Below, piece after piece: positions 1 through 64,000 of a DNA stretch of 64,000 nt (positions are counted from its first letter, which is position 1; each line of letters opens with the position of its first letter). This DNA comes from an uncultured bacterium (lineage in GTDB: Bacteria > Chlamydiota > Chlamydiia > Chlamydiales > VFKH01), in assembly GCA_964596685.1 (NCBI GenBank), contig CAZQVA010000001.1, forward strand, positions 64,881 to 128,880, read 5' to 3'. The notes beneath the pieces are model-generated. The model was not told the DNA's origin. It searched no databases and saw only the letters and a program-made list of their open reading frames with translations. The position numbers were made by a program, and so were the translations under genes.

Positions 1-77
1 TTTTTTATACTGCCTCAAATCGGCAAAATCTGTATGACGTGGATGATTGAACTGACCAACTTAGTGGACCATATCTA

Positions 78-1415
78 ATGGAAAGAACTCTCCTGTTAAA
101 GCCAAATGAAACGGTTGTTCACTCTATCCTCTATTCATTTTGCCTCTTCATCGTGACCATTGTCCTCCTGACCTCCTCGTTTGATAGCATCGGCGGTATT
201 AGTTCTGGAGTTGGCAACATTCGCATCAGTTTATTATTGATCCCCATTCTCGGGCTACTCATGCTCTTTATGGTCTTTCAACAGCCATTGATTATCCCCA
301 AAGCCTTTGGAAGAATTTGTCTATGGACCCTGATGAATGCAGTATTTCTCTCTAATATCGATTTTCATCCAAGAGCCATCTCTTTTGTCCTGTGGCTCTC
401 TCTTTATGTATTAGGTATCTTTCTCTTCACTAACTTATTCAACACGAAAGAAAAACTGATCCAAATTTGCCGCATCCACTACTGTTGCTTTGTAACGCTC
501 GCGGCATGGGGGCTCTTTACACTACTTGCTGCATTGATGGGATTATTTTTACCCGGTGTCGCCCCTATTGGAGGCATGTATCGCTTTTGTGCCTTCTGCT
601 ATGAGCCCTCTTTTTACTCTGTCTATTTAGTGACGGGGTGGACCATGGGGCTTTTTTTTGTTTCACGCCCTCAATATGCGCTTTTTACCCCCTCCTTTAC
701 CCGTATTTCTTTTACCCTGATCTCGCTCGCTATGATCTTATGTCATGCGCGCTCAGGCTATGTGATGATGCTTTTAATCCTCTGCACCCTACCGTTGCTC
801 TTACCGAAAACGGAATTTTTTGTCGCCACGAGAAAACTCATTAAAAAATGGCTAAAAATCTTTCTCACATTTCTTATCGGCATGGTCCTCATATTTTCCT
901 CTGGAACCGTATTCCAAGGCATAGGAGTAGCAGGCGCATCGGCAAGCTCTGTCGACCAAAGATGGTTGGATATGACCATCTTATGGGATATGCTCAGTGA
1001 AAACCCACTATCCGGGTATAGTTTGGGCGGTATTTCCCTAGAACTTACAAGACGCCAACACAAAGACATGAATGACCCACAAGTGGTCCGCCACCATCAA
1101 GGAGTCAATGTCACCTTAGAGATTATTTGCGCGACCGGCATTATCGGAACCTTGGTGTTCTTTTGGTATTTGTTTCATTTCTTGCCGCGCAGAAAAGATC
1201 TGGAATCCGAGGAAATTACCCACTTTTTACTCTTTGCCAATAGCGCCGCCTTAATTGCGCAATTCGCTCAACTACAAGTTAGCCAAAATATCTTGAGAAA
1301 CTATTTCTGGTGGCAATTAGCTATTGTCTCTGCGCTTTTTACTTATTGTGCACGGCACACTCTCGTGCAGCAGCCACAAATTACAAAAAATGCCCGCCAA
1401 AGCAGATACCTCTGA
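78..1415 (+). CDS. Polytopic membrane protein, O-antigen ligase / Wzy_C-like polymerase family
   Basis: The 445-aa ORF is hydrophobic throughout, with many predicted TM spans. It has a central ...CHARSGYVMMLL... segment and a later GYSLGGISLE...HHQGVN..LEIICATGIIG loop that resemble the Wzy_C/O-antigen-ligase periplasmic loop pattern. It lies directly upstream of Wza- and Wzc-like genes. Confidence 0.6.
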   Translation: MERTLLLKPNETVVHSILYSFCLFIVTIVLLTSSFDSIGGISSGVGNIRISLLLIPILGLLMLFMVFQQPLIIPKAFGRICLWTLMNAVFLSNIDFHPRAISFVLWLSLYVLGIFLFTNLFNTKEKLIQICRIHYCCFVTLAAWGLFTLLAALMGLFLPGVAPIGGMYRFCAFCYEPSFYSVYLVTGWTMGLFFVSRPQYALFTPSFTRISFTLISLAMILCHARSGYVMMLLILCTLPLLLPKTEFFVATRKLIKKWLKIFLTFLIGMVLIFSSGTVFQGIGVAGASASSVDQRWLDMTILWDMLSENPLSGYSLGGISLELTRRQHKDMNDPQVVRHHQGVNVTLEIICATGIIGTLVFFWYLFHFLPRRKDLESEEITHFLLFANSAALIAQFAQLQVSQNILRNYFWWQLAIVSALFTYCARHTLVQQPQITKNARQSRYL

Positions 1416-1520
1416 AGCAGCGATAAAAGCCAAAATCACGTTTAAATGGCTTGCTTTAATACGCATGGGTTGTTATTTTCGCTAACGTACCGTCGATAAT
1501 CAGCTCTAATTTGAGTCACT

Positions 1521-2597
1521 ATGCAAGTTTTTCTGCGCTCTATTATTCTTCTTACTTTCCTGTCTTTTCTCCTTTCAGGATGTACGACCAACTTACCCTG
1601 CGGTGTCTGCACCTATGGATTAGATGAGTTTGTCCTCGACTCTCATCGCTTACGCGAAAATCACTATGAACCTTTCACACAAACATGCCACCCCCACTGC
1701 ATGTCATTAGAAGAGATTGAAAGACGCCAAGACTGCATTTTAGAAGAGGACTCCCTCAAGATTTCCCTCTATTATAAAAAACGACCAGACATTAGCACCG
1801 CCATAGACACTTTTTCAGCAGCTGGCTTATACGAGGTCCAAGATGGCCTGGTTCACCTACCTGAACTGGCCCCTGTAGAAGTCGCCGGATTAACGATCGA
1901 GGAAGCTAGACAAAAGATCGAAACAGCTTACCGCACTAATTACAACACTGATGAATTGGAAGTATTCGCTACTTTAGAATTAGGGCATCGCCACCATGTC
2001 TATATTATCACGCGCTCTTCAATCATCTGCACCCCTGCGAAATGCGATATGCACCTTTTGGATATCTTATGTTTTGCAAAGATCAATTTTCTCGAGTATA
2101 ACCTGCAAACTTCCTATGTGCTGCGCAATCATGCGATTCTTCCCGTTAACATTTATTCCCTCCTCTACCATGCAGATCTCTCTCAAAACATCCCCATGAT
2201 GCCAGGCGACAAGGTGTTTATTGGGCTTACTTGCTTAGAGGATTCCGTTATTACTGTGCTCGGTGAAATCCGCTCTCCTGCAAACGTCCAGACAGCGGGC
2301 AAGCCTCTCTCTCTGCGCCAGGTACTCGGCTCAGTAGGAGGGATCCCCTTTACCGGAGACATGCGCTACATCCAGGTGATTCGCGGAGGGCTGCGTTGTC
2401 CAAAAATTTACGTCATTAACTGGAGAGAAACACTTCCTCTTTCTAACCAAAGTCTCTTATTATTCCCAGGCGATATGGTTTACGTTTCTGCAAAACCGAT
2501 CACAGAGTGGAACCGCTTTATTGACCAACTCCTTCCCTGCTTTGGCAATGTTATTTATGCTGCCCAAGGGGTCAATACCCTACAAGGATGCTTTTAA
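1521..2597 (+). CDS. Polysaccharide export outer-membrane lipoprotein (Wza / Poly_export + SLBB-like)
   Basis: The 358-aa ORF has a signal peptide ending in the lipobox LLSGC. PGDKVFI and LLLFPGDMVYVSAKP motifs are typical of Poly_export/SLBB domains. It is translationally coupled to the next ORF by a 10-nt overlap. Confidence 0.7.
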   Translation: MQVFLRSIILLTFLSFLLSGCTTNLPCGVCTYGLDEFVLDSHRLRENHYEPFTQTCHPHCMSLEEIERRQDCILEEDSLKISLYYKKRPDISTAIDTFSAAGLYEVQDGLVHLPELAPVEVAGLTIEEARQKIETAYRTNYNTDELEVFATLELGHRHHVYIITRSSIICTPAKCDMHLLDILCFAKINFLEYNLQTSYVLRNHAILPVNIYSLLYHADLSQNIPMMPGDKVFIGLTCLEDSVITVLGEIRSPANVQTAGKPLSLRQVLGSVGGIPFTGDMRYIQVIRGGLRCPKIYVINWRETLPLSNQSLLLFPGDMVYVSAKPITEWNRFIDQLLPCFGNVIYAAQGVNTLQGCF

Positions 2598-5182
2598 CTA
2601 TGCGTAACGCCTTTATTTTACAGGATATCACCTCCCTCTTAGCTCAAAATTGGCGCAAAATATGTTTATGTGGCTTTTTAGGAGCTCTTTATTCTACGGC
2701 ACAGTGGGAGCATCATACTCTAACATATACGGCTAAAGGTGGGTTTTTTACCACGGCATCAAGTAATTCCAGTACAAATGCCAACATCATCAAAGTACCT
2801 GTGCTCATGCCCTCTGACCCTCCTGTCATGCTTTCACGCTCCGTTTTAACGCGCGTAATTCGCGAGCTTGGCTTGCAGGCGCATATTTCTATCCCCCTCT
2901 CGGGAAAAGAGAAATGGAGTTACTTGTGGAGTGTTGAAAAACTACATAGTCGCGGAGGAAATTTTTTTAATAGCGATCAACAAATTATTCCTCCAAATAC
3001 CTTCAAAACCCCTCCCTCTTCTCCTATCTCTGTCAGTCACATCAGTTATTTAGCTCCCTATGCCACGACATTTGAGGTTCATTTCCTCGACAATGAAAAA
3101 TTTGAAGTATTCGATCAGAAAAAAAACGCGAAAGGGGTTTTTTCTGTCGATGAACGCCTTCTCATCGATGATGTTGCCTTTATCATTTCGCTTAAAGACC
3201 CTTTCTTACTAGGGGCGATGCAAGAAAAGACCTTTACCATACAATTTACCCCTGAAGATACTGTCTTTGAATCCTTGCGCAAAAATATCACCATCACTAC
3301 CTCTCCTCTATCTCCTTTAGTGCTCGAAATCACTTATACATGCGATGATAAACACTTGGTTGCAAGTATTATCAACTATCTCATGAGTGAATATAGCACC
3401 TATCAGCAGCAAGAAAAAGAGTCGATCATTCACGACCAATTGCTCTACTTAAGCAAACGTCAAGATACGGCACAAAAAGAGTTTTCTCAAGCAATGATTC
3501 AACGCTGGGAGCCGACAAAGGAGCGTTTAAAAAATGCTCAGTTCATGCATCCAGAGCACGAAATTCAATTTTTCCATTCATATTATACACAGCAGCAGCA
3601 GCGAAAAATGCTTATCGAGTGGGAGTTTGACAATATCAAGACATTGCCTACAGAGGTGTTCTTTGCGAAAAACATTGCCAGTCGCACACCAAATGGCCAA
3701 AAATTAATCTCAGAACATCATCTTCTCTGTGTCGAAAAGGATGAGCTACTCCACTTATTGGCCACCCAACAGCTGCCCATTGATGATTCAGTCGCCCAAT
3801 TATTCACCTCTAATGATGTCCCCTTCAAACAGACTCTGGAAACAGCTCGCTCAACTCATCAACAGCACATTAATAAACTGCATAAAATTGAAGACTCGCT
3901 CGTTCAACTTGAAATTGTTAAATCTACTTTAGCAAACCCCTCCCCAGGTGATATCCATATTTACCTCTCATTGCTTTCCCTTGTAGATGATCCGGTCAGT
4001 ACCAGCAAACTAAGTGAAATGATTGAAATTATTGAGTTAATGGATGATCAGCGTGATAGCACAGCGAGAGACCATGCCAATGCACTGATTTCTCTTGAGC
4101 AGAAGAAAGCGTTTCTCCATAAAAATGTGCTCTATATTGAAGAAGCGATGCTGCGCGGCAAATCGCGCTGTTACTACCAACTACAAAAATCGCGAGAAGA
4201 ACTTGTCCGCTTAATCTCGCAGCAGCTTGATAGAAATCATTCCTATATGGAACAGCAAATTGGCGAATACAAGAAGCACCTGCAGGATGAGCTTGCATGG
4301 ATTGACTCACAGATTCAAACTCTTTCCGATGAGATTGCGACATTGCCTGAAGCACTTTACGGCACAGAATATTCACACATGGAAGTTGAACGCTATAAGA
4401 ATTCAGTGATCACCCTTACTCGCTTAGTTGAGGAGAAAAACCTCTCGATTAACATGGAAAAAATTAAGTCCAGGCCACTGACAATCGCTGAACCACCCCT
4501 TCTCCCCGACCCTCCTCACCTACTCCTTAAGACCTTATTAGGTGCCTTATCTGGGATCTTAATATGTGCTCTGCTGATTCCCGGTGTACGCTGGGTAAAG
4601 GGCTGGCCTGTTAGTGTCAATGCACTGAAGGGACTTGGTTTACAAGTTGTAGGATCGTTTGCGAAGGGAAAAACCATTCGAATGGCCCACCGCTCAACCC
4701 TTCTTGCAACCCTTGAATTTCTCTCACATTCTAACGAAGAGAGACAAGTCGTCGTTACGCTTGGTTCTGGTGCTTCTGAATTTATGCAGCACCTGATTTA
4801 TTTACTGATCGAAAAGGATCCACGAATTGGCATGATTTCTATTCACATCGATCCTCATGCAACTGAAGGATGGAGACTTGAACGTGTAAAAACGAATATG
4901 CACTATGCAGAATTTGATCTCGTTCTTCCAGAAGAAAAGGCCCTTAGCTTGCTGCAGTCGATCACTCTTCGCGAGGAGATTAAAAAGTTAGCGCATGATA
5001 TTCAGTACCTCTTTTTAACTTCCCCCCTGCCCGCAAGCTCCCCTATATCCAAACATATTAGCCTACTGGGAAATAAGACAATTGCTCTTTTCACCGTTAA
5101 TGAGCACCTTAAAGATTTAGAACCCTACTCTACTGATAAAGACAACACTATTTTTGTGATGATGGAAGATGGCGAGCTTTAA
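2588..5182 (+). CDS. Wzc/GumC-like polysaccharide co-polymerase (chain-length determinant) with a degenerate C-terminal P-loop domain
   Basis: The 864-aa ORF has an N-terminal TM (ICLCGFLGALY), a long periplasmic coiled-coil-like region and a second TM (LLKTLLGALSGILICALLIPGV). A cytoplasmic C-terminal domain follows in which the expected BY-kinase Walker A reads TLGSGASEF (no GK[ST]). There is no C-terminal Tyr cluster. Confidence 0.6.
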   Translation: MLLTMRNAFILQDITSLLAQNWRKICLCGFLGALYSTAQWEHHTLTYTAKGGFFTTASSNSSTNANIIKVPVLMPSDPPVMLSRSVLTRVIRELGLQAHISIPLSGKEKWSYLWSVEKLHSRGGNFFNSDQQIIPPNTFKTPPSSPISVSHISYLAPYATTFEVHFLDNEKFEVFDQKKNAKGVFSVDERLLIDDVAFIISLKDPFLLGAMQEKTFTIQFTPEDTVFESLRKNITITTSPLSPLVLEITYTCDDKHLVASIINYLMSEYSTYQQQEKESIIHDQLLYLSKRQDTAQKEFSQAMIQRWEPTKERLKNAQFMHPEHEIQFFHSYYTQQQQRKMLIEWEFDNIKTLPTEVFFAKNIASRTPNGQKLISEHHLLCVEKDELLHLLATQQLPIDDSVAQLFTSNDVPFKQTLETARSTHQQHINKLHKIEDSLVQLEIVKSTLANPSPGDIHIYLSLLSLVDDPVSTSKLSEMIEIIELMDDQRDSTARDHANALISLEQKKAFLHKNVLYIEEAMLRGKSRCYYQLQKSREELVRLISQQLDRNHSYMEQQIGEYKKHLQDELAWIDSQIQTLSDEIATLPEALYGTEYSHMEVERYKNSVITLTRLVEEKNLSINMEKIKSRPLTIAEPPLLPDPPHLLLKTLLGALSGILICALLIPGVRWVKGWPVSVNALKGLGLQVVGSFAKGKTIRMAHRSTLLATLEFLSHSNEERQVVVTLGSGASEFMQHLIYLLIEKDPRIGMISIHIDPHATEGWRLERVKTNMHYAEFDLVLPEEKALSLLQSITLREEIKKLAHDIQYLFLTSPLPASSPISKHISLLGNKTIALFTVNEHLKDLEPYSTDKDNTIFVMMEDGEL

Positions 5183-8123
5183 TAGCCCGCCACTTTTCAA
5201 TCATTTGTATCGCAAGGGGCGCTGCTTCGCGCCCATAATCGCCAAAGCGTAAATATACAATCACGACGATTTCTGGCTTACTTGTCAAAGGATCCCCTTC
5301 GAAACCTACTGCTCCGAAGCCTATATGCTTCACCATCTCCTTGCCATCACTTCCCAAATGAATTCTTTCAACAACTTCCGCTGTGCTTGTCTTGCCAATC
5401 ACTTCACTCTGAAGTTGACGGTAGCTTTGCATAACAGGCGAATCCGCCGCAAAAGTACGAATTAATGAAGAACGCGCCGTACCCTTTTTACCAATAATTA
5501 CTTGATGCAAGGCATCAATAAGATAATTGCGGATAGCATGTGGCATAAAGAGTTGATGTAATACTTCTTCTTGGCGAGAAGTCACAATCGGGTCACTCTC
5601 ATCTCCCGACACAAAAAGCGATCCTAAACTTGGTTGCAGAACTTTTCCTCCATTCACAACAGCCGCTAACATGACAGCGCTTTGCAAGGGTGTAGAAACA
5701 AGAGTATGCTGACCAATAGAACAGGAATATAACCCTGTTTTATTTTTTGATAAGTCAGAAGGAATATTGCCAGCCAATTCTGCAGGCAAATCAATTCCTG
5801 TAACATGTCCAAACCCGAAATCATAAGCCGTTTTAGCTAATTCTTCAGGTGAAGAAATAACTTCTGCCGCCAGAAGAGCGAAATAAGGATTACTGGATGA
5901 TTCCAATGCACCTGCTAAATCAATAAAGCCGATACCTGGGTGATCACTTCGAGGAATTCTCCCCCCTTTATAGTACTGAGGAATAGCTGAGCCATCTTGC
6001 CTAAAGCCAATATTCCAGGCGGTTTTTTTAGAATTAAGATGTACATCGTCCGTGAAAAGAAAAGGGTTTAACCCTTCTGTCATCGCCTTACCCGAAAGAT
6101 ACCTTTCCTTTAACGCGATATAAGCTGGAACGAGTTTAAACAAAGATCCAATTTGTGTTGACTGCCGACAGGCCCATGAACGACCATAACCAAGCCCTGT
6201 TTGAGGGTAAAAAGCAACAGCCAAATCTTGTAATGTAGCTTTCTGTTTGCCTAAAAATGGATAGTGCCCTTGCAAAGCAGATGTCATTTCATGAAATGAG
6301 CGAAAAGAGCTCAAGTATTCACATGTTTGTGCTAATGGCCAACTCATAACACGATTTTGGAGAAAAGAGGGCGTATCAACATCGGCAAGAACTACCTCTT
6401 TCTTTAATACTTTTGCCAATAATGCTATTCCATCTTGCTGCCAGAAATTATCAAATTGTCTTTTTTCCTCTTTTTCAAGATATTCAAGATAGGGTTTTGC
6501 ATAGATATGTAGAGCCTTTTCCTCCGCTCTTTTCGTTTTTAAAAACTCCTTCTGATTGGCTTTTCTCCATTCAGCAAACTCACCCTGATGAAATTGCAGC
6601 CGGATCTGCTTTTTACATTCATCTGCCCATTGTAACCAAGTACAATAATCCTCATGGTATTGTGAAAGATTTAAATATCCACACCAAGCAATTAATTCCT
6701 CTGAAAACCTACTTTTATCGAGCAATAAAGCTGACAGATCTTTACATAACATTTGGTCGTACTGATCTAAATCCTCGGGTGGATGCTGTTGCCACTCAAG
6801 AGCCTTCCAGATTTCAACTTTTGCAAGACGGTCAATAAGTGGATGCTGCTCTGACAAAATCATTTGTAAATAACTCGTCCAAGAGAGAAATCGTTCTTCT
6901 GTTTTGCCTTTCATCACCCTATCTAACGGTATACGACGCTCCCAAATTGCTTGTAAATAATCGCGATTTTCGAGCCATTTGGAGACTGAACGCGCCTTTT
7001 TTACTTTTTCTGTTGTACTTGCTGAACGGACAAAATCATTGGGATCAAAGCGAGGATAGGAGGCAAGTGCTAGCACTTCACCAGTATTAGGATCAAGTGC
7101 AACAATTGCACCTCCTTTGATCCAGGGTTGTTTGATAGGAAGAAAATGATGTGTCTTTTTATCTACCTTAACGCTTTTACCCTCTCTAAGAGACTCATTT
7201 TGCTCTAATAGTTCTTCAGCAAAGGCTTGTAATTCGCTAGAAATGCTCAGCAAGACGCGCTGCCCATTCATCACATGTTGAGATTGTTCTTGAGGGGTAA
7301 CCTCCCTGCCCAATCGATCAGAAGTAAAAAACTGTTTCCCCCATTTACCACGCAACCGCTCTTCATAATACGCCTCTATGCCGCTTTTACCTACAACATC
7401 ATGAATGCGATAAGCATAGCATTCCAATTCTTGCAGACGTTTTTCAACATCGGCAAAAGAATGAAAACCAGCAGGAAATGCGAGGGCCTCTGCGTCGATT
7501 GACCTGTTTAAAAATTCTTTCAGGGCGCGCATCTCTGAAATCACATCGTCGTATTCCCGTTGGCTAATGGCACCTATATAACCGAGAATGTGACAGGCAA
7601 CCTGTCCTTGGGGATAACTTCTTTTTGAGCTCTCTTCAAGAATAAGCCCTGGCCATTGCCCTTCAAGCAACTTGAGGCGATAAAACTGCGACTCTGTGAG
7701 ATCCTCTTGCAAGACGAAAGGGATATGGCTTAAAAGAGCTGCTTTTGCCCAAATAAGATCCTCAATATCTTCTTTCGGCATACCTAAAATCGGTTCAAGC
7801 TGGGCACAAAATTGCGTGACGTATTCGCGACGCTCAGATTTTTTTAATCCCTTGCACATCTGCTGCCAAACAACAAGAGCGTTATATTTCACTTTATTAA
7901 CAGCAAGCGGGATATTGAAACGGTCCCGTATTGTTCCTCTTTGAGCAGGAATTAATAGGGATCGTTGCTGAGGTTTATTAGCAGCTATTAGCGCTGTTTC
8001 ATGATCAAATACGGAAAGCTGCCAGATTCTCCAAATCAAAACAGCAAATACGCATACAAGCAATCTAACAGCAATATTTGCCTTTATAGAAACGGGATTG
8101 GGAGGAATCATTGACTCTCTCAT
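5148..8123 (-). CDS. mrdA: Penicillin-binding protein 2 (class B transpeptidase), extended chlamydial type
   Basis: The 991-aa ORF has an N-terminal TM anchor and the transpeptidase motifs SxxK (GSLFK, Ser about residue 660), SxN (SSSNPYF) and KT[GS] (GKTSTAEV). Its 3' end overlaps the convergent Wzc-like gene by 35 nt. Confidence 0.9.
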   Translation of the reverse strand: MRESMIPPNPVSIKANIAVRLLVCVFAVLIWRIWQLSVFDHETALIAANKPQQRSLLIPAQRGTIRDRFNIPLAVNKVKYNALVVWQQMCKGLKKSERREYVTQFCAQLEPILGMPKEDIEDLIWAKAALLSHIPFVLQEDLTESQFYRLKLLEGQWPGLILEESSKRSYPQGQVACHILGYIGAISQREYDDVISEMRALKEFLNRSIDAEALAFPAGFHSFADVEKRLQELECYAYRIHDVVGKSGIEAYYEERLRGKWGKQFFTSDRLGREVTPQEQSQHVMNGQRVLLSISSELQAFAEELLEQNESLREGKSVKVDKKTHHFLPIKQPWIKGGAIVALDPNTGEVLALASYPRFDPNDFVRSASTTEKVKKARSVSKWLENRDYLQAIWERRIPLDRVMKGKTEERFLSWTSYLQMILSEQHPLIDRLAKVEIWKALEWQQHPPEDLDQYDQMLCKDLSALLLDKSRFSEELIAWCGYLNLSQYHEDYCTWLQWADECKKQIRLQFHQGEFAEWRKANQKEFLKTKRAEEKALHIYAKPYLEYLEKEEKRQFDNFWQQDGIALLAKVLKKEVVLADVDTPSFLQNRVMSWPLAQTCEYLSSFRSFHEMTSALQGHYPFLGKQKATLQDLAVAFYPQTGLGYGRSWACRQSTQIGSLFKLVPAYIALKERYLSGKAMTEGLNPFLFTDDVHLNSKKTAWNIGFRQDGSAIPQYYKGGRIPRSDHPGIGFIDLAGALESSSNPYFALLAAEVISSPEELAKTAYDFGFGHVTGIDLPAELAGNIPSDLSKNKTGLYSCSIGQHTLVSTPLQSAVMLAAVVNGGKVLQPSLGSLFVSGDESDPIVTSRQEEVLHQLFMPHAIRNYLIDALHQVIIGKKGTARSSLIRTFAADSPVMQSYRQLQSEVIGKTSTAEVVERIHLGSDGKEMVKHIGFGAVGFEGDPLTSKPEIVVIVYLRFGDYGREAAPLAIQMIEKWRAIKARHLPSSQK

Positions 8124-8262
8124 ATACTATACTCTTGGCTACTAGACCCCTTTTCGAAGAAGGTGATACGTTATACCATTCTGTAGAAAAGTGATCTCAA
8201 AGTCAAACACCGAAAAAGATTGCAAGAAAGTATCCACATTGCATACAATCCTTAACGCACTT

Positions 8263-8333
8263 GCGCCTGTAGTTCAATGGTAGAACCGTAGCCTTCCAAG
8301 CTACTTGTGTCAGTTCGATTCTGATCAGGCGCT
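8263..8333 (+). tRNA. tRNA-Gly (anticodon UCC)
   Basis: Manual cloverleaf: acceptor GCGCCTG/CAGGCGC, D arm GTTC..GAAC, anticodon arm GTAGC-CTTCCAA-GCTAC, T arm with TTCGATT loop. Confidence 0.9.
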
Positions 8334-8414
8334 TAATTTTCATCTTAAACCAAGACCGAAATCACATGAAACAACGTGTGATGCCGTCGTCAAACCAAAA
8401 AAAAGGGACAAGGC

Positions 8415-9152
8415 TTGGCACAACTCACTATTGAAGAACTGCTTGAAGCAGGTGCGCATTTTGGACACCAAAAGCGCCGCTGGAATCCAAAGATGAAACG
8501 CTTCATCTTTGAAGAACGCAACGGTCTTTACATCATCGACCTGGCAAAAACTCTCCACCAAATTCGCGTGGCGACTGCTGCTCTTAAAGAAATTGTCGCT
8601 TCTCGTAAAACGATTTTGTTCGTAGGCACAAAAAAACAAGCTAAAAGCGTTGTGAAAGAATGCGCAGAAGCTTGTAATGAATTTTACGTTGCAGAACGCT
8701 GGTTGGGCGGAATGCTAACCAACCTGCAAACAATTCGTCAATCGATTAAAAAGCTTGAACGTGTTGAAAAACGTGTGTCAGATGGTGGCGACGGTTTAAC
8801 AAAGAAAGAACTCTCTCTGCTTATTAAAGACCAAGAAAAGCTGGATAAAAACCTCAGCGGTATTCGCTCCATGCGCAAGACGCCTGGCCTGGTTATCGTT
8901 GTCGATCCACATCGCGAGCATATCGCCGTTGCGGAAGCCAAGAAATTAGGCATCCCAGTGATGGCACTTGTCGACACAAACTGTGATCCAGATCCAATTG
9001 ACTATGTCATTCCTTGCAACGATGACGCGCTAAAAAGCGTTAAATTGATTCTACAGGCTTTGACATCAGCTATCATGGAACAAAAGAATGACATGCACAT
9101 GCATTCGATGAAAGATGATACAGAAGTTGCTCAGGAGCAAGAAGAAGCATGA
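8415..9152 (+). CDS. rpsB: 30S ribosomal protein S2
   Basis: 245 aa. The N-terminus LLEAGAHFGHQKRRWNPKM is a hallmark of S2. It has a TTG start and is followed by tsf as in the conserved rpsB-tsf operon. Confidence 0.97.
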   Translation: MAQLTIEELLEAGAHFGHQKRRWNPKMKRFIFEERNGLYIIDLAKTLHQIRVATAALKEIVASRKTILFVGTKKQAKSVVKECAEACNEFYVAERWLGGMLTNLQTIRQSIKKLERVEKRVSDGGDGLTKKELSLLIKDQEKLDKNLSGIRSMRKTPGLVIVVDPHREHIAVAEAKKLGIPVMALVDTNCDPDPIDYVIPCNDDALKSVKLILQALTSAIMEQKNDMHMHSMKDDTEVAQEQEEA

Positions 9153-9991
9153 TTACAGCAAAAATGATTCAAGAGCTTCGTTCGCGCACTGGAGTAGGCA
9201 TGGCAAAGTGCAAAGAAGCACTCGAAGCTACTAACGGCGACATGGAAGCTGCTATTTCTAACCTTCGTAAAGCCGGAATTGCCTCTGCAACAAAAAAAGA
9301 CAGCCGTGAGACAAGAGAAGGGCTCATCGCTTTTGCTGAAACTGAAAATGCCTTAGCTATTGTTGAAGTCAATGCGGAAACTGATTTTGTCGTAAAGAAT
9401 GATGTTTTCCAAAAATTCTTAGCCGAAGTGGCTAAAGAAGCTGCGGTCACTTGTCCTGCATCTGTGGAAGCGTTTTCAGCTCAAAAATACTCCCAAGATG
9501 CTTCACTGACGATTGATGAATACCGTGCATTAGCTATCCAGACTATTGGAGAAAACATCAAGATTCAGCGCATAGCTATTTTCAAGAAAAGCAATAATCT
9601 CTCCTTGGCTTGCTATTCCCATATGGGTGGCAAACTGGTAACCTTTGCGGAAATTGAAGGCAGCAATGAACTAACAGCCGTTGCAAAAGATGTAGCCATG
9701 CATATTGCAGCCGAAGCTCCCACTTATCTTGCCCCATCTGATGTACCAGAAGATGTCAAGAAACAAGAGGAAGAGATCGCTGCAGCGCAAGTAGTCGGCA
9801 AGCCTGATGCGATTCGCGCAAAGATCGTTGAAGGCAAGCTCAATGCCTTTTATGATAGTGTATGCTTGTTGCGCCAGAAGTTTATCAAAGATCCTTCGCT
9901 CTCCATTGAAGAGTATATCAAAAAGAGCGCATCTGGAAAACCTGTGACACTCAAACGTTTCTTGCGCTGGAAAGTAGGTGAAGGTGTTTAG
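9149..9991 (+). CDS. tsf: Elongation factor Ts
   Basis: 280 aa. The N-terminal UBA-like MIQELRSRTGVGMAKCKEALEATNGDMEAAI motif is present. A 4-nt ATGA overlap with rpsB indicates coupling. Confidence 0.97.
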   Translation: MITAKMIQELRSRTGVGMAKCKEALEATNGDMEAAISNLRKAGIASATKKDSRETREGLIAFAETENALAIVEVNAETDFVVKNDVFQKFLAEVAKEAAVTCPASVEAFSAQKYSQDASLTIDEYRALAIQTIGENIKIQRIAIFKKSNNLSLACYSHMGGKLVTFAEIEGSNELTAVAKDVAMHIAAEAPTYLAPSDVPEDVKKQEEEIAAAQVVGKPDAIRAKIVEGKLNAFYDSVCLLRQKFIKDPSLSIEEYIKKSASGKPVTLKRFLRWKVGEGV

Positions 9992-10009
9992 TCTTTCAGG
10001 ATATAACAC

Positions 10010-10708
10010 ATGACCTACCGCAGAGTCCTTTTAAAACTCTCTGGTGAAGCCCTTGCAGATGGTAAGGGCTTTTTTTCTGCCTCTAAATTAAAGAATATTC
10101 TTGATAGCTTGCATGGTCTCTGGAAACAGGGCATCGAAATCGGTATTGTGATTGGAGGCGGCAATCTATTTCGCGGAGCGCGTCAAGAAGGTTTGTCGAT
10201 TGATCGCGTGACAGCAGATCATATTGGCATGCTAGCTACCGCGATGAATGGATTAGCTTTAAAAGATGCGCTTCAGCAATACGGGTTACCTACTGAAGTT
10301 TTTAACTCCTTTCCACTTCCACTTGCTTCCTTTTATACTCCAAATATTGCTATTGAAGCCCTTTCGACAAAAAAAATCTGTATTTTTTCTGGCGGCACAG
10401 GAATCCCCTTCTTTTCTACCGATACCGCAGCTGTTATTCGCGCCTTGGAGACAAAATGTGATATTGTGTTGAAAGCCACAAAAGTCAATGGTGTCTTTGA
10501 CAAGGATCCCATAAAATATCCAGATGCTATTCACTATGATCGAATTCACTATTCTGAAGTGATCGAAAAAAAACTAGAAGTTCTCGATCTTGCAGCTTGT
10601 GCCTTATGCTGCGAGAATAACTTGCCAATCCTTGTATTCGATCTTTTTACTGAAAATTCTCTTCAACTTGCAGTCGAAAATCAAAAAATTGGCACACTAA
10701 TCCATTAG
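10010..10708 (+). CDS. pyrH: UMP kinase
   Basis: 232 aa. It shows the YRRVLLKLSGEAL and VIGGGNLFRG amino-acid-kinase motifs and sits in the conserved tsf-pyrH-frr order. Confidence 0.95.
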   Translation: MTYRRVLLKLSGEALADGKGFFSASKLKNILDSLHGLWKQGIEIGIVIGGGNLFRGARQEGLSIDRVTADHIGMLATAMNGLALKDALQQYGLPTEVFNSFPLPLASFYTPNIAIEALSTKKICIFSGGTGIPFFSTDTAAVIRALETKCDIVLKATKVNGVFDKDPIKYPDAIHYDRIHYSEVIEKKLEVLDLAACALCCENNLPILVFDLFTENSLQLAVENQKIGTLIH

Positions 10709-10807
10709 ACTTCTTTCCTTCAACACAGGTTATTCTGTAGAATGTCTCCTAATTGAACTTTAGATAAACAGAGATTGCAGATAGTTTTGCAAAAGGACCC
10801 AAATATC

Positions 10808-11356
10808 ATGACAATAGAACAGTCAAAAACAAAAATGGGTGCTGTTATTGAGCACCTAAAAACTGAACTTAAAAGCATACGCACAGGTCGTGCTAATCCA
10901 GGCTTCCTCGATGGCGTTCAGGTCGAGTCATTCGGTTCAATGGTGAAACTAAAAGCCGTTGGCAACGTAACATTAAGCGATCCACGCACGCTTTTAGTGA
11001 CACCTTTTGATCCTTCCATGGCGAGCACTATTGGAAAAGCAATAGAAAAAGCCAATTTAGGTGTACAAGTGGTTATAGATGGAAATGCAGTGCGCATAAA
11101 AGTCCCTTCCATGGATAGCGCTGTACGTCAAGAAATGGTTAAATTGTGTAAGCGCAAGGCTGAAGAGGCAAAAATTAGCATTCGCAATATCCGAAGAGAC
11201 GGCAATGAAGCTGCTAAAAAGGCCAAAGCCTCTGGAGAGCTCACTGAAGACCAACAAAAGCGCGCTGAAAAACAGATCCAAGAGCATACAGACAAGTTTT
11301 GTGCAGAAGTTGATACATTGTGTGCAGAAAAAGAGAAAGAGGTGCTTGCAGTTTAA
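10808..11356 (+). CDS. frr: Ribosome recycling factor
   Basis: RRF pattern (...LKSIRTGRANPGFLDGVQVE...IRNIRRDGNE...). I prefer the ATG at 10808 (182 aa, typical length) over the tracked TTG at 10775. Confidence 0.93.
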   Translation: MTIEQSKTKMGAVIEHLKTELKSIRTGRANPGFLDGVQVESFGSMVKLKAVGNVTLSDPRTLLVTPFDPSMASTIGKAIEKANLGVQVVIDGNAVRIKVPSMDSAVRQEMVKLCKRKAEEAKISIRNIRRDGNEAAKKAKASGELTEDQQKRAEKQIQEHTDKFCAEVDTLCAEKEKEVLAV

Positions 11357-11471
11357 TAAGCGCTTTGTTATGATTTTGGGCATCTTGTTGCTCTTTACTA
11401 GAAATGTAGGGAAGAGTTTAAGAAGATGCCATTAAAGCTTGTTATAAGTTTTTAGTAACAGGTTTAAAGCT

Positions 11472-11546
11472 GGCCCCATCGTCTAGTCAGGTCTAGGACA
11501 CCGGATTTTCATTCCGTCAACAGGGGTTCGAATCCCCTTGGGGTCA
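11472..11546 (+). tRNA. tRNA-Glu (anticodon UUC)
   Basis: Manual cloverleaf: acceptor GGCCCCA/TGGGGTC, the TCGTCTAG..GGTCTAGGACA D region typical of tRNA-Glu, anticodon loop TTTTCAT, T loop TTCGAAT. Confidence 0.88.
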
Positions 11547-11567
11547 ACATTTCTTTATTTCTTTTAT

Positions 11568-11641
11568 GAGTCTTTAGCTCAGTTGGTTAGAGCACCTCAC
11601 TTTTAATGAGGGGGTCGATGGTTCGAGTCCATCAAGACTCA
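11568..11641 (+). tRNA. tRNA-Lys (anticodon UUU)
   Basis: Manual cloverleaf: acceptor GAGTCTT/AAGACTC, D arm GCTC-AGTTGGTTA-GAGC, anticodon arm CCTCA-CTTTTAA-TGAGG, T arm GATGG-TTCGAGT-CCATC. Confidence 0.92.
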
Positions 11642-11722
11642 TGTTTTCATTTTTGTTCTCAAAACACCCTCGCAATAACTTTCTTGCAACATTCTTAAAC
11701 GATATACTATCATGCAAGAACC

Positions 11723-12457
11723 ATGACAATATCCACAAATAATACAGATCACTTTGAGGGTCTTAATCCACTTGAACATATTCACAAGAAACGAGCAGAA
11801 GAAATTCATGGCGCTTTCTTGAGCCCCCCTTGGTCTTCATTTTTCGACGCAACTGTCGCCATCACTCTCCTCCTATTTATTCTTGTTCTCATCTCTAACC
11901 AAGTAAATTTCGCAATTGACTGGAGAATTCTGACAGTCATTTCAAGTGCACTTACTTTAGCATGCGCAGGACGTTTTGGATGGATTGGTTATCGCCGCCT
12001 TGAACGCCTCCACCGACTTGTACAGCAAGAGAGGTATGAAATTGAACATCATCGTCCGCAAGAAAGAGAAGAGCTGATTGCTCTCTATGGGGCAAAAGGA
12101 ATGAGCGGCCAGCTCCTCGATCAAGTCGTCGACTTCTTAATGGCTGACGATGAGCGTTTATTAAAGGTCATGTTAGAAGAAGAAATGGGGCTTGTGTTGG
12201 CTTGCGAACCACATCCCCTGCAATATGCTTTTAGCGGATTTCTTGGGGCGCTTTTTGCTTCTTGTCTTTTTATCATCCTCTTTAGCGCGACTCCTTTACT
12301 CAGTCTCTTTTGGGCCCCTATTGCTATTGGAATTTCTGGTGGTTTGGTTGCTTACATGGAACAAAACGACATTCTTAGCGGCGTTCTATGGGCATTAGGT
12401 ATCATGGGGCTTGCCACAGGCACAACACTTCTTCTCATTCACATGATTCTGCAATAG
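11723..12457 (+). CDS. VIT1/CCC1-family iron/manganese transporter
   Basis: 244 aa. It has a cytoplasmic metal-binding helix region with the ERYEIEHHRPQEREELIALYGAKG...VMLEEEMGL pattern characteristic of the VIT family, flanked by TM helices. Confidence 0.75.
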   Translation: MTISTNNTDHFEGLNPLEHIHKKRAEEIHGAFLSPPWSSFFDATVAITLLLFILVLISNQVNFAIDWRILTVISSALTLACAGRFGWIGYRRLERLHRLVQQERYEIEHHRPQEREELIALYGAKGMSGQLLDQVVDFLMADDERLLKVMLEEEMGLVLACEPHPLQYAFSGFLGALFASCLFIILFSATPLLSLFWAPIAIGISGGLVAYMEQNDILSGVLWALGIMGLATGTTLLLIHMILQ

Positions 12458-12481
12458 GCTGCTCGCACAACTAGGGTTCTT

Positions 12482-14470
12482 TTGAAGGAAAAAATGACAT
12501 CTCCTTATCTTTTTACTGAGTTTATAGAATCTGGCTTTGAAGAATATCAAAGTCCATTTCTTACACCGCAAGCAAAACGCTGGTCAAAAAACTTATCTCT
12601 GAAAAGCGCCCTTTTTTCAGCTTTCCTATTAGCTCTATCCTTTGGTCTCTCCTTTCTGCCACAAGGGTTCTATATTTCAAGGCTTCTTCTTCTATTTGTC
12701 TATTTTTTAGCCGGAATCCCTTCTTTAATCGGCGCTATAAGAGATCTTAAGCACCTGGAATTAAATATTGACATCTTGATGACTTTGGCCGCATTTCTAT
12801 CTGCTATTATTGGCAGTGAAATGGAGGGAGGCCTCCTTCTCGTCTTATTTGCCATTTCAGGAGCTATTGAAGATAGTGTTACAAGTCGTGCAAAATCCAG
12901 CATTAGTGAATTACGAGCCCTTGCACCCATGCAAGCTAGTTGCCTTAATGCCGACGGATCCGTGACGGATCGCTCCGTCAAGGATATAACAAAAGGCATG
13001 CATATCCTTGTTAAAGCTGGTCAAATCGTACCCCTAGATGGCATTGTCATCAGTGGCGAATCCAGCCTTAATCTCGTCCATCTTACAGGAGAAAATCTCC
13101 CCTCCCCTAAAACAATCAATGACACCGCACCTGCAGGGGCACGTAATTTGGATGGTGTATTAATTCTCGAAGTCACGCACACGAGTCAAGAATCTAGTAT
13201 TGCACGCCTTATCGACTTGATTTGCCAAGCTCAAGATGCAAAACCTCGCTTACAGCGCTGGATGGACCGTTTTAGTCATATTTATGCGACAAGCATCATT
13301 TTACTTGCTTGCCTCTTCGCCGGCACATTCCCCTTTCTTTTCAATATCCCCTTTCTCGGGGTAGAAGGTGGATTGTACCGCGCATTGGCCTTTCTTATTG
13401 CAGCGTCTCCTTGTGCTCTTATCTTAGCACTTCCTATTGCTTATTTAAGCTCCGTAAGTAACTGCGCTAAACATGGGATTTTACTAAAAGGCGGTATTGT
13501 ACTCGATGCACTCAATCAGTGTCGCGCCATCGCCTTCGACAAGACAGGGACTCTCACGACAGGGAATCTCACCTGTATCTCTTTCGAGAATTTATCCGCT
13601 AATGGCACACGTCATGCGGCCTTAGCCATCTGTCATGGATTGGAAAAAAATGCCGTTCATCCCGTTGCACGCGCCTTATGTAAATATGCCGAACAGGAGC
13701 ATGTAGCACCCGCCTCTATCGAACAATTCCGTTTTCTCTCTGGCAGGGGGGTATGCGGTATGTCTGATGGCTGGGAGGTCTATTTGGGTAAACCTGATAT
13801 TTCATCCATTGAACTGCCCCCGTCGGCTCACAAAATCATGGAAACTACCATTGCCGAAGCACATGAAAAGGGGCAACTCGTTTCTATGCTGATTATGAAA
13901 CATCAGGGTGAGTCTCAAGTATGGCTCATGCGCTTTGAAGATACCATTCGCCCCAAAATGCGCAACATGATTGAAGAGCTACAAAAACGTTTTTTCCTTG
14001 TTATGCTGACAGGGGACCATCAAGTCAGCGCTCAGCGAGTTGCAGACGCAATTGGTCTCAAACATTATTACGCAAATCTTACCCCTGAGGAAAAACTCAC
14101 AAAAGTTAGTGAGCTAACAGATCGCGAAGGTTTAGTTATGATTGGCGATGGAATTAACGATGCTCCTGCCCTTACGAGGGCAACTGTAGGCATTTCAATG
14201 GGAAAGGTTGGCAGCACTACGGCTATGGACGCTTCTGATGCCATTCTCTTACACGATAATCTAGAAGCTATTCATTGGCTATTCGGACAGGCATCAAAAA
14301 CGCGCCGCATTCTTTTTGAGAATGTGACTGTAGCCTTAGCTGCCATTGTCTTTGCCTCTATCCCAGCACTACTGGGATGGGTCCCGTTATGGCTTGCTGT
14401 CATTATGCATGAAGGTGGAACAGTTATTGTAGGATTAAACAGTCTACGTCTGTTGAAAGAGCCTTTTTAG
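12482..14470 (+). CDS. Heavy-metal P-type ATPase, P1B-4-like (SPC / HEGGT signature; Co/Fe/Zn efflux type)
   Basis: 662 aa. Motifs present: DKTGTLT phosphorylation site, GDGINDAPAL hinge, TGEN(L)P actuator motif, SPC in a TM helix (AASPCALILALP) and HEGGT in the last TM. There is no N-terminal CxxC HMA domain. The ATG at 12494 is a possible alternative start. Confidence 0.88.
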   Translation: MKEKMTSPYLFTEFIESGFEEYQSPFLTPQAKRWSKNLSLKSALFSAFLLALSFGLSFLPQGFYISRLLLLFVYFLAGIPSLIGAIRDLKHLELNIDILMTLAAFLSAIIGSEMEGGLLLVLFAISGAIEDSVTSRAKSSISELRALAPMQASCLNADGSVTDRSVKDITKGMHILVKAGQIVPLDGIVISGESSLNLVHLTGENLPSPKTINDTAPAGARNLDGVLILEVTHTSQESSIARLIDLICQAQDAKPRLQRWMDRFSHIYATSIILLACLFAGTFPFLFNIPFLGVEGGLYRALAFLIAASPCALILALPIAYLSSVSNCAKHGILLKGGIVLDALNQCRAIAFDKTGTLTTGNLTCISFENLSANGTRHAALAICHGLEKNAVHPVARALCKYAEQEHVAPASIEQFRFLSGRGVCGMSDGWEVYLGKPDISSIELPPSAHKIMETTIAEAHEKGQLVSMLIMKHQGESQVWLMRFEDTIRPKMRNMIEELQKRFFLVMLTGDHQVSAQRVADAIGLKHYYANLTPEEKLTKVSELTDREGLVMIGDGINDAPALTRATVGISMGKVGSTTAMDASDAILLHDNLEAIHWLFGQASKTRRILFENVTVALAAIVFASIPALLGWVPLWLAVIMHEGGTVIVGLNSLRLLKEPF

Positions 14471-14490
14471 AAAAAGTCTAAAGAATAAAA

Positions 14491-14574
14491 TGCGGTCAAG
14501 ATGACTCGAACATCCACTGAGTTGCCCCAACTAGAACCTGAATCTAGCGCGTCTACCAATTCCGCCATGACCGC
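14491..14574 (-). tRNA. tRNA-Leu (anticodon CAG)
   Basis: The reverse complement folds as a class II tRNA: acceptor GCGGTCA/TGACCGC, anticodon arm CTAGA-TTCAGGT-TCTAG, long variable arm, T loop TTCGAGT. Confidence 0.9.
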
Positions 14575-14635
14575 AAAATCTCGGACAAAAGTCTATCAAT
14601 TTACAAATTATGGCGCAATCTAAAGTCCAGTGAAG

Positions 14636-14935
14636 GTGTGTAATTCAAAGTGTTAGGAAGGATGAAAAACTAGGGACTCATATTCTTTTAATATACCCAC
14701 TCCAGCCCCTATTAACTCTCATTCAGAACAATGTATAACAGCTTATATTCCCTCTGTGTGCTCTGTGGGCTCTGTGGCTCAAAACAATTAACATAAGTTT
14801 TAAATAAAAATATTTACCACAGAGCACACAGAGGGGGGAAAATAAGGATTTTTTAGCAGAAGGTTGTCTGGTGAATCCTTAAGAAAAGCTTCCATTCTAG
14901 CTCCAAACAGTTAACTAACACTTTGAATTACACCC
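14636..14935. mobile_element. MITE-like non-autonomous element (300 bp) with terminal inverted repeats, a 9-bp target-site duplication and an internal 19-bp hairpin
   Basis: There is a perfect 19-bp TIR: GTGTAATTCAAAGTGTTAG at 14638-14656 and its reverse complement at 14915-14933. Identical direct repeats CCAGTGAAG flank the element at 14627-14635 and 14936-14944. An internal perfect inverted repeat CCCTCTGTGTGCTCTGTGG (14750-14768) pairs with 14817-14835. The element contains no ORF. Confidence 0.75.
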
Positions 14936-14988
14936 CCAGTGAAGAAATGGGGAGACGAAAAAAAACCAAAGCTCGTATACTGTGAGCC

Positions 14989-15660
14989 ATGCTAACACTT
15001 CTTAAAGTATTTGGACCTTCACCTTTTGCTCCTCTTCAGATCCATATGGAGAAGGTTTTTAAGTGCGTACAAAAAGTTCAAGAACTATTTAAGGCTCTTA
15101 AACAACAGAATTGGTCTTCTCTCGAAAGCATTGCTGCAGAGATCAGTCATCTAGAACACGAAGCTGATCTAGCAAAGAACAATATCAGAAACCATCTGAC
15201 TAAGGGCCTATTTCTCTTAGTTGACCGCGCGGATCTTCTCCAAATCTTATCCCTACAAGATGATATCGCCGACAAGGCTGAAGATATCGGCGTTCTCCTT
15301 TCCTTGCGCCCACTTACCGTGCCAGCACTCTTTGAAAAAGAGTTTGATATTTTTTTAGCGAAAAACTGGGAATGTTTTGACAAAGCATACCGCGTGATGC
15401 AAGAGCTCAATGAACTTTTAGAAAGCTCATTTGGCGGTAAAGAAGCGGAAAAAGTCAAAGCGATGGTGGAAGGTGTCGCCTTCTCTGAACATGAGGCGGA
15501 CCTGATCCAAAAAGAGCTTTTGAAAAAATTATTCAATTGCGACGACCTGTCTCCTGCCGTTTTTAATCTATGGCTCAAGATTTTCCACGAAGTTAGCGCT
15601 CTTTCTAATCTTTCTGAAACCCTTGTGAATCGCATTCGCATGTTACTTGAAGTGAAGTAA
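14989..15660 (+). CDS. DUF47 / PhoU-like phosphate-transport regulator (PiT-associated)
   Basis: 223 aa, all-helical, with the repeated ..HEAD.. motif (ISHLEHEADL, FSEHEADL) typical of DUF47. It abuts the PiT transporter gene, a conserved pairing. Confidence 0.8.
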   Translation: MLTLLKVFGPSPFAPLQIHMEKVFKCVQKVQELFKALKQQNWSSLESIAAEISHLEHEADLAKNNIRNHLTKGLFLLVDRADLLQILSLQDDIADKAEDIGVLLSLRPLTVPALFEKEFDIFLAKNWECFDKAYRVMQELNELLESSFGGKEAEKVKAMVEGVAFSEHEADLIQKELLKKLFNCDDLSPAVFNLWLKIFHEVSALSNLSETLVNRIRMLLEVK

Positions 15661-16907
15661 TGGAACATCCCTTTCTGCTTCTAGCTTTAGCACTCATTTT
15701 GGGTGGTTATATGGCCTGGAGTATTGGCGCTAATGATGTTGCCAATGCCATGGGAACATCTGTTGGTTCTGGCGCCCTCACACTTAAACGTGCGTTAATT
15801 GTAGCTGCTGTCCTCGAATTTTGTGGCGCTTATTTTGTCGGTGGACATGTTTCAGAGACCATCGAAAGCGGGATTGTTAACACAAGCTTATATGCCGATC
15901 AACCTATGGTCCTTATTTGTGGCATGCTCTCTGCTCTTATTGCCTCAGGATTATGGTTGCAAACAGCTTCTTATTTTGGGTGGCCTGTCTCCACTACGCA
16001 CTCTATTATCGGCGCTGTGGTAGGGTTTGGCATTGTATCAAAGGGATTAAGTGCAATCTATTGGGGTGAATTCACAACCATTCTCTCTAGCTGGATCATT
16101 TCTCCCATGGTGGGAGGCATCGTTTCCTATTTCCTTTTTAATTTCGTCAGGCGCCAGATTTTTTACCATGAAGATGCGCTCTTGCGCACACGCAAGCTCT
16201 TTCCTTGGATCACCTTTTGCGTCTTTTTCCTTCTCGGCATGATTGTTTTTTATAAAGGAATTTCAGGGATAAATGTCACGTTCACCTTTCTGCAAGCCCT
16301 CTTTATTTGCATTGGTGTGGGGTTGATCTCTGCCGCTATCGCTTTTTTCCTTGCAAAAGACAAAGATGGCACTCCAAAAGGGCAACATGAGCAATTCATC
16401 GCCGTAGAAAAGATGTTCATCTCTTTACAGATTATTACAGCGTGCTGCATGGCTTTTGCGCATGGTGCCAATGACGTCGCCAATGCCATTGGACCTGTTT
16501 CCGCTGTTGTATCTCTTATTCAACATGGCATCGTTCTTCCCAACACCCCAGTACCCGGCTGGATTCTTGCTCTTGGTGGCTTAGGCATTGTAATTGGACT
16601 GGCCACTTGGGGATGGCGCGTCATTGAAACAATTGGCAAGAAGATCACCGAACTCACTCCGAGTCGTGGATTTTGTGCTGAATTTGGAGCCGCCATGACG
16701 ATTCTTTTTGCCTCAAAATTAGGGATGCCCATTTCAACAACGCATACCCTTGTTGGTTCCGTACTCGGCGTTGGTCTTGCAGGAGGAATTGGAGCCCTTA
16801 ACTTGCATATGATGCGCGATATTGTGCTCTCCTGGGTAGTCACTGTCCCCGCTGGCGCACTTTTTGCGATCATTTTCTATTGGATTCTCTCCTTTATTTT
16901 GATATAA
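15660..16907 (+). CDS. Inorganic phosphate transporter, PiT family
   Basis: 415-aa polytopic membrane protein with the duplicated PiT signature GANDVANA (GANDVANAMGTSVG and GANDVANAIGP). Confidence 0.92.
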   Translation: MEHPFLLLALALILGGYMAWSIGANDVANAMGTSVGSGALTLKRALIVAAVLEFCGAYFVGGHVSETIESGIVNTSLYADQPMVLICGMLSALIASGLWLQTASYFGWPVSTTHSIIGAVVGFGIVSKGLSAIYWGEFTTILSSWIISPMVGGIVSYFLFNFVRRQIFYHEDALLRTRKLFPWITFCVFFLLGMIVFYKGISGINVTFTFLQALFICIGVGLISAAIAFFLAKDKDGTPKGQHEQFIAVEKMFISLQIITACCMAFAHGANDVANAIGPVSAVVSLIQHGIVLPNTPVPGWILALGGLGIVIGLATWGWRVIETIGKKITELTPSRGFCAEFGAAMTILFASKLGMPISTTHTLVGSVLGVGLAGGIGALNLHMMRDIVLSWVVTVPAGALFAIIFYWILSFILI

Positions 16908-19527
16908 GCGCACGGCGCCAACTCTTATCGCCAGCAAGCAAATCAAGAGCCCATTCCTTTCCCCATAATACACATGCAGATTCATCAGGATACATTCTAA
17001 AAAGTGTCTCTAAAATAGCATACCCTATATCAACGGGTTGAATTCCCTTAGGATCCAAGATGTGTATTTCCACTCCGTAACAAATACAATTTTCGTGTTT
17101 AGGATGCTCTGCAACTCCCGCAATAGAGTGCGGAATAAAAGAAATGGGGGTAAAGTAAACTGACCCATTGATCTGATTTAAACGACTAGCTAAAGCTTCT
17201 GCATCGACCCAAGGAGCACCAAAGAACAGGAAGGGATGATCAGTACCCCGCCCTTCTGAATAATTTGTTCCTTCTAAAAAGGCCGTTATTGGGTAAGCAT
17301 AAATTTGGCGCAACGAGGCCAAATTAGGTGAAGGAGGAATGAAAGGGCGCGCCTTAAAATAAATCAAGGGATCAGCTTGGCAAGAGATGACTGTTAATTT
17401 CAAATTGGTGGGTGCAAATTGCTGCGCTAATTTCCCTATTGTTGAGCCATGGAGAAAAGGCGTAGGAAGCTTGCCAACAAATGAGTGACAATCCTCTTCT
17501 AAATGGGGTCCTTGTGCTTTCCAAAAACCTAAAATATTGGGTCTCTCAAGCACCAGCATTTCAACTCCATGTTCCGCACACGCCTCCATGGTAAGCTTTA
17601 AAGTACTTAAATAAGTGAAGCAACGCGCACCAATCTCTTGTAGATCAACAATAACGAGATCCACGCCTTGAAGCATCTCTTTAGTAGGCTTGCGTACTTT
17701 TCCATGAAGAGAATAGATGGGACAATTCCAAGCTGAGTTATTTGTCGAATCCACAGAAACAGCTGCACCATGCGAACCATTCAAACCATGCTCAGGAGAG
17801 AATGCAGCAACGAGTTGATCACTTGCCAACAAGTCGAGAATGAAATCTCCATTCATATCCGTGCTGCAGCGATGACACAGCACTGCAAAACGCTTATTCT
17901 GCAGATATTTCTCTTTTTCGCGCATCAGTAGATCCAATCCACATAACTGCAAAGGGGCTGCAAGTAATTCTGCCGCACGATTAAGCAGGGGCTGATTATG
18001 CGATCCTAAATAAAGCACACGCGCTTTAGGGAGCAGTTTATCCTCCATAGGATGCCCTAGTGAAACAACAACAACGCGCTCTTGTATATCTTCCAAGGAT
18101 TTTAGCCATTGCGCTTGGATGCGATTCCAAGATGCATCCGCATAAAAAAATGTCGTAACAATGATCGTCTCATCTGTAGTACGTGCTACAAAATCATGAA
18201 TTTGTTTAAGGCTAGATTCATCCATAGGATTGCATATACACTCCTGGGTGATCGTCGCACCATTTTCTTTTAGCTTGCCAGCCAAATAACTGCCCGACTC
18301 TTTAATAAACCATGGCTCAGGGCGGATTTTTCGTAAATCTACAGTGACTAAACAACTTGTCTTATTCGCCGCCGAAACGCACCCACAACCCTCTACACAT
18401 TCCTGTGCAATATATGCAGCACAGGCCTTTTCATCGACCGGTAAAAGAGATGTCTGCGCCTTTAACGTATTTTTACACCGTTCAATCTCTTTTAAGCACC
18501 TTTGGTGTGTTTTTAAAGAATCACCTTGACAATTCAACTCATCCATCAATTGCTTTTGCTCTTTCCATGGGATGGAAGAAATAATCAAATGATAACCTGC
18601 ATCTAAGGCTTCCTGTAGCGCCACCAGTCTAGATGTGTCGGCAGATGCAGCTTTCATTGAAAAATCATCTGTGATGAGTAATGCATCCGGATTCTTCTTG
18701 CGCACTAGCTCTACAATTTTTTTACAGCGTGTCAGAGGGATGGGACCAAATGGGGCAAAGGTTGCATGTGTCACCATGACCATTGCAAAAGTCTCTTTTA
18801 AGACGCCCAAAAAGGGAGCCATCTGCTCTTGAAGCAATTCATCATTAAGGTGAATCTGAACGGATTCTAAATGTGTATCTGCGGCTCCTAAACCTAATCC
18901 AGGAAAATGTTTAATGACAGGCGCGACAGCACCTTGACTCAACCCGCGACAAAAAGCTATGCCATATCTTTCTATCTCAGGCGCATGAGCTGCAAAACAA
19001 CGAGTTGCCAACACGCAGGAACCAAACATGTCCAAACAGGGAGCAAAATCAACATTAATTCCAACTTCAAACATTTGTCGTGCAGCTAAAAGTGCCGCAT
19101 CAAAGGTGATGCTCGGAGAAGCCTTTGCCAATAGCCAGGGGCTTGGAATGGTAAAAAATCCCCCCTCTTCATTCACGCGCTCTACAATTCCGCCTTCCCA
19201 ATCGATCGTAATAAAAGGCGGCTGCAGGCCCTGTTCTTTTGCTTGTTCTTGAAAAAAAGAGGTTAATGCAGCGACTGCGACGCGATTTTTACAATGCCCC
19301 GCAAACAAGATGATTCCACCCGGTTGAAGTTCTCGATACCATGTGGCAAGCTCCTTTCTGTCCTCAGTACACGGTGGGACTAAAATAAAGCGCTGTCCAA
19401 TATTTGTATCTGCTAATAACTCATTAATCGCCATAATACAAAACAATAACCAGAAGGAAAACCGCATCAAAAAAGCCTCAAGAAATGACGAGAGCAAAAG
19501 ATTAGCATGGACTTTCATTTCTACCAA
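16894..19527 (-). CDS. Fusion protein: two-domain GH3 beta-N-acetylglucosaminidase (NagZ/YbbD-like) plus C-terminal DUF1343 (NamZ/YbbC-like exo-beta-N-acetylmuramidase)
   Basis: 877 aa. The N-terminal half carries the GH3 motifs IKHFPGLGLGAADTH and LITDDFSM. The C-terminal third has the DUF1343 pattern (SPEHGLNGS..., LHGKVRKPTKEMLQGVDLVIVDLQEIGARCFTYLSTL). A hydrophobic leader MRFSFWLLFCIMAINELLA suggests export, so the true start may be the internal Met near 19467. Confidence 0.8.
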   Translation of the reverse strand: MVEMKVHANLLLSSFLEAFLMRFSFWLLFCIMAINELLADTNIGQRFILVPPCTEDRKELATWYRELQPGGIILFAGHCKNRVAVAALTSFFQEQAKEQGLQPPFITIDWEGGIVERVNEEGGFFTIPSPWLLAKASPSITFDAALLAARQMFEVGINVDFAPCLDMFGSCVLATRCFAAHAPEIERYGIAFCRGLSQGAVAPVIKHFPGLGLGAADTHLESVQIHLNDELLQEQMAPFLGVLKETFAMVMVTHATFAPFGPIPLTRCKKIVELVRKKNPDALLITDDFSMKAASADTSRLVALQEALDAGYHLIISSIPWKEQKQLMDELNCQGDSLKTHQRCLKEIERCKNTLKAQTSLLPVDEKACAAYIAQECVEGCGCVSAANKTSCLVTVDLRKIRPEPWFIKESGSYLAGKLKENGATITQECICNPMDESSLKQIHDFVARTTDETIIVTTFFYADASWNRIQAQWLKSLEDIQERVVVVSLGHPMEDKLLPKARVLYLGSHNQPLLNRAAELLAAPLQLCGLDLLMREKEKYLQNKRFAVLCHRCSTDMNGDFILDLLASDQLVAAFSPEHGLNGSHGAAVSVDSTNNSAWNCPIYSLHGKVRKPTKEMLQGVDLVIVDLQEIGARCFTYLSTLKLTMEACAEHGVEMLVLERPNILGFWKAQGPHLEEDCHSFVGKLPTPFLHGSTIGKLAQQFAPTNLKLTVISCQADPLIYFKARPFIPPSPNLASLRQIYAYPITAFLEGTNYSEGRGTDHPFLFFGAPWVDAEALASRLNQINGSVYFTPISFIPHSIAGVAEHPKHENCICYGVEIHILDPKGIQPVDIGYAILETLFRMYPDESACVLWGKEWALDLLAGDKSWRRALISK

Positions 19528-19544
19528 CTCTTAAGCTGTACATA

Positions 19545-20783
19545 ATGTTGAAAATAGTCTCTCTACTTCTATTGTGCTGCTCCTATTATACAGGTCTTTT
19601 TTCACTCCAACTCGGTATTGAAAGACTGACTGAAGAGCCATTTTGGACAAAAAAACTCGAAAACAAACGCATCGGGATTCTTACCCACCAAGCAGCTATC
19701 GATCATCAAGGTGTTCACACGATTGAGCGGCTGCAACAAGCTGCTAAAAAACAACACTTTACCATTGTGGCACTTTTTGGCCCTGAACATGGGCTTGATG
19801 GTTCAAAATTTGCCGCGCGCGATGTTCAACATTCAAAAACAAATGATGGCATTCCTGTTTTTTCTCTCCACGGAACTACGCGCCGCCCCACTAAAGAGAT
19901 GCTGCAAAACATTGATGTTCTTATATGTGACTTGCAGGACATTGGTTGTCGCTCTTATACTTATCTAACAACCCTTTGTTACGTTATTGAAGAGTGCGCA
20001 AAAAATAAAGTTAAAGTCATTGTAACAGATCGCCCCAATCCGATGGGCGGCCTCGTCATTGATGGTCCCATTCTCGAAGAAAAATATCAATCCTTTGTAG
20101 GATACTTGTCAATCCCTTATGTCCATGGTATGACATTGGGTGAATTGGCCCGTTTTGTCAATGAAAACAACCAAGTGCATTGTCAATTAGAAGTTGTTCC
20201 TATGATAGGGTGGACAAGATCCATGCAATGGTCGCAGACAGGCCTTTTATGGATGCCCACTAGCCCACAAATCCCAGAAGCAGACACCCCTTTTTATTAT
20301 GCAACCACAGGCGTCTTTGGAGAAATGAAATGGGTCAATATTGGAGTGGGCTATACATTGCCCTTCAAAACTGTAGCAGCACCTTGGATCGATGCATCAC
20401 TGCTAGCTGGAAAACTCAATGAAAAAAAATTTCCCGGAGTATGCTTTACTGAAATTCATTATACTCCCTTTTTTGGATCGCTAAAGGACCAAGTGTGCCA
20501 TGGCATCAAAATTCAAATCACAGACCCTCAAAAGTATATGCCAGTGGAGACGGGGTTTCTAATTTTGGGGATTCTAAAAACTCTCTATCCTGCCAAATGG
20601 CAAGAAGCCATCAGCAACCCTAAACTTAGCAAGGTCTTTGCGCAATATTGGGGAACACATGATGTCCTCAATATTTTGACAAAAGAAAAATATGCGATCT
20701 TTCCTCTCAAGGGAATATGCATGAAGGCGCGCCAAAGTTTTATACAAAAGCGCGCCAAATATTTACTTCCAGAATATTCCTAA
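19545..20783 (+). CDS. DUF1343 family protein (NamZ-like exo-beta-N-acetylmuramidase), secreted
   Basis: 412 aa with signal peptide MLKIVSLLLLCCSYYTGLFS. DUF1343 pattern: RIGILTHQAAID..., FGPEHGLDGS, LHGTTRRPTKEMLQNIDVLICDLQDIGCRSYTYLTTL. It is divergent from, and paralogous to, the C-terminal domain of the neighbouring fusion. Confidence 0.8.
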   Translation: MLKIVSLLLLCCSYYTGLFSLQLGIERLTEEPFWTKKLENKRIGILTHQAAIDHQGVHTIERLQQAAKKQHFTIVALFGPEHGLDGSKFAARDVQHSKTNDGIPVFSLHGTTRRPTKEMLQNIDVLICDLQDIGCRSYTYLTTLCYVIEECAKNKVKVIVTDRPNPMGGLVIDGPILEEKYQSFVGYLSIPYVHGMTLGELARFVNENNQVHCQLEVVPMIGWTRSMQWSQTGLLWMPTSPQIPEADTPFYYATTGVFGEMKWVNIGVGYTLPFKTVAAPWIDASLLAGKLNEKKFPGVCFTEIHYTPFFGSLKDQVCHGIKIQITDPQKYMPVETGFLILGILKTLYPAKWQEAISNPKLSKVFAQYWGTHDVLNILTKEKYAIFPLKGICMKARQSFIQKRAKYLLPEYS

Positions 20784-22618
20784 GAAGCTCTCAATGCCAG
20801 TTTTTCTAAAACTTTTGTCGATTGAGAAATGAAATTAGAAAGGGTTGCAGGATCTACCTCTTGCTGAGACATGAGGGCCAGTTGGTATACCTGTAACAAC
20901 ATATCTTTAGCTAAGTCCCCATCTTTCTCAGAAAGAGTCTTAATAGCCTGAACTAACTTGCTATTCGTATTGACGATAAAAGTGTGCTTAGGACGAAACA
21001 TATCATCCATACGCATTTCTGGCTGATGCAAACGCATATAGTCGCGCATACGGCGCTCCTGCTCATCGATCATCACAAACCCAGCGACATCATCACTAGC
21101 CAAACTCTTTGCTTCAACCTCAAGTTTTGGAAGCTGTAGCGCGCCCTTTACAAAGCTTGCAAGACGACTAGCTTCAGTTTTCCCCTCTTGATCAAGAATG
21201 ACTTGTTCCTTTGTTGAATCAATGATGAGATCTTCTACAGCTCCATCGATGCGCTGAAATTTAATAGCAGGTTGCTGCTTATTTTCTAGAAAACTCATCA
21301 AAGCTGCATCGATCAAAGAATCCGTGAGAAGCACTTCAATGCCTTTTTTGCGGTACATCTCGATGAATTGCCCCTGCTGCTTAAGATCGTTAGCATAAAA
21401 AACTTTATCTTTATACTCTTCTCGATGTTTGGCAATATATTCATCTAAAGTAACCCACTCACCTTCGGAGTTCTTCCATCCTAAAATCTCTTTGATGCGC
21501 TCAAAGAACTTTTCATCTTGCAACACTCCAATCTTCACAATGACTTCCATGCTGGGCCATTGCTCAATAAAATTTTCGCGCTCAGACTTAAACATGCCAG
21601 TCAGTTTCTCTGCTACTTTTTTCGAAATATGCACGCCTAATTGACGCACCGTGCGATCCATCTGCAAATAACTTCTAGAAACATTCAAGGGGATATCTGG
21701 ACTGTCAATGGCACCTTGTAAAAGCATTAAATAGTCAGGGATCAATTCCTGACAATTATCTGAAACAAATACGCGGTTGCAAAATAGCTTGATGTGGTTC
21801 TTTTTATAATCTACTCCAGACTTAGCTCTAGGAAAATAAAGAATTCCTTTGCAGTGGAAGGGGTAATCGACATTGATATGCAACCAGAACAGTGGATCTT
21901 CTTGCATCGGATAAAGTTGACGATAAAATTCCAAATACTCTTTATCCGTGCATTCTTGAGGGTTTTTCAACCATAGAGGATCTGTATGGTTGAGATGTTC
22001 ACCATTCAAATAGATTGGATAGGGCAAAAACGAGCAGTAATGAAGAATGATCTTACGGATATGCGCAACATCAAGACACTCATCGTGATCGCGTCCAATA
22101 TGTAAAACAATATCCGTGCCGCGCGTTTGGCGTGTTCCCTTTCCAATCTCATATTGACTAGAGCCATCACAGGACCAAAAAACAGGCTCACTACTATCTG
22201 TAAATGATAATGTGTCGATAGTTACACGATCTGCTACCATGTAGGCAGAATAGAATCCCAACCCAAAGTGACCAATAATCTGATCCTTTTCGTCTTGAGA
22301 TTGGTACTTGCTCATAAATTCTTCAGCACCCGAAAAAGCGATTTGAGCAATGTAATTCTCTACTTCGCTCGCCGTCATTCCGATACCCGTATCACTAAAT
22401 TGGAGCGTACGCGCCTCTTTATCAATTTTGATATCGATGCGCCACTCAGAACTATCCGTTTTCACAAGATCTTGATTGCTAAGGATAGTGAGTTTTCTAA
22501 TCGCATCACATGCATTTGAAACTAATTCACGAACAAATATATCCTTTTCAGAGTAAAGCCATTTTTTAATAATAGGTAAAATGTTTTCACTATGAATGCG
22601 CAATGTACCCGTATTCAT
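20780..22618 (-). CDS. htpG: Molecular chaperone HtpG (Hsp90)
   Basis: 612 aa. It has the GHKL ATPase N-terminus (IFVRELVSNACDA..., GHFGLGFYSAYMVAD) and the Hsp90 middle and C-terminal domains. Confidence 0.95.
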   Translation of the reverse strand: MNTGTLRIHSENILPIIKKWLYSEKDIFVRELVSNACDAIRKLTILSNQDLVKTDSSEWRIDIKIDKEARTLQFSDTGIGMTASEVENYIAQIAFSGAEEFMSKYQSQDEKDQIIGHFGLGFYSAYMVADRVTIDTLSFTDSSEPVFWSCDGSSQYEIGKGTRQTRGTDIVLHIGRDHDECLDVAHIRKIILHYCSFLPYPIYLNGEHLNHTDPLWLKNPQECTDKEYLEFYRQLYPMQEDPLFWLHINVDYPFHCKGILYFPRAKSGVDYKKNHIKLFCNRVFVSDNCQELIPDYLMLLQGAIDSPDIPLNVSRSYLQMDRTVRQLGVHISKKVAEKLTGMFKSERENFIEQWPSMEVIVKIGVLQDEKFFERIKEILGWKNSEGEWVTLDEYIAKHREEYKDKVFYANDLKQQGQFIEMYRKKGIEVLLTDSLIDAALMSFLENKQQPAIKFQRIDGAVEDLIIDSTKEQVILDQEGKTEASRLASFVKGALQLPKLEVEAKSLASDDVAGFVMIDEQERRMRDYMRLHQPEMRMDDMFRPKHTFIVNTNSKLVQAIKTLSEKDGDLAKDMLLQVYQLALMSQQEVDPATLSNFISQSTKVLEKLALRAS

Positions 22619-22642
22619 ACAATCCTTTTTTTTTATTCAAAT

Positions 22643-24040
22643 TCAAAATTGCAAAAGATGGTCAATGTCAATAAGTCCCCCTTTCTGCAATAAAATGCAA
22701 AGAATTCCTAAAGGGACAATATACCGAATGAGAAACAGCCATGGACGGAACCATCGCACTGCTTTAGAACCAGAAAGAAATTCTTCTCTCAAAAGGCGTT
22801 TATCAACTTGCCATCCGGCAAAAAGAGCTATTAGCATTCCACAGACAGGCAAAAGCCAGTTATTAGAAATATAGTCAACAGTACTGAAAAAATCTTTCCC
22901 ATAAAGTGCTGACCACGAACCGAACATAGCCCCCGATCCCGATAATGCACTAGGGATACCAAAGAGAAATGCCGCTAAACCGATTAACAGAACTGCTTTT
23001 TTACGCGACCAACCAAATTGCTCGATCCATGTTGCGGCCAACATTTCCAAAATGGAAATTGCAGAAGTAAGTGCAGCAAATGTGACCAACAAAAAGAAGA
23101 GCACTGAGATCAACAATGTTGCAGGTAATTTTGCAAAAAGCACCGGCAAGGTTTTAAAGAGCAAACCCGGACCTTCAGAAGGGGTAAACCCAAAGGTAAA
23201 AATAATAGGGAATATCATTAAAGCAGCCATGAGTGCGACAGTAATATCCATCAGCGCCACTGTTGCAACTGTTTTAGGAATATTATCTGTTTTGCGCATA
23301 TAGCTACCATACGTCAACATGATGCCCAAACCAACACTGAGGGTAAAGAAGGCGAGTCCCAATGCCTCTAAAATCGCTGAAGGCTTGAAAGTTTCAAAAT
23401 CTGGATAGAGAACAAATCGTACAGCCTCACCGAAGCCATCCAAAGTCATTGAATAACAGAGCAAACCAAGCAAGATGACCAAAAATGTGGGCATCAAGAT
23501 TTTAGACCAATATTCGATCCCTTTTCTTACCCCAGCATAAACCACTCCAACTGTCATGATCATGAAGATACAGTGCCAGAATACATTGATTTCTCCCGAC
23601 GCAAACAATGTATCGAAGAGACCACTAATCTCTGCAGGCGTACGATTAATGGTGAATTGATTTAGAGACATCAAAGTATAGTTTACAGCCCAACCAGCTA
23701 CCACGCTATAGTAGGATAAGATAAGAAAGTTGATAAGAACACACAACCATCCCACCATTTTCCAATTCTTTTCAGGTTTGGAAAGCTCCTGAAATGCACC
23801 AACCGCGCTTTTCGCCGCCATTCTTCCGAGCAGTAATTCAGCAACAAAAATCGGAGCCCCCACAATGAAGGTAAAGAACAGATATGCAAAGACAAATAGA
23901 CCCCCACCATTCATCCCTGTAACATAAGGGAATTTCCACAGACTACCTAGGCCAATTGCAGAACCGGCAGTTGCCATGATGAATCCTAAACGCGAACCCC
24001 AATGTTCACGCGTCTTTTTATAAGATATATCTTGCGTCAT
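22643..24040 (-). CDS. Sodium-dependent transporter, neurotransmitter:sodium symporter (SNF/NSS) family
   Basis: 465 aa with about 12 TM spans and the N-terminal NSS signature WGSRLGFIMATAGSAIGLGSLWKFPY. Confidence 0.9.
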   Translation of the reverse strand: MTQDISYKKTREHWGSRLGFIMATAGSAIGLGSLWKFPYVTGMNGGGLFVFAYLFFTFIVGAPIFVAELLLGRMAAKSAVGAFQELSKPEKNWKMVGWLCVLINFLILSYYSVVAGWAVNYTLMSLNQFTINRTPAEISGLFDTLFASGEINVFWHCIFMIMTVGVVYAGVRKGIEYWSKILMPTFLVILLGLLCYSMTLDGFGEAVRFVLYPDFETFKPSAILEALGLAFFTLSVGLGIMLTYGSYMRKTDNIPKTVATVALMDITVALMAALMIFPIIFTFGFTPSEGPGLLFKTLPVLFAKLPATLLISVLFFLLVTFAALTSAISILEMLAATWIEQFGWSRKKAVLLIGLAAFLFGIPSALSGSGAMFGSWSALYGKDFFSTVDYISNNWLLPVCGMLIALFAGWQVDKRLLREEFLSGSKAVRWFRPWLFLIRYIVPLGILCILLQKGGLIDIDHLLQF

Positions 24041-25035
24041 AGATGCTCTTCTTTCGTCATGCGCTGCATTAACTCCCTTACCGCTTGTAGTGGAGTCTTA
24101 TCAGCATAAATAATATCATAAATCGCTTGTGTAATAGGCAGAGGCACATTGTAGTGTTGACCCATTTGCAAAGCGGAAACACAAGTGTAGGCCCCCTCAA
24201 CAGCTGCATGGATCTTTTCTTTTGCTGTGGCAGCACTATCACCATGCGCTAACAAATTTCCAAAGCGATAGTTGCGACTTAGCGTGGATAGACATGTTGC
24301 GCAAAGATCTCCCATTCCTGCTAGGCCATTCAATGTGTCGATACGACACCCTTTGACCACTCCGAGCTTACGCATTTCATGTAAACCGCGTGTCATAATG
24401 GCAGCCTTGGTGTTCATTCCAAAGCCAAGACCATCAGAAAGACCACAGGCTATTGCAACGATGTTTTTCATGGCTCCTCCAAATAGCACTCCGTGCACAT
24501 CACTATTGGGATAGACGCGGAATGTCGCTGTTGAAAAAGCATTTTGTATTAACATCATCACGGCTGGATCATACGCAGCACTCACCACTGAGGTGGGCAC
24601 ATTGCGCAAAACTTCTTCTGCAAGGCTTGGGCCACTTAACACCCCTATCAAGGGCTTTACATCGGATCCCAAAACATTTAAAATGACTTCATCCAAAAGC
24701 AATTCGCTTTTTTGTTCAATACCCTTTGAAGTAATTGCCACGGGAACGTGTAAGCCACCTAGTGTTTTAATTTGCTCAAATACAGGACGAATTCCAGCTG
24801 ATGTGACTGATTCAACAATCAAGTCACTCCCCTGCAACACTTCCTTAAGTTCACTCGTAAAACGCAAATTATCGGGTAAAATAAGATCATGTAATTTAGG
24901 ATGACGGCGCGTCATCTGCAAGAGTTCTGCTTTTTCTGGATGAGCACTCCATACCAGGCAGGAAATTCCCTTATTTGCCAACAATTGCGCAAGGCATACG
25001 CCCCAAGTACCACTTCCTAAAAATCCAACTTTCAT
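24037..25035 (-). CDS. gpsA: NAD(P)H-dependent glycerol-3-phosphate dehydrogenase
   Basis: 332 aa with Rossmann motif KVGFLGSGTWG and conserved GpsA blocks (NVPTSVV, GGAMKNIVAIACG, TRGLHEM). Confidence 0.93.
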   Translation of the reverse strand: MKVGFLGSGTWGVCLAQLLANKGISCLVWSAHPEKAELLQMTRRHPKLHDLILPDNLRFTSELKEVLQGSDLIVESVTSAGIRPVFEQIKTLGGLHVPVAITSKGIEQKSELLLDEVILNVLGSDVKPLIGVLSGPSLAEEVLRNVPTSVVSAAYDPAVMMLIQNAFSTATFRVYPNSDVHGVLFGGAMKNIVAIACGLSDGLGFGMNTKAAIMTRGLHEMRKLGVVKGCRIDTLNGLAGMGDLCATCLSTLSRNYRFGNLLAHGDSAATAKEKIHAAVEGAYTCVSALQMGQHYNVPLPITQAIYDIIYADKTPLQAVRELMQRMTKEEHL

Positions 25036-25049
25036 AGACTATACAACCT

Positions 25050-26267
25050 TTAAGCTTTATCACAAGCACTCTGTATGGAATGCAGGCTGTTTTTGTCCTT
25101 AAGCGGTACAAATTCACGCGTTCTCTCAACGCACAAAATACCCGTTTTATTGCTCACTATAAATCCATCGAATATGTAGTGTTCAAATTTCCAACGATAG
25201 CACTTGCCACTTTGCTGCTTTAATTCATCCGATTCGACAAAAACATCCCAATATTTTACCTCTTTTTTTTGGTAATGTAATGGAAAATGTGATGCTTCTA
25301 AGCAATCGATCCAAGAAAGAGAGAAAAAATACATCCCTGTATTGCCTAGGAATGGTTGATTCCTTATTGCATGATCTACTTCGCTATATTCAATGATTTG
25401 AATTTTTCCCTGATTTTCCACCAGGAGTCCCATTTTTTCGTCTAAAGTGACTCGCTCGACCCCTTTAATTGAAACATCATTCCCCGAAGTGACATGAAAG
25501 GCAGCAAAAGCAGTGTCAAATGGGTCAGCAAATGGATTGTCAATTGCAATCCATGAAAGATACTCTACCCCTTCTCTTTTCCACTGTTGATAAAATGCTG
25601 CTTTTTTTAAGAGAAGTGGCGCATATCCATTTCCATTGGGTCCCATAGCGACATGTCCAGGCGCATCTAGACATAAGTTTTCCTCGTAGGAGAGATAAGG
25701 ATAATCCTGTTGCATCAAAAAAAAGAGATGCTCAGCTGATAGTCCAAAGTTTTGATGTTCCTGAAAATAAGCACGGACCTGTAAATCATTCGCTGATGAT
25801 GTCATGATCGCTACATGGAGCGGCCTTTTAACTTTTTCACTCATCGCTACAATTTTTTTTGCAACTATTTCAAAGAGCGTTCTTCCTTGAAACGGTTCTA
25901 AAGGAATGCATCCCTTGGGTATCCCATCAATCCCCAAACGGGAACCTACTCCACCTGCAACGATTAATAAAGCAACTTTCCCTTGAGAAATGGGATCGCA
26001 ACCTTCCTGTTGGCAATCCTGCTTCATTACGTGTAAAGGCACTTTTAAGTCATCATGCGAAACAGCTAATGGCTCATGCAGTTGCCTCCGCTCTTCATAC
26101 ATCCGCTTAAAATCTAGCGCATGAATCTGCTCGATAAAATTTGTCTTCTGAGGCGTTGTCCATAAATTCCACCCCTTCAATAGATGCTGTTGGTCATGCT
26201 GAATCAGTATATTCAGCATCTCCTTATAGAGAGGTTCGTCTATAGGAGATATACTGCTCAATGGCAT
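25050..26267 (-). CDS. UDP-sugar pyrophosphorylase of the eukaryotic UDPGP/UAP type (UDP-N-acetylhexosamine pyrophosphorylase-like)
   Basis: 405 aa. The nucleotide-binding loop LLIVAGGVGSRLGIDGIPKG matches the UAP/UDPGP L-x2-G-G-x-G-[ST]-R-L-G...PKG signature. The 5' end overlaps the upstream GT9 gene by 44 nt, so a later start is possible. Confidence 0.75.
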   Translation of the reverse strand: MPLSSISPIDEPLYKEMLNILIQHDQQHLLKGWNLWTTPQKTNFIEQIHALDFKRMYEERRQLHEPLAVSHDDLKVPLHVMKQDCQQEGCDPISQGKVALLIVAGGVGSRLGIDGIPKGCIPLEPFQGRTLFEIVAKKIVAMSEKVKRPLHVAIMTSSANDLQVRAYFQEHQNFGLSAEHLFFLMQQDYPYLSYEENLCLDAPGHVAMGPNGNGYAPLLLKKAAFYQQWKREGVEYLSWIAIDNPFADPFDTAFAAFHVTSGNDVSIKGVERVTLDEKMGLLVENQGKIQIIEYSEVDHAIRNQPFLGNTGMYFFSLSWIDCLEASHFPLHYQKKEVKYWDVFVESDELKQQSGKCYRWKFEHYIFDGFIVSNKTGILCVERTREFVPLKDKNSLHSIQSACDKA

Positions 26268-27276
26268 TTAAAACCTCTCTTACCTCTATACGATGCATAC
26301 ATCTAAAATCAATGGGGCATACCCTTTTAAAACAGGGGGAGCAATGAACTGCCTTGTAAAGAATAGTTGCTCGCCCCAATGGACCTGTGACTACCGGGTC
26401 TGTAGAACCAAAAATTGCCACAACAGGCACATTTAATGCGGCTGCCAAATGCATGGGGCCACTGTCATTGCTGACAAATAGCTGACACACTGAAATAGCT
26501 GCCATTAACTGTCTTAAATTAGTTGTTCCCGCTAAATTCAATAATCTTTCACCCGCATGGGTCATGCGCTTTTGACAGGCAGAAAAGAGAGTAGAAATAT
26601 AGGGAGCGCTCTTTTTATCACCAAAAAGGACAACGCCAATTGTCCGATCCTTAAGAAGCGTTACAATCAATTCTTCGAAACACTCTTGCGGCCAACATTT
26701 TGCTGGTCCATAAGCGGCTTGCGTATTAAAACCAATCCAGCGAATCTCAGGATGAAGAATGGCGCGCGCCTGCTCTTTTTCTTCATCACTCATAAAGAGA
26801 GCGGGCAAAGCATCGAGACGCGGCGCTCCAAGTGCCCATACAAGCTCATTATAGGTAGTAACCAGATGTTGCTTTGTACGGAGAGAAGAAAATTTGATTG
26901 AATGCGTCAACAAGGCATGCCGCCAGCAGGCGCGATATCCAGCGCGCAAACGTACACCTGCCTGCCAAAACCAGTAGGCAGAGGAAAATGAATTGGTTAA
27001 CAACACCCCTAAGTCATATTTTCCCTGACGTATTTTCAGGATTGTCTGCCTTTGTACTTGACGATGATAAAAACCACTCACTACTGAAAACCCAAAGACT
27101 TCATTGACGCGCGGATCTTTCTCAAAAAGCCCAGTAAAGTGCTGCGGTAACATCAGAGTGATGAAGGCATTCGGCCAGTGCGCACGGATTAATGTAAGGG
27201 CAGCCGACGCCATTACACAATCTCCCAGCCAATTCGGCATCCTAACAATAATTTTATCGATTTTTTCTGCTATCAA
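26224..27276 (-). CDS. Glycosyltransferase family 9 (LPS heptosyltransferase-like)
   Basis: 350 aa. N-terminal KIIVRMPNWLGDCVMASAAL and C-terminal SNDSGPMHLAAALNVPVVAIFGSTDP are classic GT9 (RfaF/RfaC-type) blocks. Confidence 0.85.
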   Translation of the reverse strand: MIAEKIDKIIVRMPNWLGDCVMASAALTLIRAHWPNAFITLMLPQHFTGLFEKDPRVNEVFGFSVVSGFYHRQVQRQTILKIRQGKYDLGVLLTNSFSSAYWFWQAGVRLRAGYRACWRHALLTHSIKFSSLRTKQHLVTTYNELVWALGAPRLDALPALFMSDEEKEQARAILHPEIRWIGFNTQAAYGPAKCWPQECFEELIVTLLKDRTIGVVLFGDKKSAPYISTLFSACQKRMTHAGERLLNLAGTTNLRQLMAAISVCQLFVSNDSGPMHLAAALNVPVVAIFGSTDPVVTGPLGRATILYKAVHCSPCFKRVCPIDFRCMHRIEVREVLNAIEQYISYRRTSL

Positions 27277-27958
27277 TTTGACCTAAATAGTTGATCGCTT
27301 GATCCTCTTGTCTTATCACAAGAGCCAGTTGCCCTTGATAAGGGGCTGCATTTCCTTCTAACGCTATCCAATTTATGTGATCGAGCAAACGCAACCGTAT
27401 GAGAGCTGCTTTTGCCATGACAACTCCATCAAAAGCACCACTTTCTAACTGTGCCAACCTCTCATGAATTGTTCCTCGTATTTCCTTGATTCTAAAATCG
27501 ATGCGCAACCTACGAACCATCTCTTCTCTGCGCGCACAAGAGCAACCAATCCAAGCCTTATCGGGTAAAGTTTTTACAGTCAGACCATGCCGCAAGACTA
27601 ACACATCACAAGATTCGATTCCAGCAGTGATTGCAGCTACAACTAATCCATTGGGTAGTGGTTCTGGCAAATCTTTCGCGGAGTGAAGAGCCACTCGCGC
27701 CTTTCTGTGTAGAAGTAGTTGATCTAGCTCATAAGTAAAAAAATCGCTCTTACCCATGTTCCATAGTGATTTCTGCTTATCTTTATCCCCGCGACTTTCT
27801 ATCCATATAGGTTGCCATATGATCCGCTCAGGTAATGAGCGCATTATTTCCATGAATTCCCAAAATTGAGCCTGAGAAAGCGGCGAAGCTCGCGCTACAA
27901 CGAGACAGGGCGTTGAAAATAAGGTGTGTTCACTATCCCCAACAAATGGCAATGGCAT
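27254..27958 (-). CDS. hemC: Hydroxymethylbilane synthase (porphobilinogen deaminase), short form lacking the canonical C-terminal domain
   Basis: 234 aa. HemC blocks present: ARASPLSQAQ, SRGDKDK, ALHSAKDLP, PYQGQLALVIRQED. It ends about 80 aa before canonical HemC proteins do. Confidence 0.8.
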   Translation of the reverse strand: MPLPFVGDSEHTLFSTPCLVVARASPLSQAQFWEFMEIMRSLPERIIWQPIWIESRGDKDKQKSLWNMGKSDFFTYELDQLLLHRKARVALHSAKDLPEPLPNGLVVAAITAGIESCDVLVLRHGLTVKTLPDKAWIGCSCARREEMVRRLRIDFRIKEIRGTIHERLAQLESGAFDGVVMAKAALIRLRLLDHINWIALEGNAAPYQGQLALVIRQEDQAINYLGQIDSRKNR

Positions 27959-29300
27959 CTTCCACCCTCTCTACTGGGCATAATTTAATCTTTTCTTCCC
28001 ATTCTTTCGACAAACCTTTTAAAGAGTGCTTGGGAAGAAGGACTCTTTTAAAACCCATATGAACTGCCTCTTTAAGACGCTGCTCCAGTTTGTGTACGGA
28101 GCGCACTTCGCCCGTTAAACCCACTTCTCCAATCACAACAGTATGAGGATCGACAGAAGCATTCTGAAAAGAAGAAGCGATCGCCAAAACAACCCCTAAA
28201 TCAATTGCAGGTTCTGTGATACGTAAGCCCCCCGCCATTGAAACAAAAACGTCGCGTTGATAGAGGGGATAATTTAGGCGTTTTTCCAAAACAGCGAGCA
28301 AAAGAGCTAATCGATTACCATCAATTCCAGTCGAACGTCTAGAAGGAGAAGGAAACATTGTATGACTGACTAGAGCTTGTACTTCCACAAGAAATACGCG
28401 CGAGCCCTCCATTGTGGGCAAAATGACAGAGCCCACCATTCCTTGACTTCTTTCTTCTAAAAAGAGGGCTGAAGGATTAGCAACCTGTTCCAAACCATGT
28501 GTATGCATTTGAAAGACAGCCACCTCATCAGTGGGTCCAAAACGGTTTTTAACAACTCGCAATAAGCGAAATTGATTGTGCCGTTCTCCCTCAAAATACA
28601 GAACAGTATCCACAAGATGTTCTAAGACACGCGGCCCTGCAATTTCACCTGATTTTGTCACATGCCCTACAAGAAATGTGGACATGGCGCGCGATTTTGC
28701 CAAATGCATAAACTCTGTAGCCGCTTCCCTTACCTGAACTACAGATCCAGGCGCAGAAGGAATCTCTTCTTTGTAAACAATTTGTATGGAATCAACAATG
28801 AGAATATCGGGATTAATTTCCTCAACACTGCGCTTAATGGCTCCGACCTGTAATTCACTTAAAAAAAGCAAATTGTCACTATCAACATTTAAACGCCGGG
28901 CGCGCATCGATGTTTGTGCAACAGATTCTTCTCCACAGATGTATAAAACCGTTGCACCCGCCTTCGCGAGTTGGTTAGCAAGCTGTAGCAGCAGTGTAGA
29001 TTTTCCAATGCCTGGTTCTCCCCCAATTAATGTAAAGGAGCCAGGAGTAATCCCCCCACCTACGAGGCGATCCACCTCACTCATTCCTGTCGAGCTACGG
29101 TTATGCTCTTCAATCGGAATCTCTTTAATGCGCAAGGGTTTATTCACAGCAGGTGCTGATTGAAAACGACTGGGCAAATCCCATTCAATCTCTTCGCTTA
29201 GTGTGTTCCAAGCCTTGCACGCAGGGCATTGTCCCATCCATTTAAGCTGCTTGCCACCGCACTCATTACAACACCAAAAAACTTTTCTTTTTGCCGCCAT
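27933..29300 (-). CDS. radA: DNA repair protein RadA/Sms
   Basis: It has an N-terminal zinc ribbon (CNECG...CPAC), a RecA-like Walker A (GGEPGIGKSTLLLQ), a KNRFG motif and a Lon-like C-terminal domain. I prefer the Met at 29300 (MAAKRKVFWCCNECG) over the tracked start at 29345. Confidence 0.93.
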   Translation of the reverse strand: MAAKRKVFWCCNECGGKQLKWMGQCPACKAWNTLSEEIEWDLPSRFQSAPAVNKPLRIKEIPIEEHNRSSTGMSEVDRLVGGGITPGSFTLIGGEPGIGKSTLLLQLANQLAKAGATVLYICGEESVAQTSMRARRLNVDSDNLLFLSELQVGAIKRSVEEINPDILIVDSIQIVYKEEIPSAPGSVVQVREAATEFMHLAKSRAMSTFLVGHVTKSGEIAGPRVLEHLVDTVLYFEGERHNQFRLLRVVKNRFGPTDEVAVFQMHTHGLEQVANPSALFLEERSQGMVGSVILPTMEGSRVFLVEVQALVSHTMFPSPSRRSTGIDGNRLALLLAVLEKRLNYPLYQRDVFVSMAGGLRITEPAIDLGVVLAIASSFQNASVDPHTVVIGEVGLTGEVRSVHKLEQRLKEAVHMGFKRVLLPKHSLKGLSKEWEEKIKLCPVERVEDAIAICWG

Positions 29301-29484
29301 ACCGCCCTCAATTCTCCGGTGACAGTATAGATTTGTCTTGTACAAACTGCAACAGCATAAGTTTTAAACCGATGATCTGTAACACTAAATGGATAAAGAA
29401 AGCACACTCCTGGACTTTTGGCACTCTCATTGCATTAAAAAGATCAATCCTCTTACTGCAAATGTTATCCTTTGCCTGCCTGAT

Positions 29485-31065
29485 TTACTGACAAGCTCGA
29501 ATAAGAGTGACACCTACAGGATAATGGTCTGAAGGGTTATCAATATTTGGTAATGTAATTGTCGAGTCTGGTTTTTCTTCTCGAAACCCGACAGTTGAGT
29601 GGGTGATTTGGTAAAGACCGCCATTTTCAGGCTTTAGGATGATCACATAGTCCTCTTCATCAACTGCAAATCGTGCTGCTTTCGAATGTTGGGCTGTTAC
29701 CATCCGCTTTTTCACTGTAGTTGGCCCCACGTTTGTAGCGACTAGCCCAAGCGACTGCAACTGATTGCGCAGGAGTTCTACATCTTCCTTAGATTTTGTA
29801 TTCGCATCTATTCCAATTATTAATTGGAGATTCTTATTTTCTGGAAGCTTGGCAAGCTGATGAAATTTTTCTACAATTTTGGCAATTTGGAGTCGTCCGT
29901 CTTCTGCTCTAGTAGAATTTCCATGGCTTGATGCTAAAAGAAATTTTTCTTTAGTGTCCTTTTTTACCGCCAGGATAAGATTTAAACGCCCTCTTTCATA
30001 TCCTTCATAATCTTCAATAGAAATTATTTCATAGGATGGCTCCCAGACGTCTCCTCGTAAGAAAACAAATGTGCCATCTGCAGAATTTTGCAAATCAACT
30101 GGATGGAAAAGCCCCTCTTTAGCGAGAAGCTGAGGAACAATCGCATCACTTTCCTGCGTAAATACTATGCTGGCACCAGCGGCAACGAGCTTATCTCTAA
30201 ACGTTTTAGCTCTTTCGTTAGGATTTCCTAAAGTGTTAGCAAATATCTGTTTTACCTTATTAATTTGACAAATCATGGCTTCATCACGAGAAATCAAATG
30301 GAGGTTCAAGGATTGGTAGAGCCAATAAAAGAAAACCTGACCCGCTGGGGTTGTAAAAACAGCTAGATCAGCATTGTCTGCATCCCTTCCGAGGTATCGT
30401 TTTAAAAAGGACGGATCGAGTTTGTCAATGGCGTCTTGTAGTTTATCTTTTGATTTTACATTGCCAAGGGTTTCTTTTGTAAAGAGAGACTCCAATAGGT
30501 AAGCTTTTAACTCAAAAGCATTTTTACCTCTCAGTGGTTCAGTGGAGCTTAAGATAGGCAAATCAAAATCTCGACCGTCTCTCGCGGCTTTGTCGCGCAA
30601 AATTTTATCCAAACTCAGCAGGTCTGAAGGATTGTGTCGAAAAAATGAGAAGATTTTTTGATCTTGATAGCGATCTAGGAAGTAAAGAATATGAGCTAAA
30701 TCAGCTTCAGAAAAGCCATCATTTTCGAGTTCTTTCTGCTTTCTTACGAGGTGTTCGATTAAATCAGCAGAGATGAGTTGCCCTAAGGTAGGACCGTGGT
30801 CAAGGTCCTCTTGAATAGCCTCTTTAACAAGTTGTTGACGATATTGCTGAATCTTATCTGTTGACGGATTTTCGCATGTCATTTGTTGGAGGATTTGAAT
30901 GTCTGTCAGATTGGTAGCAATAGCTTCTTTAGAAACCACCTGTTCAAAAACATATTTTCGAATAGGGTTGATCTCATCTCCATAATTTCCATCAAACTCA
31001 AAAGGATCGTTGAATGAACCTAAAATATTTGATGTAAAAACAACAAGACATAGCAGAGAATTCAT
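29485..31065 (-). CDS. Secreted protein with C-terminal endonuclease/exonuclease/phosphatase (EEP) fold domain and an uncharacterized N-terminal domain
   Basis: 526 aa with a hydrophobic N-terminal leader (MNSLLCLVVFTSNILGS). The C-terminal ~250 aa carries EEP catalytic landmarks in the right order: FTQESD, ASSHGNS, IGIDANT, NPSDHYPV. The N-terminal ~270 aa has no motif I recognise. Confidence 0.7.
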   Translation of the reverse strand: MNSLLCLVVFTSNILGSFNDPFEFDGNYGDEINPIRKYVFEQVVSKEAIATNLTDIQILQQMTCENPSTDKIQQYRQQLVKEAIQEDLDHGPTLGQLISADLIEHLVRKQKELENDGFSEADLAHILYFLDRYQDQKIFSFFRHNPSDLLSLDKILRDKAARDGRDFDLPILSSTEPLRGKNAFELKAYLLESLFTKETLGNVKSKDKLQDAIDKLDPSFLKRYLGRDADNADLAVFTTPAGQVFFYWLYQSLNLHLISRDEAMICQINKVKQIFANTLGNPNERAKTFRDKLVAAGASIVFTQESDAIVPQLLAKEGLFHPVDLQNSADGTFVFLRGDVWEPSYEIISIEDYEGYERGRLNLILAVKKDTKEKFLLASSHGNSTRAEDGRLQIAKIVEKFHQLAKLPENKNLQLIIGIDANTKSKEDVELLRNQLQSLGLVATNVGPTTVKKRMVTAQHSKAARFAVDEEDYVIILKPENGGLYQITHSTVGFREEKPDSTITLPNIDNPSDHYPVGVTLIRACQ

Positions 31066-31540
31066 TTGAACCTATTTGTAAAAAGGTTTAGGGATACTCA
31101 GGATACCACCGTTTATCGCCAAGTTGCAGATCGAAGTCCAAATGCGCAGAAAAGACCAGAGACATTCGTAAGTTGCTTAACATACTCGATTCTTTGGTAA
31201 AAAACTATAATAGCATATTTTAATTTGTTTGTAAATAATATAGAGCCTTTTACAAAACCATCTACAATATGAAGTGCTGCAGATTGCGGATGATTGTGCA
31301 AAAGGCTCTATAGTTTAAGATATTTTTCGCACTGATCTGAGTTCACTCATTATTCGATTTGTTGTTTTTTTGATATTATCGCCGTCGCTTATTCATAGCG
31401 ATCATGAACCACCATATATGGCTGTGCACAACATGAATTCAACTTTGAATCAGCTTTTGATGGATGTAAGCGCGCGTCAGTATTTTAAAAATTGTTAGCG
31501 GTAATCGACTTCATATCCGTCACACGCTCCTTAAAACACA

Positions 31541-31567
31541 AAGGGCAATCTCAATGAGATTGCCCTT
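31541..31567 (-). terminator. Putative rho-independent terminator downstream of tRNA-Pro
   Basis: Perfect 12-bp stem AAGGGCAATCTC/GAGATTGCCCTT with a 3-nt loop. On the minus strand it is followed by TGTGTTTT. Confidence 0.5.
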
Positions 31568-31585
31568 AAGTCTTTAGAAGAAAAG

Positions 31586-31660
31586 TCTGGGTGAGAGGAT
31601 TTGAACCTCCGACCCCTTGCACCCCATGCAAGTGCGCTAGCCAGGCTGCGCTACACCCAG
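31586..31660 (-). tRNA. tRNA-Pro (anticodon GGG)
   Basis: Reverse-complement cloverleaf: acceptor CTGGGTG/CACCCAG, D arm GCGC-AGCCTGGCTA-GCGC, anticodon arm CTTGC-ATGGGGT-GCAAG, T arm GGAGG-TTCAAAT-CCTCT. Confidence 0.88.
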
Positions 31661-31667
31661 ATAAAAT

Positions 31668-31913
31668 TTAGATCTGTGTCAAACCTTCGAACTGAAACTC
31701 AGCTTTTTTGAAATCAGAAAGACCGATACGCGCACATTCTTCGATGATTTTTTCTAGCGTATCGCCAGGAGAAACTTCCGCGGCGCTAATATCAACCGCT
31801 AAAGAGGCTGTGAACGCAGTGCCGCCACGCACACCCTTTACTTTAAAGTTGGCATACATTCCCGCTTTTGATCGGGAAATACTTTTGAAACGTATCAAGT
31901 TGTTTGAAGTCAT
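31668..31913 (-). CDS. Hypothetical small protein (81 aa)
   Basis: An ORF of reasonable composition that ends 8 nt before the tRNA-Pro 5' end on the same strand. It has no recognisable motif, and coding status is unverified. Confidence 0.45.
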   Translation of the reverse strand: MTSNNLIRFKSISRSKAGMYANFKVKGVRGGTAFTASLAVDISAAEVSPGDTLEKIIEECARIGLSDFKKAEFQFEGLTQI

Positions 31914-31965
31914 TGTCTTTATCCGCTAAAAGATGATACTTTGAATCGAAATTTCTTGTCTAGCA

Positions 31966-32137
31966 CTAGCCTGGACTTTAGACAAAATCTAATGTTTTTA
32001 AAGCGGTAGCTCCAGGGTAGATTTGAGGCGGGGTGTCATCGTGTATAGCTTTAGCTATTCGCGATGATGCACCGCCTTGAAGATGCTCAAGAGCTATCCC
32101 TGTAAAAATACTAGATTTTGTCTAAAGTCCAGGCTAG
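31966..32137. mobile_element. 172-bp long imperfect palindrome (MITE-like / structured-RNA-like element) with perfect 26-bp terminal inverted repeats
   Basis: CTAGCCTGGACTTTAGACAAAATCTA at 31966-31991 is the exact reverse complement of 32112-32137. The interior is also largely self-complementary (for example GGTAGCTC/GAGCTATC and AGGCGG/CCGCCT). No ORF is present. Confidence 0.65.
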
Positions 32138-32198
32138 CCGCTAAGGCGTTTAAAAACACCACAGTCAAAGATTAATTACTTGTGATATACTTTTCAAC

Positions 32199-33353
32199 AT
32201 GTGTTTCCGCTTAGAAAATCATACTCCATTCACCCATTTGCTGTTTTTATCGGTTATTAGAGACATAAAAGTTAGCTCGAAATGCCTGCAAAACATCTTT
32301 TCAGCAGCAAAGAACACTCTCGTTGCGCATCAAAAACAGCTTGCTACGTCTCTGACAGGACGCATTACATGGATTAAAGATCACATCAATTATTACTGGC
32401 GCTATTTCTTAAGTCGCTTTCGCTGTATTGATCAACTTACAGCACCCCCCACTCTATCCCCTGCTAAACCTATTGATCAACTTGCTCATTTAAGAGCTGA
32501 AGAAAAGAGTTTTTCCACATTAATGAGCTGGCTGAAGACAATTGCCACAGATGACTCATTCAATGAGGCACTCCAAACTAAACAATCTACCACACTGCCA
32601 GGGGAAGCATTGCGCTCTCAAATATGCGCCATCGTTCACGCTCTTAGAGATGGCGACTATGCGTGGAATATAGAGTCCATTCATCTGAGCCGCCTTGACG
32701 AATTACTTGATAAGAATGGGGCTACTTTTCTATCGCACCATCTTCTTCAAACTTTTTCTAAAACAGAGATCAAGTGCTCTGAAAGAATACCTATAGCGAG
32801 AAAACCTTATGTAGCAAAGGCAGTGGAAATATTTTTACACCTTGCTACTGAACTGGCTCAATCATCCACAACAGAACCTGATAGTTTCGCAAAAGGTGCA
32901 TTACATCAATTAGCCAAAGAAAACTGGCAGCCCTTTGACAGCCACTTCCCCGACATCATTGCATTGGACATGTTTTATACATGTTTTAAGAGGCTACCTT
33001 CTATCCCATCAAAGGATGTTTTAGTTACATTCGAATATTTGCCAAACCAACCTGTTTTAAGAAACTTGCTTGAAGCCATCAACGATACGCGCAATGATCT
33101 TAATCATATTAAGAATGATCAGGGCAAGATTGCTTTCATAGGAGCCCGTCACCATCTGCAAAAGGGCGATAAACTTACATTGTTACAGGCCATGACGCTC
33201 TTTAAATATTTTAAGGAGTTACTAGGATTTCCCAAAGAGATCAGCCGTCTTGATCCAGAGATGACTCCAAAGCAGTATCTACAATGCCTTTGCGCCGCTG
33301 ACGAAAAAACTCTCGCAGCAAATGTGCCGATTCCTCAGCTAGAATCCCTTTAG
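32199..33353 (+). CDS. Hypothetical protein (384 aa), no recognisable domain
   Basis: A long ORF, predicted soluble and helical. The start is uncertain because no obvious SD precedes the ATG at 32199. Its 3' end overlaps the convergent tadA by 113 nt. Confidence 0.55.
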   Translation: MCFRLENHTPFTHLLFLSVIRDIKVSSKCLQNIFSAAKNTLVAHQKQLATSLTGRITWIKDHINYYWRYFLSRFRCIDQLTAPPTLSPAKPIDQLAHLRAEEKSFSTLMSWLKTIATDDSFNEALQTKQSTTLPGEALRSQICAIVHALRDGDYAWNIESIHLSRLDELLDKNGATFLSHHLLQTFSKTEIKCSERIPIARKPYVAKAVEIFLHLATELAQSSTTEPDSFAKGALHQLAKENWQPFDSHFPDIIALDMFYTCFKRLPSIPSKDVLVTFEYLPNQPVLRNLLEAINDTRNDLNHIKNDQGKIAFIGARHHLQKGDKLTLLQAMTLFKYFKELLGFPKEISRLDPEMTPKQYLQCLCAADEKTLAANVPIPQLESL

Positions 33354-33750
33354 AAACTTTGAGAGTATGAAAGGGATAAGGAGAAATCAATAAATTTGAA
33401 AAAGAACCCCCTGCACCCTGTCTTGGATCATCTGCACCCCAAACAACACGCTGAACACGGCTCAGCAAAATCGCACCGGCACACATGGGACATGGTTCTA
33501 AAGTGGTATATAAGGTGGTTTCTGGAAGTCGCCAATCCCCTAAAATACGCGCTGCCTCTTGCAAACACACCAGCTCGGCATGTCCCAGCACTGACTTGTC
33601 TTTTTCGACTCGATTATATCCACGCGCGATAATTTTCGCGTCATGGACGATCACAGCACCTATAGGCACTTCCTTCTCGGCAAAAGCTTTTTTAGCCTCC
33701 TCCAAAGCTTCATGCATAAAAATGAGATCAGACGAAGGCCTATCTTCCAA
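33241..33750 (-). CDS. tadA: tRNA-specific adenosine-34 deaminase
   Basis: 169 aa with the CDA zinc motifs HAELVCL and PCPMCAGA at TadA-typical spacing. Confidence 0.9.
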   Translation of the reverse strand: MEDRPSSDLIFMHEALEEAKKAFAEKEVPIGAVIVHDAKIIARGYNRVEKDKSVLGHAELVCLQEAARILGDWRLPETTLYTTLEPCPMCAGAILLSRVQRVVWGADDPRQGAGGSFSNLLISPYPFHTLKVSKGILAEESAHLLREFFRQRRKGIVDTALESSLDQDG

Positions 33751-35643
33751 TTAGAATAACCTCAAAATATCGTAATAGGTAACAAACAAAAAGAACCCAA
33801 TGATAAAGATGACAAAGGGGAAAATTAAACGTTCAAGCAATTTTGGATTAATGCGCTTTTTGGTGATCACTTCAATTAACCCAAGGACGATGTATCCTCC
33901 ATCTAGAACAGGAATAGGCAATAAATTCATTAGACCTAAGTTGATGCTAATGGCTCCCATCCAAAATACCGCTTCTTTAATACCGACAGACCAACCTTGC
34001 TGAATCACTTGAACGACCCCGATAGGACCAGAAAGCCATTTAGGATTTAGATTTCCAGAGAAAAGCGCCCCTAATGTATGCCAAATTTCCTCGCATACAT
34101 TGCCAAAAAGAACAAAAGGGTTGGGATTATATTCAACGCGCTGATCTTCTAAAAACACTCCGAGCAATAAACGATTCTGTGCTTGCTCATATATTTTCAA
34201 CTCGTAAGCTCTTTTTGCTGGGTCATTCTCTTGTGCGATCCTCTCTAATTGTGTTCGCATTTGCTGATCAAAAAGTTCCCTCTGTTCTTTTGTAAAGGAA
34301 AAATCTTTAGCCAGTCTTGGTTCAATTGGAGCTAACACGCTTAAATTATTTAGTGTTTTCAAGCCATCGGTGATTCCTATTTGACGCATGAGTTGTGCAA
34401 CCTTGCCACCCTCCAATAAGGCGTCATACTGCGTATCTGCATCGTGCCATGAGACAAGCGGAGGGAGTGCATGGTTATGCTCTACAATCACAACAACTTT
34501 CCTCGTTTGCAGTAATTTCATCATATCACTAGGAGAGCTCATCGGCGTATCATAGATCGCTTTAATGCGGTCACCCACTTGCAAAGGCGCACCAACAAAC
34601 GGAATAACCAATGATTTCCACCGTTCGTTCTCTTCTGGGTCTAGAAGTGAAAGCACCTCTTCTACTTCGTTGTTAGCAGATAAATTATAAGGTAAGACAT
34701 AGGCCTCTGAAAATGGCATCTCCATCTTTGTGTCGAAATACCAATCACTCATCTCTCCCTTTACTTGAGGCGTCAACTTTAAGTCTACTGTACGGCACTT
34801 TAAAGAAAGGTGAAGAAAACTTTCACTTCCTCTTTGTACCCGAATAAGAGCAACTGGTGCATTCACCAATTGACTTAATTGCTCTTGGGAAAAAAGCAGG
34901 TGACCATCAGCCCAAAGCAGGCGGTCAAGCGGTTTAAAACCCGCATCCTTTAACGGAGAACCGTTTGTCATGCCAGCAAAAAATAGGTAACTGGCGGGAT
35001 TTAATATCCCATACGTTTGCATCCCCTCGACACCATTTGCCAGTGGGTATGGATTAGCTGTCAAACTAAAAGGAGTTGCAGTATGTGTGTAATTGTTTAA
35101 CTTAATTCCTTGCAGGCGTAGAGGTTCCCCATCTAGTAAGGCCGTATACACCAATTCCTTAAATCCATGATATGTATGGCCATTATATTGTTGGAGCAAA
35201 TCACCTGGACGTACACCATCTTTCCATAATGTAGAATTGGGATCGAGATAGCCAAGGCGTTGGGTGTATTCAGAAAAAGGCTTTAAACGGCCACCAGAAA
35301 ACCACAGAGCGGCAAAAAACACCAGAGCCAACAACAGGTTAAAGAGCGGACCCGCGAATGCCACTTTAATGCGATCCCATGGACGTTTCGCATAAAACCC
35401 ATTTGGATCATATTGAGAAGGATCCATGGCTGCAATTTTGACATATCCTCCAAAAAGGAACCATCCCAATTGCCACTTAACCCCTTGAAATTCCCAGGAA
35501 TAGATAGGTCTTCCAAAACCGATACTAAAAGTATCTACTTTCATTCCTACGCGGCGCGCCATCCAATAGTGCCCCCACTCATGGATGAAAATCAATACCC
35601 CGATGCCAATGATTGCAAAAAATATCTGTACTATAGTTTCCAT
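33751..35643 (-). CDS. rseP: RIP (site-2) zinc metalloprotease RseP with PDZ domains
   Basis: 630 aa. HEWGHY (HExxH) lies in the first TM region, a C-terminal LNLLPIPVLDGG motif is present, and a long periplasmic PDZ-containing insert separates them. Confidence 0.92.
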   Translation of the reverse strand: METIVQIFFAIIGIGVLIFIHEWGHYWMARRVGMKVDTFSIGFGRPIYSWEFQGVKWQLGWFLFGGYVKIAAMDPSQYDPNGFYAKRPWDRIKVAFAGPLFNLLLALVFFAALWFSGGRLKPFSEYTQRLGYLDPNSTLWKDGVRPGDLLQQYNGHTYHGFKELVYTALLDGEPLRLQGIKLNNYTHTATPFSLTANPYPLANGVEGMQTYGILNPASYLFFAGMTNGSPLKDAGFKPLDRLLWADGHLLFSQEQLSQLVNAPVALIRVQRGSESFLHLSLKCRTVDLKLTPQVKGEMSDWYFDTKMEMPFSEAYVLPYNLSANNEVEEVLSLLDPEENERWKSLVIPFVGAPLQVGDRIKAIYDTPMSSPSDMMKLLQTRKVVVIVEHNHALPPLVSWHDADTQYDALLEGGKVAQLMRQIGITDGLKTLNNLSVLAPIEPRLAKDFSFTKEQRELFDQQMRTQLERIAQENDPAKRAYELKIYEQAQNRLLLGVFLEDQRVEYNPNPFVLFGNVCEEIWHTLGALFSGNLNPKWLSGPIGVVQVIQQGWSVGIKEAVFWMGAISINLGLMNLLPIPVLDGGYIVLGLIEVITKKRINPKLLERLIFPFVIFIIGFFLFVTYYDILRLF

Positions 35644-35741
35644 AAGATGGCGCGCCTTGTAAAATCGCTCTCATTATGCCCCCAATTAACAAAAAGGGGC
35701 AAGCAGAGTCTTGGTATTCCAGTAAAATAAGAACTCTTATC

Positions 35742-36704
35742 CTAAGATGAAAGTAGCTGTGTTTTCACACTCTTTTGGAGCCATGTTTTACACACAAGCG
35801 TTATTAATAATGCTGCAAGCAGGATTGAAACAGCCATACCAGCTGTCGAAATAGGCAAAGCGTAGTAACTCAACAAATGACGCGTTAGAGCAACGGCAAA
35901 GATACTGGCTAGAATCGCAATCATAACGGCTAATCCAATCATGCGAAATAAGGAATGTGTTAATAATTTTGCAATTGCTGGTGGAATAACTAGAAATGCT
36001 AGCACCATTAAAATGCCTAATGAAGAAAAACCTACCAAGCATGTAAAGGTGACTTGCAGCATCAAAAGCAAGTGGAACCAACCGACAGGAACACCTAGAC
36101 CAGTTGCAAAAGTTGCATCAAATGTCATGATGCGATAGGGCTGAAAACATAACCACACAATGATTAAATTTCCTGCAGCCAACCAACCGATGTGCTGGAC
36201 ATCACGCGTCGAAATGACATCAATGTGCCCCATGACTGATTCAATGCCAATATGTGCATTACGTGTAAAGGTAGAGGTCAAAATAATGCCTGCTGCAAAA
36301 AAGAGCGTAAACAAAAGACCAATCGCGGCATCTTCCTGTACTTTTAATACTCGATTGAGAAGATGAATAGATCCAATTGTTAAAAGAGCACTTACAAGTG
36401 CGCCTAAAAACAACCACTCCCCTGTCGCTTCTGTTGAAATTTTTAACCATGAGGGAAGTAAAAAAGCAATAATAACACCCAAAAGAAGCGTGTGAGATAA
36501 GGCATTAGCTACCATGGTCATGCGTCGCAAAACTAAAAATGAACCAACTACTCCACTAGAAATACTCAATCCAATTAAAGCCAATGCTTGCCAATCATCT
36601 GACCACAATTGATCTAAGGAAACTACTTGCAAAAGAAGGAGGACCATGTTTTTGATGAGAAGCCCTAATGCTTCAAAAAAATCAGCTCCTGAATAGGGAC
36701 TCAT
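35742..36704 (-). CDS. ytgD: Metal ABC transporter permease (ABC-3 family)
   Basis: 320-aa polytopic ABC-3/TroD-like permease. It is the last gene of a four-gene metal-uptake operon with the same order as chlamydial ytgABCD. Confidence 0.88.
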   Translation of the reverse strand: MSPYSGADFFEALGLLIKNMVLLLLQVVSLDQLWSDDWQALALIGLSISSGVVGSFLVLRRMTMVANALSHTLLLGVIIAFLLPSWLKISTEATGEWLFLGALVSALLTIGSIHLLNRVLKVQEDAAIGLLFTLFFAAGIILTSTFTRNAHIGIESVMGHIDVISTRDVQHIGWLAAGNLIIVWLCFQPYRIMTFDATFATGLGVPVGWFHLLLMLQVTFTCLVGFSSLGILMVLAFLVIPPAIAKLLTHSLFRMIGLAVMIAILASIFAVALTRHLLSYYALPISTAGMAVSILLAALLITLVCKTWLQKSVKTQLLSS

Positions 36705-37999
36705 TATGCCTCCCTTTTGGGAATCGGTTGTCTGTGGGGGTCATTTAGAGGATAGTCGAGAAGGCGATCGATTTCTTTTTCTAATTCAGGCGTTAAAAGG
36801 TGCTCCACCTCTTCTGCACTTACATGCACACGTTCCTTATGAACGCCAAGATCCTGCACAAGATACATTTCCCAAAGCCTATGCAAACGCACAATCCTTT
36901 TCGCTTCCTTAGTCCCCTGGAGAGTAAGAGAAAAAAGACCTTGGCCAAGGCATGTCACGTACCCCTTGCGACACATTCTTCTCAATAATTCTCGCAGCTG
37001 CAATCGATTCATCGCATGCAGGGAGTAAAGATGACGCATACTTAATGGAGTGGGGGATTTCCATAAGGCCTTTAAAAGATTTTCCTCTAAACAACGTCTT
37101 CGAAAGAGGTGTATGCGCCACCAGCGCATAACAATCCCCTGTTGTGGCGCAAAAAAAAGACTTAACAACGCTAAGAGACCTGCCACAATTACAATCGTAG
37201 GACCTGTAGGTAATTGCAAGGAAAGCGCTTCAGCTAAGTGTAATGAAAAAAGGTTCCCTATGCCTCCAGCAATTAGTCCAAAAAGCGTCGCAAAAATAAA
37301 CAACTTGAGAAGAGAGTGTGTCCACTGGCGCGCACTTAATGCAGGAGCAATCAACATAGCAGAGACGAGCACTAACCCAGCACACCGCATTCCAATCACA
37401 ATGGCGGCTACTAAAACAACATCGATGATCCAACCTAATATCTTTACAGGAAGACCAAGACTAGCTGCATAGTCTTTATCAAACAAAAAAAGCTCCAAGG
37501 GTTTGAAAAAAAGACCCACAATTATAATTACGAAGACTGTTAGCCCTAAATAAATCCAGATATGCAGATCTGTCATCGTTGCCGACTGACCAAAAAGGTA
37601 TAACTGCATTTGTTGGTAATGCAATGCAAAAGAACCTTGAATGATGCTCGCTAAAAGTACGCCAACTCCAAAAAAACTGGAAAGAATCAAACAAAGGGTG
37701 ACATCGGAAGAGATTTTAAAGCGCTCTTGCAACCATCGCATCAGGGCTAATGCGAGCAATGAAGCGATAAGAGCCCCCGCAAAAACAGCCAGCAACCAAT
37801 TTTCTTCTCCTTCCAAAGCAAGAGCGCCTACAAAAGCAACTGCCAACATCACACCGGGATAACAAGCATGAGAAAGTGTCTCTCCAATTAAGGAACGTTT
37901 TTTTACAAAAACTAACACCCCCACTAATGCCGTCACAATCGACATGAGCAATGTGCCCCAAAAGGGGCCTCGCCATAATGGATCAAAAAGTAAAATCAT
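36704..37999 (-). CDS. ytgC: Metal ABC transporter permease fused to a C-terminal DtxR-family repressor domain (YtgC-YtgR type)
   Basis: 431 aa. The first ~290 aa form an ABC-3 permease. The last ~130 aa (..LSMRHLYSLHAMNRLQLRELLRRMCRKGYV...RLHRLWEMYLVQDLG..VHVSAEEVEHLLTPEL) form a winged-helix plus dimerisation/metal-site region of DtxR/TroR type. Confidence 0.88.
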   Translation of the reverse strand: MILLFDPLWRGPFWGTLLMSIVTALVGVLVFVKKRSLIGETLSHACYPGVMLAVAFVGALALEGEENWLLAVFAGALIASLLALALMRWLQERFKISSDVTLCLILSSFFGVGVLLASIIQGSFALHYQQMQLYLFGQSATMTDLHIWIYLGLTVFVIIIVGLFFKPLELFLFDKDYAASLGLPVKILGWIIDVVLVAAIVIGMRCAGLVLVSAMLIAPALSARQWTHSLLKLFIFATLFGLIAGGIGNLFSLHLAEALSLQLPTGPTIVIVAGLLALLSLFFAPQQGIVMRWWRIHLFRRRCLEENLLKALWKSPTPLSMRHLYSLHAMNRLQLRELLRRMCRKGYVTCLGQGLFSLTLQGTKEAKRIVRLHRLWEMYLVQDLGVHKERVHVSAEEVEHLLTPELEKEIDRLLDYPLNDPHRQPIPKREA

Positions 38000-38772
38000 C
38001 CCTCAATATGTCCCGTTTCTACTTTTTGCGCTAATTTAGTGACTTCATCAAGAATCGAAGGATGACACCCATAAGTCTTTTGTAACATTTGAGGAGTAAA
38101 AACCTCACTGCAGGGTCCCGCAGCAACTAAGCGAATATTGAGAAGGATGAGCCAATCAAAATAATCGCGTACGGTATTGAGATCGTGGTGTACAAGAAAA
38201 ATGCTCTTTTTTTCCTCTTTTAATTGCTTTAAACGTGCAATGATCACTCTTTCGGAGGCCGCATCTACCCCTGCCATTGGTTCATCAAGGAGATATAACT
38301 CCGCGCGTTGCATTAAGGCGCGTGCTAAAAAGAGGCGTTGTTTTTGCCCCCCAGAAAGCTCATTAATTTGGCGATCTTTCACGGTATCAAGCTCTAATTG
38401 CTCTAACGCACATAGGGCTTCAGCCTTTTCTTCTTTGCTTGTCCAACGCCACCACGCATGGCGATGATACGCCCCCATGGTTACTAACTGCCATACTGTC
38501 ATGGGAAAATCCCAATCTACAGAATCTCTTTGCGGTACATAGGCGATTTTCTTTCGTATCTTATCAATGGGCTGTCCCCAGAAAAGAATGCGACCTGAAA
38601 TTGGTTCAAGCAATCCCATCAATGTTTTCAATAAAGTACTTTTTCCCGCGCCGTTGGGGCCAATAATTCCAACAATTTGGCCAGTAGGAATGGTGAAATT
38701 TAGATCCCAGATGACCGAGGTTTTATCGCGATTGACAGTCAACTGCTCAACAGTTAGTACATTATTTGACAT
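37996..38772 (-). CDS. ytgB: Metal ABC transporter ATP-binding protein
   Basis: 258 aa with Walker A GPNGAGKST, signature LSGGQKQR and Walker B LYLLDEP. Confidence 0.93.
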   Translation of the reverse strand: MSNNVLTVEQLTVNRDKTSVIWDLNFTIPTGQIVGIIGPNGAGKSTLLKTLMGLLEPISGRILFWGQPIDKIRKKIAYVPQRDSVDWDFPMTVWQLVTMGAYHRHAWWRWTSKEEKAEALCALEQLELDTVKDRQINELSGGQKQRLFLARALMQRAELYLLDEPMAGVDAASERVIIARLKQLKEEKKSIFLVHHDLNTVRDYFDWLILLNIRLVAAGPCSEVFTPQMLQKTYGCHPSILDEVTKLAQKVETGHIEG

Positions 38773-39754
38773 CTTGACTCCAATAAGAGTGCATTAACTG
38801 TCCATCGTAGAGAACCATTCCAGGATACTCACCGCTTAATTCACAGATAGGCCCCATCGCATCCCCATAAAGGGGCTTGTCAGCTATAGTCAATTCCAAT
38901 CCCTTTTTAGAAGCGGTGTCTAAAATTTTATTTAATGATGCACGGCTCACATTAGACTCAAAAAAGAGCACATGTACGTCATGCTGTTGCAACTGCTCTA
39001 TAAGAAGCGCTATTTGTTGCACACTAATTTGACTTTCAGGCGCCAACCCCTCTGGTGCCATACAACGCTCTTCCCATTGACCTGAAATACGTTCTTCAGG
39101 TGTTGCCAAATAGGCGCGGGTAAAATAACGAAAAGCATCATGACTTGTCACAAGGTAACGTTTGGCGGGCTGGATCGTTGACATTTCTGCCAGCAACTCA
39201 TGATGAGCTGCTAATAATTGTTTGGATAACAAATTTCCATTTTTCTCAAATTCCTCAGCATGCAAAGGGTCTAAAAGAGCACACTGTTCTACAATCGAAG
39301 GAATTGCCAATGCCCATAGCTCTAAATCCATCCACAGATGAGGATCACGTTGGCCATCTTGTATAATCAGCATATCGGGTTTTTGCTCAAGGATTTTATC
39401 TGCGATAGAAATAGCCTTAGTGTGCGATTTAAAATACTGCAACAGGGATGCCCCATGCTCCAAACCAGCGCCATTATAAAAAATCACATCTGCTCGCGCT
39501 AATTTTTCTCCATCACCCTTCACTAATTCGTAACTGTGCGGATCTAATTGATTATCGATTAAACAATGGACAGCAATAAATTCCTTACCAACTTGCTGTA
39601 CCAACGCAGCAATCATGCGCGTCGTGGTTAGAATGTGTGGTACTGAAGAGGGTTCCATCCATTTATTAGCATTTTGTGCATCAGGGCAAGAGCGGCAGGC
39701 AAAGGCAAGAAGGCATATAAAGAAGAAAATTGTGATTTTTTTTGATCGAGACAA
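38762..39754 (-). CDS. ytgA: Metal ABC transporter substrate-binding lipoprotein (TroA/ZnuA cluster-9 family)
   Basis: TroA-like SBP blocks are present (DPHSYEL, DPHLWMD, VTSHDAFRYF). I favour the TTG start at 39754 because it is preceded by GGAGG at 39760-39764 and yields the lipoprotein signal peptide M-SRSKKITIFFFICLLAFAC. The tracked ORF extends to the ATG at 39832. Confidence 0.85.
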   Translation of the reverse strand: MSRSKKITIFFFICLLAFACRSCPDAQNANKWMEPSSVPHILTTTRMIAALVQQVGKEFIAVHCLIDNQLDPHSYELVKGDGEKLARADVIFYNGAGLEHGASLLQYFKSHTKAISIADKILEQKPDMLIIQDGQRDPHLWMDLELWALAIPSIVEQCALLDPLHAEEFEKNGNLLSKQLLAAHHELLAEMSTIQPAKRYLVTSHDAFRYFTRAYLATPEERISGQWEERCMAPEGLAPESQISVQQIALLIEQLQQHDVHVLFFESNVSRASLNKILDTASKKGLELTIADKPLYGDAMGPICELSGEYPGMVLYDGQLMHSYWSQDVK

Positions 39755-39983
39755 AATGGCCTCCAAAAATAGCCTTGAGGCTTTTTTACGGGAAATTATA
39801 GTGATTATAGCATCTATAATATGCAAACACAATCAAAATGCATTGCAAAAATATCGATGGATAGATAAATTGACGCAAAATCTATTTGTTCGTTTTTGAT
39901 AATAATCAGGATCAATCAGTTTCCAAAGAGAATTTTTGGTGGAGCAAAAAAGAGATACTCACTATTAGCAAAAACTAAAAGTT

Positions 39984-40011
39984 TTAAGAGCCTTTTGTAA
40001 AAGGCTCTTAA
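39984..40011. promoter_or_regulatory. Perfect 13-2-13 inverted repeat in the divergent ytgA / His-tail-ORF intergenic region (candidate operator)
   Basis: TTAAGAGCCTTTT-GT-AAAAGGCTCTTAA. It lies between two divergently transcribed genes, so it cannot be a terminator for either. The adjacent operon encodes a DtxR-type repressor domain. Confidence 0.4.
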
Positions 40012-40112
40012 GGAAATGATGCTGGGTTTCAATAAAAAGATTGATTGATAAAACCCAAATAATGTAAATCCTTTAAGTAGGTTTTGCACGACTAGTAATT
40101 TACAGGAAGTAT

Positions 40113-40616
40113 ATGTCAACAAATTTGTCGATCGACACAATCATTCATAAGGCACTCAAAAAAATTAAAACTGAAGATGAAAATGAGCTTTGCCGCTATT
40201 TGCCCTCTAATAAGGGTGGATATATTCACCACTTTAGCTTTCGTAAACTCAAAAATAGAGATCCACAGGCACTAAAAGCCCTCATCGAAGAGCATGTATT
40301 GAACCCAGTAAGCCCTCAACCACTGCCAGCCAATACAAGAAACCCACGAGGATCTCGCAAAGGCAATCATGATATTCGCCTCTCTCAGTTCGACATCCAA
40401 AAATTGTGTATTCTTGCTAACCGCAGTGGAGATGCAGAAATGGCTGCCAAGCTAACTGCCAAGAGCCGCACTCCCGCTCAATTGCGCCGCGATCTTATGC
40501 GCAGCATCCGTGCTGGAGCATCCCTAGATGCACACCAAGTCAAGGCCTACAATCTGGCGCATGGTGGCGATGAGAAAGAGACTTCTGCAGAACACCACCA
40601 CCACCACACTGCATAA
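40113..40616 (+). CDS. Hypothetical basic protein with a natural C-terminal penta-histidine tail
   Basis: 167-aa ORF that ends ...GGDEKETSAEHHHHHTA and has Lys/Arg-rich stretches. I recognise no family motif. Confidence 0.55.
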   Translation: MSTNLSIDTIIHKALKKIKTEDENELCRYLPSNKGGYIHHFSFRKLKNRDPQALKALIEEHVLNPVSPQPLPANTRNPRGSRKGNHDIRLSQFDIQKLCILANRSGDAEMAAKLTAKSRTPAQLRRDLMRSIRAGASLDAHQVKAYNLAHGGDEKETSAEHHHHHTA

Positions 40617-40714
40617 TTCTAGCTCGAATTCTTTTGTTTTTTCCCTATTGTAATCTTAGCGCGCGTTTCTTTCTTAAGAAGCGCGTTGCTGCTTAAATCC
40701 CTGATTGAGCATAT

Positions 40715-40738
40715 TAGACTTCTTTCGAAAGAAGTCTA
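40715..40738. repeat. Perfect 24-bp palindrome
   Basis: TAGACTTCTTTCGAAAGAAGTCTA, located in the convergent intergenic region between the His-tail ORF and rpoC. Confidence 0.8.
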
Positions 40739-40771
40739 TTGGGGATAAACGTGAGTCCAAATTTACCGGAC

Positions 40772-40816
40772 AAAAAAAAACCCCCAAGAAGGCTTTTACC
40801 TCCTTGGGGGTTTTTT
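40772..40816. terminator. Bidirectional rho-independent terminator (rpoC on the minus strand, His-tail ORF on the plus strand)
   Basis: A9-CCCCCAAGAAGG-loop-CCTCCTTGGGGG-T6. The GC-rich stem is flanked by an A run on one side and a T run on the other, 31 nt beyond the rpoC stop. Confidence 0.85.
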
Positions 40817-40846
40817 GCTTATGCATTTTGCTTAGATTGCATTTGC

Positions 40847-43800
40847 TTAGTTGGCAGAAGTAAAGTCAAAGACCAAAGGCTCATCGAGCTCTCTTTCCAC
40901 CAGTCGACGAATCGCTAATGAATGCTCAAATCCTGTACCACTTGGGATTAGTTGTCCCATGATGATACTCTCCTTATGTCCACGACGCATATCTTGCTTG
41001 CCAGCACATGCAGCCTCTGTTAAGACACGTGTTGTATCTTGGAAAGATGCAGCTGACATGAAGGAATCGGTAGCCAAAGACGCTTTGGTAATCCCCTGAA
41101 GAAGTGGAGCTGCTTGCGCTGGCTTACCGCCATCTTCAAGTGTCTTACGATTTTCTTCATAGAATTCTTTTTTAGTGATCTCTTCACCAAAGAGCAATGT
41201 CGTATCACCTGGATCAAGAACACGTACTTTTTGTAGCATCTGGCGTACGATGATCTCAATGTGGCGGTCGTTAATATCTACACCCTGCAGACGATAAACT
41301 TCCTGCACCTGATTAACTAGGTACTTCTGAAGCTCACGCACTCCACAAATCTCCAAGATTTCATGAGGGACTACCAAACCGTCAGTTAATTGCTGACCTT
41401 TGATAACCAAATCACCTTGCTGAACAATCAAGTGCTTGTTGAGCGGGATGAGATGCTGCTCTTCCATACCTGACACTTCATCAATGACAGCAACAAGACG
41501 CTTATTTTTCTGTACGCCGCGCATGTGGACGGTACCATCAATTTTAGCGATCTCAGCAGCTTCTTTTGGCTTACGCGCTTCGCACAATTCAGCGACGCGA
41601 GGAAGCCCCCCAGTAATATCCTTTGTTCGGATAGCACCTTTAGGAAGGCGAGCTAAAAGATGTCCAGCGCTGACATACTGCCCTTCGTGCACGGAAAGAA
41701 TTGCCCCAGAAGGAATTGCATAACTGCCTACTACTTCTTTTTGGTCGCGATCAGCATAGATCACAATCTGAGGGTGTAATTCGCCGCGATGTTGCTTAAC
41801 GATTAATTCAGTTTGTCCCGTTTGTTTGTTCAACTGCTTTTCAGTAGAGATACCTTCTACAAGGTCTTCATACGAAGCATAGCCTGGTTGATCACAAATA
41901 ATTGGAATGTTGTGCTGCTCGCACTCTGCAATTTTTTGCCCAGCTTTGACGAGTTCACCATCTGCAATTAGGATCTTTGTGCCAAGCTCAACAGAGAAGC
42001 TCTGTAGAGGCTCAATTGATTTTGTTGCCAATAGACGTTTGTACTCGTCTAAAGTACGCCCTTCATTGCGTACAATATGAAGTAGACCGTTCTTGTTGAG
42101 AACAAGGTAATGTCCTTCATCATTGCGCACGATGCGTAGGTCGGCATATACCAAGATACCATCTTGAGCAACCAACAATTCCGGAGCAGTTCCAGCAGAA
42201 GCAATACCACCCACGTGGAAGGTACGCATTGTCAACTGTGTTCCAGGTTCACCAATCGACTGAGCACCGATAATACCAACAGCTTCACCCAATGCAACGA
42301 TACGTCCAGTAGCAAGGTTCATGCCATAGCAATGAGCACAAACGCCACGCTTACTTTCACAAGTAAGTGCTGAACGAATACGAACGCTTTCAATGCCTGC
42401 ATCATCAATTTTTTCAGCCTGTATTGCATTGATAATATCTCCAGCTCGAGCTAAAAGCTTGCTCTTATCTCCTGGTTGATAAATATCTTCGCATACAGTA
42501 CGACCGAAAATACGATCTTTGAGAGGCAGAATTTCTTCTTGGCCCTGCTTAATAGGAGCTACATCGATGCCATTCAGCGTCTGGCAGTCATGTTCCATGA
42601 CAATCACATCTTGTGCAACGTCCACCAAACGGCGAGTCAAATAACCGGAGTCTGCAGTTTTTAAGGCAGTATCAGCAAGACCTTTACGGGCACCGTGGGA
42701 AGAAACGAAGTATTCAAGAACCGTTAAACCTTCTCGGAAGTTCGATGTAATCGGCGATTCGATAATCTCACCCGATGGTTTAGCCATCAAACCGCGCAAA
42801 GCACCCAACTGCTTCATTTGGGAACGGTTTGTACGCGCACCGGAATCCATCATCATGTACAAAGGATTCAATGTGGAATTTTCAGGTTGCTTGATCAATG
42901 CTAAAAGATCATCAGCCAAACGTTCTGAAACTTCAGTCCAAATACCAATTGTTTTGGATTTGCGCTCCCCTTCGGTAATCACACCCTCGTGATACTGTTT
43001 TTTCACAACAGTGACTTTATCGTAGGCATCGGTGATAACTTGCGTTTTATTCTCAGGGACACGAACATCGCATATTCCCATTGAAATAGCAGCCTTAGTT
43101 GCTTCTGCAAAGCCCATATTTTTGACTTTATCAAGAAACTGAACAGTTGCTTCTAATCCAACTTTCTTATAGCACTCTAAAATCAACTGATTCATGCGCT
43201 TAGCAGGAAGGCTATAGTTCTGAAAGCCCAGCTCTTTTGGCACTAAAGTATTAAAGAGAACGCGCCCTGGGGTCGTTTCGATAATGCCATCTTTCAAACG
43301 CAATTTGATGCGCTCATGAATATGGATACCTCGACCTGAACTTTCCCAACGCTTACCACCAGCCACTTCTTTCAGTGTAGTTTCGATTGAACCTGCACCC
43401 AAAGCAAGCAACACTTCTTCAGTATCTCTGAAAACGCGCGTTTTCTTACCGTGATCCTCAGGAATATAAAGCGGATCACACATGAGATAATAAAGACCCA
43501 AAGTCATATCTTTAGATGGCACTGCAGAAGGTTTCCCTGAAGAGGGCAAGAAGATGTTATCTGGAGCCATCATCAAGAGTTTTGCTTCTAATTGTGCTTC
43601 GACCGACAAGGGCACGTGCACAGCCATCTGGTCACCGTCAAAGTCAGCATTGAATGCTGCGCAAACGAGCGGATGAACACGGATCGCTTTACCTTCAATC
43701 AAAATAGGTTCAAATGCTTGAATACCTAAGCGGTGGAGTGTCGGTGCGCGGTTTAAGAGCACTGGATGCCCTTTAATCACTTCTTCAAGAACATCCCATA

Positions 43801-45022
43801 CTTCGTTAGCTCGACGCTGAATCATTTTCTTAGCGGAGCGAATCGTGTAGACATACCCTAAATCTTTCAAACGCTTTACAATAAAAGGTTCAAAAAGCTC
43901 TAAGGCCATTTCTTTAGGTAGACCACACTGATTAAAGCGCAGTTCTGGTCCCACGATAATCACGGAACGCCCTGAATAGTCAACACGTTTACCCAGTAGG
44001 TTTTGACGGAATCGACCTTGTTTACCTTTCAACATCTCGGAAAGAGATTTCAATGGACGATTGCCCGCTCCCATCACTGGATGACCATGACGACCATTAT
44101 CAAAAAGAGCATCTACTGCCTCTTGCAACATACGTTGCTCGTTGCGAATGATCACATCTGGCGTCTTCAGCTTAAGAATTGCTTTAAGACGATTGTTACG
44201 ATTAATAACTCGTCTGTAAAGATCGTTAAGATCTGAGGTTGCAAAACGACCACCGTCTAAAGGCACAAGGGGGCGAAGATCAGGAGGAATGACCGGAACA
44301 GAAGACATGACCATCCATTCAGGCTTATTTGCGGATGATACAAAAGCTTCTACGATCTTTAAGCGTTTTGCCAGCTTCATGCGCGCTTGCATTGACTTGG
44401 TCTTTTTTAACTTGTCTTTAAGCTCAACAAGCAGCTCTTCCAATGGTTCTTTTTTGAGAAGATCTGCAATGGCTTCAGCACCCATTTTTGCGTCGAAAGC
44501 ATCCTTGCCATAGCGCTCTTGTGCTTCTCGGCACTCCTGCTCGGTCAACATTTGCTTAAGAGCTAAATCGGTGTTCTTAGGATCCGTGACAATAAATTCT
44601 TCGTAATAAATCACGCGCTCAAGATCGGAAGAAGATATTCCAAGTAAATTGCCGATACGGGAAGGCATGCTCTTAAAGAACCAAATGTGCACCACAGGTA
44701 CAGCAAGTTCAATGTGTGCCATACGTTCGCGGCGTACTCTTGAAAGAGTTACTTCCACTCCACAGCGATCGCACACAATGCCTTTATGCTTAATCTTCTT
44801 GTATTTACCGCATGCACATTCCCAATCCTTTGTAGGACCAAAAATTTTCTCGCAGAATAAGCCACCTTTTTCAGGTTTAAATGTGCGATAATTGATCGTC
44901 TCTGGCTTTTTAATTTCGCCATAAGACCATTCATCACGGACAATCTCATCGGAGGCAATCGAAATCGATAGCACATCAAATTCAGAGTCGTGTGCTTCCT
45001 CAAAAGTATTTTCTGAATGCAT
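40847..45022 (-). CDS. rpoC: DNA-directed RNA polymerase subunit beta'
   Basis: 1391 aa with the zinc-binding CxC..C..C N-terminus, the catalytic NADFDGDQM motif, and the bridge helix and trigger loop regions. Confidence 0.98.
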   Translation of the reverse strand: MHSENTFEEAHDSEFDVLSISIASDEIVRDEWSYGEIKKPETINYRTFKPEKGGLFCEKIFGPTKDWECACGKYKKIKHKGIVCDRCGVEVTLSRVRRERMAHIELAVPVVHIWFFKSMPSRIGNLLGISSSDLERVIYYEEFIVTDPKNTDLALKQMLTEQECREAQERYGKDAFDAKMGAEAIADLLKKEPLEELLVELKDKLKKTKSMQARMKLAKRLKIVEAFVSSANKPEWMVMSSVPVIPPDLRPLVPLDGGRFATSDLNDLYRRVINRNNRLKAILKLKTPDVIIRNEQRMLQEAVDALFDNGRHGHPVMGAGNRPLKSLSEMLKGKQGRFRQNLLGKRVDYSGRSVIIVGPELRFNQCGLPKEMALELFEPFIVKRLKDLGYVYTIRSAKKMIQRRANEVWDVLEEVIKGHPVLLNRAPTLHRLGIQAFEPILIEGKAIRVHPLVCAAFNADFDGDQMAVHVPLSVEAQLEAKLLMMAPDNIFLPSSGKPSAVPSKDMTLGLYYLMCDPLYIPEDHGKKTRVFRDTEEVLLALGAGSIETTLKEVAGGKRWESSGRGIHIHERIKLRLKDGIIETTPGRVLFNTLVPKELGFQNYSLPAKRMNQLILECYKKVGLEATVQFLDKVKNMGFAEATKAAISMGICDVRVPENKTQVITDAYDKVTVVKKQYHEGVITEGERKSKTIGIWTEVSERLADDLLALIKQPENSTLNPLYMMMDSGARTNRSQMKQLGALRGLMAKPSGEIIESPITSNFREGLTVLEYFVSSHGARKGLADTALKTADSGYLTRRLVDVAQDVIVMEHDCQTLNGIDVAPIKQGQEEILPLKDRIFGRTVCEDIYQPGDKSKLLARAGDIINAIQAEKIDDAGIESVRIRSALTCESKRGVCAHCYGMNLATGRIVALGEAVGIIGAQSIGEPGTQLTMRTFHVGGIASAGTAPELLVAQDGILVYADLRIVRNDEGHYLVLNKNGLLHIVRNEGRTLDEYKRLLATKSIEPLQSFSVELGTKILIADGELVKAGQKIAECEQHNIPIICDQPGYASYEDLVEGISTEKQLNKQTGQTELIVKQHRGELHPQIVIYADRDQKEVVGSYAIPSGAILSVHEGQYVSAGHLLARLPKGAIRTKDITGGLPRVAELCEARKPKEAAEIAKIDGTVHMRGVQKNKRLVAVIDEVSGMEEQHLIPLNKHLIVQQGDLVIKGQQLTDGLVVPHEILEICGVRELQKYLVNQVQEVYRLQGVDINDRHIEIIVRQMLQKVRVLDPGDTTLLFGEEITKKEFYEENRKTLEDGGKPAQAAPLLQGITKASLATDSFMSAASFQDTTRVLTEAACAGKQDMRRGHKESIIMGQLIPSGTGFEHSLAIRRLVERELDEPLVFDFTSAN

Positions 45023-45035
45023 TCACCCTCTCCAA

Positions 45036-48000
45036 TTATTTTGCGTTTTCTGCTTCATGTGCTACTTTTTTCAAGCGCACATCCAATCCAAGAGCCTGCA
45101 TCTCTTTAACCAATACGTTAAACGAAGCAGGTGTTCCTGCGCGCAGAGTATTATCTCCACGTACAATTGAGGCATAAATTTCAGTACGGCCACTAACATC
45201 ATCTGATTTCACTGTCAACATCTCCTGTAAGAGGTGTGCAGATCCATAAGCTTCTAAAGCCCACACTTCCATCTCCCCGAAACGTTGACCACCCATCTGG
45301 GCTTTACCGCCAAGAGGCTGTTGTGTCACGAGCGAGTAAGGACCAATCGAACGGGCGTGGATCTTATCAGCAACCAAGTGATTCAATTTCAGCATGTAGA
45401 TGTAACCAACCACTACACGTCCATCAAAGCGCTCACCTGTACGTCCATCGAAGAGCCAAGTCTTACCATCGCCAGGCAGACCTTGTTCCTTCATCATGCG
45501 CCAAATTTCACCCTCAGGGAATCCTTCAAAGACAGGGCTCTTCACATGCATTCCAGCAAGCTTTGCAGCCCATCCCAAGTGTGTTTCAAGCAATTGCCCC
45601 ATGTTCATACGGGAAGGTACGCCTAATGGGTTCAAAATGATTTCAATTGATTGACCATTTGGCAAGAATGGCATATCGGCTTCCGGAACAATTTTAGAGA
45701 CAACCCCTTTGTTACCGTGACGACCCGCCATTTTATCGCCAACTTGTAGCTTGCGCTTCGTTGCAATATAGACTTTTACTTGATGAATCACGCCTGCATC
45801 GAGATCTGTATCCCCTTTACGGAGGAATTCAAGATCCTTCTTATAGCGTTCTTCCAATTCCACAAAAGCACGTTCAGCCTCTAACAGAACCTTCTTTAAC
45901 TCATCAAATAGATCATTATGAGGCAAGAGTAGATCAGCAACTTTGTATTGTTCTAAGCTACGCAGTGTCTCTTCTGTGATCAATTGACCATTATCAATAA
46001 GGAGGTCAGCAGTTTTGCGATGTAAAATTGCGCCTGGAGCTTTTTCGCCAAGAAGGAAAGCACCTAACTGTTCAAAGCGACGCATTTGAATCTCAGTGAC
46101 AGCTGTGCGATATTCCTTTTGGATGTCTTTTAAACGACTTGCTTCTTCAACTAATTCATCGTCACTCTTAGATAGACGATCTCTTCGACTAAAGATTTTT
46201 ACATCCATAACGACACCCTCTGTACCTGGGGGCACAGTTAGCGAGGCATCTTTTACATCTGCTGCTTTTTCGCCGAAAATTGCGCGCAATAGGCGCTCTT
46301 CAGGAGCAAGTTCAGTTTCTGATTTAGGTGTAATTTTACCAACAAGGATATCACCAGGTTTTACTTCAGAAGCAACGCGGATAATACCGTCCTCGCCTAA
46401 ATTCGCGAGAGCTTCTTCTGGGACGTTAGGGATATCACGCGTGATTTCTTCTTTACCCAACTTAGTATCGCGAGCGATCAACTCAAACTCTTCAATATAA
46501 ATCGAGGTGTAATAATCTTCTCTCAACAACTTTTCAGAGATAATAATCGCATCTTCAAAGTTATATCCGCACCAGGGCATGAAGGCTACTAAGACGTTTT
46601 GCCCTAAAGCTACTTCACCGCGATCAGTCGCTGGACCATCTGCTAAGACATCACCGGCTTTTAATTCATCGCCGACGTTGCAAAGAGGAGCCTGGTTAAT
46701 GCAAGAGCCCGAATTAGAGCGCAAGAATTTCTTTAAAGCGTAAGTGTGCTTTAAGAGAGGGTTCTCTTTGGCTGCAACAACAATCTTGTAAGCATCCACA
46801 TATTCAACAACGCCATCATGTTCAGCAATGATCACTGCACCAGAATCACGTGCAGCGCGAGCCTCAAGACCGGTACCTACAATAGGTGCAGCGGGCCTTA
46901 AAAGAGGTAAAGCTTGACGTTGCATGTTCGAGCCCATCAATGCGCGGTTCGCATCGTCGTGCTCGAGGAATGGAATCAATCCTGTAACGATCGACACAAG
47001 CTGCTTAGGCGAAACGTCCATATGTGTAACACGAGGAGCCTCTACTTCGACAAATTCCCCATTGTGGTGTGCAAGGACAATTTCATTAGTGAACATTGAA
47101 TAATCATCGAGCTCTGTGGAAGCTTGGGCAATAATGCACCCTTCTTCACCATCTGCTGTCATATACTCGATTTCATCTGTGACAACGCCATCTTTCACAA
47201 TGCGGTAAGGAGTCTCAATAAAACCAAACTCATTGATCTTTGCAAATGCAGAGAGCGATGTGATAAGACCAATGTTTGGACCTTCAGGCGTTTCAATCGG
47301 ACAAATACGTCCATAGTGACTAGTATGCACGTCGCGCACTTCAAAGCCCGCTCTTTCGCGATTTAAGCCGCCTGGCCCTAAGGAAGAAAGGCGACGCTTA
47401 TGCGTCAATTCAGCCATTGGGTTAGTTTGTTCCATGAACTGTGAAAGCTGCGAACGACCGTAGAAATCTTTTAGTACACCTGACAAACCTTTAGCACTTA
47501 CTACTTTAGCTGGTGTTAAGGTGTCGGAGGAGAAGTCAAATAGATTCATACGCTCTTTAATGATACGTTCCATGCGAGCAAGGCCCACACGGCATTGATT
47601 CTGAATCAATTCACCTACAGAACGTACACGACGATTGCCCAAATGATCAATGTCATCAACAAGCGCCTTTTGATCCCCTTGTTTTAAGCGAATCAGGTAT
47701 TTGAGAGCTTCGATCACATCTTCTTTGCGAAGAGTGACTTTACGCAATTCCTCTTCGTTAACGGGAAGATCCAGTTTTTTATTCAACTTGTAGCGGCCTA
47801 CTTTACCTAAATTATAGCGTTTAGGATCAAAAAAGAGGCGCATCATCGCTGAACGAGCGTTAGCAATCGTTGCAGGCTCACCTGGACGCAATTTGCGGTA
47901 GAAATCTTTCAAAGCTGACTCATAAGAATCAGTTGTGTCTTTGGCAAGCATTTTTAAGATAGGGTGATTTTCATCAGCGTCATGAGCGATTTTGACGCGA

Positions 48001-48815
48001 GAAATACCTGCATCAAGCATGCGTTTAAGCATTGCTGTCGTCAGCTTTTCACCGGCTTTTCCAAAAACAACCTGTGTTTCTTCATCTATCACAGGAGCTG
48101 CTAAAACTTTACCGACTAGCTTTTCAAAGGCTTTTTCTGAGCGGAATGTTAGATCTTCCGTTTTAAAAAATTCTTCGATGATATCTGCATCAGTGGAATA
48201 TCCCAACGTGCGCACAAAGGTGGTTGCAAGAATCTTACGGCGACGCTTCTTTCTATCGATGTAGACGTAAATTAAATCATTGAGGTCGAAAGAGGCCTCA
48301 AGCCAGCTACCACGATAAGGAATGAGTCGGAATGAATATAGCGTGATTCCCTTAACATGGCGCTCTTGTTCAAAAGCAAGCCCAGGAGAACGGTGGAGCT
48401 GCGATACAATAACTCGCTCCGCGCCGTTGATAATAAAGGTACCTTTATCAGTCATCAAAGGAATCGTGCCCATATACACTTCTTCTTCCTTGATCCCTGT
48501 TTCATCGGTCAGGCGGAACTTCACCTTGAGTGTTACCTGATAGCTTGTACCACGGCGTGTTGCCTCTTCAGGCGTATATTTTGGCACACCAAGCGTATAA
48601 GAAACGAACTCTAAGACGGTCTTTTCGTCATAAGATTTAATGGGAAAAATCTCACTAAAAACTTCTTGTAACCCGATATTCTCCCTTTCTTCAGGAAGTT
48701 TATCTGCTTGCAAAAAGTGTTGATAAGATTTAATTTGGACTTCAATGAGATTGGGAAGATCAATGATCTCCTCTTTTTCGATGAAGCCGACACGTTGAGG
48801 TGGTCTTTTAAGCAT
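45036..48815 (-). CDS. rpoB: DNA-directed RNA polymerase subunit beta
   Basis: 1259 aa with conserved beta blocks ([33 protein letters not shown] rif region, [24 protein letters not shown]-like). Confidence 0.98.
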
Positions 48816-49090
48816 ACAGCAGAGGCCCCTAGCGGTTTGAATGTCACCTTGTCGAACACATCGTATAGTCTGTTTTAAGACTAAAAAACATGCTCATTTT
48901 TCTGATATGGAGATTTTTCGTCAGAAGCAAAAAAATTCCCATAACAAAGAAAAGAGATGTTGCAACGAGTATACCATTTTTGCCATCTAATGTGAAGGCA
49001 ACAAAAGGCGGCCTTTAGGGACTAGTAAATTTACGCTTACTAGCCTTACCAAAAACCGCCTTGTCAGCGATGCTTAAGCACGCAAAAGGA

Positions 49091-49471
49091 CTACAGACCT
49101 TTTACAGCAACTTTGCAGCCAGCTTCTTGAAGTTTTTTCGCAATATCTTGAGCTTCAGCTTTTGCAACGCCTGTTTTCAGTTGCTTTGGAGCACCATCAA
49201 CTAGGTCTTTTGCTTCTTTTAAGCCGAGTCCTGTAATTTCACGAACAGTTTTAATTGCTGCAATTTTCTTATCAGCTGGAACTTCTTCCAGAATCACTTC
49301 AAATTCTGTTGATTCAGCAGCAGCTTCAGCAGCAGCGGCTACAGGTGCAGCAACTGCAACAGCAGCAGCAGCAGCTTTAACGCCCCACTTTTCTTCCAAA
49401 GCAGTCTTTAATTCTGCCATTTCAAGAACTGTGAGGTTGCTCAGCGCATCGATAAGAGCTTGTTTATCCAC
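49091..49471 (-). CDS. rplL: 50S ribosomal protein L7/L12
   Basis: 126 aa with an Ala-rich hinge and the C-terminal domain [30 protein letters not shown] start. Confidence 0.97.
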
Positions 49472-49499
49472 GGTATACCTCTAATATAGAATATAAAAA

Positions 49500-50021
49500 T
49501 TAATTTTCAGAATCTTTCTTTGCCTTATTATCTAGGCAATACAGTACGCTGGCCACCAAGGCTTCCATAACCGCCAATGTTTGTGACATTGGAGCCTCAA
49601 AGAGACCGAGCAATTGTGCGCGCATTTCGTCTTTGCCTGGCAGTTTGGAAAGCAACTCGACATCTTTTTGTCCATATGCTTTTCCATCGATGCAAGCACC
49701 TACTACAGAAACAACGTTATCATTTGCTTTTGCAAAGGTGAACACTGTTTTTGCTGCATCAACAGCATCTTCTGCTGCAAACACAACGCCTAAGTGTCCT
49801 GCAAATTTTCCCAAAGTTATATCAACATTGAGATCACTAGCAGCCTTTAGAAAAACTTTTTTACGTACCACTTCGTAGTCGGCACTCTTTTGACGTAGGT
49901 CGTTACGAAAAGCCGTTGCAACATTAGCCGCTAGACCTTTGTATTCTACCAAGACAAAAGAGGGGCGTTGACGAATCTTGTCCTTGATCTCTTCAAGTAA
50001 GAGAGTCTTTTCTTTTCTCAT
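49500..50021 (-). CDS. rplJ: 50S ribosomal protein L10
   Basis: L10 pattern and operon position. The Met at 50021 (MRKEKTLLLEEIKDKI, 173 aa) is preferred because the tracked start at 50060 would overlap rplA. Confidence 0.93.
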   Translation of the reverse strand: MRKEKTLLLEEIKDKIRQRPSFVLVEYKGLAANVATAFRNDLRQKSADYEVVRKKVFLKAASDLNVDITLGKFAGHLGVVFAAEDAVDAAKTVFTFAKANDNVVSVVGACIDGKAYGQKDVELLSKLPGKDEMRAQLLGLFEAPMSQTLAVMEALVASVLYCLDNKAKKDSEN

Positions 50022-50034
50022 CACTCTACCCCTT

Positions 50035-50733
50035 TTAAGTTGCCGTAAATTCGCCCACATTCAATTTGAGGCCAGGCCCCATCGTCGAAGAGAGGACGAT
50101 CGATTGCAAGTAATGACCCTTTGCCGCCGCAGGCTTCGCCTTAAGAACAGCTCCGATGTAGGCTTGAATGTTCACTTTCAAACTTTCAACATCGAAGGAT
50201 AACTTACCTACGCCAGAATTGATCACGCCGGAGCGGTCGACTTTAAATTCAACCTTACCTGCTTTAATCTCTTTCACAGCAGCGCCAACATCGTTTGTTA
50301 CGTTTCCAGCTTTCGGTGTAGGCATTAACCCGCGTGGTCCTAAAACCTTACCGAGTTTACCCACTTCGCGCATCATTTCTGGAGTCGCAACGACAGCATC
50401 AAAGCCTGTCCATCCTTCTGCGACCTGTTTCAGTAACTCGTCACTTCCTGCAAACTCAGCTCCAGCGGCTAAGGCTTCTTGCACCTTATCGCCGCGTGCA
50501 AAAACTAGCACGCTCAGGGACTTTCCGGTACCCTTCGGTAAGGATACTGTGCCGCGCACCTGCTGATCTGATTTACGAGGATCGACGCCCATTTTCAAGG
50601 AAAGCTCAACAGTCTGATCAAATTTGACTGGAGGGCAAGCCTTGAGGTGTTCGATTGCCTGATCAAGCGCATATGTCTGATAGACATCAACTTGTGAGGC
50701 AATCTGCCGAATACGTTTGCTTTTTCGACCCAT
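50035..50733 (-). CDS. rplA: 50S ribosomal protein L1
   Basis: 232 aa with L1 blocks ([30 protein letters not shown]). Confidence 0.97.
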
Positions 50734-50759
50734 ACTCTACTTATTTTCTTCTAACAATG

Positions 50760-51185
50760 TTAATCAACGATATCAATGCCCATAGAGCGCGCAGAACCCA
50801 TCACGGTACGCATTGCAGCTTCTACGGAAGCAGCATTCATATCGCAACATTTTTCTTCTGCAATTTTACGCACTTGTGCCATCGTGAGTTTTCCCACTTT
50901 ATCTCTGTGGGGAACCTTTGAACCACTCGTAACTCCCGATGCTTTCTTAATAAGACCAGTCATTGGAGGTTTTTTTGTGATAAAGGTAAAGGATTTATCG
51001 GAAAAGACCGAAATCTCTGTAGGCAGAACATCGCCAGCTTGTGCCTGTGTCTTAGCATTGAATTCTTTACAGAATCCCATAATATTGACACCCGCAGCAC
51101 CCAAGGCAGGACCAATTGGTGGAGCTGGGTTTGCTTTTCCCGCTGGGATCTGCAATTTAATGATTTTAACGAGTTTTTTTGCCAT
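50760..51185 (-). CDS. rplK: 50S ribosomal protein L11
   Basis: 141 aa with the N-terminal [20 protein letters not shown] signature. Confidence 0.97.
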
Positions 51186-51284
51186 GTCCTCTTTCCTTAG
51201 AAAGTCATTTAAAATAACGCCCTAGCACCATAAAGAGGCATTAGGCAAAAGAGCGTGCCCATTTAATACTAAAAAGAAGATTGA

Positions 51285-51833
51285 TTATTGATTCTCGTAA
51301 GAATCATTAATCCCTTCTACTTGCCAGAATTCCAAATCGTCAACGCGCGTGTCCCTTCCAAAGATTGAGACCAGTACACTTAAACGACCCTTATCGTGGA
51401 ATACATCTGTGATTGTTCCGATGAAATTCACAAATACGCCGTCGACAATCTTAACGCGATCACCAACTTCAAATTGATGTTTTTGTGTTACTTTTGTCTG
51501 CTTATCATCAAGATCTCTGAGAAGCGCTTCCACTTCCTCATCAGCCAACTGATGTGGCTTGCTAGATCCCAGGAAATCGATAACACCGGGTGTCTGTTTG
51601 ATGTACATCCAAGAATCATCGTTCAAGTGCATTTTTACTAGAATATATCCAGGCCAAATACGCTTTTCGCTAATTTTTTGTTCACCCTGCTTCACCTCAG
51701 AAACATTTTCTGTCGGCACTAAGACGCGTTCGATCAATCCATCCATGCCTTGGGCTTGGAGGCTATCCTCGATTGCTTTTTTTACCTTCTTTTCCTGACT
51801 GGAGAAGACTTGAACGACATACCATTTATTCAT
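51285..51833 (-). CDS. nusG: Transcription termination/antitermination factor NusG
   Basis: It has NGN (KWYVVQVFSSQEKKV) and KOW (FEVGDRVKIVDGVF) domains. The ATG at 51833 is preferred over the tracked TTG at 51842. Confidence 0.95.
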   Translation of the reverse strand: MNKWYVVQVFSSQEKKVKKAIEDSLQAQGMDGLIERVLVPTENVSEVKQGEQKISEKRIWPGYILVKMHLNDDSWMYIKQTPGVIDFLGSSKPHQLADEEVEALLRDLDDKQTKVTQKHQFEVGDRVKIVDGVFVNFIGTITDVFHDKGRLSVLVSIFGRDTRVDDLEFWQVEGINDSYENQ

Positions 51834-51866
51834 GTGAAACAACTCTTGCGTAATAAAATACAGGCT

Positions 51867-52124
51867 TCAGAATAGGGAAACCAGCCAAGCCAGGGTCTTC
51901 AAGACGCCTTGTATGACAAGATCAACAGCGTAAATAAAAAAGCCAAATAAAAAGGTTGCTGAAACCACCACTTTCGTCAAGAGTGCTAGCTCTTTCTTTG
52001 ATGTCCAAGCGATGTTTTTAAACTCATGCTTAATGCCACCGAAAAACTCGATAATATCAGTTTTTGCTAGTGTCGGTTTTACAGCTTGAGATGTCGAACT
52101 TACGTCTTTTTTAGTGGTTTCCAC
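51867..52124 (-). CDS. secE: Preprotein translocase subunit SecE
   Basis: 85 aa with a single C-terminal TM and the conserved position immediately upstream of nusG. GTG start. Confidence 0.85.
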   Translation of the reverse strand: METTKKDVSSTSQAVKPTLAKTDIIEFFGGIKHEFKNIAWTSKKELALLTKVVVSATFLFGFFIYAVDLVIQGVLKTLAWLVSLF

Positions 52125-52151
52125 GAAAACGCTACCTTATTTGACTATCTT

Positions 52152-52313
52152 AACGTGAGTTCGACTTTAAATCGACTTTTGATCGTTGTTTCAGAGGCAT
52201 CTGCTTATAAACTCCTCTTGGACATGGCACGTTGGCCATGGCCTTCAAGGCGTTTATCACCAGCTATCCTCTAAAACAACGATCAAAAGTCGATTTAAAG
52301 TCGAACCCACGTT
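52152..52313. mobile_element. 162-bp MITE-like palindromic element inserted between tRNA-Trp and secE
   Basis: The 46-bp terminal inverted repeats (52152-52197 and 52268-52313) differ at 2 positions. The element is flanked by direct ATCTT copies (52147-52151 and 52314-52318), and its interior is partly self-complementary around GGCCATGGCC. No ORF is present. Confidence 0.7.
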
Positions 52314-52330
52314 ATCTTAAACGCAATTAA

Positions 52331-52403
52331 CGAGTGCAGAAGGATTCGAACCTCCGACCGGCGACTTTGGAGATCGCTGCTCTACCAGCTGAGCTATACA
52401 CCC
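52331..52403 (-). tRNA. tRNA-Trp (anticodon CCA)
   Basis: Reverse-complement cloverleaf: acceptor GGGTGTA/TGCACTC (two G-U pairs), D arm GCTC-AGCTGGTA-GAGC, anticodon loop CTCCAAA, T loop TTCGAAT. It holds the conserved position between tuf and secE. Confidence 0.88.
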
Positions 52404-52495
52404 TTAAAAACTCATCCCACTCAAAAAAGGGCGGGATGAGCCATCTGTCACTGGGTATCTCATACCCAGTGATCAATCACATCACTAATTCGCGA

Positions 52496-53680
52496 CTATT
52501 CGATGATTTTAGAAACAGTACCCGCACCAATTGTACGTCCACCTTCGCGGATCGCAAAGCGCATACCTTCTTCCATCGCAATCGGAGCAATCAGTTCAAC
52601 TGCCAATTCAACGTTATCGCCTGGCATCACCATCTCAACACCTTCAGGAAGAGTTACGATACCTGTAACGTCTGTTGTACGGAAGTAGAACTGAGGACGG
52701 TAGCCACTGAAGAAAGGCTTATGACGGCCACCTTCTTGTTGTGTCAACACGTACACAGTTGCTTTGAACTTTGTATGAGGTGTGCAAGTACCTGGCGCAG
52801 CAAGAACCATTCCACGCTCGATGTCTTTTTTATCGACACCGCGGAGAAGAATACCCACGTTATCACCAGCGCAAGCTTCATCCAACAATTTGTTGAACAT
52901 CTCAAGACCAGTTGCAACAGTTTCTTTTGTAGGACGGAGTCCAACGAGCTGCAATTTGTCGTTTACATGAACGCGACCGCGCTCTGCACGACCAGTAGCA
53001 ACTGTACCACGACCGGAAATAGAGAATACGTCTTCAACTGGCATCAAGAATGGCTTGTCAACTTCACGAGTTGGAGTTGGGATCTTTTCATCCACAATAC
53101 GCATTAACTCATTAATTGCCTCGACATACTTTGCATCGCCTTCAAGAGCTTTAAGAGCTGAACCACGGATGATTGGTACATCTTTGTAACCTTTCGATTC
53201 GAGCAATTCTGTCAATTCCATCTCAACAAGGTCGATCAATTCTTGATCAGATTCGCCAATCATATCCACTTTGTTCAAGAAAACAACAATCGCAGGAACA
53301 CCAACTTGGCGAGCCAAGAGGATGTGCTCTTTTGTTTGGGGCATCGCACCATCAGTTGCCGCAACAACCAAGATTGCGCCGTCCATCTGAGCAGCACCTG
53401 TAATCATGTTCTTAACATAGTCAGCGTGGCCGGGGCAATCTACGTGTGCGTAGTGGCGGTTGGCTGTCTCATACTCAACGTGCGCAGTATTAATTGTAAT
53501 ACCGCGTGCTTTCTCTTCTGGGGTATTGTCAATCGAAGCATAGTCTCTATACTTTGCTTTGCCTTGCTCTGCCAGAATCTTTGTGATCGCAGCTGTTAGG
53601 GTCGTTTTGCCGTGGTCAACGTGTCCAATCGTACCAATGTTGACGTGGGGTTTAGACCGCTGAAAGGTTTCTTTTGCCAT
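52496..53680 (-). CDS. tuf: Elongation factor Tu
   Basis: 394 aa with [18 protein letters not shown] and NKVD GTPase motifs. The full-length EF-Tu sequence is unmistakable. Confidence 0.99.
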
Positions 53681-53724
53681 TTTAGTCTATCCTCCATCGG
53701 GATCTTTTTAATTTATTTTGCAAA

Positions 53725-53796
53725 TGCCCAGAATAGGAATTGAACCTACGGCCTTTTGCTTACCATGCAAATGCTCTACCACTGAGCTATCTGGGC
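53725..53796 (-). tRNA. tRNA-Thr (anticodon GGU)
   Basis: Reverse-complement cloverleaf: acceptor GCCCAGA/TCTGGGC, D arm GCTC-AGTGGTA-GAGC, anticodon arm TTTGC-ATGGTAA-GCAAA, T loop TTCAATT. It lies immediately upstream of tuf. Confidence 0.9.
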
Positions 53797-54062
53797 TTAT
53801 CCTGGGCTCAATCATGGGCTCATCATGCTTCTTTAAGGACTTCATTACAAAATCCATTCATAGCACTTTGGCGTACTCTACAAGCACATCACATGAGCGA
53901 ACTATCTTTAGCACCCTCATTTCGGGTACCCGCATTTCATCTCCTAGCCGCTAGCTGACCTGATTTGCAGATTCACCAGGAATAGCGACTATAGACCTGA
54001 GCAAGTCTAACCGGCAGCAAGATATAATTGCAACGACAAGTTGATTGTTCTGTCTAAACTCT

Positions 54063-54131
54063 AGTTAGAAGCCTCAACTCCAGTTAGAAGCCTCAACTCC
54101 AGTTAGAAGCCTCAACTCCAGTTAGAAGCCT
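54063..54131. repeat. Non-coding perfect tandem repeat, 19-bp unit x about 3.6
   Basis: AGTTAGAAGCCTCAACTCC is repeated head-to-tail at 54063, 54082 and 54101, with a 12-nt partial copy at 54120. It ends 8 nt from the infA stop codon. Confidence 0.95.
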
Positions 54132-54139
54132 TACCTCTC

Positions 54140-54358
54140 CTAACCCTTGCGGTAAACAATGCGTGCCTTTGTTAAATCATAGGGAGACATCTCTACTGTT
54201 ACAGCATCACCAGCTGAAACGCGAATATTACGCATGCGCATCTTACCGCATAAATGAGCAAGAACTTCCATGCCATTCTGTAATTGAACCAGAAAAGTCA
54301 TATTGGGCAGCAACTCTTTGACTACGCCGTCAAGGCGCAGTGTATCTTCTTTTGACAT
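54140..54358 (-). CDS. infA: Translation initiation factor IF-1
   Basis: S1-like IF-1 sequence ([29 protein letters not shown]...). The Met at 54358 gives the canonical 72 aa. Confidence 0.96.
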
Positions 54359-54449
54359 ATAATCAAAAACCAAGGGAAAATAGGAATATCAATATATTAA
54401 AGTCCTTTGTGCGAGTTTTCGTCAAATCCTTTTTCCAAAATCTATTTTC

Positions 54450-64000: not shown

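Follow-up and report, generated by a model that had tools for sequence, protein, structure and literature searches.

We propose that a divergent gene pair in the window (the whole 64,000-nucleotide stretch of DNA analysed here) encodes two exported, exo-acting peptidoglycan glycosidases, one of which is a bifunctional and horizontally acquired fusion of NagZ (GH3) with NamZ (GH171). Taken as a whole, we regard this explanation as reasonably probable. The fusion itself, first recognized in the initial annotation, is genuine: Pfam detects the domains of both enzymes, including a complete DUF1343 domain (NamZ_N and NamZ_C) in the C-terminal part, and the catalytic motifs of both active sites are invariant in 37 homologs.

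The locus and the integrity of the fusion gene

The two ORFs lie at the coordinates first reported for them, with the following gene boundaries:

16894..19527, minus strand: maximal fusion ORF, 877 aa from TTG 19527 (ORF list)
16894..19467, minus strand: NagZ-NamZ fusion gene, 857 aa from ATG 19467; stop codon 16894-16896
19468..19544, no strand: divergent intergenic region of 77 nt, presumably holding both promoters
19545..20783, plus strand: stand-alone NamZ gene, 412 aa (ORF list and Pfam)

The likely start is ATG 19467, to which the database gene call for the fusion (P0001, 857 aa), the N-termini of homologs and a GAGG Shine-Dalgarno sequence located 8 nt upstream all point. The divergent genes are therefore separated by 77 nt, and the 17 nt initially given between the ORFs no longer applies. 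The intergenic sequence is identical in a second strain (ERR7015365), and a sigma-70 scan for promoters within it returned nothing above chance. Residues below are numbered on the 877-aa ORF unless P0001 is named. Apart from the fusion, the gene content of the window is chlamydial, with a ytgA-B-C/R-D operon containing a permease-DtxR fusion and an oversized PBP2 adjoining rpsB-tsf-pyrH-frr. A UDPGP-family sugar-1-P uridylyltransferase is encoded 4 kb from the locus.

NagZ and NamZ are products of separate genes in other bacteria, B. subtilis among them, so that an artefactual join, by a sequencing frameshift or a chimeric assembly, is conceivable, as is a decaying pseudogene. Logan assemblies made independently from SRR14271331 and SRR14271335 both contain the intact 857-aa ORF in identical form. 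In the second strain the fusion ORF has the same length and no indels, junction included, and the differences comprise 34 synonymous versus 8 non-synonymous changes. Between strains, dN/dS is about 0.065 in both halves (NagZ, 0.069; NamZ, 0.060), which shows the fusion gene to be under purifying selection. Furthermore, the junction is aligned without a break in about 36 homologous full-length fusions, and the AlphaFold (AF2) model of the fusion is confident (pLDDT 91, pTM 0.91). Together, the assemblies, the second strain, the homologs and the model rule out an artefact or pseudogene, a reading to which we assign practically no probability; the frameshift or misassembly for which the initial annotation had allowed is thereby excluded.

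Domains and active sites of the two proteins

The features of the fusion, from its N-terminus, are:

19408..19467, minus strand: Sec-type signal peptide MRFSFWLLFCIMAINELLAD, aa 21-40 (hydrophobicity heuristic)
18532..19365, minus strand: GH3 N-terminal (beta/alpha)8 catalytic domain, NagZ type (Pfam PF00933, 1.8e-35)
18871..18912, minus strand: KHFPGLGLGAADTH, aa 206-219, substrate-binding Lys-His and Asp-His acid/base dyad
18655..18672, minus strand: TDDFSM, aa 286-291, with the putative catalytic nucleophile Asp (D287, which is D267 in P0001)
17947..18531, minus strand: GH3 C-terminal alpha/beta sandwich domain, as predicted by the AF2 model; too divergent for Pfam GH3_C
17932..17961, minus strand: fusion junction AAPLQLCGLD (BLASTP of the paralog against the fused module)
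16897..17946, minus strand: GH171 NamZ module, with NamZ_N at 17311..17886 and NamZ_C at 16903..17298 (Pfam)
17785..17796, minus strand: PEHG, with the putative catalytic Glu E579, equivalent to BsNamZ Glu92
17242..17259, minus strand: SEGRGT, with Arg760, a 'GRG-type' active site as in 4jja/BfNamZ2

Pfam places the Glyco_hydro_3 domain at aa 55-332, scoring it at 123 bits where 27 is the cut-off, and the PDB sequence matches of the GH3 part are exclusively GH3 beta-N-acetylglucosaminidases. The NCBIfam NagZ equivalog model NF003740 matched at 5.6e-33 and 114.5 bits, under its curated cut-off of 207, and no GH3_C was detected by Pfam in residues 333-527. On account of both results the GH3 part is classed from its sequence as a divergent NagZ relative, not as an equivalog by the NF003740 model. 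Of the claim that this is a two-domain GH3 enzyme, the second domain thus escapes Pfam, and the two-domain architecture holds only through the structure model, in which the N-terminal stretch of about 525 residues superposes on two-domain NagZ enzymes: the AF2 model aligns with 6k5j over 525 of 526 residues (TM 0.77, Foldseek), and with the further structures at TM 0.73 (3sql) and 0.61-0.63 (YbbD, 3bmx/4gyj). When TM6 GH3 proteins that stand alone (~525 aa) are aligned with the fusion query, they cover 56-59% of it.

NagZ enzymes reportedly share a loop motif, K-H-(F/I)-P-G-x-G-x4-D-(S/T)-H, that contains an Asp-His dyad. GH3 glucosidases use Glu where NagZ has this acid/base dyad. Both motifs first noticed in the GH3 part are present. 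In KHFPGLGLGAADTH, K206 and H207 form the Lys-His pair and D217 and H219 the dyad, and the spacing (K, +11 D, +13 H) is that of RmNag (K179/D190/H192) and RmNag3 (K216/D227/H229). The K, H, F, P, G, D and H of this motif are invariant in the 37 fusions, as are T266, D267 and M271 (P0001) of TDDFSM. The placement of D287 agrees with that of D268 in RmNag and D318 in YbbD (spacing and Foldseek superposition), and its equivalence to the nucleophile of GH3 NagZ enzymes is judged by spacing rather than by a residue-level structural alignment.

NagZ is joined directly to NamZ, with no linker. The BLASTP alignment of the paralog to the fused NamZ module opens at paralog residue 21, and the module begins where the mature N-terminus of a stand-alone NamZ would lie (...FS/LQLGIERL in the paralog). 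Pfam matches NamZ_N at aa 548-739 (4.6e-53) and NamZ_C at aa 744-875 (6.4e-33), and the module matches the PDB sequences 4k05 (3.8e-53) and 4jja (3.3e-43). The modelled NamZ part appears to adopt the Rossmann-like two-domain fold of these structures (Foldseek TM 0.79 and rmsd 2.5 A over 365 columns with 4k05; TM 0.72 with 4jja). Within PEHG, P558, E559, H560 and G561 (P0001) are invariant in the 37 fusions; Glu92 of BsNamZ, at the end of beta-strand 2, is the proposed catalytic residue (PMC8054146). Equally invariant are E738, G739, R740, G741 and T742 (P0001) of SEGRGT, a motif that reads SLGRGT in 4jja. Arg279 of BsNamZ is conserved and points into the cleft from the C-terminal auxiliary domain (PMC8054146), and R760 was matched to it by a numbering offset only (+11, from Glu92/Glu81). 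A motif census found GRG in every fusion in which the motif was located, a pattern that is biased because the fusions were collected with a GRG-type query.

The features of the stand-alone protein are:

19545..19604, plus strand: Sec-type signal peptide MLKIVSLLLLCCSYYTGLFS (hydrophobicity heuristic)
19782..19793, plus strand: PEHG, with the putative catalytic Glu81 (sequence)
20340..20357, plus strand: IGVGYT, with Val268 in place of the Arg of the fused domain; 'GVG-type', as in 4k05/BfNamZ1

As first annotated, the neighbour is a stand-alone DUF1343 protein, with NamZ_N at 43-246 (9.5e-78) and NamZ_C at 251-408 (1.2e-32), far above the Pfam cut-offs, and PDB matches to 4k05 (1.7e-89, 303 bits) and 4jja (4.3e-42, 148 bits). 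It had also been described as a divergent NamZ paralog, a description we abandon: identity to many chlamydial MAG proteins is ~50%, and among named relatives Chlamydiales/Parachlamydia MAG proteins match best (48-54%). Judged by these relatives, the stand-alone gene is a standard resident NamZ of environmental Chlamydiae. PEHG is present in 123/123 domains of its family and G[VIL]G in 121/123 chlamydial-type homologs. The Parachlamydia stand-alone NamZ has MurA, DapF and a PgeF-like gene upstream.

The fused and stand-alone NamZ domains are 37% identical, and pairwise alignment sets NIGVGYTLPF opposite SEGRGTDHPF. The GRG and G[VI]G motifs split cleanly in the NamZ tree, where the fused domain makes up a separate clade and is no close relative of NamZ2. 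By motif, the fused NamZ belongs to the Arg-containing GRGT type (BfNamZ2-like) and the stand-alone NamZ to the GVGYT type (BfNamZ1/TfNamZ1-like). The two are old paralogs from different GH171 subgroups and therefore are probably not redundant. TfNamZ1, which clusters with BfNamZ1 (4k05), is an exo-disaccharidase; TfNamZ2 and BsNamZ release MurNAc, and the active site of BsNamZ resembles 4jja. The authors of the NamZ1/NamZ2 work caution that sequence alone cannot predict NamZ specificity.

The signal-peptide-like leaders noted at the outset are supported on both proteins by the hydrophobicity heuristic, which is not a trained predictor. The MRFSFWLLFCIMAINELLAD leader has a KD10 of 2.75 and a predicted N-terminal helix at 2-18 (AF2 model). 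Similar leaders occur in most of the 37 members of the fusion family and in most chlamydial NamZ homologs; in both families they open with MKK- or MR-, after which comes a hydrophobic stretch. Both proteins would thus be periplasmic, where they would be expected to act because the organism is diderm.

Distribution and origin of the fusion

We surveyed the distribution of the NagZ-NamZ architecture and found about 36 clusters at 90% identity, or roughly 10 representatives at 50% identity; all named fusion-bearing clusters are Dependentiae/Babeliales. The architecture is neither rare nor new to databases, since JGI and NCBI already annotate these fusions as YbbC/GH3 or NamZ-domain proteins. In agreement with the initial annotation, which knew of none, we found no characterised enzyme of this architecture in the literature consulted.

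Among the sampled proteins, GH3-NamZ was counted 54 times, NamZ-GH3 3 times, PF00144-NamZ 10 times and GH3-PF00144-NamZ twice. Metagenomic layouts containing NamZ include:

GH3-GH3_C-NamZ (P0260) and NamZ-GH3 (P0253, P0278, P0359)
PF00144-NamZ (P0300 and others) and GH3-GH3_C-PF00144-NamZ (P0263, P0044)
NamZ-NamZ (P0254, P0255) and SSF transporter-NamZ (P0281)

A PF00144-like domain is fused or adjacent in 35/72 metagenomic NamZ loci. GRG-type NamZ has thus been recurrently and independently fused or placed adjacent to upstream pathway partners.

Of the gene pair in the window, the fusion looks to be the foreign member, belonging by sequence to the Dependentiae family. P0001 nests within that family in 89/100 neighbour-joining bootstraps, suggesting horizontal transfer, and an iPGM on the contig of its closest relative agrees with a Dependentiae identity. 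At 9 other fusion loci that we inspected, no second NamZ lies within 6-10 kb. Horizontal acquisition of the fusion from Dependentiae (Babeliales) is probable; we infer this direction, which is not secure because the trees are neighbour-joining only and the NamZ-domain-only tree places P0001 basal to the fusion family. A gene from Dependentiae, which share protist hosts, would then have landed beside the resident namZ.

Proposed function and comparison with known systems

In their most likely role, the two proteins would degrade peptide-free glycan strands exolytically in the periplasm, where we infer both the substrate and the order of action. BsNagZ, AmiE and NamZ attack peptidoglycan one after another, starting at non-reducing ends (PMC8054146), and the B. 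subtilis precedent is as the initial annotation gave it. By the same logic, the GH3 module of the fusion would take off the non-reducing terminal GlcNAc, and the GRGT NamZ module would then cleave the exposed terminal MurNAc, if peptide-free; alternating action would trim denuded strands or MurNAc/GlcNAc oligosaccharides to monosaccharides. By analogy with B. fragilis and T. forsythia NamZ1, the GVGYT stand-alone NamZ may free GlcNAc-MurNAc disaccharides, which the NagZ module could split, so that the two NamZ types may divide mono- and disaccharide release between them. An amidase must also act, since NamZ enzymes require peptide-free MurNAc, and it has no gene in the window: among scanned ORFs of at least 150 aa, Pfam/NCBIfam found no amidase, MurQ, MurP, AmpG or AmgK/MurU, and the window holds no PF00144-like ORF. 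The most likely substrate would be the organism's own peptidoglycan after amidase action, with denuded strands coming from AmiA in Chlamydiae.

The exported enzymes might instead harvest GlcNAc and MurNAc from foreign wall debris in a protist phagosome or vacuole. For T. forsythia it has been proposed that the NamZ enzymes act on exogenous peptidoglycan in the periplasm and salvage MurNAc, the fusion family is restricted to protist-associated, metabolically reduced lineages (Dependentiae and the chlamydia of the window), some Dependentiae such as Babela are without most peptidoglycan synthesis genes, and the nearby uridylyltransferase would fit. The PBP2 transpeptidase, however, indicates that the organism makes peptidoglycan; no MurNAc/disaccharide transporter or kinase was found nearby in the window, a polymeric substrate would have to cross the outer membrane, and the Parachlamydia stand-alone NamZ adjoins peptidoglycan synthesis/editing genes. 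Overall we consider scavenging unlikely.

Less likely still is a substrate other than peptidoglycan (chitin-like or host glycans, lipo-oligosaccharide), or a GH3 module that is a glycoside phosphorylase rather than a hydrolase. Every characterised GH171 enzyme acts specifically on MurNAc whose lactyl carboxylate is free, neither the dyad motif specific to NagZ nor the pocket residues vary among the homologs, and the recurrent PF00144 (AmiE-like) fusions point to muropeptide processing. Speaking for such a reading are the score of the GH3 module under the NagZ equivalog cut-off, the reports of some His-dyad GH3 enzymes as phosphorylases, and the chitin-like substrates discussed for NamZ homologs transferred to ciliates.

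Returning to turnover of the organism's own wall, a more ambitious version, which we put forward as a doubtful but live idea, is that the fusion is a dedicated exo-depolymerase whose rigidly packed sites alternate on one denuded strand, shared by horizontal transfer, and that with the chlamydial GVG-type NamZ it forms a glycan-degrading arm. Processivity or kinetic coupling of the two active sites is pure conjecture. Chlamydial genomes are without obvious lytic transglycosylases (reviews); if the idea is true, the two proteins supply the glycan degradation of wall turnover in lineages without the classical enzymes, a single GH171 position (Arg in GRGT versus Val/Ile in G[VI]GYT) decides between release of MurNAc and of GlcNAc-MurNAc, and the fusion has spread among protist-infecting bacteria, from Dependentiae to a chlamydia.

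In B. subtilis, NagZ (YbbD, PDB 3bmx/4gyj) and NamZ (YbbC) are adjacent in a murQ-murR-murP-amiE-nagZ-namZ operon. The two enzyme families are identical to those of the window and are secreted; here the leaders are heuristic calls and the sequential action is presumed. nagZ and namZ are likewise linked, here within a single ORF, and a further namZ lies 77 nt from it. The GH3 part shares with YbbD the modelled two-domain NagZ fold and the Asp-His dyad, and the fused NamZ shares with BsNamZ the PEHG Glu and, presumably, the Arg279-type active site. In contrast to B. subtilis, the window encodes a single linkerless polypeptide, shows no amiE, murQ, murP or murR near the locus, and belongs to a diderm organism in which the enzymes would act in the periplasm; unlike YbbD, the GH3 C-domain is beyond Pfam and structural-alignment identity is only about 18-19%.

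As in B. fragilis and T. forsythia (NamZ1 and NamZ2), two GH171 paralogs of different subgroups occur in one genome, all with signal peptides; the stand-alone protein resembles BfNamZ1 (4k05) in its GVGYT and the fused domain BfNamZ2 (4jja) in its GRGT. Both Bacteroidetes NamZ proteins stand alone in MurNAc-utilisation clusters with AmpG, MurT, MurK and MurQ, whereas here one NamZ is fused to NagZ and adjacent transport and catabolic genes are absent.

The Dependentiae/Babeliales MAG fusions (e.g. MBM3893550.1, annotated 'DUF1343 / NamZ domain-containing protein') have the identical architecture, signal peptide and invariant residues, at 850-920 aa and 38-47% identity; unlike them, the copy in the window sits in a chlamydial genome beside a resident chlamydial NamZ. 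The metagenomic multidomain proteins also join GRG-type NamZ covalently to enzymes of the same pathway, and in the triple fusions the domain order is the B. subtilis reaction order of NagZ, amidase and NamZ, AmiE having the PF00144 fold. These layouts differ from the fusion in the window in that they are independent fusion events with other orders or partners and with NamZ domains elsewhere in the tree; P0253 (NamZ-GH3), for its part, seems to be a permuted member of the fusion family found in the window.

The fusion gene and its product

The initial annotation of this locus described a NagZ (GH3)-NamZ (GH171, DUF1343) fusion and a divergent stand-alone NamZ, separated by 17 nt. The ORFs and their domains are present:

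16894..19527, minus strand: maximal fusion ORF, 877 aa from TTG
19545..20783, plus strand: divergent stand-alone NamZ ORF, 412 aa

Pfam places Glyco_hydro_3 at residues 55-332, NamZ_N at 548-739 and NamZ_C at 744-875 of the fusion ORF, and NamZ_N plus NamZ_C on the stand-alone ORF, with all domain scores far over the gathering scores. The NCBIfam NagZ model matches the fusion N-terminus at 5.6e-33, yet under its curated cut-off. The 17-nt gap was not upheld. The identical public protein, P0001, starts 20 codons further in, at ATG 19467, which is preceded by GAGG at the proper distance and, in agreement with the homologs, places a 20-residue hydrophobic leader ahead of the conserved GQRFIL. On these grounds we take the fusion product to be 857 aa, so that the divergent starts lie 77 nt apart. 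Leaders are kept as a feature in both the fusion and the stand-alone NamZ families, and both proteins are predicted from these leaders to be exported to the periplasm. The stand-alone NamZ was also considered as a lipoprotein (LLLLCC), which we judged unlikely, as the residue before the Cys is not lipobox-like. A promoter and terminator scan of 16700..21000 gave fewer matches than shuffled sequence and was uninformative.

An AlphaFold2 model of the fusion, built from a 37-sequence alignment, was confident over the whole length (pLDDT 91.3, pTM 0.91). In Foldseek searches against the PDB, residues 1 to ~525 matched two-domain GH3 beta-N-acetylglucosaminidases (6k5j, TM 0.77 over 525 columns; 3sql, 0.73; B. 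subtilis YbbD, 0.61-0.63) and the C-terminal third matched the DUF1343 structure 4k05 (TM 0.79, rmsd 2.5 A). Because the model matches two-domain GH3 structures, segment 333-527, which is without a Pfam assignment, is predicted to be the GH3 C-terminal sandwich domain. Residues invariant in 37/37 sequences (P0001 numbering) include D89, R156, K186-H187-F-P-G190, D197, H199, M231 and D267 in the NagZ part, columns that appear to correspond to the Lys-His pair that binds substrate, the Asp-His dyad of acid/base catalysis and the nucleophilic Asp. These catalytic residues are spaced as in the structurally characterised RmNag and RmNag3. Also invariant in 37/37 are P558-E559-H560-G561 and E738-G-R740-G-T742 in the NamZ part, and the Glu of PEHG is the putative equivalent of Glu92 of BsNamZ (B. 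subtilis YbbC), itself a putative catalytic Glu (PMC8054146). At the junction, AAP-LQLCGLD of the fusion aligns with LQLGIERL directly after the signal peptide of the stand-alone NamZ, and the NamZ module starts exactly where the mature stand-alone protein does; by this alignment, a whole NagZ would in effect stand where the NamZ signal peptide was.

A sequencing frameshift joining two genes had been raised as a possible source of the fusion. The 857-aa ORF and the adjoining 412-aa gene were assembled independently, and intact, from SRR14271331 and SRR14271335. ERR7015365, an unrelated run, supplied a second strain whose sequence is colinear with window 14874..25467 and has zero indels, and 36 homologs align unbroken over the NagZ-NamZ junction. 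Together the independent assemblies, the indel-free second strain and the junction alignment rule out a frameshift or chimera. In the fusion gene the two strains differ by 34 synonymous codon changes and 8 non-synonymous ones; dN/dS is 0.069 for the NagZ half and 0.060 for the NamZ half.

A separate observation concerns where the two strains differ. The 2.57-kb fusion gene (16894..19467) holds 42 of the 75 nucleotide differences in 10.6 kb, 34 of these 42 being synonymous, which amounts to 16.3 per kb versus 1.4-7.1 per kb in flanking genes (binomial p = 4e-9). The alleles of this gene are far older than the sequence around them; import by recombination may be the cause.

Host genome and origin of the fusion

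Four grounds mark the window as chlamydial: the PBP2/rpsB region, the ytg operon, a hemC of the short type and the relatives of the stand-alone NamZ. The features of the neighbourhood are:

78..5182, plus strand: possible surface-polysaccharide export cluster, with Wzy_C/O-antigen-ligase-like (445 aa), Wza-like (358 aa) and 864-aa proteins
5148..8123, minus strand: PBP2/MrdA-type transpeptidase, oversized at 991 aa, HMM match split by large insertions
8263..11356, plus strand: tRNA and rpsB-tsf-pyrH-frr, beside PBP2
25050..26267, minus strand: UDPGP-family (PF01704) sugar-1-phosphate uridylyltransferase, 405 aa, 4 kb from the fusion locus
35742..39832, minus strand: complete ytgA-ytgB-ytgC/R-ytgD operon, ytgA ZnuA-like and ytgB an ABC ATPase

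The placing of PBP2 beside a tRNA and rpsB-tsf-pyrH-frr agrees with gene order in C. trachomatis, and the window region resembles the pbp2...rpsB region of C. trachomatis but is without ompA in between. The 431-aa ytgC-ytgR product joins a permease to a DtxR/MntR-type repressor, a fusion known from Chlamydia. The 864-aa protein of the possible export cluster has no family match. The UDPGP-family gene adjoins gpsA and LPS heptosyltransferase II; its product could make UDP-GlcNAc or another UDP-sugar, and a tie to salvage of released amino sugars is speculative.

The fusion itself has its named relatives elsewhere. A word-indexed search found ~36 clusters sharing the architecture at 38-47% identity, and every organism-named one is Candidatus Babeliales or Dependentiae. 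An exhaustive search of 50%-identity representatives returned about ten with this architecture, and the only match of a contig search with the single protein was a stand-alone NamZ from Sumerlaeota. In neighbor-joining bootstraps rooted on P0043, an independent fusion, P0001 fell inside the fusion family in 89/100 and was sister to the homologs P0026/P0028 in 74/100; in a tree of the NamZ domain only, it was basal within the family. The contig of P0028, which is among the closest relatives, carries an iPGM whose named best matches are nearly all Dependentiae/Babeliales, and shows synteny with that of another homolog, P0003. This contig (L008) is a 162,832-bp Logan contig from SRR14271331, so the Dependentiae host of P0028 and the window chlamydia share a sequencing run, which means that the putative donor and recipient lineages co-occur.

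The stand-alone NamZ had been described as a divergent paralog of the fused domain. It is instead the native chlamydial gene, since its best named relatives (48-54% identity) come from MAGs of Chlamydiales, Parachlamydia and Parachlamydiales. Other Chlamydiae carry a stand-alone NamZ in varied contexts with no GH3 neighbour, and at nine other fusion loci no second NamZ was found nearby. Most simply, namZ would be a long-standing chlamydial gene, beside which a NagZ-NamZ gene from a Dependentiae donor was inserted; the two now sit between convergent PiT and htpG genes. A composition test for foreign origin placed the fusion (GC 0.436, GC3 0.366) inside the range of other window genes, and base composition is silent on transfer because the Dependentiae loci and the recipient have similar GC. 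Overall, inter-phylum transfer of the fusion gene is probable. In Parachlamydia sp. AcF125 (L009, 994..9251), MurA-like (PF00275), ClpP, DapF, PgeF/YfiH-like (PF02578) and LPG_synthase_C genes precede the stand-alone NamZ on its upstream side, and a type III secretion export-apparatus cluster follows it directly.

NamZ fusions and the two NamZ subgroups

We found no discussion of the fusion in the literature on DUF1343 in Chlamydiae or on NamZ-NagZ fusion, and public data already contain many uncharacterised proteins with the NagZ-NamZ architecture. The sampled proteins comprised NamZ alone (111), GH3-NamZ (54), PF00144-NamZ (10), NamZ-GH3 (3) and GH3-PF00144-NamZ (2). Of 72 metagenomic loci encoding a stand-alone relative of the fused module, a PF00144-like domain was present in 35 (12 fused, 23 as a separate ORF) and GH3 in none; the window holds no PF00144-like ORF. 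We assume that B. subtilis AmiE has the PF00144 beta-lactamase fold, and if this is right the triple fusions order three activities as the reactions occur. AmiE is an exo-amidase acting between NagZ and NamZ (PMC8054146). Recurring fusions of GH3, PF00144 and NamZ are strong genomic evidence that the three activities belong to one pathway well beyond Bacillus.

Rarer arrangements were also seen. The metagenomic P0253 (941 aa) is NamZ-GH3 with the GH3 C-terminal domain, its NamZ domain falling within the Dependentiae GH3-NamZ family beside one from Babeliales; the protein resembles a circularly permuted form of the fusion, possibly produced via tandem duplication. P0281 (913 aa) joins a sodium:solute symporter (PF00474) to NamZ, and P0254 (990 aa) and P0255 (1544 aa) each carry two NamZ domains in tandem along with Ig-like or S-layer homology domains.

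The fused and stand-alone NamZ modules are 37% identical and fall in different clades, which excludes a recent tandem duplication as the source of the two domains. The stand-alone NamZ scores 303 bits to 4k05 (BfNamZ1) and 148 bits to 4jja (BfNamZ2), versus 184 and 151 bits for the fused module. The fused module has SEGRGT (SLGRGT in 4jja) at one position of the C-terminal auxiliary domain, where the stand-alone has IGVGYT (SIGVGYT in 4k05). In a motif census of 306 NamZ-containing proteins, G[VIL]G occurred in 121/123 chlamydial-type homologs, and GRG in every fusion with a locatable motif, including NamZ-GH3, GH3-PF00144-NamZ, tandem NamZ-NamZ and symporter (SSF)-NamZ proteins, the fusions having been sampled with a GRG-type query. 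The GRG and G[VI]G types form separate clades.

Product specificity has been reported for both groups. TfNamZ1 of Tannerella forsythia, which clusters with BfNamZ1, releases the GlcNAc-MurNAc disaccharide, and MurNAc is the only product released by TfNamZ2 and BsNamZ. The BsNamZ active site is nearer BF0379 (4jja) than BF0371 (4k05), and its conserved Arg279 is directed into the cleft (PMC8054146); by numbering offset from Glu92 only, this residue would be the Arg of GRGT. We hypothesize that GRG-type NamZ are monosaccharide exo-muramidases dependent on prior NagZ action, which would explain why the GRG type is the one fused to NagZ, and that G[VI]G-type NamZ are disaccharide releasers. The authors of the NamZ1/NamZ2 work caution against predicting specificity from sequence.

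Proposed function and relation to known enzymes

The interpretation first offered for the locus, an exported exo-lytic module trimming peptidoglycan glycan, is reasonable. In the proposed scheme an amidase, AmiA being the enzyme of this step in Chlamydia, would first strip peptides from glycan strands. The NagZ module would then cleave off the terminal GlcNAc, exposing a MurNAc for removal by the fused GRG-type NamZ, the cycle repeating, while the stand-alone NamZ may cut off GlcNAc-MurNAc units that NagZ could split. No amidase, MurQ, MurP or AmpG was found among the annotated ORFs of the window. According to reviews, obvious lytic transglycosylases are missing from chlamydial genomes, which makes exo-hydrolases plausible for glycan disposal. 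A less likely alternative to this turnover scheme is salvage of foreign peptidoglycan inside the protist host, and action on non-peptidoglycan glycans is unlikely, as GH171 specificity speaks against it.

Chlamydial disposal of the septal-ring or sacculus glycan backbone is only partly understood, with SpoIID and AmiA as known players. The exported GH171 conserved in environmental Chlamydiae and the acquired bifunctional NagZ-NamZ are concrete, easily assayable candidates. To the original interpretation our analysis adds two points of interest, a probable transfer between phyla and the logic of which NamZ subgroup is fused. The apparent Dependentiae-to-Chlamydiae transfer would be a further case in which unrelated parasites associated with protists share genes, and whether GH171 enzymes release mono- or disaccharides may be decided by GRGT versus G[VI]GYT, which can be tested. 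The fusion, transfer and subgroup findings do not overturn current understanding. With respect to characterised systems, the fusion family naturally unites in one chain two exo-glycosidases that act in sequence; the fused module shares GRGT with BfNamZ2 (4jja), and the stand-alone NamZ shares GVGYT with BfNamZ1 (4k05).
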